A stretch of DNA of 64,000 nucleotides from Raillietiella orientalis (GCA_036172245.1 JAYWIR010000005.1:5580001-5644000); one strand, 5' to 3'. Positions 1 through 64,000 are shown, numbered from the stretch's first letter. Notes: generated from the sequence alone by a model not told the origin. Translations and numbers: made by a program.

Positions 1-315
1 CGTCAGGACCACCGGCTGCTCTCCGTCGAAGAAAGTGTTCAGGTAGCTGAAGGTCGTCAGGTACGTGTAGGGGAACAGCCTAAGCTGCTGCTCGAACGAG
101 AGGGCGCTGGCCGTTTGCGTCTCGTCGCGAAGCGTTCTCGAGAGGAACTTCGCTTCCTGCGTGACGACATTCGACACCACCTCGGTGGTGGACGTGAAGG
201 CGGTGCTCGTCCCCCTCACGGTGCTGTCGAAGTAGGTGAACGTCGTGAAGTAGGTCTTCGTGTAGAACTCGGCCGAGTTGCTCCTCAGGGAGGACAGGAT
301 CTCGTGGTTTTGGAT
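1..315 (-). CDS. Exon of large DUF4758-type repeat (mucin-like) protein gene; continues beyond the left window edge
   Basis: Manual translation after the CTGCAG acceptor (AG at 317-316): IQNHEILSSLRSNSAEFYTKTYFTTFTYFDSTVRGTSTAFTSTTEVVSNVVTQE...YTYLTTFSYLNTFFDGEQPVVLT. It has two copies of the YxTTFTY...VxNVV motif that recurs in the 2708-aa ORF. Not in the ORF track. Confidence 0.88.
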   Translation of the reverse strand, partial: MQNHEILSSLRSNSAEFYTKTYFTTFTYFDSTVRGTSTAFTSTTEVVSNVVTQEAKFLSRTLRDETQTASALSFEQQLRLFPYTYLTTFSYLNTFFDGEQPVVLT

Positions 316-393
316 CTGCAGGCACCAGAATCATAGTTGTCACCCTCCTTCCCCCGGCTGCCGGCCAGCTGCTTCGCGATCCGAAATGCTCAC

Positions 394-515
394 CTCCGTG
401 TCCCCGTTCTCAGGAGTGTTGCCCACGTACAGGGCGTTCGGCAGCTTGTTGGGCCTCATCGGTCTTTGGAAGCTGTCGAGGAAGACAGCATTGTTGTGGG
501 TGCCAGTTGGCTTCT
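394..515 (-). CDS. Internal exon of the same gene (phase 1 to 0)
   Basis: Acceptor gtttcctttcaccAG (517-516) and donor GTGAG (393-389). Open frame (E)KPTGTHNNAVFLDSFQRPMRPNKLPNALYVGNTPENGDTE joins in frame to exon 315-1 across a 78-nt intron (316-393). Confidence 0.75.
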
Positions 516-690
516 CTGGTGAAAGGAAACATCAGTGAGGGGTTCGCTTACGAGTAAGCGCGCGCTTGAGCGCACGGTCGTGCGGAGAATGGGGTAGAAA
601 AGAATAGGTGATGGCGGACAAAGATGACCTCATGCTCCAGCAAGAGAGAACAGAAAACACTAATCATCAGTCAATAGCGGGCTGATGGGT

Positions 691-719
691 GGGGTGTGGG
701 CTAAATAAGCCCACACCCC
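691..719. repeat. Perfect 12-bp inverted repeat (hairpin), intronic
   Basis: GGGGTGTGGGCT-aaata-AGCCCACACCCC. Confidence 0.85.
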
Positions 720-3700
720 CATCTCGGTTGGATCTCACAAGCAGTCCGTTCCATATTCTCACGAGGAGTGCATTTCCTGTCTTCCAAGGTACCAACGGAC
801 TAGGAATGGGAGCGAGACACCCCGCCCGTCTCCCACGAGACCCCACCCTACATGACTAACTCTCTGGTGGGAGAGGATGCACCTGAGCAACAAAGAAGAT
901 GAAGGAGAAAAAAGACAAGTGGCTTAGGAGAGACCGAGTGCGGGAGAGAGAGGGGAGGAGACGAAACCCGATTAAAAGTGGGTGGAAGAGGAATCCCTTA
1001 GTACACTCTCAAAATTCAACATTGAATCTCCCAACATCAGCATCATGCAATGATTAGGAAAAGAAACGACACGTTACGTCCCATCTATTCAGTAGGCCCG
1101 CGGTTTCTTTCCTTGTGAGCTTTCTTTGGCGGGACGCCGTTCCGCCAAACGGCAAGTACACGGAAGCAGAGAGACCACGGGCCTCGAAGAAACGCATCCC
1201 CCTGAAACCACCCTTCGCCCCATTTCAGCCCAGGAGATTTGCAAGCAAAACACGATGAACGGATTTGGAAAACTTAGCTGCGTCCCGTCCTTCACACGCT
1301 TCGGTCTCTGCCACTGCGTGTCGGAAGCTGCCACAACTACCGATTCTTGTGCAGCTTCGGGCAGGCGAGTCCTTGAAGGATTCTGCGACGACCCAGAAAC
1401 GGGAATGCCAAAACAGCGCGCTCCGCACTGAAAGGAGACCCGTGATCTCTTCCCCCCCCCTTTCCTTCCTCCTGGTGGTGCCTCCTCATTCGTGCGCGCG
1501 CGCGCGGAACAGTGAAGGTGAAGAGGTTTCGAAAGACTCACGAAATTTCCTGGCACCGCGAGAATTCTAACTGAACAAAAAAGGAAGAAGATTCAAGTGC
1601 TATCCTACGCAAGGCTAGGGAGGAAACTTCGAGAAACACACCAGGAAAGATCGAACAGCGAACAGCAGCAGGATCGATGCCGCCAACCCGGATTTCTGGA
1701 TCCTCCTTGTCCCTAAGGAAATCAAAGCGCCTCGGAAAAGATCATGCTGCCTGGAGCCACGGGATGAGACCCATGCGGCAGTCGCAACGGGCGTCCGGAG
1801 TCCAGAGATTCAAGAAAATTCAACGTGACTACCCGTAGATACGGGAACGAGAGGAGGACGGACGCCTGCACTGCAGTTCAGTGCGGCGCATCGCGATGGC
1901 GGAGACTCCTCGGGCGGTTTGGTGGATGCGTGCAATCGAGGCCGCTGCATCCTTCAGTTCCTGTGGCGGTGCCTCGTTCTCCTTCATTCCGACCGGCAGG
2001 AATGGACGTGACTGGCGGACGTCCGATCCCTGCCTCGCGCGCCGCAAACGCCGTGCGAGGCGGGAATCGAACTGCGGCTTCCCCAGTTCGGTCCTCGCAT
2101 CCTGGTACCAGTCGACTCGGCTTCCGTGAGGGACGGAAGCCCGCCGCCACACTCGGTGCGCGTTTTCGCCGGAGGGCCTCACTGGACCACGAGAGAAGCT
2201 GGTCTTTTCCCAGATTGCTGTCGTTCCTCGAGCGCCGCAGGCGTTTTACTTCGCGTCCAACAGAGCTACCAAGGGAAGATGATACCTGCAGGCTGTGCGC
2301 GAATCCAGTTCGGTTGGCAAGCGACTCCGACTCTTTTGTTCGATCAGAGAGAAGGCATGGAAGAGATAAAAGCGAATATTTAACCCGAGTCTTCTGGGTT
2401 CCCGCTTCATTTCCATCTGGCGCAACCGGAAGCTTCCGAAAGCAGTGCAGATCAGTCTGCGACGACTTCGCTCTCGCAATGGCTGCAGTCGCTCCGACCG
2501 CCAAACAGAGGCGTCGTCGTGGAATGAGAAAACAAAAGATAGAAAGGAAGTGCGGGTTGTCTTCGCCAAGTGAAGATGAGAAGAAACTGTCTCCTAAATC
2601 TTCCTATTAATGGGTGACTGTTGGGAGCGGGGGTGGAACCACCGTCACAAGAGCTAGCGAAACGACAACGCGGAGCGTCGCACTCTCCTGGGGAGGTTTG
2701 TTCCCTGAGGAAGGTCTTCACAGGAGTTTCAAATTACGACCTCTTGCTTCCCTCTGGAAGTTTCAGTTTCGGAATTCTTTTTTCCCGCGCTTTGGAAAAA
2801 TTCGTCTTTGCGGAACTCGCATGGATTTCCTACTCTGGACGAAAGACGCACCAACTCCCTCCCTACGAAATGCTGAGACGCGATCTGGGACACGCTTCCC
2901 GAAGTCTTCTCTGGTTTAAGAATCCGAAGACGTCAGTCATAGCTGCGTGTCACCAACACCAACGGGGAGGAGGGAGGGGGGTGCACTGTTGGCGGCACAG
3001 CACGAAAGGAGAAAGGATTGGAGAAACCGAAGGATGCGGATGAGTGGATGCTCACCCTGAGCGACCATTCTGTTTCGAGTCAGAAATTCACGGGAGAAAA
3101 CCGGATGCCAGCAGAAACACTCTGGAGCGAGACTCCGGGCCGATCAAACAGGTGCGTTGCAGCAATGAGAACGATCGAGGTGTTGGTCCTCTTAATCGCA
3201 AGCCATCAACAAGAGCGACGCTGATGCCCGTTGTTAATGACAACGCTTGTCGAAGCAATGTATTACGTGACGTTTGACGTGCTTTTGCATTTCACGCAAA
3301 ACGAAACATCAAGCGCACACGTGTGCATATACTACACACATGCATGCATACGTATATAAGCGTACGAAACTTCTGCCTGTGAAGGAAAAAAACAAGGGAA
3401 GGGGATGGTAGTGGAATAAAATGTTTACTTCGATGGACTCAGTGGGTGAGGCATGCGATGGTTCGAGAGGAACAGTGCTTGGAAAGAACTTTCCAAGCCC
3501 TGTTCTTAAGCAGCCAATTTCTGATGCATGCGAAGAAAACCCCCTGCCAAAATCTTTAGAACATCGGGCGATGACTTCTCGCAGCGCTTCTTCCATCATT
3601 CAAAAACACTTGAAGGCAATAAAATTATTAACCCAGACAGGGATGAAGGAATGATGTCAGAGTTTCGTTCACCACCGTGGCTTCGGATTCTCGACAGTCT

Positions 3701-4068
3701 TTACGAAATAGGAATAATTGGAAAGGGTCAAATGCATTCAGCTGCCATGAACGCAGTGCACGGTCCCATTATCCCATAAAAAAGAAGTTAAGAGACAAAG
3801 CGCGAGCGCGGTTCTTCTGGTGTCGCTCTAGGCACGCAGCCAATTTCTCACGCAGCGTGAAGGACGATGCTTTTGAGGAAGCCGAGTAACGGGGACTGTG
3901 GGGACCAAGACGTTTCTCGCGGAGGCAAAACGACCCTCCCTAAGGAGGGCTTTGACATTCCCGCGCGAGAGGTACGCCGGGGGTCCAGCAGCGGAAGTCA
4001 CGTCGGCATTCGTCAGGCGGAGGGGAGCGCGGAGGAAGAAGAACACGAATCCGACCGCATCCACTTAC

Positions 4069-4158
4069 CGACGATGATCATCTCTAGCCCGTTCTTCAGC
4101 TGCTTGGTCGACAGGATCCTCTGGCGTGCGTTCCTTTCAGAAGTCTCGTCGGAGTTTT
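4069..4158 (-). CDS. 90-nt symmetric (phase 1-1) exon of the same gene
   Basis: Acceptor gtgtatctctAG (4160-4159) and strong donor GTAAGT (4068-4063). Encodes (E)NSDETSERNARQRILSTKQLKNGLEMIIV, which resembles a segment I recall from insect DUF4758-type proteins (RKILATKxxxNGVEVIV). Phases match both flanking exons. Confidence 0.8.
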
Positions 4159-5922
4159 CTAGAGATACACACGAGATGAAGCACATTATTTTGGAATCAC
4201 TTCGCGATAGGCAGCTCAAAGCAAAAAAGACTCGACTCCCTTGCCGAAGGGGAGGGGGAGCTGAAGGAAGGGTCAGTGCTGGACAAAACCATGGAGGGGC
4301 CCAAAAGTGATCCAGGAAACGCGTTCCCGCTGTGGCGGCAAACACAGCCCAGGACCTCCTCTGCCCAGTCTGCTTGTTTGCTGACGTATGCGTGATGCGT
4401 GCGCGTATGCTGAGTGTGAGAGCCTGGCGCGTGTATGCATGGCGTACGACGTGGGCGTCCGGGCGACACGAGCGCTGTTAGTGTTTGGGATAGATGGGGA
4501 CTCCTTGCTCGCATGGTGCCAATCCGGGCGATGGGTGGAGGGAGCTCTAGTTGCTATGGCTTTACTTTCGCGTGATCTTTCCGATGCACCACGAAAGGAA
4601 CGCTTCCCAATGTGAGGATTTCCAGTGATGGTGGCATTTGGGGCACGCGAAAGAGATCGGACAAGGCTCTCTCCAGGGCGCAAGCGCGAGTTAGGAGGAA
4701 GAGGGGCAGGTCAAGAGAGGAAGAAGGAAATTCCAGAGTGTGCGCTGAGGACAGGTCTCGGATCTGTTTGGTTGAAAACCGGAGCAGGCTCTTGGGCTTG
4801 GGCGCACTGGCGATGACGTAATGTTTCCTAGTGCTCCGGAAGATTTACCGGTAATGACGGGCGAAGGGGAAGTCTCAGGATGGGACGCACGATGCTCAGC
4901 CACGTGCCGAACTGTCTCCATTCCTTCCCCCTCCCTCTTGACATATTTCGTGCGATCTCTGAGGCCCCTTGTAAGACGAGCCGATGGAACGCCTCCATCG
5001 TCTCAGCCTTGCCCTGACTGAGCACAAGAGCAAAAAGAGGTCATTCCAGATGGTGCTGAGATGGAGAGGACGCAGCAGGGAAAGAGGTGCGTCTTCCCCC
5101 CCCTCCACGAGGCGCGTTGAAGGGGAACGTGAGAGAGCGCTGGAGCCTTCTGAAGTTGATGAGGGAGGCAAGGAGGAGCTTCAGTATGGAGAAGTGGAAA
5201 AGCTAGAGGGAAAGGAGCGCCCGTATCCGCTCGGAGGGGCGTTTCCTAAGTCCTGCCTTCCCCGTTTCGGCGCGCACGAAGTGGAAGACACCGCTGGGGA
5301 ACTTGCCAGAGGTGGAGGCGGCAGGCGAGCGAGCGAATCAGGCGCAAGGAGGATGCTGATTTTTCGGGGAGATTTCCTCGGAAGCCAGCACCCCCATGGG
5401 AGGCTGGATGAACCGACCCGTGAGGGGAGAGGAAGGGAGACTGAAGACCAACCGGACCGACCGATGAAGTTGCAAGGCCGATGGTCCCAGAAGCTGGCAG
5501 CAGAGAGTATGCGGCGAAGAATCTCAAATCCTCACTTTCCTCCTCGTCCGCCATACCCCATCCTGCCCCCTTCGTCTTCCTCTAGCGGAAGGTTCCGATC
5601 TGGTGGGTTTTGGCGGTAGGTTCGCGGCAGACTTCGGCGCCTCGCAGCATTTCCGGAGCCCGACTGGCAGTTAGAAGAGAGCGCACCGCCGAGCACAAGG
5701 AAACAGCAGTTCCTGGATGAGGAAGAAGAATCATGTGGAGAAGAAGAGGAAGGAAGGTTAAAGGCGTGAGGCTGAGGTCAACGGCCTGTGGCAGAGTGCT
5801 CAAGAAGACAAGGGAGACTGCTGAGCGCTAAAGTGGAAGTAAGGTTGGGGTCGGCAGAGAAAGATGGTCAGCGACAGAAGACACAAGAAGACGAGGATGG
5901 CCGTTCCACGTGGCCAACTTAC

Positions 5923-8900
5923 CGCTACTTTCGAGGCTCTGAAAAGAAATCACTGAACCTTCGGGTTCCGTGATGTAAGAGGTGGTCCAGTCCTGGATTT
6001 CGGATGAATCCTCGTCCTCGGAATCAGGGAAGGAAGGAGAGAGCTGACTGTCCGACACGCGATTGGCGGAATGATCAAGACCGGGAAGAAGGGATAAGGA
6101 AAGCGGCTCCTGGTCCGGGAGATCAGCTGCCTCTCTCGAGTCGGAGATCAGAAGGTTAGCGTCCTCAGCATTTAGAGCCCTCCTCAGGCTGATCAGGTGG
6201 TCGAGAAAATCCTTCTCAGGTGCCGCCGCTGCAGGGTCCCTCCAGGACGTCCATGGCGACTCGTCTTGGATCGGCGGCTTCCTGTCGCCAATGCTTTCGG
6301 GATGGTACCCGCTGCTGGCTTGGCCATTGTCGTCGTCGTCATCGTCGTCGTACTCCACATACTCCGTGTCGTTTTCGTCGTCGTCGAAAAGATCCTCCTC
6401 GTCTCGGAGTCTCACCCAGGACGACCGATCGTCCCTGAACGGGCGTTCCGGAGACTCTGGAGGAAAGAGCGCAGGGCTCCGCCAACCGTCTCCGCCGCCA
6501 ATGTCGAGGGGACTGTGGGTTAGCATAGGAGGTCGCTTCCGGATGCGGGAGGGTGCCGGAAACTCGGTCTTCAGGGAGAAGCGGACGCTGCCGCGGTGGC
6601 GGTAGCTGCTGCTCCTCCCAGCGTCGGATGAGTCTACCCGTGTGTAGGGCGAAAACGACGGCCCCGGGGGCTTGGGAGGTGTCGTTGCTCTCTCCGGGTC
6701 TCGAACGACGTCAAAGCGGCTGGACTGCAGCTGCATGTCTTCGCTGTCTTCACTGCTCTTGCTCAGGAGAAATTCCTTGGGGAACTCGGCGGGGTCTGAG
6801 TGCCTCCACGATGCTTCGCTTCCGGAGGAAGCAACGCTCGGGAAAACCTCCGGAAGAGGAAGGGAAGGGTCCGATACCACACTGCTGAGGCCGCCCGAAG
6901 GCCTAAAGTAAGTTGCAGAGACCAGGAGCACCCTGGACGTGCCTGCGCTGCCGATCCGCTCTCCCAGGTCCGCGGTTCCTCGATTTCTCTCCCAGACGTA
7001 GCTTCCTCCTCCTTCTTCCTCATCCCTGTCGTCAAGGAACTTCTTCGTGAATCCCTCCCGCGAGGGATCAAGAGGTCCCGGACTCAGCTCCGAAACAGTG
7101 ACAGCCGTGGTCGAGTAGCTCGTGGAACCAGGAGTGGTGACGACTGCGTACAAGTAGGAGAACTCAGTCATGTAAGTTTCCAAGGCGATGGTGTCCTCGC
7201 CGCTGGCGTCGTGATCCGTCATCCGAAGCAGATCAAAGGAGAGTTGTTCTTCTGACAGTGGTCCCTCTTGAAGTAGTGGCGGCGAAGAAAACCCGTCCGT
7301 CGCTGCGGAGCGATCGTCCCCATCGGCGTCCTCAGCAGGATCCGTGAACTCTAGTGGTGCCGCCACCGATTCCTCCTCCTGGAGCAGGAGAGGAGGAGAT
7401 GGAAGCTGTGAGAATGTGAGTTCTGACAAGGGAGCTTCTGCCGTCCCATCTCCGAGACCCAGCTGGGGGTACGAGCTGGTGGTGAAGACCTCCTCCTGGG
7501 CGACTCCATCCAAGATCGCCGTCGGGCCAAGTTTCTTGTTCTGGTTCCTGAGGTAGCTGGAGAGGGCGCTCCTGCCAGCGGCCAGCAGGCGCACCACCTC
7601 CTTGCTGATCTGGACGGTGGGCGTGACGGCCGCCTCCGACCCAGCAGACCGGCTGGGGTGGATGGTAGTCTCCTTAGTGAAGTCCTGCAGGTGAATGTTG
7701 GCCGTGCGGAGGACGGCGACCAACTCCGAAGAGGAGGTCACGAAGGAGCCGCGTACGTCATCCGAAGTCGTGTACACGTGTGTGAAAGTCTTGTAGTACA
7801 CGTCCGGTTTTAGCAGCAGCACCGTGTGCTCGTTGATCCTGCTGTGACGCAGCTTGGCGACCTTCCTGGTCCTTCGGTCGGAAAAGGTGGTGGCAGTGGT
7901 GCCCCCCCCTCTCGCATCGCCGTCGCCACTGCCTTCTGGAGGCTGGCGGGTCGCTTCGTCGGGAACGTCATCGATACCATCCTGATGCAGAGAGGAAGGA
8001 CTATAGGCCCACGGTAGCACCGAGGTCTCCTCGAAGGCGGTTCTGAACGCTCCGGGTGGATCCTCGAAGGTGGGGTCTAGCTCGAACGGCAGCTCCTCTG
8101 GAACTCGAGAGTCTCTTCTTCCTCTCCCAGAGAGGTCGCGCCTCCCTCTCCTGCTGCTGCGGAGGCGATCCACCCCATCCTCAAAGGCTCCATTTCCAGA
8201 GACAACGGTTCGAGTTGGTGGCGTGGAAGCTGACGTGGGTGTCGGCTGCAGCAGCCCCTGCCGGAGGCTCGCCAGCTCGTCTCGTAGACCTCGGAGCACC
8301 TCCTGGCGAGGTGCTGGAACGGTCTCATACTCGGTCGCGGTGACTACGGACAACTTGGAGCTAACGAGCGTCGTCTGGATTGTCGAACCCCGGAATATCA
8401 CCGGCAAAGTGATGGTGGAGTACTGGGTCAAGGTGGACGTGTAGACAGACGTTCTGGTGTCGTAGGCGGGTGGAGCAAGGGGGGGGTGACCATGGTCAGG
8501 AACGTCCACAGCGCTCCCGATGAGTTTCTCGAGGAGGCCAAGGAGAACGGCCGCGGAGTCGGTAGTCCTGGTTACCGTCTCCACCAGTTCGTACACAGTG
8601 TGGGGAGTCACTTCGGTTACCAGCCTGGACCTGCCGCGTTGCTCCTTGACCTTGCTGTAGGAGATGCTGGTCTCGACGCTGGAGGTGATGAAGAAGGAGG
8701 TCACCTCGGTGACTCCGATAGTCGGCGTCGCCGAAATATCCCTAAGGAACAGCTTGACCTCGCCTCCGATAGTGGTGCGCGAGTACTGCTCCGGGAGCAC
8801 CACAGTCGTCGTCCTCGAGGAGGTGAGCAGCTTCCGGTGAGATGTCGTCCGGCCGTAGTCGTCCTCCAGTGGCAGCGTCAGGGCAGTGGGGATGCTGTAC

Positions 8901-11900
8901 GTGACGGTCAGCTTCTGCTTCTCTTGGATGCCTCGGTCACCTCCTCCATGGGAGAAAGGAGTCAGGGCATTGGGCTGGAACCCCTTCTTCCGGTAGATCC
9001 TGGCCCTCCTTCTCTCGCTGAGCCTTTGGGTGGGGTAGGCGGAGGTAGTGGTTGGTTTGCGGAACCTCCTCCTCTGTGAGAAAGTTGGTCGCTGTTGTTT
9101 CCGTGAGAGAACTGAGTCCGTGGTCGGGGTCGTGCGTTGTTGTTGCTGCTGCTGCTTGAGGCTTCCCCTGCGGGCGTTCCATCTATGCGTAGGCAGCGCC
9201 GGGGATGAGGGGAGATCTGACTGCTCCTCTTCCTCTCCCGGCCGCGTCCTCTGGAAGTCTTCCGCCTCCCTCTCGTTCCTCCTCCTCTCCACGAGGCTCC
9301 TCCTCCTCCTCCTTTGCCTGTCCACCAAGGTTCTGTCCTCCTCCTCATCAGTCTCCTCTTCTGAGGCGGAGGCGGCAGTCGTTGTTGTCCTCTTGAAGAG
9401 AGGGTTCCTTCTAAGCAGGGGAGGTCTGCTGCGAGGCGGAGGGACCGAATGAGTAGTAACACGGTCGACCTCCCCTTCCTCTTCTTCCGAGACGACTGCA
9501 GCAGCGGTGGTCGCTGAGGTCCTCGGTGGTCGTGTAAACGGTCTCAAGGTCCTGCCGCGCGATCTGCTCAAAAGCTCCCGGAACCTGTCCACTGGCCTCT
9601 CCCGAAGCGTGAAAGCGGGTCGGGATCTAGAGGCCGGGTTTCCACTGGGGTCGTCAAGCTGCGCTTTCTCAGTGGTGGCGGCGCCGAAGATGGAGTTCTC
9701 TGCGTACTCTTCCTCCGTCCTCTTCTCGTCTTCCGGGATGTCTTCGGGATCCGCCGTTGTGGCAGAGTCATCTGCCCTGTTATCAGGGGTCGTAGGAACC
9801 CCATCCTCGGTTCGCAGTAACTGCTGAGGATCCCTGCCGAAGGACGGCTGCGTCCTCCTCCTGGCGAAAAAGGCGGACGTGATCCTCCTGCCAGTGTCTT
9901 GGGGGGGTGAGTCCGCTTCCCCGCCCCTACGTTTCGGGAACGGAGGGCTCACATCGGGAGACTGTAGCTGCTGCTGCTGCTGTTGAGTTCTTCTGGCGGA
10001 ACCGAAGGCGACGGCGCTGCCCACAGAAGAGAACCTTGGGCGAAAGGAGCGTCTGGTGAACTCTGGGGGGTTCGGGGAGGAAGGGGAAGGGGACAAGAAG
10101 TCCTGCACCTCCGGCCCGGAGGCTGCGGAGGAAGAGCCGAACTTGCCGCGGAACCTTTTTGTGGGCACCACGGCGACGGCGGCAGTCGCACGCTCGGGCT
10201 CGTTCTCAAGAGCTCCCACTTCCTTGCGGAACCCGAAGGACTTCCTCCTGGCTGCGCCACTGGCAAAGGAGGGAGGCTCGCGAGCACTGCTCGGGGGAGT
10301 AGCCACCAGGGTGGGTCGGAAGGACTCCCTGGTGATAATGGCGGCGGCAACGCTAGGAGAAGGTCTGACCCGGTTGCCGAGGAACGAGGGTCTCGTGCGG
10401 GACTTGAAGGGACGGATGAAAGGGGTGAACGCCTGGGTGCTCTCGGCATCCGTTGACGTCGTAGAGGTCGTGGTAGTTGCAGTCGCAGCCTCCTCTTCCT
10501 CCTCCTCCTCCTCCTCTTCTTTCTCCTCCTCCTCCCCTGCAGCAGCCGCCAGAACAGTAGCCGTTGTCGAAGAAAGGTCGACTCCTTCCTCCTCCACGCC
10601 TTCAGGGGACGCCTGCACGGGATCCGTCACCTCCTCCGTTTCGCCAATGTCGTCGGCGACGACGACTTTGGAGGTACTCTCCACCACCTGGGAGTAAGTC
10701 CCTCCGATGGACGTTCCCAGGAGGCGCGTCTCGTAGAAGGTGGTCCGTCCTGTTTGGACGATGGAACCTGTGATGAGACGGATGAGGCCAAGGGGTTCCT
10801 CAGGGACGGAAGTGGACCCCGCGTAGTCTGGGTCGACCTCGAGCCTCGAGGTGCTCTCGATGACCTGGGCGTACAGGCCACCCACGTACGTTCCCAGTGC
10901 GCGGGTGGTGTACACCACCGTGGACGGTTCCTGGATGATGCTGCCCAAGTCTATGGAGATCAGTCCGAGAGGGTGTTCTCGTTCGTCGTCGTTGTCATGA
11001 ATTTTCGGGGGTTCGCGAGGCAGTGGGGGAGTTGCACCCTCGTTTATTCCTTCCTCTTCATACTCTCTTCTCCCTTCCTCCGTCGTGTTCTGGTCCTCCG
11101 TCGCCGACGGTGTGGTGCCATCGCTGTCTCCGTCTTCTGAAGATTCTTCAGGAATAACCTCGGACGGGGGAGCAGGATGCAGGGTCTCCGTGACCACGTT
11201 AGTCACCGTCTGCAAACTGCTCTCCACGATGCGGCTGCCGTCCACGAAGGAAGTCGTGAAATAGGTGAACGTGGTCAGGTAGGTGACCAGTGAGAGTTCG
11301 TCGTGGTCGCCTCCACCGTCACCGTCGTCCGAGAAGGAGTCCAGCAGGGTGATTGTCGCATCCTCCTGTTCGGCTTCTTCTTCCGTAGCCGTCTGCCACG
11401 AAGGGTAAGAATGCTCCTGCTGCTGCCCGTCTTCAGCATTGGAGACGTCTTCCGGGATCGCTCCCTGCGTGGAGTCCGGGTCGCTTTCAGCGAAACCATG
11501 GGAGATGACAGAGCTCTCAAGCTCCTCGCCACCACTACCTCTGTGGTGGTGGAAGCGGCTGAGGTCCTCGGAGGGAGAAGGAAGAGAAGGTGGAGCGGCC
11601 GTCGTCACGGGTGCAAGCTGCTGCTGCAGCGGGGTGGAGGACGAGAAAGCTCGATGTCGGGAAGGAGGACTGGCAAAGAAGCTGCCTCGAAGCGAGGAGG
11701 GTAACCTCACTGAGCCGAGACCTCCGCCTTCTTCCGCCGTCTGCAATCCAGAGCGGACGGTCTGCCCTCTCAGGAGAACGTTCGTGAACACCTCGTAAGA
11801 GGTGTTGACCACCTTCTTGCCGCCGGAGAACTTTGTGCTCACATAAGTGTAGGTGGTGTACAGGGTGGACTCCACGTCGTCAACCGTTGCCGTTGCCGCC

Positions 11901-14037
11901 GTATCCTGCGTGGTGGCAGCGTCATTAAGGTCATCTTTCCGAGAGACCAACATCCTCTCCTCCTCCATCACCACAGACTCCTTCGGGAAAGAGGCGGTGA
12001 GGGAGGGGAGCGACGGGGAAGGGAGAAGGGTTTCGGTTGCCACATCGACCGCGGTTCCTCCCACTACGTTCGTGATCACCTCCGTCGACGTGCTGACCGA
12101 GGTGGACTCGCCGATCAGGAAAGTGGTCAGGTACGTGTATGAGGTGTATAGCGTCCTGATTTCCCCTTCCTCGACGGGATAGGTGTCTTCGTCGGTCAAG
12201 TACGGCTCAAAGGAGTGCAGAGGAAGCTCACTCTGCTGTTGCTGCCTCCTCTCTTCCTCGTTTCCATCCTCTTCATCCTCATGCTCTTCTCGGGAGGCGT
12301 CTATCCGCGGCCGTTCCGTCTGCTCGCCTTCCGCGGAGGCAGGTCTTTCCCGCTCGCCGCCGTCCTCCAGTTCTGCCGTTTTATCCTCGGAAGAAGCAAA
12401 AGTTCCCATCGTTCCTCCCTCTCCTCCTCCAGTTGCTCGTTCTTCGCTGCCTTCGCCGTGGTTTCCGCGCTCATTGGTCAAGGTGCTCCCGAGTGACTCA
12501 TCCTCTCCAAGGTCGGCAACGGGAGTGATTGCAGACGAAGGCGGGACTGTTCCTGTACCCTCGGCGGCGCTGCGTTCCAGAGAATAGAAAATGCTGGACG
12601 TGCTTTGGATGACCTGGGCGTAGTGATCGCTGATGAAAAGCCCACTAATGAGCGAGGTGAAAAGGGTAGTGGTGCCTCGGTTGATCACAGTGCCCCCGAT
12701 AGACGTGATGAGACCTGTAGGGAACGCCTCGGAAGTGTGATAGACCTCGGTGGATATCGTAGAGAATGCTGAGGTCCCCGCTGGGTCTGCGGTTTCCAAG
12801 GAAGTTCCTTCCTGGTTGTCTTCGTCTCTACCGGGCTGCGCTTCGATCACGAACGCAGGCTGCCGCTGTTGCTGCTGCTGCTGTTCCCGACTCCGAGGCT
12901 GCTGTTGGTTGTCGAAGGCGCCGTCTGCATCTGAACCGTGAGGAAGGCCGTATATCCGGTGCGGGGGAGGAGAGGTTGCTTCTTCCGTGGAGCTCAGAAG
13001 TATCTTGGGGCTGAAGACGTGCTGTTCCTTCTCTTTCTGGGAGGTCTCCTCCGTCGTCGCTTGAGCCGGCGTCGATAGAGAGGAGACAGGGCGAGATGGT
13101 GCCAGAGATTCGGATGGAGGCTGCGATCCCAAAGGCGGAATAGAGGAGATGACCAGGGACCTTCCGATCTCGGACTTGGGCTTAAACACGACCTCTGTGC
13201 CGCTTATAGTGGTGGTGAAGTCGGCGAAGCCCACGTAGGTCACCCGCGGCAGCCTCGCGGCGTGCCTTGGGACAGAAGAAGGGCGACTGCCTTGGAGGAG
13301 CGGCTCGGGGGCTGCAGCCCTGGCGTCTCGGCTTGCACCACTGCCCGAAGAGGAGGTTGCGGAGAACTTGGCGCTCACAGGTCGCGGGTTAATAGCGTCC
13401 TCTTCCTGGATGAGAGGGCTGGCCTCCGGCTGACCACCTACAGGGCTTTCCAGGACGCTAGTGGTTGAGATGTCTTCCTCACGAGCGTGCGAGATGTTCT
13501 GAGTCGAAGTATCGTTTTCTTCTACTCCTCCTCTCCCTCTTTTTTTCGGGTGGTCTCTTCCAGGCTCCTTGGATGTCGCCTCTTCGCTTGGCTGACTCAG
13601 GGGCCTGGTGGGACGTATAATTTCCTGCGTTTCTTGAGGGAGGATCACCCTGGAAGTGGTCGACAGAAGCTCAACATGCTTTCCGTGGAGGCGAGCTTTC
13701 CGAAACTCAGTGGTATAGGCCAGCAGGGTGTCGCTGCTCCACAGAGTCCGGCTTTCCACCGAGCGGGGAGGCCCCGATAACGGGTCTTCGTCGTCGTCAT
13801 CGTCGTCGTCGGTCTCGGGAACCTGTCGGTACAGAACCGAGCTCCGGCTAAACACTCGGGAGTGCGAGCCGTCGACCACTGTATTTCTGACCACTGTCGT
13901 GTGCTCAGTGGTAATCCCTGAGTTCAGAAAGGTCCCCACTGTCGACAGAACCACACCGGGCGCCCAGTGACGGCGCGTGCCGGCGACAATCCCGAACTTC
14001 AGGGTAGTCTTCAGCCCGCTGGCTTCGCTTCCAGGTT
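5923..14037 (-). CDS. Giant exon (8,115 nt, about 2,705 codons) of a DUF4758-type repeat, Ser/Thr/Glu-rich mucin-like protein
   Basis: The frame of ORF 5828..13954 stays open upstream to a CTAAC branch point (14069-14065), pyrimidine tract and AAG acceptor (AG 14039-14038). The donor GTAAGT at 5922 follows ...LESS G. It contains repeated GL(I/L)x..GxxIxxG.TTx(F/Y)xT..G...YAQVxxSTS modules (12584-12721, 10841-10975, 10664-10795), a VTYVGFADFTTTISGTEVVF motif and YTTYTY-type modules. Family assigned by motif recognition, not by search. Confidence 0.88.
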
Positions 14038-17000
14038 CTTGGCCAGGGGGAACAAAAACAGGCAGTTAGAGAGACAGACCTGGAAGGGACCCGACCAGGT
14101 GCGGGGAAAGAAGAAGACAGAAACAGGAAGGCCGGAAGACGCTTTGCGCAGGCGCGGGGGGTGCGCCGAAGACGACTTGCGCCGGCGCCCATCTTTTCCT
14201 GCATTTTTTTTTTCGTTTTTTGTTCTTGCTTTTTCCGGGAAGAAGGCCGCGCTCCGGGACGTCTCATCCAAAGAACCAACCAAACAAAAGCGTCTGCCTC
14301 GCCTACCTGCTGCCCTCACAAGGCGGTCGCGGCGGCTCCCGGACTCCGAGCCATCTCCATGGTCCCCGCACTCCGGCGTGGATCCTCCAAACGTCGCCTC
14401 TATCGGAAAAGAACAAACGTTTGATGGAAGGTGGAGACAGTGGCCAACGGGGTGGAAGGACGAGACCGTCCCGACCACCAGGAACGCAATGCTCCGCGGA
14501 GTCGCGAAGCATCCCGCGGCCGCGTGTTGAGGATGCTCTCGACCGTGCACTCCTGTTTCTCTCTGTTTCGCGCATGCGCACGGTTCCTGAGGGTCCTCAG
14601 AAACTGCGCTCGGCACCCGGGCGGGCGGCTCAGTCCATCCTCTTCAAGCGGAACGGGCGGCCACGACGGCAGAGACGGCGGTCGCAACAGGGGGTGAGAG
14701 AGAAGTAGCGAGCCGCAGGAGCGGCAGCGGCCGCTGTCACAGCGGCGGCGCACGGAATCTGGCCCCGAGGGCAGGAAGAGGAACGACAGGGACAGGAGCA
14801 GGTCAAATGGACAGAGGGAGCTGCAGCAGCTCTTCGTATCTTTTATCTACCTCCGAGGTCAGCGGTTCCAGGAGGTCTTGAGGGGCGCTTGAGCGTTTCT
14901 CATCTCACTTAGCTTGGGATGGAAAGGAATGGAGGTGGTGAGCGGGGGCAAAACGAGAAGGGCCTGCTCCTCCCGGATCCTGCGCATGGTGTCTCCCGAC
15001 ACGGGGTAGACCGGGGCTAGCTCGGAAGAAAGTTCTTCCATCCTCTCCTTCCTATCGCAGGAAAGATAAACGGGGGGCAGGGAACACTTCTCCGGGACGA
15101 CGTTCCTCGCGAATCCACCCTTCGAGGACATTTCTCCCGGTCCGCGGGAGGGGCACCAGCGAACGCTTTTCATTCCCCTTAGGCTATGCTCCCACCGGCG
15201 TGGCGGCGCGCGAGCGTGCGGGGGCGGGGGCTGCAGTTCCGTGCGGCAGCAGTCGCCGGAGGCGGTCCACGTCGCTTGTTGGCTGCTGATCCTTCTCGGT
15301 TTGCAAAGGCGGTTGTCAAGGAGCGGTCCTCGAGAGACAAGGGAGATGGGGAGGTCTCAGAAAACTTCCCATACGGAGAAGACGGAGAGGAGTCTCACCC
15401 CCTCAGTCCACGCGAGGGGAGTTCCGCCTGTACCGAAGGGCGTCCTTTCCTGGGAGGAGGAGGAGGAGGAACCAAGGAAGAGTGCGACAGAGAGTTGGGA
15501 AAAGGTCGGAGGAAGGGGATGATGATGAAGGTGAGGTGAGGAGGAAGTGGAAAAAAAGACGTGCGCTGGTGGCAAGGGAAGAAGAAGAAGAAAGGCCAAG
15601 GAGCAAAAAGTCTCGAACCACGTGGGCTCCTAGATCTCTGCTAACACGCGCTCGGTCAGAGGCACCCTGTGTATGGTCAGCTCTCCCTCTCTCTCGGGGG
15701 GATCAGTTCTCCTCGCGCCGCGCCCTAGAGCGAGGTAAGGGATGGAGGAGGCGTCTGGAAGGATGCTATGGGATCAAGAGGAGATCGAGAGGAGAGCTCG
15801 CGCACTTCCCTGTCTGAGAAGAGGATGGGAAATGACTCTTGGGAGGATGGACTCATCTCCGATGCGCTATTCCACAGAAGAGCAGTCTGCGTCTCGAAAC
15901 AGCGACAGGCAGATTCCGGGATGTGCGCCCTCCCTATTTCCCTTTTCGTGTGTCTCGATCCAGCCCTTCTTTCCCCCCCTCTCAATCTCCCTCTTCCTTC
16001 CTTTCTCTCTCGCCCCTTCCTTTTCTTTCCCTTTCTCCTTTCTCCCCCCTCCCCTCTCTTCTGTTCCTTCGAGAGCATTCCTTCGAGCTTTCCCTTCCGT
16101 CCGCCTGCGGAGAACTGCGCCGGCGCTCGCCTGCTGTTGGATCCAGCGGGAGGGAAACTGCGCCTCCTCGTTTCGCCTCTTCCCCTTCGTACATCTCGGA
16201 GGTCCAGGGATCGCTCACCTCCTCACGACCTTCCCCAGGTCAAGGACGTTATTGAATCCTGCTCTTCGAACCGAACAAACCCCGAGGAACCGTGGGTCCA
16301 CGAAGGGGGCGGAGGAGACAGATGAGAAGAGGAAGCGGCGGAAGTGGCAGTAACGAGGGAAACCGAGTGTCGTTTCCTCCTCGGGCTCCTTCTGGCTGTT
16401 GTGCGACGCAGCACCGAGGGCACCAAGGATGGGAGCAGCGGTGCGCCAAGGAGAACGCCGAAGAGGGCAAGGGAGGAAGCAAGGACGAGAAGCTCACGGA
16501 TTCCCTATTGAGAAATCCATCTTCGCGTTCGAAGGACGGAAGCTGGAAGCATGGAGTCGCATCCCCGAAGATGCCAGCTGGTTGGCTCCTTCCTCTGCGT
16601 GACGCCTGAGGCTGCTCCTCGGCAGGCAGAGGAAGGAAGGAATGGCCGCCAGCATTCCTTGCAGCAGAGACCACTCAGTCGAGCATCTCTTTGCTGTTTT
16701 TTCCTGACCCCGGCTGAGCGACGGGGAACTCTATGAGATGCCCGCCTTCTGAAAGCCGGGATAACCGGGAGAAGGATGCTATTGCGGTGGAAATATGCCT
16801 TCTCTCTTTCAACGCGCGGTCATCCGCGGACGGGGCAGATGGCTCGCCATCTCTGGGATGCTGAACACTGCAGCAGCGTTCAGTGGGCGGCAAAAGCCCT
16901 CTCCACGCCGCCTGAGCTACCCGTGAGAAATACGACCGCTCAACCACTGGCACAGTCCAGATCGACGCCGCTTTTTTCGGTTCTCTGCTGCTGCAGCCTC

Positions 17001-18569
17001 AGCCCAGCTGTTGACCAGGCGGAAAGGAAAGACCTCTGAAAGCGTCCTGCTGCTTCCGGATTGCCTTGCGGACCGCCGGGAATACTCGCGGACAGGAGGG
17101 AAGAGGACTGCACCAACCTGTCGAGATGACGGAGCTACGCCTGCGGCGAAACACCGTTGTGGAGAGAACGAGGAGAGGGACGACGTGGGAGGGGAACCAT
17201 GAGATCCACGAAGGAGAAGCAGTCCTCTTGAAAGAGACTGATAGCCGCGCCCGCATCATCTCGTTCCGGAACGGTCGCCAGGATGCCCACCGGCAGAGAC
17301 GTGCCTCCTCCAGGGGTAGCGGAAGGATAGGGGCCGGAACATCCGAGCAGAGGAGAGAAGATAGGAAACGCGCGGTGAAAAGGGGAGGAAGAGGGCATTC
17401 CTATCGTAGGAGGCTCTCGGAGGATTCTCCTTCTAGCGAGCAAATTGGAAGCTCTCGCCGGGACGTAGCCGTAGTCCCAGGAAACGACCTATTTCCGAAG
17501 AGGGACGCGCCTCGGCTGACATCTTGTAAACGCATCAGCAGCCGCTCCCGAGAGGTCCTCTCGCTCGGAGATCACCGGCTGCCGTTGTGGAACCGGGAAA
17601 GATGGCGGACTGTGAGCAGAAGGGTTGTCTGGTTCCCTCGCTTCTCTCAGGGTCAAGGGGTCGAGGGAGGATGCGCGTGGAAACCGTGCCCTTGGGGAAT
17701 CTGCCGGTCCAGCGGCTCTTGGCGTTTTCATCGCAAGAGAACAGGGAAGTTCCGACCGCGCGGCACGCCTTTCTTCGCCCTTGGGTCGCCGCCCGCCGCC
17801 ACAAAGCCGGAGATGGGCATGCTCCTCCCCTTCTCCCTCCTCCTCCTCTCCCTAGGGCGAAGCAGAGCCCCAGGCAGATTTCCCGGGATCGTACTCCGCA
17901 AGCTCTATGACTTGTGGTGGATTCCGAGGGGGAAGAAGAGGAGGAGGAGGAGAATATGGTGATCGTCCCTGCTCACAGATTTCCAAGGAGATGGGATTGT
18001 CCAGCAACGGCGGGCAGATCAAGACGTCGCGAAGCGCGTCCCGAGGAGGGAGAGATGTCGCCGACGCGGTCGCACGAAGGCGTATTCGAGGCGAACGGAA
18101 GCGAAGTTATGGGGACGGGAGTGAGAATCCGTCCCAGAGGGAGGTCAGGAGAGCCAAGCCCTCTCCTCTCCTGCACCACGTACCGGTTGCGCTCGCGGTC
18201 ATTCTCCGCCCCTCCTCCTCGCCCCGCCTGCTCTCCCGGGGGTACCCGAACGAGAGAGCGCGGCATGATCCCTGAACTCTCGGTTCTGGGGAGGCACCGG
18301 AGGAAGGGCGGCACCTTTCCGTTACCCCCACTCCCTTCCTCCCGGTTCTGTCCGCGCTCGCTGCATCCCCGCTGATTTTGCAACGAGCATCTTCCCATCC
18401 AGAGAAAACGGGGGACAGAGAGGGAAAGACTGCCCACAGGGCATGTCTGGAGCCACTTGCACGAAGACGGCGCTTATTTTGCCCTCCGCTCCCGCTTTTA
18501 ATCGGGAAAGAGGAGGGGGGGGGGAGGCGTCCGAGGTGAGGGCTTCCTTAGCCTGCCTCGATCGTCGCT

Positions 18570-18743
18570 GCGCATGCGCCATCGCTCCCGGAAGTTGGTC
18601 GAAACGGCGCCGGAAGCTGCGGGGAGAACGGTGTTTCCCAGGTTGCAGTGAGTGCGAAGGGCTCCCGGAGTTTCCTCTGTGGGGCTCTGCGACACCGCTG
18701 GAGGTCCCTGTCGCTGGGCGGAGTCGCAGGAATGCGCATGCGC
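18570..18743. promoter_or_regulatory. NRF1/Ewg-like palindromes with adjacent ETS-like sites
   Basis: GCGCATGCGC at 18570-18579 and 18734-18743, CCGGAAGT at 18588-18595 and CCGGAAG at 18610-18616, within CpG-rich sequence. Motif match only. Confidence 0.35.
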
Positions 18744-21700
18744 CCCGTTCCGAGGATCCGAGATCAACCGGCAGCGAGAGAGGCGTGCGAGAGAGAGAGA
18801 TGGAAGGAGAGGGGGAGGAGGAGGAAGAGAAGGAGAAAGAAAGAAAAGAATCCTCAGGCGCTTTTTCATTCTTTCTTTCTCCGGCTGGGGAAAAAGGAGC
18901 GAGGCGAGGCGCGGTGGGTGCATGTTTCCCCGAAGAGCGCTTCGGCGGCGGCGACCGACACCTCCAGCTCGCGCGTGCCGGGGCAACGGGAAGAAACCAG
19001 CCGCAGCTTCTTTTTTTATTTTTTTTCTCCGTCGCGCCACGCTGCCTCTCCGCGTCGGATGGGCGGAGGCCGGTCCCGGGCGCCCCGACGCGGACGGGGC
19101 GGTCCTCATCCCTCTCGTCAGACGTCTCGACTTTCCCGCAGCTGCCCGCCAGCATGGAACGCCGATGTCCGCCGCTCCTACGGACATCGCCCCCTCATTC
19201 CGCCGGGTACGCGGGGGACACAGTTTCGCGCACTGGGGAGCCGATCCCGTTTCAGCGTTGAGATCTGCAGATCTCCCTGGTACTCCAGAGAGGAGCTGGG
19301 GAAAGCCGGAACAGACCGGTTCCCCCCCTCCCATTCAGAAGAACGCAGTGCCCTCTGGCCACTGACTTGGGGGAACGGGGCAAACCGGTTGCTTTCTGGG
19401 TCATTCGAGGCGATCCCACGCCGTGCCCGAGGCTGAAGGAATGCAGCAGAGAATCCTAGAGAATTCAAGGGAGTTCCAGAAGCTCCACGAGCGTTCCGTG
19501 GAATTCTGGATGCATCAGACGGCGTGAAGCATGGGATTGCGCGGGATCCCGAAGAAGCACAGAATTATGGGAGCTCCAGTAGGAGGAAGCGCAAAACCCC
19601 GGAGGCCACCAGGAGAAAAAAAATGCGACGCAGACCCTCTGGAATTCCCAAGACCGCCAATGCGATTAAGGGCAGAATTCTGGAGGTCGCCTGGCATGAT
19701 GGGCATAGGTTCCCGGGAGCTGCGGAGGCCGCCGACGGGATGGGGTGCAGGGATGGATGACGGAGCTCTTCTCCATCTTTGCCGACGGGCGTGCCTTTGC
19801 GTTCCTGAACTCCTGCAGCTCGCAAAAGCAGTTTTGTCTGTTCCCTCTCCCCCCTCCCCCACCACCATCGAAAAAAAAACTGTGCTTCCCTCGCGGACTT
19901 TTGCCACATCTCGTCCACTTCCTCTTACAAAGGGTGCATTTGGGCACTGCGGCGCACGAAAGCAGGAAACGGAGGGAGGAACGTGTGAACACGCCCGCGT
20001 GCGCGAGGCGCTTCGTGATCCGGGAAGCGACGGACTCGCAGGTAGTATAGTAGGAGGAGCCAAGTAGCGGAATGGATGTTCTAAGGGGAAGCCTCGGGGG
20101 GAAAAACGAAACCTCCGATCGCAAGGGCAGCGTCCGCTTCCGCTTCGATCTCTGCTGCTGCTCGGAGCCGCGCGTGCGTGTGCTCCGCGGTCGAGTACAT
20201 CCGGCCGGCGGTGCCACCATTGGCGTACGACTTTGTAAGGAGCTCCCAGCGCGACGAAGAATGCCCTTTTCCTTGGTCAATGACCGCCGGTAATCCGCGG
20301 TTCATCTTCCGCTAGCAGCTCCACATGCGTCGCCCGTCCAGCTTACACTGGGAGTGCGCTCGCTCGGGCCCGCAGGGGGAAAGAGAATGGTCTCTTTCTA
20401 TCCCCCCGCGCGCGCGTGCGGCAGCGTCGCGCACCTCGCGTCGGGACGCGCGCGGCTCCGCGGGCGCCTCGACCAGCGTCCGCTCGCGACTCCCGTCCGA
20501 GCAGAGAACGCGAAGACGCGCGCGCAACGTTTCCGGAGGTCGTGAAATCGAAATCCGCGCGGCGTGCTGCTGCTCCTCCTTCCGGAGGAGAACGAAGTGC
20601 GCCGCCACCCAGCAAAAGCGTCCGTCGCCGATCACGTCGTGGGGGGAGAGGGGGGGGGGGCGTCTCGCCGTGCGGGAGAGACTGCACAGCAAGACGCGCC
20701 AGCGCCAGGCGGCCATTTCCCGAGAGAAACGTAACGGTCGCCTCAAACAATGACCGGTGGAATCCTCCGAGGCAGGGTCGGAAAGACCGAAACGGTGCTT
20801 TTCGGTCCACCATCGCCTCAAGCACCGTTTTTCCTGCGCCGACCACGGGGGAAATCGCATCAGGCCCGAGCTGGTATATCACGCGCTTCAAGGCAGCCGC
20901 CTGCCGTGTCGTGGCGTCGGTCCAGGAGATCTCAAGCTCCGGCATCCGCGCAACTTCGTGACTCTCGGCGGTAAAGCTGCGGACGCCAAAGGGGGGCCCA
21001 CTGCTGTGTAGAGGGCGCAGCTGCGAATTCTGTAATCGCATAGTATCGGTCACTCTTTGGTCACCTTTGTTTTTTTTTCCTTTCCGGCGCGATCCGGGAG
21101 AGCCGATGCCCGCTCGAAAGTAAGCGAGGGGTCTGAAAAGGGTACCGTCTCCCCTATGTTACCCCTCCTTCCTTCGATGCAACTTGTTTCGAGGATCTGA
21201 GGAAAACAGGAGCAGGAAACGCAGGTCGAGTCGAGCGGAACAGAGCAGTTCCCAGCATCTTCTTGCGTCCTCTTTGCGGCGAAAGTTCCCCATCGGACAC
21301 GCCTCTGGGAGCAGAAGGCAAGCGGACAGGGGTGGTGAGTTCCAGAACATTCTCCAAAAATATCGAAAACGAGAAAGTGAGGCATCCGGAGTTTCGCACG
21401 GAAAGAGGACAAGGGTCACTCTGTCCGCCAGCGGAGTAGCGGATTTTACTTCGGCACAGTCGAGCCAACGCAGACTTGGCCGCTGGTGGAGCGTCAACCG
21501 TGGGTTTCGTTACGACCTTCTGCAAAAAGCGTTCTTCATTTCGCCTGCGGTCACGGTGGTCGGCCATGTTTGCTGCGCCAATGCGGCGCCTCGATTCCGA
21601 CGAGGAGCGCTCTGTTTCCTGAGCGCCGCGTGGCCACCAGTTGGTCCGATGAGCGTTCCGGCACGAGTAGCGCTCTGTGCCTCTTCGTTTCCACCAACGC

Positions 21701-22314
21701 CCCCGCCACACGACATGCGTTGAGCACCCACCTGCCGATGGAGTCTCCAGACAGAAACTCCCACGCGCTCCGCGAAACCGAAATCACGCAGGTCCGGAGT
21801 GAAGAGGTTGACGAACGTGGGGAGGACCCACCCCCTCATTCGTGACGCCCGTAAATGGCGCAGCAGTCCGCGGTCTCCGCGGAAGGAGAAGGCGAGCCGC
21901 GAAGAAGGCGAACCGAAAAGCCCGAGCCACGCTTGCAGGGACGAGGGCCGCCGCCGGCCTTTCGGGAAGGAGCGCCAATGGTGGCTCGCCGCCCCGAACG
22001 CGGGCGACTGCTGCACGAGGTGTTCGCCTCGGCAGTCCACGCACCTGGGAGGCGAGGGGAGAAGAGAAGCCAAAACAAAACAAAAAAAAAAAACGTCTTT
22101 CGATTATTCCGCGTGCCTCTCGTGAGCCCCCATGGAACGCCACGGGGAATCGCGCGCGCTCAGCCGCGCGACAGCAGGAACGGCGTCTGCTTCCAGGCGA
22201 ATTCTCCTAAAGCTGTTTTGATGGCGTCCTGCAGAGAATTCGAAGGATAAGAGGAAGAGGGGAAGGCGGACTTTTTGCCGGCAGCCACTGCCGGCAGCGC
22301 AAGCGCATCGAGGC

Positions 22315-22315
<1 letters not shown>

Positions 22316-22348
<33 letters not shown>
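22316..22348 (+). repeat. (CAG)11 microsatellite
   Basis: Perfect trinucleotide run. Confidence 0.95.
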
Positions 22349-22352
<4 letters not shown>

Positions 22353-24191
22353 GGCGAAAGTCGGCTCGTGTGCTCCCTCGGAACGCGGCTGGCCGGGTGC
22401 TCTCACCCGTGCAGACACCCCGGCCGCTTTCCCGACGAGCTCAGGGTGCGTCGCGCATGCGCGCGCACTCCGTCCGATTCCGGAGGGGATGCGGAGGAGG
22501 CATGTCCGCTCGCCCCCCCCCCCCTCTCCTTTGCCCGCTTAGAAAGAGATCCCCAGTTCAGGAGTGCAAGAGAGCGCGGCAGGCACGCGTCCCACGCGCC
22601 AGAGCTCGTGGTTCCCCCGCGTCTCGATAGGGCTGCGTTCCGATGTGCGCGTCCCCGCCCGCCCTCGATCCTTCCGTCTCCTGGGGTGCCGGAGTTCTTC
22701 CCTTGAAACAGGCCGCTTGTTCCGGAAGGTCCGTTTTCCGTGGGAGCGGCGTTGCACACGGTGGTTCTCGTGCGTTACCCGGAAAAACCCACGGGGCGGC
22801 GGTTACGAAGTGGGCGCCTGCGGTGACGCCGCTCGCGGCCGCCGCGCTGCCCTTCCCGCTCGACAAGGAAGGAGGGGACGAGGTCGGATTCGGTGGAAAC
22901 GCTCGTGCCGTTTCCCGAGGGAGCCCCGAGTGGATGCGTATGCGTGACGTCTTCCTCTTCAACCTGCCTCCTCCCCCTTCCTTCTGTGACTTCACGGATG
23001 CTCCGGCGCCAAGCACCGTCTCGATGTGCTGACTCGCCCTTCGTCGAGCCTCCTCCCACCTTCCTCGACTACAGCGAACGCTGGCGCAGATGGGGTGGAG
23101 GGTGGGGATGCGGGGTGGGAGGAGGTCGGCCTACACCGCCACAGCGGCGGGACCCCAAGCCTCCGTCCAGGAACTCGTTCCAAAGAGGGCCGAAGAGGAG
23201 GAATGGAAGTTCTCAGCACGCTCGACGGGAAGCTCCGGCGAAGGACGAAACCCAGTGGGGTCCTTTCCTCCACGGTTGGAGCAAGAAGTTTCTCCCGCTC
23301 GCGAACGCACGAAAGAGCCATTGAACATGTGGAGGTCCTTGCAGTGAGAATTCCCACCGCGCTGACTACAGCAGGATTCTTCGTTCCGCTCCGGCGATGA
23401 TGGACGCATTTCCAAGGGGAAGGTGAGGCGGTCGGGGGGGGGGGGGGAGGCACAAACAAAAACAACAGCAAAAAAAAGCTGGTGGTGGACGTCGGAATGA
23501 CGGCCACCCACCTGCAGAGTCCTTCGGACGCTCCAATGTAGTAAGGTCCCAGTGTGGCGATCCCTCCTTGAATCCTGGAGGCACTCGGTTCTCCAGGAAG
23601 GTTCCTCCACGCCTGAGGATGTCTGTGTGCCCCCTTCCGGATGTGCACAGACTTCCGGAGATGGAGGAGAACGCGTTGGCAGAGGGGGACAACGCTTCCT
23701 TCTAGCGGGCCCTCGCGGTGCCTTCGCTATCATGAGGACAGACTACAGGGAAGAAGCGAAGGGTGCGGTGCAGGATTCGGAAGAGCAGCAAGTGCTGGAA
23801 GGGAGGAAAGGAGAAGGAAAGGCCTTGCCCTCATCTCGTGACGCACCCCTACTTTCCTCCTGCCCTAGCAAGGGCGGCAGGAAGTCTCCCGGCTCGCAAC
23901 GCGCGGGGCGAGGCCGGCCTGCTCCCACCGTTCCCTAGAGGTGCGCGATGCAGCGCTAGGGAAACTGGGATGCGCGGGCTCAGCACCTCCGTCTTCGCGC
24001 GCGCCATCGCCCCTCAACGGTTCCACCCTGGTCTCTGCTCTTCGCCCCAGTCCCGGACGTCCTCAGCCACCGAGATGTGCCGAGGCGAAGACTCGGCTTT
24101 TCCGCGGCTGAATCTTCCTGAAGGAACGTTTGCGCGGCATCCCGGGTTTCTTTCTTCCCGTTGCCTGCCCCTCAATGTGGGAGGGGCTCAC

Positions 24192-24398
24192 TGAAGAGCG
24201 TCAGCCTTCTGATGTCTTCAGCTAAGGAGGTCGTTGTTAGGATGACCTCCTTCGCTTCAGCTGCTCTCGAAAAGGTAGCTTCCTGGGGGACGCCCGGGAT
24301 ACCGTTGCCGCTGCTGCTGCTGCTCCTCCTCCGAAAAGACTCGGCGCGCCCTCGGATTCCCCGAGGGAGGTTCGAGGCAGAGGGGAGGAAGGGGTCTC
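24192..24398 (-). CDS. Candidate upstream symmetric phase-1 exon of the DUF4758-type gene
   Basis: Acceptor cccactgcctcccgcgaccAG and donor GTGAGC (24191). 207 nt open: DPFLPSASNLPRGIRGRAESFRRRSSSSSGNGIPGVPQEATFSRAAEAKEVILTTTSLAEDIRRLTLF. No homology support. Confidence 0.3.
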
Positions 24399-26176
24399 CT
24401 GGTCGCGGGAGGCAGTGGGACGGGCACGCCCCCTTCCGGAGCGGCGGGTGTTCCGTTCCGAAGCAGCGGCCCAGACAGTCAGGCCTCTGCCTGCCTCCTG
24501 GTTACCCGCCCTTCCTCTTCCCTTCACCTTTCGAAAGGTACAAAAAAAGGAAAAAGTAGGAACTCTCTTTCTCAAAGCTTCGGCGGGAACTCGAAGTCGA
24601 AAGTGCGGACGCCATTTCTTTAGAAAGCGCGTGACGAATTTCACAAATACGAAATCATGTAGAAAATGATGGATTGTAGTTTCTCATGGACCAGACGACC
24701 GAGTTACGCCGCTTCCGTACTCATTCAGAAGGAATTTGACCGCCCCGGGTCAAACAAACCGTAAACGCTGCTGCCAGCGTCCATTGTGGAAAAAGAAACT
24801 TCCCAGAGTCTACTACGGGATTCCGACGAAATTCAAAAGCAAGAGGAGTAGGTGGATGGAACCCGTCCCCAGCATCTGCAGCACGATGCTCATGTCCCGA
24901 GATGACAAATTCGGCTAATTTGTGGCAGGGTGGCTTTATTTGGGACCCAGAGCGCTCTCGACGCCCCGCCGCAGCTCAAAGCAGGTGGCCGCGTCTTGTG
25001 GTGCGCGCATCCCGGATGGTCGTCCGCGTGTTCGAACACCTCTCTTGCAGGGAGGGACACGGCGCGCGCGCGTTCGTGTTGCGGGTCTTTCCCGGTCCCG
25101 ACGATGCTACGACCATGCGTCGAGGCGCTCCGCTCCCTCGGCAACGCCGCGGATTTTCTTCGCAACCAAAGGAGGGAAGGGGTGGTCGCCGCGGAGACGG
25201 CAGGCGCTTCTTTCTTTCCTGCGGCAGGAAACGAAGGGGGAGGGGGGGGGGGAGGGAACGGGAATCGCTTCGGGACTCTTCGTTCCGCTGCCTGCAAGGG
25301 CGGGTGGAATTCAAAAGCCCAACAACGCAACGGTCGCGACCGTGGCTCGAGGTTACGCAGAGCGGGGACAGCGCGCATCCCAAGCAACGGGCACCATTCT
25401 CACTCACTGGAGGCTGCAAGAGCATGAAAACAAAAAATAAAAATCTCCCCTTAGCGGGCTTTCGCAGGCGGGAGGCAACACGGAAACAACATCGCCCTGG
25501 AGACGAGAGCCGGAGGTGCAGGCGCACACGGACCGCGCGCCTACACGCCTCGCCAGGCGTGCGAACACGGCGAGAACGCCGAGTCTCAGGAAACTTTGCA
25601 TCCACCGTCGGGGAAGATGATGACGGTGAGGTCCAACCTGCCCTGGACGTTCGAAACCCACCGCTCGCATTTCCCCGGGAGTGCATTTAATTCGGAGCTG
25701 TGCCATTACGCTTCACAGGACAGAATAAAAGACTTTGCATCAGAATCACTGGAGCAGAAACGTTCCAGCTAATGATTCCGAGAGAGAGAGAGAGAGGGAG
25801 AAAGAGGGAAAAGAACTCCTTGAACGTGCGATCGCGTAACTATGATGAAGGACCCAGGCTCTTGAGCGTTCTCGCAAAAGGTCGTTTTTCCATCTATTAA
25901 TAGACTCTCCGTGATCTCTAGGATACGCGCTCTTGTTTGCCGGAAGCACGCAACGGCCAGAAACCGGGAAGGGTCCCCTGGTTTTCGAAATCGGGAGCGG
26001 GCGAAGCGCGGAGGTGAATGGCGAGGAATGGGAACGCTGTCTTTCCCGCCCTTCTGAGCGGCCCCAGGGAACGGACGGGTAGGCGCTGCTGCTACCCACG
26101 TGACAGATTCAGCCGGAGCTTGGCGCGAGCTCCTCCTCACGCCTGGGTTTCCGCGTCTGCCTCCGACGGGTGCGCG

Positions 26177-26198
26177 AAAAAAAAAAAAAAAAAAAAAA
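26177..26198 (+). repeat. Poly(A) tract of about 22 nt
   Basis: Read directly from the sequence. Confidence 0.9.
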
Positions 26199-29100
26199 GA
26201 AAAGGTGCCATCATCGTCTGGCACCGCTGTGACTACGAGGACGAAGTGGCAAGAAGCCACCAAGCGATTCCTCGAGTTGCAATCGAAGACCTCCCTATTT
26301 TATTCCTACTTGAATTCATTCTGAGCATTCGGCATTAAAAGAATAGGGGAAACACTCTAAAGGGGGGAGGGGGGGGGGGCTCGTATAACTGGTTTGAAGA
26401 AAAAGACGAAGTTTACAGCAAACTGAACGCAGATGCGCGGCTCCGCAAGGCGTGCAATAACGAAGGAAATTGCTGCTGCTGCTGCTGTTGTCTCAAGAGT
26501 CGTCTGGAATTCATCACACACGACGTGCTCTCCCTGCAACTCCTTCGCCGTGCCATCTACGGAATGCTCGTCAATCAGCGCAGAGAGTGCTCTCCAGATA
26601 TCCACGGAACTGGAAAGATGGAAGGATCCCACGTGTTGCCACCCATCTCTGAAGGATCGCACGTAGTCATGTGAACGCGAGCATGGAAACCGAAGAAATG
26701 GGCTTCCCGGACGTCGCTCCGTCTTACGTGGGATGCGACCGCCCCCGTGAAGAATCGAGGAACCTGTCGTAGAAACCGGGATCACTCGAGCATTTCCGTT
26801 AGAACGGAATCAGGAGGGAAAAAAAAAAGAAATCCCCGAAACCACCCTGTGCGAGACTGGCCACCTGGATGTGCGCGAGCTTGCTCCCGGTTTGCCTGCT
26901 CTCATCCTGCCGCATCTCGTTCTGCGATTTTCCTTCGGCTTCACCCCTACGCTGCCTGCCTAAACGCGGGCGAACGCCTAGCGATCCCCTTCCCCCCTTC
27001 CCCCCCTCTCAGAGCGTTTGCGAAGGCACAACACGTCCTAGGTGAACACCACCTCGCTGGTTCTCTGCAGGAGCATTCCGGGTCGGTCCTTTCGACGACC
27101 GTTGCCTGCAGAAACAGGATGCGGGCGGACGCATCCCGCTTGTTCGTGATTTTGAGGGGGGAGGGGAGGGGATGTGACAACTGTTGGAACACTTTTTGCC
27201 TGCTGAGGGCGCACGATAAAGGCCGCAACGTTGTTGCGAAGCACTGCTCGCGAAGTGCCCGGTGTTCCCACCGTGGGGAGGGGAGAGTTCCCTTAAACAA
27301 CGGCACTCACGAAGCGAAAGATGCGGAAGAGTCAACTCGAACTCACCTCCACTTGACGTGAACCTGGTCAGCAGCAACGGGAAGCACAGGATGCACAACA
27401 CATGCATAGCGTACGCTGCTTTAGGAATCAAACGGCTTTGAGGTTTCCAGCTGGCACTTGCTCGGAATTATCACAGTAAATGTTGGGATGAAAAAGGAAA
27501 TCGGGAATACGTATCGAAACGAGCAATTTACTTGGAACTGGAACTCGCGAAACATCCCATGACATATGAGCGGTCACGTAATGTCAGCTTGCTTTGGAAC
27601 TTTTCGTGTATTCCTTGTCGTCATTATACGACAGGTGTGTCGGCCAAGTTAATGCGCTGACCACTCGAGCAGAATGCCATACCATCACTACAGGACGAAG
27701 ACCTCGCACTCTGAAAGCAAAGCGAGAAGCGCTCGCCGCACCGCCCCCAGAAATCTTCGCAAGTCTCTCTAATTTTTTTTTTTTTTTCTTTCCAACTTCA
27801 GGCAGGGAGAATCGGAGAGAGCTCTCTTCACCAAAGGTGTTTCTCAAGGAGCGGAACGCCGGACTCTGTCCGTTCCACATTTCCCCCGCTAACTAGTCGC
27901 GCTGGGTGAAAGTTGTTTGCGGTGGGGGCTCCTGGCGCAGTCGGGTAGAGAGGCTCGCGTGTGCAAGACGAGGTTCGGGGAAAACACCTCCAGCGCTGAA
28001 GATGCGGAAATGTGATGGATCAGTATGAACTACCGTTGGCAATGAAAAACCGGAGCGGCATCACGTCGCGCAATCATCACATGATGCGAAATCACGAAAA
28101 GGAGCCGGGAGAGATCATTTCTGCATGACAACACAATTAACTTTCTCCCGAGCACAAGATAAGAACGTTGCAATAATCTCATAAGTCTCCGCTTGCGGGA
28201 GGAAAGCCGAGGAGAAGACCTTCCCCGGCCGTGTCTCTTGCGTTCAGCATTGGCAGCCTGAGTTCTGTGCTTTGCATCCATGGGATCTCAAGACTAGATG
28301 AAGGTGCCACTGCTTTTTTTTTTTTCTGAAAAAAAAGAAAAAAAGGAAGGGAGAGGAAAGGACACCCTCCAGCATGCTGAAGAAGCGGAGTGTAAGGCCA
28401 TCTGATTTCCTTTCTGGTAACTTTTGCCCTACCCTGTCGGAAGACTCAACCCTTAAAGCAGCTGCTTTTTTATCACCTGGAGAAGGAAGCTGGAAGTTCC
28501 GTCTCCCTCCGACAGACTTTCAGACGGACTCGAATGCCGCCGCGCCTGATTTTCGCCTTGATCCGGATGCAGGGCGCTGAGCGGGATTCACTGCCTTCAG
28601 GAAGAAAACAAAAAATCGTTTTTCCGAGTGATGCACAGCGTTTCCCTGTTGACAGATGACGGAGAACCAGCCAGGTCCCTGCTTGCTTGGAAAAGCAATA
28701 GACGCCCCCCACCGTGCACTCGTAAAAAGGCCGGGAATCAGCGCGGCGGTGTGAAAGCGTGCACGGGACGAGGTACGAGGAAGCTTGCTGTGGACAGCAA
28801 GGAGAGAGGCTCTTTAGTTGTTGACCGACGACGCACTTGGGAGTAGCAGGAGGCTCAGGGAGCTCGCGGGAACCTGGAACGGAACGGCGTGTTCCGCAAG
28901 TTTGCTTTCTGGGTTGCTTGCAAACCAAGAGGAACGCCAGGAATTCGATGTTCTTCTGGAATTTCTTGTTGCCTGGATCCACTGATGGTACCAACTAGAG
29001 CTGTTCCGTTTCACGATTCGATGAAGATTCATTATGACGAGTCAGGATGGGAGGAGGGGGAGGGAGGAATGACGTTGATACGTGAAATCTTCGATTAATC

Positions 29101-30296
29101 TGCTTTGCATCGCTGCTGGATCCTGGCTTCATAAAGGAAATTCCAGAGGTTTAAATGGGAGTAAAAATGAAGAGGCGGAGATCAGCGGAGAACCGTTGCC
29201 GAATTTTTTTCTAAGGAGAGAAGACACGATACACGTACACGTCCAAGCGAGAAAAATGCAAAATAGAATTTCTGGAGCAAAGCTGCTTTAGTTTGGATGA
29301 TGATGGAACTGGGTGCTGTACACCCCTTGAAAGTACACTTGGAGATTGGGTTCATATCGTCCCTGAACTCATGCCACGGACGAAAGGGATCGGCACCTTG
29401 TCCCACAGGACTTCCAAGGAGCAGATGCGGTCTTGGAGTCAAAAAGGATGGTGCTGCAGATGTTTGTCAAGAAAACTCGATCTGTAGATAACGGCAGCCC
29501 CAAATCCATTCTCAAAACGAGAACAAGAACAAGGTCGAAACAAACTATGCCTGCAGCAACTAGATTTCATTTGAATATCACACAGATTTCATCTAAATTC
29601 CATAGGCGGTTTATGTATCTGCATATCGCCTCCTTCTGCACTCCCCGGAGCGAATGAGGTGCTGCCAAAGCCTGTGCTTCAGTCTAAAATTTTCTTTCTC
29701 TGTAGGTGGCTCACTCAGAAGTTCCACTTCTCACAAATTTGTCCTTCCCGTTTTTACTTGGAATCACTGCTGATGTCCAGCGCATTAACCATGGTTAAGG
29801 TGCTATGAGGACTTCCACGGGCCCACTGTAGAACGCTCCTCTTGGGACCACGAAGACGGTTTCCGGTCTCGTGCGCATTCACGCGTCTCCACGGGGGAAC
29901 GCTAAGCTTTCCGGAACTGCCATTTTGTTCCTTGGGTTCCATCTAGTGGTCGCCGTACCTGAGAAAGCTGCAGACAAGGCCCACGATACAAAGTTCTTTA
30001 ACTTGACTGCAGTTGAAGATGGCCACTTGACGTAAATGCAGCAGTCCCAATTTGCTCACCAAAAAGGAGAGGTTTGACAATACTCCAATCTTCCACTGAA
30101 CGTTCTGCTACGATGCTCGCTGTTTCTCAATCAGCATCCCATTACGCGTTTTTCGAAATTTTCTCAAAAGAGAACGGCATGGTTTTTCTCATCGGTAAAG
30201 CGAATCTGTCTTCTGTTGCCTCCATCACAGGTTTCCCATGAGTCCTGTGGTCGCTCAGGGACCTGGCATTCAGAGGTTCGACCAGTCCTTTTCCAG

Positions 30297-30334
30297 ATGC
30301 AAAGAACTGGTTGAACTGGTCCAGTTCTTTGCAT
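30297..30334. repeat. Perfect 14-bp inverted repeat (hairpin)
   Basis: ATGCAAAGAACTGG-ttgaactggt-CCAGTTCTTTGCAT. Confidence 0.9.
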
Positions 30335-31425
30335 GCTGGCCAGATGATGGGCAGAAGAAAGCGTTTGACATCGCTACTAAGGTTATGGTATAGTCAAAAG
30401 TCCAGAGGTCAGCAAGATCGAAGTCTCCAAAATAAGTGGTGGACTGTGCCCAACAAATCAGCGATCCTTTACAAGTGAACAGCAGATTGCGACTTAAAGT
30501 ACCAAAGATTCAACGCGGAGTGCCTTCACATTCCTTAGAACAGCAAAAGGAAATGCGATTGCAGGTCTGTGATTGCTTGTGAGAGCTTTCAGATCCAGGC
30601 AACATTTACTTTCCTCCGACAGACTCAGACAGATGATTCTGAAAAAGATATTTTTTCAATGAAAACCAGCGCGCCACCGGAGGAAGGCAGCTGAAATGCT
30701 TCAGCGGAACTTCCATGGGACTTTCCCACGTAAGCTCGTCTACAGTCGGAAGCATGAGGAGCTTTCGGGATCAGAAACACGGAGGATGCTTTCACAACTG
30801 CGGAGCTGGAAACGGCCACTCGGCCTACAACTGCAGTCCGGCGGTTAGCGGCCGGGCTGCAGTCGCAGGCACCTATCCAATGTGGAGCATTCATATATGC
30901 ACGAATGAGCATCTCCCATGCCCCATAAAACATTTCTCTTTGTTCTTTCACATGCATTCTGCACCAGTGTCAGAAAACGCACCCGTCCTTCCCGTCGCTC
31001 ATGCAAGCCGGGACTCGGGGTTCCAGCCTGGAAGCGCGTGCACGACGCGGACTTTCCAAGAGCACCGGCAGGAAGGCGCGAGGAGGAACTGTCGGTTGCA
31101 ACAGCTGGCGATGGCGCGGCCGCTCTCCCCGCCGTTCCTGGAGCTGCGGCGCCGAGCCGACGGGCGCAGCAAGGACGAAGTTCTGGAACACTCGGGCACC
31201 GTCCGCGACATCTCCGCGGCCAGCTGGGGCTGCTCGCGAACGGCAGCGCGTCGGCGTCGCGCTCCTGGAAAAGTCGCGCCGGGACAGTTCGGCTTCCTGT
31301 CCCAGGAAGAAGGACAAGCTGGCAGCTGGCGGGCGATGCGTGTGCTGCTCTGCTGGCGCGCAGCAGAGCGCGAATGCGAGCAGAACGGGATGGGGCAAGT
31401 GGGTGAGGGAAATGAACGCTTGAAC

Positions 31426-32011
31426 CAGTAGCGGAGGGGTTAAACGGGTCAACCCTGGGGTTTCCGGGCACCCTCCCTAGCAAATATTTTAAATTTCAAT
31501 TATTTGTTATAATTGTTGAGTATCTCTTGACAAATTGCGTCCAATAGCAATCGAGCAGCAACTGTACCAACCAGAGCTCTCTTTAGGATAATCGGAGGAA
31601 GGGAGTTTATGGTTTTCATCCGGAGACCTCACGACTTTTTGTATGGGGGACTGACCACTGACCAGAACAACAAGGAGAAGACCCGTGCTACCCTAGCTGA
31701 AGCAGGATCATTCATCGTCTGTGGGAATGGTGCAGATGAAATGATCTCAGGCATGATGCGCTGTTGCTCATTTCCAGACTACACAACCGAGGATGCAGCT
31801 GAAGCCCATGACGGAGGATATAACTGAACCACACCACTGACGATGCTTCCAGCTGAGGAACGCGACGGAGAAAGCGCACGGTGGTGGACAGGATGAGGTG
31901 CACAGCGGGAGTACAGAACTGAGGTACAAGACAGAGGACAAGTAGCACATAAGTGAGGATTTCTTGTCTCTGAGGATGCTGGACCAAGAATGTGACAGCA
32001 TGGAAATCATT
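31426..32011 (+). mobile_element. Possible highly degraded hAT-like DNA transposon relic
   Basis: Starts CAGTAGCGGA (hAT-TIR-like), followed by an abrupt AT-rich patch and then a stop-containing peptide, VVD..CTAGVQ / RYKTEDK*HISEDFLSLRML, resembling the hAT DExxD...RY...IxEDFL region. No partner TIR or TSD found. Confidence 0.3.
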
Positions 32012-35000
32012 CACTCATGGAGAGAAAAAGCGGAAAGGGAAGGCATTTACTTGGACCCCGGTGGTTTCACACGACGCGGCGCTGGGGACGCCTGCCGACC
32101 GACTGGCACTCTCCGTAGGAGAGGAAACTTGATCTTTGCGCTGGACAAACTGCAAACACTGGCCCCGGTGCGAGGGCAAAGGGCAGCCGTGTGCTTCCTT
32201 CCGCCTGTTGCGGGACCAAACGACGAAAGGCCGTTTGGCTGTTTCCTGCGCCCCTCAGTCCCTTTTTCTTGGGCTGAATACAGCGTGGAGACCGATGAGA
32301 GAAGGCGAGAGGTGCGTCGCGAGTGGAGAGGAGCTAAGCCATAGGGATGCCATCATGGCTCCATCAGGATGTCTCCCGATCGCACGAAACTTGACACCAG
32401 TTCCCCCCCTTCCCATGCTTCTGAGAGGGCGACCTCCAGCTTAACAACTGGTGCGGGGAAAGACTTGATCAACCCTCAGCTCGTGGTGCGTTTTGGGGAT
32501 GTTCTCCACGACCAGCGGTGCTGGCTCCGTCGCTCGGGAAGGGCCAGTGCCGCAACAGCAGCATCGCGCGCTACCGCTGAGGGGGAGCGCGGAACTGTTC
32601 CCACTACATTCGAGGAAGAACTGGCGATCTTAAATTCAACCCGCTGGAGCGCCCCCTTTCAGGCAGTCTCCCAGACTACCTCGCCTGCTAGTTAATGCCC
32701 TTCAACTGAGCTTCTAAGGGTTTGGTCATTCCTGCGGTGGAATGAGGGAGGATTCCCTCGCCCTGTAGATTGGCAACTGTCGTTCCTTTCTCGTGGAGGG
32801 GACAGCACCGCAGCTATGGATCTGGAATACGGCCAGCGGACACTGGACCAGGGTCCCGACAGGCCACCTCTAGTGAGATTCGCCGCGCTATACGAGACTT
32901 CTGTTGGAGGAATAACTGAGGTCCCCAGAGTCAGCCGGGCTCCAGCTGATCAGAGGAGGAAGGCGATAGCCCTGGCATTCGAGTGGATGCGAATGAATAC
33001 GCCCAACTTTCCTGCCGAGCACTAGAATCTCCGCGCGCCTAGGGCATTCCTCCCCATTCTCCTTGGCCCCGCAGCTTCCGCGGAATGCCTCGTTCTTCAT
33101 CCACTTCCGATAGACAGACTGGGGGCTCCCTGGAGAGTGGATCTGCCGCCGTACTGATCGCTTATCTGGGAACGAAGACCGGAAGCACTCGGCTCGGTAG
33201 GCCTCCCGCTGCACTTGTCATGTCTGCCTCGGAACTTTCTGGACACGTGTCCTCCGTTCCGAGTCTCTCTCTGAGCGCTCTAATCAGTTCCTCTCCATGG
33301 ACAGGTTTCCAGCGCAGTTTTTGGATGAGACTGAACCACATGAAACTACGAGTACCCGGCTGCCCTCTCGCCAAGAAATACCTCTCCACCTCCTGTGGGC
33401 CATGAGAAACTTCGAAGACAGTCAAAGACTTTCCGCTGATTCAGACCAGGAAGGAGCGACCTTGAGTGTGCGTGTGTTTTGGCCGTGTCAGGGAGCAGCA
33501 GGTGTCAGGGGGCCTGAGCGTTCTTCTTGAAGGCTCCTCTTCCAAAGACCCGGAAATGTTTTAGCTGCGGAAAACATGAAAGGTGTTTCTTTTTTTCCTC
33601 CTTCTTCCCTTTGAGGATGCGGAAGGCTGCAGGTGAGTCCGAGAGACGCGGCTGAGACGCAAAGTCGCAACTCTTACCCTGCGACAAGAAGTAGCCCCCA
33701 ATGTCTTGCCTGCTCTCTTTCCTCTCCCTTTCCTCCTCCTCGACTTCCCGCTGAGTATGCACTGGACCAAAGAGACCGCCTGTCACGTACCGAGGAACAG
33801 GTTTCTCGTCTCCCCGCTAGGGGTGCCCCAGAAGCAACAGTAGCAGGGCACGCCCTCCGGGCATCAGGACCCCGGGGCTTTCGGCATTGGAGGGAGGGAT
33901 CCCTCCCACTCCCCGCAGGCAGTCGAATTCTCTCTTCGGAACGCAGAAGCGCAGAGGTGCCTTCTGGTCGCGTGTAGGGCGGGCGGGAGGCGTCGGACGC
34001 TGCAGGTGGCCAGGTGGCGGCAGACTTTCTCCTGCAGGCATTGCCGGACTCTGAGCTGCGAGCCGCTGATCTTCGAGCCTCCGAACGCACGCGCGCAGAC
34101 GGTTCTCCAAGGAATTCTTCTTTAAACGGTCCCCTCCCCCTCTCTGCGGCGTGTTCTCTCTCCGCCCGAGGTGACGTCAGTTAGCCATGTCGCCGCCATC
34201 GCTCACGTTCCGCGGGGAGAATTGAAGAGGTCATCCTTCTGCATCGGATGCGCGCGCGTGTGCTGCGGCGGCTCTCCAGAGTCAGCCCCAGCACGAAGGA
34301 ATAAAATCTGCCTCCCCCCACCCGCCTTGCCACCTCCCAAAAAGAACCCACGCACTTGCACTCTCTTGCCGGAAGAGATCTCCGAGATTCCTTGGGCAAC
34401 GCCGCCCCAAGTGAAGTCGTGACAGATTACGGGAGAGAGGCGGAGGATGCACTCGGCAACGATCGATTCCAGTTATACACTCGCGGCGGGGTCATCGTCA
34501 TTGTGGATACGAGCGATAGTCGATGAGGGGAAGGAGAGGGGAGGGGAGTGCTGTAGAACCTTGACCCGTTTCGTGCGCCAAGTCCCTGTGGGAACGCTCC
34601 CTCCCTCTCTCTTGCGCAGGAGCAAATCTTTCTCCCTCCTCTTCCTCCTTCCCCTTCTCACATGCACGCACTCACACTTCCCTGTTCCATCCTTCCCCTC
34701 TCCACCCTTCCCTCCCTTTCGCTCCTCTTTCGTCCATCCTTTTCCACTTCCCTTCTGCTCTCTCTCCAGCCTCCGCTCCCGTTACGTCGTCGCCTCTATT
34801 GGTCTTGCAGCACCGGAGGCAGATCTTCGAAAAAAAAAATCAATGGACCGAGGGGTATCCGGGCGTCGCGAGGCGAGCATCTCGCGCGGGGGAGGAGCAG
34901 ACGGACGCTGCCGCCTGCGGTCGCCGGAAACCTTGGCAACCTCCGCCCGCTTAGCAAAGCGACCCCGCCTCCCGTCCTCGCCCGTCTTCCGGGGCAGATG

Positions 35001-35402
35001 ACGGCGGGGCCGCTCGGGGGCAGGGAGACATCCGCCATCCCTCGCCCTGCCGGTAGCCTCCGCGCGCGCTCTCGGATTCTCCCCCTTCCCTCCCCTGCAG
35101 GCAGTACGAGGAAGGGAGAGAGAGGGGACGGCACCGCGTCGAGGGAACAAGGAGGGTGGGCAGGGAAGGAATCGGGTACGCTGGACGCCTCCGTTGGGAG
35201 ACCGGCCAGAGGGGGCCGTCCGCGCGCTCCTTCCCCATCCCCCCCTCTTCCTTTTGGATGTCTCGCGCCTTTCGAGAGCTTCGCCCACCCATTGTCTCCG
35301 GAAGAGCAACGACGTGGGACCGGGAAACGGGAGGCTTTCGCGCGAAGAACCGTTGCCGAAGGCAACGAGTTGCATCGTTCCAAAGGAACCCGGTCTGCCC
35401 TC

Positions 35403-35422
35403 GAGAGAGAGAGAGAGAGAGA
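35403..35422 (+). repeat. (GA)10 microsatellite
   Basis: Read directly; a shorter (GA)n run lies at about 25780-25795. Confidence 0.9.
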
Positions 35423-38400
35423 AATCAAAAAAGAACGCCGGCCCATCGGCATCCCCCGTCTCCCCCCCCACCAGCTGTCACCAGGACTTCTCCGTTCCGG
35501 AAACGCGAGGGCTCGATGGTAGCGAGGCGGCTGAAGCGCACGCTCAGGAGAGCCTCAACGGGCATGAAAGGGGCAGCGAAAGACATCTTGGGAAATCATA
35601 TGGCCTTGCCAATGCCGCCATCCCCGGGGTGAAGGGAAAGCAGGAGATGCCCGGTGATCCCCGCTGCTGAAGGCTTTCCCACCGGTGGGGCTGCCAAAGA
35701 GACTCGGTCACCTTGAATTCCTGCGGATCACCTGAAGCAGCTCTTCACCCTCTTCTCAGGGTCACGCAGCCGCCGCCGCTTCTGCTGCTGCTAATTTAAA
35801 GTCCCCGAATCGCCCCAGCTCCGGGGAGCCGGCTCAGCCGGAGAGAAGGGAGGCGTGGGAGGTGAGTGGCGGCGGTCCGCACTATTGGCCGCGCCACCAG
35901 GAGGGAAGGACGGCGCTGCTCCATAGCTGCAGCGAAGAAACGGTAAACCCCCAGCGCGAGAGAAGGAGGAGAAGACGGTGGACTGCTGGTCACATGGACG
36001 ACGCCGGATCTCTCAGGGGGAAGGGAGGCCGGCCCGCGGATTGGAAAGGATTTCCGCCTCCCGCGGCCTTCTGAGGGCACGGAGTGTGGAGTGCTTAGCA
36101 ACGAAACCAGAGCCGGAATCCACGGTCGAAGCTAGCGCTTCCCTTGACCACTCTCCCCGCCCGCGGCTTCCTTCAGCCACTCGTCCGCGGAAGCTCACTG
36201 GAGGATCCTTCTCGTTCAGGGGGACACTTTCGGGAGGCGGAGGAGGGTCAGGGCAGCGGATCTCCTAGAGCCGCAGCTTCCAGTCACTCTGTATCCCACC
36301 CAGAGACCGCGCTCCACCGGATCCTCCCTCTTCCGAGAGCGTGATTCCCGAAGGGCAGCTTCTCCTTTGGCATTCGGAGGCCCGCTCCACCCGCAACGAC
36401 CTCGCTCGCATCCCCATGGAAAAGAGAGTCCGGCTTGGAAGGTGGACGAATGCGCCGGAGATCTCACCAAAGATCTCGTCACCGTGTGTCTCTTTCGTTG
36501 ACCTTTGGTCCTTCAAACACTTCGGTGGCGACGTTTGAGCGGATCGGTGGGAATACAGAGATGCCTCTGCCCATGCAGTGGTGGGGTAGGGGAAGAAGAA
36601 GCGCAAGGAGCCCTCAGAGGAGGTTAAAAGGCAGATGGACCGTTCCTCAAGGAAGGCCAACTCCCTCCTGCTCATCCCGGGCGCCGTCCACCTTCCGGGA
36701 AGGGGAGGCGGAGACAGCGGTGGCTGCGGCCGCCGCCGGGTAGCGTGAGCTGAGGAGGAGTTCCTGGGACGGGACCGGAACGGGGAGAGGCGAGCGCGGC
36801 GGCGACAGGGAAGCTGCAGCGCCTCCTTCTCCTCCCGGCTGCTTTGCCGGACCGGACCCCGGGCGCGGCGGGAGTCAGGAAAGACCCTCCTGAGAAGGGC
36901 GGGTCCGAGGTGTCGGGGGAGGGAAGCGGCGCGAACTCCCATCTCGAGGCGGGGAGCCGACGGAGGAATCTCGGCAGCGACCCTTCTCCCCCGAAGCATC
37001 CAAACCGAGGGGACTGCCCCTGGGCCCTCTCCGCCGTTGCGGAACGGAGGCGCGGCTGGCGGCGCTTGCGGCCCCTCTCGCCGGGAGGAGCCGTGAGCTC
37101 GCCTCCGCTCGTTCGTGCGCGCACGCCACGCCGGACGGGCGATTCGAGAGAGTCGGGCTGCGGCGGCAAGATCCGCTGTACCGGAACACGAGCGAGGGAA
37201 AGCTGGGATGTCCCGCCTTCGATCCTTGTTCGTTGATCCGGAAAGGGGGAACCCCAGACGCGACCCCTCTGGCGCTACTCGGTTTCTCCTGCAGCTAGTG
37301 GCATCGCCGGGGACGGCCGCAGTCCTTTCACAGTGGCCGACTCCACACGGGGCTTCGCATGGACGCAGGGAGAAGGAAATGGCGAGGCTTGCAAAGGCAA
37401 GGGATGCGAGCACGAGACCGACGCCTCGGCTGCCCCGAAGATAAGGACGTGCAGTAAGGGGGGGAGATTCCAGGTGAGGACCCTGAGGAACACCTCCTTC
37501 TGGGGTCTGGAGATGGACGGTGGCAGGACTGTGGGCGAAACCCGGAGAGGGAGGGACTCTCCCACGCCAACCGGCCCATCCAGAGGGTGCTTTCTCGGCC
37601 ACCCGGTCCTGGGGTGCTAAGGCGCACCTTCGAAGATGCACCCCTTCCTGCCAGCGTGAGCTTCCACCCCACACTTACCCCTCATTCTTCGTCCAGCGTG
37701 GTTCAGTAGTACTCGCGGGAAGGCAGGGTCTCACTGGTCCCTGGAGGTTCTCCCGTTTGGGCCGTGGAGGAGGCGCGACGCCGCGGAAGAGGGGGGGGGT
37801 CCTTCGAACCAGGGAAGAATTCCCGGAAACGCCTGTGAAGTCCGCCGAAAGAGAAGAAGCGGCGGAGAGAACGGCCCTCCCCCTCGCCCTGTCTGTGCCT
37901 GGACGACATCTGAGTGGCGGGTCGCCTGGGTATTTGGCACCGACGACAACCGGGGAGGAAGTCTCCAGGGAAGAAGGGAGGGTGCGCGGCGGGATCGTGA
38001 GGACCCCAGCAAGAGCTGGTGCTCTCCCCCCTCAGCAAAAAGGAGGAAAAGGGAATGCGCTCTGCCGCGGTGACTCAGAGCCCATTCCCTTTTCCTTCTA
38101 AACAAGGGAGACTTCGCCCCAACAAACCCCTCAGAGGGATTCCGTAGGTGCTTCCGCTCCTCCTCCTCCTGCCTCCCCTCCCCCTTTGGGCGCTCCTCAG
38201 AGGGGGAGAGACGGCGCGCGCTGAAGGCGTACTTCCAAGTGGCAACCGCGGCCATGGCCGCAGCCACAAGCTCAGCAGCAACCTCGAGGGTGGATGGCGT
38301 AAAGGAGGAACGGTGTCAGAGAAAGGAGGAAGGGGAGGGGATCGCTGGATGCGGGAATTTCTCCTCCCTCCGCTTCCCTGTCCGTTTCTTCCTCCTTCTC

Positions 38401-41303
38401 CTCTCCCTCACGGGCAACTCCGACTGGAAAAAGATAAAGAAAGTCTCCTGGGCGAACGTCCCTCTCACCCCGCCCCTCCTCCTCCTGCATCTCCGTGGCT
38501 ACGAGGGCACGAAGACTGTCGCGCCGTTGTCGAGGATCTCGTGCTCCGACGGACACGCCGCCAGTAGTCTTGGCGGAGCGCCGATCGGGCGAGGGCGGGC
38601 GAGGGAGAACGGATTCCCGAGAGGCACGCGAAAGAGACCGCCTGAGGCGGCGAGCTGCTCCCTGAGCGGCAGGCGACAGGAAGTTCCCCCAGAGTTCCCT
38701 CACCTGCCTCCTCGGGACAGCACAAAAGGAGAGGGAAGCGATGGGGCTTTAATTCTGGAAGGCGTCCCGGAACGAGGAGGTAGGAAGCGGGGCCAGCGTC
38801 AGGAAAGTCCGAACAACTTGACCCTGCATCTCACGCGCCCCTCAGGGCGCGAGGCGTGGCGAGAGGGAGAGAGGTGGGGTAGAGGATGCTTTCCTAGGAT
38901 GGCTCCTGAGATGGTTCCCGAAGCGACGAAGATCCGGGTTACGCGTCGAGGCTCGGAGGGGGGAAGAGGAAAGGCCGACCTCTTTCCCTCGACCGCAACA
39001 CCCAACGACGGAGGCGGAAAACTTCTGCGTCTGTCTCGGTCGCCGAGCAAAGCGAGGAACCGGAAATTCCCCGAAGTTCTGGATCGAGGCCCTCCACTTC
39101 CTTCCCCGCCCTTCCCTTCCTTCCCGCTCGTTCCCTCACAAAGTATTCCCCTGCCGCCCCCCCCCCCATCCCCCACCCTCGCTTCCTGCTTTCCTTCCAC
39201 CGTTCCTTTCCTCTCCACGGAATGGGCGGCGCTTTCGTCTCGCGCGAGCCGTCTTTCCCGCCGGTATCCATGGCGACGACAGCAAAAGCAGCTAACGAAG
39301 CGCGAAATCTTCCTTCCTTGATTTGTTAGCGGCTCTCGCGGGGAGGGAGGGAAAGAGAGCGCCTTGAGCTATCGCGACCTTGGTGTCACGGCATCCTGAA
39401 CGTCGGTGAAGCCTCGCGTGCTTCTAAGAAGCGCCGCGTCGATAACAGCTGGCCGCCGGGCGTCGGCGTCGGCGGGCTCGTGGCCCATAGAGGGCAGGCA
39501 AGAGGTGCGCGAGCGCCGCCGGCTGTGGTCGAAGCGAAGGACGAAGGGGAAAACGAGGAAGAACACTGCGAAGGGGAAAAAAGAATTTCGGGGCTCTCGG
39601 AAAAGAGGAACTTCCACTGTTGCCGGGCTCCTTTCCGTCCCTCCCTCTAAGTGCGCCCCCTCCTCCTTCATTCCCTCTGCGATGTCGGTCAAGATCCCTA
39701 CTGCAAGAAGCGCACGCTGCACCGGTGGGACGCAAACGGCGGCAAGGAGACGACCCGACGCTCACTCCGCCTCACCCCAGCGGGAGGCGAGCGGAGGGGT
39801 GACAGAGAGCGCTCACTGCGGGTTCCTGCAGTCCGGCCACCGGAGCTGGAGAGGGAGGGGGCGGTCCAGTGGATGCCATCGCCCGTGTCTTGAAGGCCGC
39901 ACCTGCTGCTCCGACCTGCCCTGCCTACAGAGAATGTGACAGGAAAAGCGGACCGGTAAGTTCGGGTCCTGGACCACCCTAGTGACCTCCGCGGACGCAA
40001 CCCTCCCCTTCCCAGAGCAAACGCCTCGCTCTCAAGTCCCGAACCCGGCATGCGGCAGCACCAGCGTTCCGGGATTCGTCCGGCTGTGGGTCGGAGTTTA
40101 TGGAGACCTGGAAGACCGGGACCCTCCTTCGGTGAGTCGGTGCCATCGTGTGCGAATCGTCTCCAAGCGCCCTTCTCGACAGCCGCAGTCTCACCTTCCC
40201 CCTTCCAAGATGACGGCCGCTGAAGAGTTGCTGCCGCTTCAGGTATTTCGAGATGACACATAGAGAGGGACCTGAGGGACTCAGGGCGACCCCAGTGCGT
40301 GTAGAGTCACCGCGTCGAGAGATGAGGTGAGCGCGCCCCAGCTCTTCCTCAGCTCCCATCTCTCCTGCTCATCTCTCGTAGTATATCCACTGCACGCGTC
40401 TGCGCCGCGCAGTCTCCATTCCACTCTGCGCATGGCGCTGTGGGGAGTCGTCCGACTGACGCGCTTGGGGGTGACCTGTCTCCCCATTGTGGGAGCCACT
40501 AAGTCCATTGCACCATGAAGAGCGACGCGGCTGCCGCAAGCATCGGATATGAAGAAGCCACGCCTGAAGATCCTCCCATGGCTCCGGAAGACGGAAAGAC
40601 CTTCCTGGAATTCCCCAGGAAATTCCTGGGTCCAGACTTCCCTGATCTCCTCTTCCTCCCCCCTCTCCCTCCCCTCTCCTTCCTTTGCTTTGCCGCAAAA
40701 AACATCATCATGCAGGTGCACTGACACCTCTCTGGGACAACATTGGGCATCCATGAGAAGAATCCTCGCGCACTGCGGAAGTGGTGCTCACCGCATAGTC
40801 TTGGAAACCCTTCTGAGCTTGCTTCTGAGATGCTCCAGGCTGCAGCAGGGCAGGACCCTTATCGTCGTGAAGCTCCAATCCCCCAGGATCGATTCCCCCT
40901 GGAACGTCCACCTCCTCGGAACCACCAGCAGCACCAGATGGCAGTTCTTCTGTCCCCTGAAAGAGCAAGTGAAGCAGCCAAGAGGAAAAAAGGGTGGATG
41001 TCCCTGCCGTCGAAGGGAGTCATTTGTGTTCCTCCAGATAGCTGCAGCGAAGTGATCCAGACTGGAAAGTGGCTCAAAAGGGCTCGCCAAAGACAATTCC
41101 TCATAAACCTGGTCGTCGTGACAGCACCGCATCTCGTGCTTTCCCCTCCCCTCCCTCTCCTCCCGAGGCAAACTCTCGAGAATCCTCACTATCGTATCCT
41201 TTCCACCCTCCACTTCCCCTTCCTCCAGGTGATGCTCACAGTAAGGTTCGAGTCCTTTCGCTCAGTGTGAGACTTCCTTTTTTAAAAAGTGTCAGACTTC
41301 CTA

Positions 41304-41322
41304 TTTATTTATTGTAAATAAA
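41304..41322. promoter_or_regulatory. Back-to-back polyadenylation-signal hexamers
   Basis: AATAAA on + at 41317-41322 and on - at 41304-41309 and 41308-41313, in an AT-rich patch at the GC transition. Confidence 0.3.
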
Positions 41323-44300
41323 TTGGTGCTGCACATCCGGGATGAGAAAGTTGTACGCGGCATGTCTCCTGGTCCCGTCCATTTCAAACGGATGCCCAGA
41401 GCTCTTGGCTGAATCGCACTCATAAGAGTCTCTACAGAAAGGCTCTCTCATGAGAATGCATCCAGGAAGAACCTTTCATCCCTGCTGTCTCAAAAAGGAT
41501 GCTGTTTTCTATGGGACTGCGGGTGAACTGGAAAGAAGCATCATGGCCTCGAGGAAGGAATTCTTTCCCATAACGAGCTCATGACAACAGGGTATGTGCA
41601 AGAAGAGGCTGTGTTTTCGATTACTGCCATTTTACTGTTTTTACAAGCAAGGTATTGTGGCAGCCCGTCTCCTTGACAACGGTATATGAAATGTAAGCAA
41701 ACAGGCGAATTCCTGCTACGGTACATCGGCACGGATGGTGATGCTGCTGGTACCAGTGATTATTTTCACGGTGGTGTCTTCTACTTTCGCTGCAAGAAGA
41801 AGTCAAGAAAGGCTCGGGAAAATTCAAGGCTGAGATTGGATTTCAAGATGAACGCTTGGAACTGGAGAAAAATTCGAAAGCAAGAAGTAGTGCCTACCGC
41901 CTTCTCGAGGACTACCATTCAGGCCAGGTGGATGAGTTCTCATACCTGGGTGGGGAAACAGCAGTCGAGTGTGGACAGTGAGCAGAGGCAATGCATCCAT
42001 GTGATTAACCACTTCCTTCTGCAGACCACCGAATCTGGACAATTATCTCGAAGGCATCTTTGTGTTTCCTCTGAGTTCCCACGCCCCTCGCGATAGCAAA
42101 TCGGCATGCTTTTGTCAGAGTTGCAAGGACGTTTGGCAAGCAGATCAATAGGGTGAAAAGGTGGCATGCAAAAATGAGTCCTCGGTCAGATTCCCCAGAC
42201 AAGCAAAGAGAGTGGAAAAGTCTCCTTTCCTTCAGTTGAGCTTTATTGTACAGGATCCAAGTAATGGACACTGTTAATCAGCATGATCAGCAAAGCTTTA
42301 GAAAGAAAAGGGTGCCAAGAAAGCACTTTCGATGTACAGAATCTTCAGCAAAGGCATTCTTAATCTGTTTGCTACAGTGTGTGCTTCGTGTTTGCTGCCA
42401 TCGGTATACCTTCAACACTTCACCTTCCTTTGCGTTTCCAAGGGTATGCTCCCGCATCACTTTTCATACATTGATCCCACCTTTTTTAAGGCTGTAGAAT
42501 CCGAACCGACTGAAACCGACTATCTCCACCCTTAGAATGCATCCTTTCCCTTCCACTGAACAGGGTTCCCTTGAAATCTGGAAGACTTCATCTATGCAAA
42601 TAACTTCACCATCATTCAAACATTCACTCCATGGTCACTACTTCCTATGTTTTCCTGTGGATCAGTGACCTAATAGCGTGCAAATCACTCATTCTCCTAC
42701 TCCGGAGGAAGATTCGATGTAACTTGGAGTTTTAATACCACCAGCAGCAGCAGCAGCGTCACCAGCAATAGCAACAGCAATAACAATAACAATAAAAGGA
42801 GAGGATACATGACCTCTGAGATCCAAAATTTTCAGTATTAAATCAATTGGCGTTTTAGTTGGACTGGAATTCCTAGAAGCAGGAATCAGATGGTGTTTTG
42901 ACGACAGCAGCGTTGGATCTTTTTCACGATCGGCGCTCTTCACAACGAGAGGGTAACAGCCAGAATCATGATGAGCGTCACCTGCTATGGCTGGATGGAA
43001 GCTGAAGGGATGCGTCGTCATCATAGGATTTTCAACCGACTGATGGAATTTTCTTCAAGAGAGGACGAAACAGAGCCGAAAAGACTTTGTGCTGACGTCA
43101 GCTGGGTTTGCGGGAAGATGCAAATTCTAGAAACGATGTGAAAACTGGGTGGGAACGAGATCCAATGCAGATGCTTGGAGTCTGCCAATGTTCCGCTTCA
43201 CTTCAGGTCTTTCTTTCGAATCCATTCGGTCCCACCTCAAAATATGGCAGAGTTACGCAAGCGGGGGCAACCTTGGATGCAGAAGCAAAGCAACAAGCGA
43301 TTCGGCTCCAGAAGCGTCAAAGTTGATCATGTGCTCCAAGAAACGAAGTTTTCCCAGTTCCGTGCCAAAGAGGAAGTAATCGGTTTGAGGCCACTGACCA
43401 TCACTCAAGATACAGAGCAAACCTGCTGAGGGACAGAGTCGTTCATACCCGTGCGTTGGGCAGAATGAGCTTGCGGTAAGGAAAGAAACCTGCGGAGAGA
43501 TGCTAAGAGTTCAGCCAATGCTTCAGTTGTCCTCAGAGGATCTCTCCCCCGAGCCGCCAATTAAAATGGACCCAAGGTACAGCTTAAGGTTGTCTTCATC
43601 ATCTCCTGGAAAACACTCCCACGCTGGTAAATCGCATTGATTTCGTGAGGAAGTCTGTAAAAATCTGCCTGTCCCATTCGCCGCACGCTAGCAGCCGCTT
43701 TAGAGAACACGAGGAAGAAATCCACTCTGCTCTTGGGCTAACCGCGTGGCAAATCCCGGAAGAGGAACCAACAAGAAAGTGCTTCCGGAGCATCTGAGCT
43801 CCCTTATCGCGGAGCGGTGCGATTTGCAGAAAGGCCGTTGTTGCCTTCCTCCCCCCCACCCCAGTTTCCCTAATATTCGGTTTCCCCGAACGCTCACGGA
43901 GGTTCGAGCTGTTTTCGGGAGTTCGGAAGTTACTGTGGGGGCAGTCCGTGTCCTTCAAACCCATGCGTTCCAGAGGGGATGAGAATTACTACCATTATTA
44001 TTTTTTAATGAAATCTCAGACTGATTTAAACGATAGTGGACCATTAATCACGTGCGTGCTACTTAATTCTGCTTGATCCCCTACCATGAGATCATCTGCT
44101 CCGTGCAGTCACCACCCAATTATGCACCACGCCTTAAAATGCTTGAATATGCAGCTTTCGTTGAAGATAATGGGAACGAATAGGAGAAATTATGAAAGCT
44201 TCGCAATTATGGAAGAATTAGTCCCCATTAGCCGCCAGAAGTCCTCCCTATTGATGGACGGAACAACGGTCGCATCCCCTGATTTTGCGAGACATCCCAC

Positions 44301-47300
44301 AGAAAGTTTCGATAGAGAAGGGTGGCATCTTGTGTTCTTTCCAGAGTGCATGCGATCTCTCGTACCATTCCAGGAAAGTCCAAAGATGCTCAAGCTCGCG
44401 AAGTGTTCCCTCCCCCACGAACGGGGTTTGGAGATCGGATCGGGACTCTGGAATTCCTCGGGATGGGCCTCTTCTGCAGTCTCGGACTCGTGCACCTGAG
44501 TGAGAAGCTTTCTACCAGCTTGTGCGCGGCCGCTGCACTGCCAGGTCTGTACGGGAGGAAGAACGACTTTCTGTCCTGTGAGGCTGAGCTGAGACCTGTG
44601 GCCGAGTGGTTCCCAGAGACACCCGACTCGTAAATCCGTTTCTGCGACCCCCCCCCCCTCCCTCCTCGAGCCGTCTTTAAGGGAAGAGCGCACCCGCGCT
44701 TCTGTGTCTGCGCCAGCCCAAACTGTCCGTCTGTAGACTGGAAATTCTGAGAACGCACACCTCGTAAATCGGTGATCCGCCCCGTGAACGCGCCGTCCCG
44801 GCACGGATCAAGTCTGCGCCGTGCGTCCGTGGTTGACCCCGTCTCGAGTAAAAATTCTTTGGGAAACCGTTTTCCACTTTGCATCACGTGCGTGCCACAG
44901 CTTCCTCGGTATGACATCGATCATCCACGACACTAGCATCAACAAACGCTTGAGAAACCATTTATGCCATTTTCCCATTTGCAGTGATCTCATGCATAGG
45001 AAATGTACATTAAAGATCCATTCCGGATGATTGGAAAATCAGCGTGGACTTTCACCCCGAAAGCAGCCAGTCCGTGCAATTGGGTTTTCTTTCTTTCTCG
45101 GGGGAGGACACAGTCCTCTGGAGCGGCGGTCCACATTCCTCGAACCCGCAGCATCCTTTTCTCTTACCCAGGAATTTGGGGAAGAGCAAGAGAGAACCTC
45201 CGAGGGCGCTCTCTCTCCTCTCCCTCAGCGACGGTCGTCAGGCATCGGTGAAATATGAGTGTTTGGTTAGTGAGAGAAGCTCACGAATCGCGGAGAGGCG
45301 CTGCCAGGCAACTGTCGGGAGAGAGGTGTTCATCTTCGTCCGTTTTCCGAAAGCCGATTTGTGGAATGCCTTCCCGTCGCGCGCGCGCTCTGAGCCATTC
45401 ATTTGCATCAGGTAGATGAAAGGAGAACAGAGAATGCTCATCTGCCTTCCACGCGAATCCAGGGGGACGCATATCCATGGTGGGAAGAGGTGCGTGGGTG
45501 CGGCAGCAGGGTGAGGAGGGGAGGGAAAATGCATAAGTTACAAATAAATAGGTAAGGAGATAAACCGGCCTCCCGGCACTAATGACTTCCGATGGCCTAC
45601 GTTCGGTCAAAAAAAAAAACGGGGAGAGAGGGACAAAGGGTGCTTTCACCGATTGCGGGACCTAAGACTGTTCCGAGGCGCCCTTTTTGAATTCGCCGCC
45701 CGTTGAAGCCACTTGAGCATCCTCCGCAACTCTCAACTGCTATTGCAAAGAGGTTCCTTGTATGCCGGCGGCGCTTCCCATCCTGCCGTGTCAGAACGGT
45801 TGATGTTCGTACGTGGTAAAAAGAGTGGCCGAGAGAAGGCTTCTGGCGAGCAGAGGAGGCTTGCGCATGAGACCAAGGAGGTTCGGCTCCCTTGTGGTGC
45901 CTCCGCATTCGTGCTGCTGCAGTCTTCCATGTTCCAGAGACTAGTGAGAAAGGGATGTCTCGATGTCAGGATGGACACGCTCCATGGCGATCCTCTTTTT
46001 TGAGACACGAAGCAGTTAGTCGCCACGAAGAATCCGAAATTCTGGAAGGAGAGCTGAGGGAATCGTAACTTCTCTTGGAGGGTGGCGCCTGCCACTTCAG
46101 CAGCGAAATTTGATCCAGCGGATCTCAGGGAATTCGAGGCTAACAATCAAACCGGAAATGAAAGGAGCCATTGCGGAGATCTGGTCATGTATAGGATGCA
46201 CTTCAGCATATTTCGTTGTTCCTTCTTCTGCTTCCGATTCTGATGATAGCTCCCAGCCACAGTTGCCCTCATCTTTGGGAAAGAATGTGGTGAGGGAGGG
46301 ACAGTGGTCCAACCGGCGTGACCGCAAGATAAAAGCGCTTCGGGCGGGCGTTACTGCCACTGGTCTCCATGTCCCATAAATCCTGAATCTCTGGATCAAA
46401 GAGAAGCGGCGGAGATGGGAATGGAACTCCAGAATCTTCCAGAATCCTGAAGCAGCATGCTTTTGCATTTCGCTTGTTTCACGTTCCTTCAAGGAGGTAT
46501 CAGGGTGGATCCATCCGGAAAGATCTTGGAAGGTCCAGGGAAGAGGAGAGTAAGGAGACACGGGAAGGAAGGGGAATTTCCGAGTTAACATCCGGACCGA
46601 ACTGCCCCGCAAAAGACCCAGAATCGAGTGCTTTCTTCATTCTTGTTGGTGCGATCGTCGTTTCTTAAGGAGCTCCTAAGGCCTGTGGAAACGAAACGAG
46701 AGCTGCCTAACCGCTGGCCCGCCAGTAGCGTGTCTGCTGAAGATTGTGGCTGCTTCGTCATGCTTCGGCGAGAGGGCCTCGGATCAGAACTGGAGGAGAA
46801 GCTCTTGCACGGCGTTCCTCGGGATGACACGAAAATGCTCCTCTCTAGAACAGAGCTGTTGCCTCGCAGGGACCAGGAAGCAGGAACTCCTCTCCTCCTC
46901 ACCCTCTCTATTTACTCGTGAGCGATGCAAACGTCAGGAGAGATCACGAGAGTACATCTGAGTTCCAAGGTCTATGAAGAAGCCTACATGTCTCTCAGTA
47001 TGCCAAAAAAACAACCGTGCTAGAAGCGTAGGACCCATTGGCCGGAGGTCCAGTTCAGTGAAAACGAGGGGGTCCAACGGTCTTCGTCAGTGTCGACGTC
47101 TTCCCTCATGGCCCCCCGATCTCCATGCTCTAGAGGGTAGGAAGGTCGCAGCGGAAGCATCTATGCGACCGATTCCAGAAGGTGAGCACCTCGGACTAGC
47201 GTCCCAATGGAGGGTATGGAAAGCTCTGGGAACAGCGAATGCTCCCGCTCAGACGATCCCGCGAGATCTACACTGCATGTCTGTCCCCCTGCCCTTGGCT

Positions 47301-50300
47301 AAATTCTGGACAAAGAGGCCTTGCATCTCTTCTAGAGAGATCACCGCACAGACGATGTTCTCTGTGAAACCTCGGCATCTCTGCAGGTTCTTTGGTTTAG
47401 CTTTTTCACTGTTCACTTCCTCTAAGAAACTGCTGCCTTTTCACTCTTTTGCGAAAGGTGCGGGATGCTGCTTTCCTCAGTAGGAGATTTAGAATGGAGC
47501 CGAGGTGACGACCATAGGAAGCATTCAAACTGCTGCATCGTGGGAAGAACATCCAGAATATTTTTTACGACTCGGAGGACTTCTTCGGGGAAAAGCAAAA
47601 GTTGAGACAGAAGAGGTGAGGCAAGAGCTCCTGGCCGTAAGAACGACTTTTCTGGTTTCCTCACCCGTGTGCTGACCTCCTCCACGCGTTGCTGTGACGA
47701 CGGCCAGTTTCGCGTCTCCCAGGGACATCATGTAATGTTCCTTCCCAAGTCCTCCTTGCACGACTTTGGCTGGCCCTTCTCGAGGAGGCTCTTGACGTCC
47801 AAGAATGATGCTCTGTGCGTGGATTCAGAGCCCTTCGTGAGACGTCCTCTGTCTAGGATCTCCCTGGTTTGACGCTCCGAGAGAAGAGGAAAAGATGCAC
47901 ACGAACCCGAAAGCATCTTCACAGGCAGGAATTCTCCACGTAAATTACTCAGATCTCTTCAAAGGGATGCTGATTTTTCTTCTGCTCAAGCGAAGTAGCC
48001 AATCAGATGAATCGAGTCCGACTATAGGCCTTCTTCCGTTCGGCCGTAGGTTCTTCTAGGCGGCAGTCAGGAGCACGATGGGGTCCTACTACCAGAGTCA
48101 TACCTTCCCTTAGGAATGCCGTGGGTGTTGACTAGGAAAACGACCAAATTCGGCAGGTCGGTGCGCGCCGTCGATACCATGAAGTTCGATTGTCACTATG
48201 GATCCAGGACTGAGGACACTGAGCAAAGCATTCCTGTGGAAAAAAGGACTTTTTCTTGGAAGAGTTATTTATGGAACGTCAGACGGTCTTATCTGAGGAA
48301 ACTATCGAAGACATATGCTTATTGGAAACAGACTTCTAGTGAAAGTCAGAGACCACTCCAAAGAAATCATCGACACCTCCGGCGACGTTCGACATCCGCT
48401 GGGAGATCCGTTTCGCATAGTGATTTCCCTTTAGCTTTGCGAGTACGCAATGCTTCTTGAAGTAAGTTACAAACTTCAGATTCCCAACATTTCATCAACT
48501 GGAAATCATTTCTGATCCGTTAGCCTTCTGCTTTCGACAAATAGAAATCCCTACGACGAGTTCCCTGGATTTGTGACTAAAGTGCCGTTCACTCTTAGTA
48601 CAAGAATAGCTCTTACGAGGAGGTGAAGCCTCTTAAAGAATGCTTTCATGTGATCGGTCTTTGCATGCAGCTCAAGGGGGTTGCACTGCCCCTTCATCAG
48701 AAGAATGACCTAGCCTGTGCGTCCAGTAATATCTTTGCTGTACTGGTTGTATGCCTAGTCTTCGCCCGAGTCGAAGGATTTCCATTTTTGGGGGGGAATT
48801 CATCGCCTTGGGAGATCCCAGGAACCCAGCAATTTCTAAACGCAAGGCTTCGAGTTTAGAGGAGGACGGATAGACAACAGCCTTTTCTCTATGTTCCCCT
48901 TTCTCTTTTCCCTGGACTCTGTTGCACCCAGCTGCAGTGCTCTCAAAGGGGCAACGGTAGTCAGTAACTAAGCTCCTGTACTCCTGTGTCCTGCTGGATT
49001 ATGAGGTTCGATAAAAACGGTAGATCCAGATGTGAAATTTCCTTCAGTCGACGCATCTCTCAATGACCACCGTTTCAAGCGCTCGACTAAAGCTCGACTA
49101 AAGGTGTCATCCTTTTGGTACATTGACGAGAATGCCACACACAGGCGCTCAACGTGTGTAGTAGGGTCTCATCTCACACCAGGCAGTAGTTGTACGAGTC
49201 ATCTTCCGGTTTTCTTTGCGCAGATCGGTGGGTAGCGGGAAGACTGAGTCGTGCTGCGGGGACAAACCTAAAGTACAATAACCTCAGGTGTTCGCCGCTG
49301 GAGATGAATTGGCTTGATACATAGTGTCGTCCAGCTTCGGAAGCGGAAAAGTAACGTGGGAGAGGAATGGCTCTCAATGGCGAGTGCTGCTGGGGAAACC
49401 GTGAGAAGCTGTCCCATGTTAAGCAATAGAATGCTCTTTGTGGGACTGAGGTCCCTTTCTGGATGTGCAGTCATGTCAGGAAGTGGGACAAAACGGGAAG
49501 CAGTTCATTAGGTGTAAGAAATATGGAGACTTCAGAGAGTGGTCAGGTAAGTTCTTGAAAACTCGGGGCACTGTCACTATCTGAGGATAGGCAAGGGGAG
49601 GTCGATAGATGGAGAGTACGATGTACCAGCGATTCCAGCCAGTAAGCATCATGAGTGCCTTAACGAGGAAGATGAATTTTCTTGAGAAAGGGGAAACTTT
49701 TTAGGAAAGTATGAGACAATAGGGAGGAGTTTCAGGAATATTTCTAGCGATGTATCGGTGAACCATCGTAGTGCACATTAGCACGTGTGTTCGTGTTGGA
49801 TATATGGAGCTGAAATTTACCTTAGTCGTTATGGATCTAAGATTCAAGACCTGATCCGACTGCTCTCATCATGATTTCGATCTGATGGAGAAGAATCTGG
49901 GATGCAGTCTCAAATGAAATGCATCCGGGGCTGCATTATGCATTGCAGGATTATTTGGCATGTGCTCGTGGCAATGTAGAAGTCATGCGATTCGTATTCG
50001 TAGTCAAAGTAGCGTGCTCGCTCTGCTGTCCTTCTGAAGGTCAAGAAGAAATTACCTTAATGTGCACATTGGGCTTCGATAGTGCCAGTGCTATTCCATC
50101 CAGTGTTTCAATACCGTGCCACCTTCAGTAAAAGATTTAAATGATCTCAGGGATGGTTCAGTTACCAAGCAGGTCAAGCATAGAATTGCTCCACGGTTCG
50201 TGAAGAAGAAAGACTTCCAGCTCCGCCGAGCACTGTTGCCAGCAGAATAAAGAGCCCAAATAAATTACGATGGGTGGTGTTTCGAAGATGCGCAAGTGAG

Positions 50301-53300
50301 GGTCACTGAAGAAAATCGCAATCTCCAGCGCAATTTCCGCCATGAAAGTTCTCATCATCAAGGAGGCAGGGGTAACCTTTCATCCTTTTCATTTCAACAG
50401 CCTTGCGAAAGTTCCAAACCGGCTTTGACTTAGTAGCTGGTTGACTCCTAAGAGGAAACAGTTCTTGGTTAACTCATCCCTGTAGTTTCGGGCGCAATGA
50501 TGGCCATTTCTTTCCATGCAACAGTGACCAGAGCTCTGTCAGGGAAATGTGAAAGTGCTTCATTAAGAGTCTTTGACGCTTCCCCCGAATTATACGCAAT
50601 GCCAGTCATATTAGAAATGAAATCCATCCTGGGAAAGAAACCCCGTTGTTCATATTCAGTTTCCCCACATTCCATCTTCGAGATCAGTTTCAAAATTTCG
50701 AAAGAATCGTTAAGCTTTTGAACTCCAAGGGATGCCCTTGTATTATCTGCCTGTATCTGAATTTCAGTTATCTACCAACGAGTTGGATTCTGCGGTAGTA
50801 GAGACTTCTTAAAGGCATCGGAAAAACTTCTCAATTGGTCCGTTAGCTTCGACGAGTTAACACCAGGTCGTGGTGTCTTGGAGCCATTTGACAATCACCT
50901 CAGAAGTTCTCTTCCGGATGTTTTGGATTTCCAGAGGGATCAGTGCGGGGAAACCCTATGCCCAACGATGAAAAATTCCAATCCGAAATCACATGTCACG
51001 TGTAGGATGGAAATACCTCTCGTCTACATCGGCAGAGGGATGCGTGCGTCAATACCGGACCTTTTGTGCCACTGCTGACGTTCCTTCGAGGTCGAGCGGA
51101 CTTACGAATCAAGAAGTCATTTCACCATTCTGTATGGCACCAGGCGATGCGAACGCATCTCCACGCAAGCTCAAGAGTCTCTTGTGATGACCATGGACAT
51201 TTTCAATTGCGCCATTCCTTTCGGAAGGGGTGGCACCGATTTAAGGAAGCGACGCGTAAGTAATACGAGGCGGCATTTAGAAGTCATTCCTGCGGTGGCT
51301 GAATCATGCAGCAATTACATTTCGATGACAAGCAAAGAGGAAAGTGAAGAAGACTGCTGAACAGGAAAACAGGCCACGTCAGAAACCTACGGTAAGCTCG
51401 CTTTCCCGTTCAGGAGGAAGCGCTCTTGATCTCCTTGGTTCGGCCATTTCGTGTATTTCTTTTGGAAACACCACGCAAGCTTTGATAGAGATGGATAGAG
51501 ACGCTTTTCCAAACCTATATGGGTCTTCTCTACTAACACTACAGCCTTTCCTCTGTTCGAATACATGCCAACTATGGAATCTTCAAATCTTCAATATCTT
51601 ATTCAACTAATTCGACCAATGATCATTTGATGGAACATGCTGAAGAATCAACAGAACCTACAGTTTCAAGTCCTGCTACTGAAGTCCAGTTAGAGTCTGA
51701 GACTGTTTACTAGGGGTCTTGCTCGTGCTCTTCTACTTGCTCTGTTGCTCTGCTGCCTGGTATTGTAGATCAAGAGCCAGTGAATGTCTTCTCCTCTGCT
51801 ATTCTCCTCTTGTGCTCTCTTTCCAGTCTCCACACACAAATCAGCCTTCCAGCTTGTTTGTTGATGGTTTTCTTCTTCATATGCCATTTGGAAAGAGATG
51901 GTTGTGGATGCTTTACCAGAGAATTCCACTTTTGGCTCTCTGTATCTCCTTTCTTCGAACAGAGAATTACAAGACCTCATTAGCTGCCATGGCGTTTTGA
52001 AAATAAGGTGCTATCACCACTGCTATTGTGTCAAGATGTCTGCAACACTGTTTACCTGATATGTGTCAGCTGGGTATCTTCCATTTGTTCGCTAGCTAGA
52101 ATTTCCTTTCTAGCCACGGTGTTTTTAGCACGGTCATGCCTACAGCTAAAGGCGAAGCTTCATTCCTTTCAAATGATGTCCAAAGTGTGCCACCATTAGA
52201 TTGCAATGATCAAGCAAAGGCTAAAAAATCAATGACGCAGCTTCATAACTTGCGAGCTAAGGGAGAAGAAGGAAAGAAAAATCCTAAAGTATTACGGCGG
52301 TTATTTTGAAAACAATGTTTTTTTTCTTTTATCATTGCTTTTTGAGATTTCATTTTCATTTCGCTACTAGCCTCAAATTAGTGGCATCGTTTCCATAAGT
52401 CTGCCTCATTTTGGTCCAAAGACACTGTTAAATGAGATTAGCCATCCAATGTCAGGCGCCCTAGATCATTAAAAAAAAACTCTTAAGTGTTCACTGTAGC
52501 ATCAATGAAAGTATGGTTCCTGCATAACCAATTTGTTTTATGGTGATCTAGGAAGTGGAAATATCTTTCCAAAATGGGGGTTGCGTGGGCGGCCGCGAAA
52601 AGAAATGCAACCCAAAGTTTGTGTCTGCACAGTAATCGATCTAAGTGTCCAGAACTCTATAAAGTTTACGCTTGGACATCAGATGGAAATTCATGCTCAG
52701 ATTTCATTTTCAAAACATACCAGGACTTTGAGCCGACGCATGCTGCTTCGATCATCACGCTGGTTCATTGTTGCATCATCAAGTGCATTGTTGACATCGG
52801 GTGGTTGCTTTGGTGCCGCCGGGCTCATCGCCTTGGCGTTCGGTCGCCATGTTGGAGTATTCTTAGTCGTTAAGGTCGTTCTATTGTTAGGTCATTAAGC
52901 TTCATTATTGCTACGATACTGCTAGGGTAGTTATGGTTACCGAGTCGCGTACTACGCTCGCAAGCTCCCTGTGAGATTAAAGATACCTTACGCGCTGTTT
53001 CGAACATGAACTGCCGTATTCGATCTTCTGTGTTTCGAAACGCTTCCCTTTTTCGTTCATGCTTTTTGCTCTCAGCCACTGAGCCGGTTTTTACGAATTG
53101 CACGCGAAATCTTCATTCTTTAAGAAATGGTTACGCTAAATGGGGAAATAGAACAATGGAATCCATATGCTCTTTACACCCAAAATAATGATGCTTGTGA
53201 TTTCCTTCAAGTGGAAAAGCACATCTCTCGAAGTGCCTTTATTTCTTTTGAGATCCTTTATGTTGTTATTCATGGGAAATGTCATGATAACCTGAATCCG

Positions 53301-55523
53301 AATTCCAGCAAAATTCGACTTTTGATCTCTGCTCCCCAATGCTTGGGGTACGAGGATCTGATTTCTCATTCAAGTGACATGTTATTTGATATTCTTACCT
53401 ACTTACGAATTGAAGGGTAAAACGAAAGATGTCTCCTGAAAAACGATGACCTCAATCTTTGGAGCTGCTTGTTTAGGAGGGGAAAAAAAACCCCCAGAGA
53501 ACTAGAGAAGCAGGCCATTGAGGAGGCAACCAAAATCGCATAAAATACAAATCTCATCTTGGAGATCGAGTTGCCAGTGTGTGCTTGGCATACGAAAACA
53601 GCTTACTGAAGCTAATTTCCGAATACCTCACCCGTTCTTAAATCTCTCACTGAGTCGTGTTTCTTCGTTTTGATTACCAAGCACAAGTTTAAGTTCGCAG
53701 GAAACTTCAAACACAAAGGAAGCAGCTGCCAAGCACCGGGTAACAATTATGAATGTTAGGGACTCGAACCTTAGGAAGAGTTGCAGTTGATACAGAGTAA
53801 GCACTACTCACAAAGCTATTAGTCCAATTATCGGTTCCCACGTTTCTTCGCCTTTTCAAATCAGCGTCTTCTGGAAATCACGGCAGCTGAGTTTCGGTTC
53901 ATTCCTTTGACCTAAGCCCACAAAAATATCAACCGCTTCTCTGTTGAGGGGATGACAGCGATGGATTGGCGTTTATGCAGCATTTGTGATCGAAGGTACT
54001 TCAACATATGTGGAATTCATGGATGGGGCGAACGAGAAAGTAAAGGTAGTGTTGCTGGTCGGAAAGCTGGCCAAGTCGAACGCAAACTGCCGTTGGGTTT
54101 TTTTTTCGTGCAGAGTTCGGGAACACGGAATCTTCATTCTGTAGAAGCCCTGCAGCACCAGGCTTTTGTGTCGGTATTGGTCCTCAAATTTTGTGCAAGT
54201 GGCCTTTAATTTCCTGGATTTGTTCTAAACTTGCTATCATTTCCAGCCCGTACTTTTGCTACATGGCGCCTTAATTGCTGGGGTGAAAGAAAGGTCAAAT
54301 GGAAAAGTGGAAAAATTGACATCAAAATACTTTAGGGATGAAAGGAAGTGGGGTTTGAAGAGCCATGGATCCAACCAAGTTCGATGCCCAAGACACAGAG
54401 GTTTCCTCGTCTTCAGAATCAATCGTTGTGAAAAGAAAGGCGACTCAATTTCCACCCAAGCTCATGTCCATCCGCATGGATGGACGTCGAGCAAAATAGA
54501 TGCTCTGATTTATTGTTTCTTGTGTCTGAAAAACCAATGTTGCATTTATCATCTGACTTGATTTCTCTTGCAAATGATATGATAATTTATGCAGTGGATG
54601 CGTACATAGAGGTAACGGTCTGGAACACAAGGCTCTGCTGTAATTGAGGAGACCTCTCTGCCTTCGGGCTACAGATGCGCTTTTCGTTCTGAGGTTTGCC
54701 TGTAGAAGATTGATTTACATTTTGCCTACAACAACTCTAGGGAGACTCAGACGAATTAAACAGAATAACAACAAAGGTATCCACGAACGATAAGCAGATG
54801 CAAGGATTTGCTTTGCTTGGGTTTCTGTTTCAACAGAAACTTCGGTTTCAAAGAACATTAAGTAAAAAAAAAAAAAAAAAATCATTCCTCCCTCTGCATA
54901 AGTGCATGCAGCTGTTTTCTTTTGGAGTGAAAATCCATTTGCCACCTTTGACTTCCTTGCACGCGAACCTTGAGGAAGAAGCAATTCAATTCTGTAGAAG
55001 ATGCGACTTGCCTACCTGGGAAACCCTGGCTTCGTAGACAGCAGAGCTCGTCCTTCTCAGTTGTGCTGAGGAGACCCACAACCAGGCGAACGGTTCGGAC
55101 ATGTGCTGCTTCGGCGCGATTTTAGCGACTGAGAGGTTGGTTGCGGTTCAAGGAGAGTGAAGAAGGCACATGGCACAATCCAGGACAGACTGCAGGGGTG
55201 ACTGATGTTCAGGACGTTCATTTTAGAAAGACTCCATTTCTAACCCATATGTTTGCATCGTGTAGCTTTTCTCATGTCCTTGTATATTGTATCCAGGAAC
55301 CCGTCACTTTCTCAAGACGTCGCGTTCTGTTCAAGCAGTCAGAGACCTTGTTCCTTCCTACTTGAGCTCGACCCCGACACTTACTGATCCAGGAGGGGGA
55401 CCCGATCATTCCCTACTGTGTTCACATCTCAGATCGCTTTACCTAAGCACAATACACCTTCCTCTCCTCACTACTAAGAAACAGAAGCAGCAAGCCATCA
55501 TCATGCTCTCTAACGATGGATGT

Positions 55524-55723
55524 CCTTCAACGTTGTAAGTTGACTGAGGCCAATGGTAGTTCGAGGAATGTGATGCTTAGGAATGTTTATAGAGGGCTGT
55601 TTAAGCAAACACATCGTCCCTCTGAGAAAAAAACATACGAACAGTTTGCAAAAAAGACGCAGGGTAAACGAAGGAGTACATGAAGAATGGCTTAAACAGC
55701 TTCACCATTCACTTTGATGGAAC
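55524..55723. repeat. 200-bp direct repeat, copy 1 (at the element's 3' end)
   Basis: ccttcaacgttgtaagttgactgagg...cattcacttt(g/a)atggaac aligns without gaps to 59040-59239 with 7 substitutions; similarity stops sharply on both sides. Confidence 0.97.
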
Positions 55724-55808
55724 TTATTTAGCATTTTGGATTAATACAAAAATTGCTGCTGGGATGGCTCTGGAGCATCTTTCGCGAATGATGTTTCCTC
55801 CGTGTTCT

Positions 55809-56520
55809 TCACGGTTTCTCGGTGCTCTCTTCCGGGCTGAGAGCATTGTCCAGGTCATCTGGTTGGGCTGCAACCTTTTTCCTTCTGACCTGTGCTGCAT
55901 AGATGCTACTTGAGAAGCGGATCCAGGTGGCTACCATCCGCTGTCGTAGCCTGATCGGCTTCTTCTTCGGAATTCCTAGGTATTGTAGAACGTTGTCGTT
56001 TTCAGGATCCCATGCTCCAGGCGAGCCGACGATGATCGCCTGCACTTTGGTTATTTTCCCAGTGTTTCCGAGTTGCATGGGGACATCATGGTATTTGGCC
56101 TCCTTTGTTTTCCTCTATGTGGTGAACGCCTCCTTTCCGTTTTCAAATGGGCAGGAGATGTCCAGCACACCTATTCGATCGCTTTTCTCTAAAACCAGGT
56201 CTGGTTTTAGGGTGGAGGTGGTTCCTGGCACTCTGCGATTACTTGATACCAGAGTCCACTTGGCTTCATCCGTTGCGGCCTTCTTGATCATTTCCAGGAT
56301 AGCATCATGGCGCTGCATCGTCAGAGGCGCGTGCTTTTTGCATCTGTTGAGCACGTGTGATAAAGTCTCGTCCTCTGTTCCGCAACGCCGACATATGAAC
56401 GTTGTCATGGACCTTCTTCGATTTAGTGGCAGAAGGTTCAGTCTTGCCGCATGGATGAAGCTGTAGTCTCGGTATCTTAGGTGGATTCCGTTTGTCTGGA
56501 AGAAGCTTGAAGAGTGATGC
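55809..56520 (-). pseudogene. CCHC zinc knuckle and PD-(D/E)xK restriction-like endonuclease domain, disrupted
   Basis: CRRCGTEDETLSHVLNRC, RHDAILEMI, LKPDLVLEK...VLDISCPFENG, an in-frame stop at 56115-56117, then RKTKEAKY...AIIVGSPGAWDPEND to the stop at 55809. Confidence 0.9.
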
Positions 56521-57239
56521 ACGACCTTCCACACACTGCATGGCCTTCCCTTGACTAACGTGGTTTTCAATGAGGGATTGCCATGCGTGTTCTCGCTGCA
56601 ATGCTCTTACGCCGGAGGCGAGCCGTCTTCTTGCACTGCTGGTGAAGAGTGTTCCGTCCACCGTGGTACTGGGTTCTCCTTGTCGAAACTCCCAGAGGGC
56701 TTCTGTTCTTCTAGAGGTCTCCCTGCCTTTCGACCAGAGGCTCTCAATATCCCATCCGGGCTTTGTGATCTTCTTGTCCGTCGTGAATTCCCCGAGATTC
56801 TCATCTGTCGGGGCTTTTTGTATCCGTGTTTGGACGATTTCATGCAGGGTTGTTTTTGCAAGTTCACTTACTGCTTTGTCTGCCGACGTAAGTAGTTTGA
56901 AGCAGCTGTCCACGATGAAGGTATCGGACTCTTCAGCTAGCTTCATTAGTCCTCTCCTATCGGACTCTTCTTCATTAGTCCTAGGCAGCCTTTCGTTCTG
57001 TCTCCGTACAGATACTCGTTTGCTACCCAGGATGGTAGGTGAAGGGCCTTCTTCAACTTCTTCCTTAGCTGCTCGTCGACATACTGCCATTCCTCCTTCC
57101 GGTGAGCTATCAGCCTCTCGTAATGAACCAGGCTGGGATCGAAGAAGGTTTTCATTGCGTCCATCTTCTGCCATCCTGAGAGTTGACTCTCAAGTATGGC
57201 TTTCACTTTCTGGCAGATGTCTTCCCTAGTCAGTTGTAT

Positions 57240-58394
57240 GTTGAAGACCCTCATACCGAAGGGTTTTCCCAAGTATTTGTATGCCTGTGATAAGGCAATA
57301 CAAGGGATTTTCCCTTCCTTAACCCGGATGTCCACGTCTCTTATGCCTTTGGGGGTTCGGCCGCTGTAGCATATCGAGGCTCATTTTGCCGGGTTAATGG
57401 ATAGGCCGGCTTGGTCGACTAACCTCTGGAAATGCGCATCATTTGCTGGACTTTCTTTTCGTCCTTCCCCCCTATGACGATGTCGTCTGCATAGGCTAAT
57501 GTTGCCTCGTCCCCGTAGTTCTGCCTCATCGAGCGCAGAATCGGCTCAATCGATATAATAAAAAGGAGTGAGCTTAAGGGACATCCCTGCCTCACTCCGT
57601 GCCGCACGGAGAAGGTCCTAGTTTCTGTGTTTTCCAGTTGAACAACTTCCTGTGTTTATCTCTTGAACGATATTTATTATTTCTTCCCCTGCCCCTGCTT
57701 CATTCAGTGCTCCCATGATAGTGTCATGGGAGACTGTGCCGAAGGCATTCACGAAGTCGATAAATACCGTGCAGAAGTCCTTTGACAAACGACGTGCAGC
57801 ATCTAATCTTATTTGTAGGATGAAGTTTTGTTCAAGCACTCCATCAAAGGGCAGGAAGCCCTTCTGTTGGGTGCCAATAACTTCATTCTCCAGAATCCAT
57901 CTTCTGAGTCGAGAGGCCAAGTATTTGGCATATAGCCTGTAGGCACTGTTGCCAATGGATATTAGCCTCCAGTTGGAGATGTCATCTGCTGCTGCGGGTT
58001 TTTTTGCTATGAGTACCGTTCTGGTACACTTCCGCTCTTCTGGAATCCGATGAAACCTTTTTAAAATATTGAAAATTATTGTGAGCATTTCGGCATGTGG
58101 ATCAATGCTCTTCCACCCGGCGTACGTGATTCCATCTTCTCCGGGAGATGAGTTCTCCGCATTGCTCAGTATCGCCTCTACCTCCTCTTGGGCGAATGGA
58201 GATAGGTCTACCGGGGATGTTGCTTGGGTTCTTTCCAGCAGTATCTTCTTGGGAAGCTCTTTGTCAGCTTCCTGTTTCATTTCAAGTTCATTTCGAAAAT
58301 GCCTTTCAACTTTCTCAACTTCTAACTTACAGGTCGCGTCCTGCTGGCCTAAAATCGCTCTAAATGCTCTTCTTCTATTGACGTTATAAAGCTT
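57240..58394 (-). pseudogene. Reverse transcriptase domain of the non-LTR element, disrupted
   Basis: RT motifs are split over ORFs 57618..58280, 57419..57607 and 56946..57335. There are frameshifts near 57620 and 57420, a TGA replacing the Cys of NPAKC, and eroded motifs (IPEERK for typical P..WK, NWRLIS for NWRPIS). Confidence 0.92.
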
Positions 58395-59039
58395 TCAGAT
58401 TGACGATCTGTTGTTCGGGTCAATCCTTAGTTTCTTCCCGCCTTTCCTCTCTGTTTTTACTTTAAGTATTTCCTGGATTTTGAGTTTCACCTTTTGATGT
58501 ATCAGAAGGAAGTCCTCCCAGAGAGGGCTTTCTTCTTCCAGGATACTTTGGAGATAGCTTTTCTCCTCTACGAGCTTGGAGGCGTAGTTCGCCCTCCATG
58601 TCCACTTTCCTTTTTTGCCTTTCGGTTTCCATATCTTCTGTAAGGCTTCCATTTTACTCGTTCCTTCTGTAGGTTTTTCATGAGCAACTGTGGCTGAAGG
58701 AGAGGAGACGAGTGGTCTAGGAGGAGAGGAGAATCACACCATACTTTGTAATCAATGGGAGAGGGTTGCAATTGCTTCTTTTCGGTGTTTTCATTCATCC
58801 GATCTTTAATCAGAGGGCCTATAAATGCTTCCAAGTTGCCAAACAGCCCTCCTTCGTCTCCTTCCTCCAAGGGGGGCATCTCGGATAATGATCTCACCGA
58901 GATATCATCTTGTTTCTTTGCTCCCTCAGCATTCCTTTTCTGTTTTTGTTCTCCAAGTGTATCAGAGGCAGGAGCTTCCGTCTGCACCATGCTTCCTCCG
59001 CTGGCAGGTTGCCGCCTCCCAGCTCGTTCATACCAGCAA

Positions 59040-59239
59040 CCTTCAACGTTGTAAGTTGACTGAGGGCAATGGTAGTTCGAGGAATTTGATGCTTAGGAAT
59101 GTTTATAGAGGACTGCTTAAGCAAACATATCGTCCCTCTGAGAAAAAAACATACGAACAGTTTGCAAAAGAGACGCAGGGTAAACGAAGGAGTACATGAA
59201 GAATGGCTTAAACAGCTTCACCATTCACTTTAATGGAAC
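59040..59239. repeat. 200-bp direct repeat, copy 2 (at the element's 5' end)
   Basis: 193/200 identical to 55524-55723 by manual alignment. Confidence 0.97.
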
Positions 59240-62200
59240 GGAAAGGGAATAGTGGTTTCCGTGAGGCCATCATGGAGCCTGACCGTTCAAGTCTACTGCT
59301 GCAAGTAGGAAAGCTGAAGTGCAGGGCATGTGAAGCGCATCACGAAAGAACGAGTGGTTGTTGGTGAAGAAAGTTTCTTCTCTCACGCAGATGTCTGACG
59401 AATGAAAGACCGTTGCGAATATCATTTTTTCCCCATGTTCAGAAGAATACACAAGAGTGGAAATTTTGTAGCTTTTACTGCACAATCCGTTACCAAGGTG
59501 CTCTTTAGGACCGTGAGCTTAACAAGCGTCGCCCACTCCCTGGAATGATGTTTATACCGCTTTTCCGGACAGAAGGCCACTGATTCGAGGTTTATGACAA
59601 CATCGGGAATGACTGCACATTTCTTTGGGGAATGCGAAACGGAGGTCAGCGGTACACCGATTCCATCTTCACTTCCTGGTTCCATTCGGAACTTGTTTTC
59701 CAGGCGGTCCGCAATGGAGGCAGCAGTCATGCATTTCAGTTCGACCGCTCGCTTGTTTTGGAGCTCACTCGTGACTTCAACTTTCTTCTGAAAAAGAATT
59801 CAGCCATTTATAGATTTATTCCTGAAAAAAAGCAAAGAAAAGAAAGAAAGAACAAAAGAGGAACAGTTATCTCGAAATTCCCCGAGCAAGAATAGTCCTT
59901 CATTTTGGTTCCTTACGTGCTAAATTGCATGACACTGATACTCGCAAGGTCCTTCGGTCTGAAAGGAATTCGCCTTGTGGTTCGAACGGAACGCAAACAT
60001 CTATGACGCAAGGAAGTAAATCCCGAGGGAAAAGCATACAAGCAGGCCGTCTGAGAAGGTTTCCTGTGTGCTGTCGGAGATGCTGTGCTCTTGCCAGGAG
60101 TTCACTCCCTTGACGGAGATTTTGTTCTGCTCCTCTACTGTTTACTCCCTTTTTTTTTTTTTTTTTCCAAGTGATGCTTTTCTTTCGTTCTTTCCTTTTT
60201 TTCCAAAAAAGAAAGCCGAGAGCCGATCTCCGAACTATCAAGCCGCAAATAGCGGAGCTCAACTTGGAACCATTCATTGTGACAGTAAAAGTAATTGACA
60301 TTTATCCGACTTCAGCGTGCTTATAGCTCATTTAAAAAGCAGGGGGGAAGAAAGCACGGTACCCTCTGATGTATCGCAGGCGTGAGGTGATAGGAAGGCT
60401 CGGAAGTTTGAATCCCTACACACACCAGCGATGAAATGGACAGGGAAGAACAATCGAACCCTTCTCGTCTGGAAATGGTGCATGTCGCTCCTTGTCGATT
60501 TGTTCCGAATGACCGCAGGATGATTCGGTACCGATTGTGAGCGATCAGCAAGGAATGCTGGTGTCCACTGTCCCATGGTTTCTTCTACCACCGCATGAAG
60601 TCGCAAAGCGGGTGCTTCTGCCTTATGTTTGTTGCGGAACTCAAGATGACCTGCTTTTTTTGTGGATCACTAGTGCGCTGCGCTTCCAGGTGGAAGCTCC
60701 ACTTGAGGAAGGCACACACAAAGCAGGGAAGCTGCTGCATCTTCCTAGAGTGTGGCCATCTGATTCTAGCTACTGTGCCTTTCGGACGAACTTCACGAAA
60801 CCTTTCTTTGCAGCACTGTTCGTTGTGTTTCCATGCGGAGGCAAGGACAACGGAATGGATACGAAATCTGGAAAGAGCAAGGGGGGAGACCGGCTTCAGA
60901 AGAATGGACTGCATATTTTTCTCCCAAAAAGGCGAGACCTTTTGGACTTTTTGGCTTCTGAGAGTACGTGACGGAGAACCACTCCGATTTGACCTTCTTC
61001 CTTAAAACGTTCCGGCGGAGCCCCTTCTCTTCTCCATTTCCTTAAATTTCTCAAATCCCCGTATACCTGGTCCCTTGAACGACAATCGGCTCGGTTCCAA
61101 GGAGGAGGGTCCCTCCTCTTTTCTCAAAATCACTTTCTCACCCGCATCCCTTTGGGTATGTCGCACATCTTCCTCTAGAAGATGTGCGACATGCAACATG
61201 TGCTACTTCCTGGTGCTACAATCTATGCTAGGAAAGGAAAATAATGCTTCATCTACTTCGGCATGTCTCATCGGTAGCAGGAGGGACGGGGATGGACGAC
61301 AGAGGAGATGCGTGTGAACGAAAACGTGCTCCAAGAGCTACCGCCTAGTTCCTTCCTACTGAGCTTCCCAGTTCGACGGCTTTTCTGCCTTCTTGTGTGC
61401 GATTCCTAGGAGCAACATTTCTTGCTGACAACAAATTCCACAACAGACGACAGTTCTTGTTCAAATCAAAACAACGTCTCAAGAAAGTCGTGACGAGGGA
61501 GGATGCATAAAGTGTTTCCCTCGGAACACTGGACGCAGGCACTGTACCAGAATCCAAGCGAACACCACATGATAAAAGCAAATACAAAGGAGTGGAATGT
61601 GGGTGGAAAAGTCGCATTCAGTGCCACTGCTTCACTGCCGTGTGTGTGTGGCACGGGTGCAACTTTTCCAACGACAAATTCAAACAAACAAGTTATCCTC
61701 AGCATCCTGGGATTTCCTATTGCACTTTCATAGAAGATTTCCCATGACAAATTCAAAATTTCCCAGCGCAGCAGTCTTCCAGGGGGACTCACGGAAGTCC
61801 ACCAAGCACAACGGGGGAGTACAAGAAGTTTCCCCAGGTGTTCACACTTAGCAACTGCACCAAATGCAGGCGCTAGTTGTTAAGCGAGGGGTGACCTATC
61901 CAGCTGACCCGATCAGGATTCTGATCCTCTTAAAGTTAGTGGACAGTTCCATGGACACAGCCTGAATGATGAGAAGTGTACAGAGCACAAATATTCACGT
62001 CTTTTCTTTGTTTTAAAAGATGACCCATGGCTATTCTTTTCTTTTTGTTAACTTGCAGCTCAAAGCTCTTTCTTTCTTCAGTATCGAGAGCAGAAAAGAG
62101 CGACGAATTAGTGGATGTGAGGAGAGAGGTCATCGTGAATCCTCGAGTGTTTTAAATGCCTTCCTTCTAGCAATGCGAAACTCTGCCAACGGCTGCTCAA

Positions 62201-64000
62201 AAAAATACACTATTGGTTCGACTATTGTAGGCATGGTACCATGTAGGTCGAAAGCTTCATCGAAAATCAGCGGATCCATCCTATTTTCCAGGGACACCGC
62301 CACCGCTTCACTTGCAATTCGTCCAACGTCACCCATCGGAAGTCAGACGGACAGGGAGCCGAAAAAGGATGGGATGGAAATTCTTCTTCCTCAGGCATAA
62401 TGCTGTCAGGCTATTTTGAAACTCCACGAGTTGAGCGGAGGATGGCAGCCGGATGCACTTGCATTCTCCATATCGACATCAAGATGCCATCACGCGTTCG
62501 AATTCAAGTCAATGGATTGTTTCTCTACGTGGCCGTTATCCGTGTTACGCTGCATGTGGAAGCTCAGGGAGATTGAGCTCATTCTTTTGAGATTTAGGAA
62601 ATCCTTTGTAAATATCGCCGCAACAGGCCTCGTCTCGGTTCTGCTGCTGCGTCTTCCCTTTACGTTTTTTCCTTGCAACGTTTAGATATGTAAGAAATAT
62701 GGATCAGGTCACCTGGATGGTCGGGTAAAAAGGCTCTATTGCTCACTTCCAGATTGCCAGCTTTCCTAAACGGATTCCATCTGTCGAATCAGATGCCCTG
62801 AGGCAAAGCGGATTCAGCAACCAGGAAGTGAAACTCATCTCTCAACCATCACGTGAACGGAACGCGTACTTTCCCCTTGTTCAAACTCGGCACTTGATTG
62901 ATTTCCAGCATGCCGGATAGGTTCGGGAAGGTCTGGGTGTATCCCCAGCATGAAACTGTTTCTTCCAGAGCGAAACTCAAAAGGATCGTCTGCTGAAGGC
63001 AACGGAGATGCGGGTCCAAATCGAAGTTCTCTTGATGGTCGAACACTGGGATGAGCAACGCCCGAGTTCCTTCACGTTCGCTTGGATAGCCGTACAGCAT
63101 GTACAGATCACTTTTAGCTGCATTGAGCAGAAAATGGTGCAAAGACTCTTCCAGATCACTATGTCGTGTCCCCAGAAGCAGAAATGATGCATGCATTTTC
63201 TCAGGGCACCCTTCAGCAGGCATTTTCCCGAGGGCGGAATGAAAGTACCTGGACCTCTCTGACTTCGCGAAACACGAGCGAAAGTATTTATCGTTTTGAC
63301 ACGTGCATTTTTCAACGCACTCCATATGGAACCCAAAAAAAAGTGACGCAACGTGCTCTGGCGTGAGTAATAAATGACTGCTCAGTCGTAAGCGTGGACA
63401 AGCAAAAGAGACAACCGCTTTTTTAGAACGCACACATTCCAGATTCGGTCTTCAAGGACTGACTCGTGTTCTTCCTGATCGCTGCTACGGATGATCTGGA
63501 AACACTGCACAGATGCAGAGCCTCTATGCGTTACCCATCTGCTTCGAGAAACGGATAACATAGATTTCGTACACTCCTACTTCTCAGCTAACTCTCTAGT
63601 GTGACCTAGATCAGTGACTCAAACTGTGTCGTTGGCTCTGCCTCGGCTAGAGTTACTTAAATATTTATTTTTTTCGGTCGGTGCAAATACATCTTTCCGA
63701 GAGGTTTCCGTTAAAGCATCTTCATTTTAGAAAACTCATTGACAGAGTCTGCTTTGCCTACCGAGGTTGGGATGGAGGAAGTGGGCACGCGGCGCACACA
63801 CATAAACAGACACGTTATGTAGGTACACAGTTGTATAGCGCATGTGTTGTGTACATCCAGCTATGGATATGAATTATATTTACGTATGTGCATGCCAAAA
63901 CTTTCTCGATATACATGCAGGTACATCATAGTAATATATTAGGACCCGCTTTTGTGTGTACACGTTACAAATGGCTGTGTACACAGTGAGTATCTACAAT

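Follow-up and report, generated by a model that had tools for sequence, protein, structure and literature searches.

Within the 64-kb window (the whole 64,000-nt stretch of Raillietiella orientalis DNA analyzed), a decayed R2-like non-LTR retrotransposon was identified on the minus strand, with both ends of its body exactly adjoined by the copies of a 200-nt direct repeat. The repeat unit is probably host DNA duplicated at integration, i.e., a target-site duplication (TSD) of unusual length. The locus comprises the following features, given in the direction of the element:

59040..59239, no strand assigned: repeat copy 2, flanking the element at its 5' end, identical to copy 1 at 193 of 200 positions without gaps
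55724..59039, minus strand: decayed R2-like (RT plus CCHC/RLE) non-LTR retrotransposon body of 3316 nt, identified by homology searches and tblastn
58988..58990, minus strand: likely ATG start codon, which would leave a 5' UTR of 49 nt
57618..58394, minus strand: longest open RT piece (258 aa), with an in-frame TGA before it (58397-58395)
56115..56606, minus strand: CCHC zinc knuckle and restriction-like endonuclease (RLE) region, ending with an in-frame TAG (56117-56115)
55809..55811, minus strand: TGA stop codon of the ORF, placed by reading frame and tblastn
55724..55808, minus strand: A-rich 3' UTR of 85 nt under the TSD reading, ending CTAAATAA
55524..55723, no strand assigned: repeat copy 1, flanking the element at its 3' end

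A repeat search of the window returned the 200-nt direct repeat as one family of two copies with a start-to-start spacing of 3516 nt, and BLASTN with 55000-59800 as query and the whole window as subject aligned the copies ungapped over 200 nt at 96.5% identity (E 2e-91), the seven mismatches being five transitions and two transversions. Both searches agreed with the initial annotation, which had described two ungapped 200-bp copies with 7 mismatches adjoining a coding body, and the 3' end that it had placed immediately before copy 1 was likewise recovered: on the minus strand, the last letters of the body read ...ATTAATCCAAAATGCTAAATAA and are followed at once by the copy 55723-55524. The repeat had also been called exact, which is correct for its length and register but not for its identity (193/200). 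The order on the minus strand is flank, unit, TTGCTGGTATG...body...GCTAAATAA, unit, flank. The edges of the repeat are sharp, since identity falls to chance level in the 60 nt upstream (21/60) and the 60 nt downstream (15/60) of the copies, and neither a short duplication nor microhomology was found at the outer junctions under the TSD model or under that of a duplicated 3' terminus. BLASTN detected neither a third unit nor a second element body in the 64 kb, and a sensitive short-word search with the unit returned the same two copies and a single 14-nt chance match.

These junctions bear on two further origins of the repeat. Break repair, endonuclease-independent insertion of cDNA into a staggered break, or a 200-nt assembly error would each be a quite improbable source: the copies differ at seven sites and are split by a whole element, making them a poor fit to a simple assembly overlap, and at both ends of the element the junction with the repeat is exact. 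The geometry of the locus, in which unit plus body give a consistent period of 3516 nt, would also suit a unit that is the element's 5' leader, the downstream copy then opening another element in tandem, the rest of which was later deleted. This is extremely improbable, as the deletion would have to end exactly at the unit edge, the composition of the unit is unlike that of the element's sense strand, and the 3' end of the body looks like a true terminus. A second element reduced to its start would also be truncated at its 3' end, and to our knowledge TPRT yields no such copies. Even taken together, origins other than a TSD or a 3'-terminal duplication are unlikely.

The coding signal of the body was confined to the minus strand. 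One of seven ORF pieces matched Pfam RVT_1 (E 6.8e-10), and the other six matched no Pfam family. Against solved structures, the RT piece matched R2 proteins best (E 2e-20 to 3.5e-13), with L1 ORF2p behind (2e-6), and among solved proteins a downstream piece aligned to residues 920-1029 of the R2 chain 9nl2_A (E 2e-8). Alignment of the CCHC/RLE piece, to which no Pfam model matched, placed a CRRC...H...C knuckle and a KPDL motif in register with R2 proteins. The features that define the type are therefore present, namely a non-LTR-type RT followed by a C-terminal CCHC and a PD-(D/E)xK restriction-like endonuclease, and the earlier label of an RLE non-LTR retrotransposon was borne out by the RVT_1 match together with the R2 matches of the RT and CCHC/RLE pieces. 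Neither Pfam nor the solved-protein matches revealed an APE domain in the element.

The open reading frame is heavily damaged. Matches from tblastn with full-length relatives spanned 58520 to 55887 and revealed frame shifts near 57640, 57415, 56960, and 56518, and an additional frame change was located between 58733 and 58568. With at least five frame changes and two in-frame stops (58397-58395 and 56117-56115), this copy of the element is dead. The ORF nevertheless spans about 1060 codons (58990 to 55811), and the ATG at 58990 would place approximately 199 codons before the KLYNVNRRRA motif compared to 198 in the relative P0001, a length derived from the alignment of query residue 1 to P0001 residue 199. 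Because the N-terminus predicted from this ATG, which lies 49 nt inside the body, matches that of P0001 in length, the body appears from its sequence to be coding-complete for a finger-less architecture also displayed by the relatives P0001, P0002, and P0045. These three proteins (~930-1070 residues, with a Met start) had no N-terminal zinc finger or Myb match, and long N-termini with fingers were identified in P0003, P0004, P0008, and the metagenomic relative L001, the C2H2 matches being weak in P0004 and P0008. The finger-less relatives may mark an R2-like sublineage or else represent gene calls on truncated copies.

Further members of the family were sought in protein and nucleotide collections. 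A profile-free search with the RT piece gave 10341 matches at E <=0.001 and 140 at E <=1e-30, the closest being 46% identical, and thus no same-family member was found among 1.84 billion protein representatives. A word-index protein search returned seven matches (best 43% identical), and an 81-aa plus-strand ORF across the body/unit junction yielded no protein candidate. Nothing in the index of other scanned DNA resembled the unit, the RT piece, or the locus as a whole, and an exact 34-nt pattern from the unit had zero matches in genome contigs. Related loci were absent from the candidate stretches of viral contigs (0/46) and prokaryote genome contigs (0/36), and one relative, L001, was present among 39 candidate stretches of metagenome contigs. 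L001 is R2-like and 38% identical, with an intact 1719-codon frame (252-5411) on a contig (1-5916) that stops 505 nt past the stop codon; no flanking repeat occurs within that stretch. Its 5' end (1-363) carries five repeat copies at a spacing of 60-61 nt and its 3' region is T- and C-rich. Comparison of the unit and the UTR with L001 gave chance matches of 9-13 nt only.

Features typical of R2 proper were searched for in the element and its surroundings. No rRNA or other Rfam family reached the gathering score anywhere in the window, and this included the ribozyme families, so that no HDV-like ribozyme was identified at that score. An Rfam scan of 55200-59600 with permissive thresholds gave five matches, all with E >=1.2 and none a ribozyme, at a sensitivity that a diverged ribozyme could escape. 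The two N-terminal ORF pieces matched no Pfam family, neither a C2H2 finger nor Myb, and their translations contained no CCHH pattern. On these sequence features the element is R2-like and not R2 proper, no zinc finger, Myb, ribozyme, or rRNA target having been detected. Pfam searches of 60 and then 100 flank ORFs gave nothing above the cut-off near the element and hence no host feature across the flank/unit boundary.

Other parts of the window displayed several features of their own. An uninterrupted stop-to-stop frame of 2745 codons at 5831-14065 (minus strand) contains three stretches matching Pfam DUF4758 (E 3.7e-47), described as a "putative sperm flagellar membrane protein," and is likely, judging from its sequence, to be a giant host-gene exon. 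The G+C content is 51-64% in 1-40000 compared to 43-47% in 48000-64000, which contains the element. No tandem array scoring >=200 was detected anywhere in the window. An A-run at 54851-54881 and a T-run at 60151-60181, of ~16-18 nt, form a weak inverted pair ~640 and ~900 nt outside the repeat copies, and may be the tails of older retroposed sequences.

Among the closest published parallels are BLAG 1-6, non-site-specific R2-like elements of the cockroach Blattella germanica at non-rDNA sites, with a different genomic environment for each copy (PMC7650587). These are 3215-3669 bp long with a single ORF of ~970-1070 codons, 3' UTRs of 132-241 nt, one or two N-terminal CCHH fingers, and a bipartite "Blag" motif; no Myb and no TSDs are reported (PMC7650587). 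The element described here resembles them in its 3316-nt body, its ORF of ~1060 codons, the domain order RT, CCHC, and RLE, and its non-rDNA site. It differs in that no N-terminal CCHH finger was detected and in that the sequence kinship is distant. Of the "Blag" motif, the ...YN.RR.A.R..L end alone was recognizable, by eye against the printed consensus. The 3' terminus offers a more specific likeness. All six aligned copies of BLAG 1 end ...CTAAATAAA, with the flanks diverging after it (PMC7650587, supplementary figure 3), and AATAAA-like ends occur in three of the six BLAG consensus sequences (PMC7650587, supplementary figures 2 and 3). This BLAG 1 terminus, CTAAATAAA, matches by eye the CTAAATAA with which the body ends, a match of one 8-mer against a distantly related family.

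The position of this terminus, directly at the body/unit boundary, bears on the principal alternative to a TSD. In that alternative, which is possible although clearly less likely, the unit is the last 200 nt of the element itself (giving a 3' UTR of 285 nt) and was duplicated upstream, leaving a pseudo-LTR-like arrangement of a 3' fragment followed by a full element. Such an arrangement could arise if the RT, having finished the full RNA, switched to another RNA at its 3' end, copied 200 nt of it, and joined the upstream DNA, or if another copy, lacking most of its 5' part, inserted in tandem. "Tandem insertion" 5' junctions of this architecture have been scored in cells (PMC11371274) and template jumping by R2 has also been described (PMC6895275). 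The present locus is like those R2 insertions in that a full copy is preceded, at its 5' end, by a 3'-end fragment. It is unlike them in that they involved engineered templates and the 28S site (PMC11371274; PMC6895275), and in that the inner edge of the fragment here coincides with a terminus-like motif, which template jumping does not predict. Under a 3'-terminal duplication the body/unit boundary would be an arbitrary truncation point, and the match of CTAAATAA would be a coincidence, the truncation having by chance to follow directly the 8-mer with which BLAG 1 also ends. The real end of the element would then be ...GTTGAAGG, which is not A-rich. The sequence also changes suddenly from the A-rich 85 nt to the T-rich unit.

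Length and base composition point partly the other way. A TSD would leave a 3' UTR of just 85 nt, shorter than the BLAG UTRs (132-241 nt), and a UTR of 285 nt would come closer to them. The AT skew of the unit is -0.18 compared to a minimum of -0.03 in 312 overlapping body windows, and at orders 1-3 its Markov log-odds lie under those of every one of the 32 body windows and within the host range, a comparison of limited weight as the body consists almost wholly of coding sequence. Composition is a weak marker of host origin also because the 3' UTRs of relatives are T-rich: the AT skew of L001 after the stop codon is -0.32, and the BLAG 1 UTR is T-rich by our own count on the printed sequence (PMC7650587). 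The likeness of the T-rich unit to these UTRs counts against a TSD and in favor of a 3'-terminal origin. RNA folding gave no structure signal in the unit, either alone (z +0.16) or together with the 85-nt UTR (z -0.47), although a 3' UTR that binds protein might be expected to show one. The last 147 nt of the body had a z of -2.2, with equally good folds in 3 of 200 shuffles, which carries little weight as one of five folds tried.

The TSD was accordingly rated highest on account of the family-typical 3' terminus at the body/unit boundary, the apparently coding-complete body, and the lack of a structure signal in the unit. The initial annotation had proposed a giant TSD; the structure on which it relied is real and its reading is the preferred one, while duplication of the 3' terminus, which it had itself named as an alternative, stays a live one. 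For the TSD we infer a host origin of the unit and the following geometry of the nicks. The plus strand would have been nicked at the present 55723/55724, its 3' end priming cDNA synthesis from the 3' end of the RNA (...CTAAATAA), and the minus strand would have been cut 200 nt away, at the present 59040/59039, its 3' end priming second-strand synthesis. Filling in of both 200-nt 3' overhangs would have produced the duplication, after which the element would have decayed and the repeat copies diverged by 3.5%.

A stagger of this length can be compared with published values for related elements. The staggers of R2Bm, R8, R4, and R9 are 2, 9, 13, and 126 bp, respectively (PMC6895275), and Utopia families have TSDs of 20 bp or none (PMC4640811). 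R9, an R2-derived element of bdelloid rotifers, inserts at a 28S rDNA site with its 126-bp TSD (Gladyshev and Arkhipova 2009, as cited in PMC6895275, PMC13486585, and PMC9977147). Like R9, the present locus is an RLE-type non-LTR insertion flanked by an exceptionally long duplication, but R9 has a fixed family TSD at the 28S rDNA site, whereas here the duplication is 200 nt, the flanks are anonymous, the window contains no rRNA, and one copy is known. The initial annotation had cited R9 as the notable long exception, a statement that is now out of date given the de novo insertions of Dualen-4b_cRei in mutation-accumulation lines of Chlamydomonas reinhardtii, whose flanking duplications have a median of 900 bp (PMC9977147). 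Very long staggers thus do occur, and 200 bp is not the longest for RLE LINEs. Dualen-4b is similarly an RLE LINE flanked by a duplication much longer than usual, yet it is algal, carries both APE and RLE, and has duplications of variable length, in contrast to the present element with no detected APE. Among the published values compared, a 200-bp TSD would be the longest for the R2 superclade.

As a single dead copy whose family lacks a close relative in the libraries covered, and with long duplications known from other RLE LINEs, the locus is a lead rather than a discovery. How non-LTR retrotransposons cleave the second strand is still an open question, and the 126-bp duplication of R9 has been named as a case worth study (PMC13486585). 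If a second R2-like lineage also made very long staggers, comparison between the two would help to show where the second cut is placed. The initial annotation had suggested such a stagger as a family-level property and related it to nucleosome spacing, and neither suggestion drew support from the present analysis. That a finger-less, non-rDNA R2-like lineage regularly nicks the second strand ~200 bp from the first is distinctly unlikely on present evidence; if it did so, each insertion would carry a roughly nucleosome-sized TSD, the longest fixed in the R2 superclade, which would point to a distant second protein subunit or to chromatin-guided cutting of the second strand.
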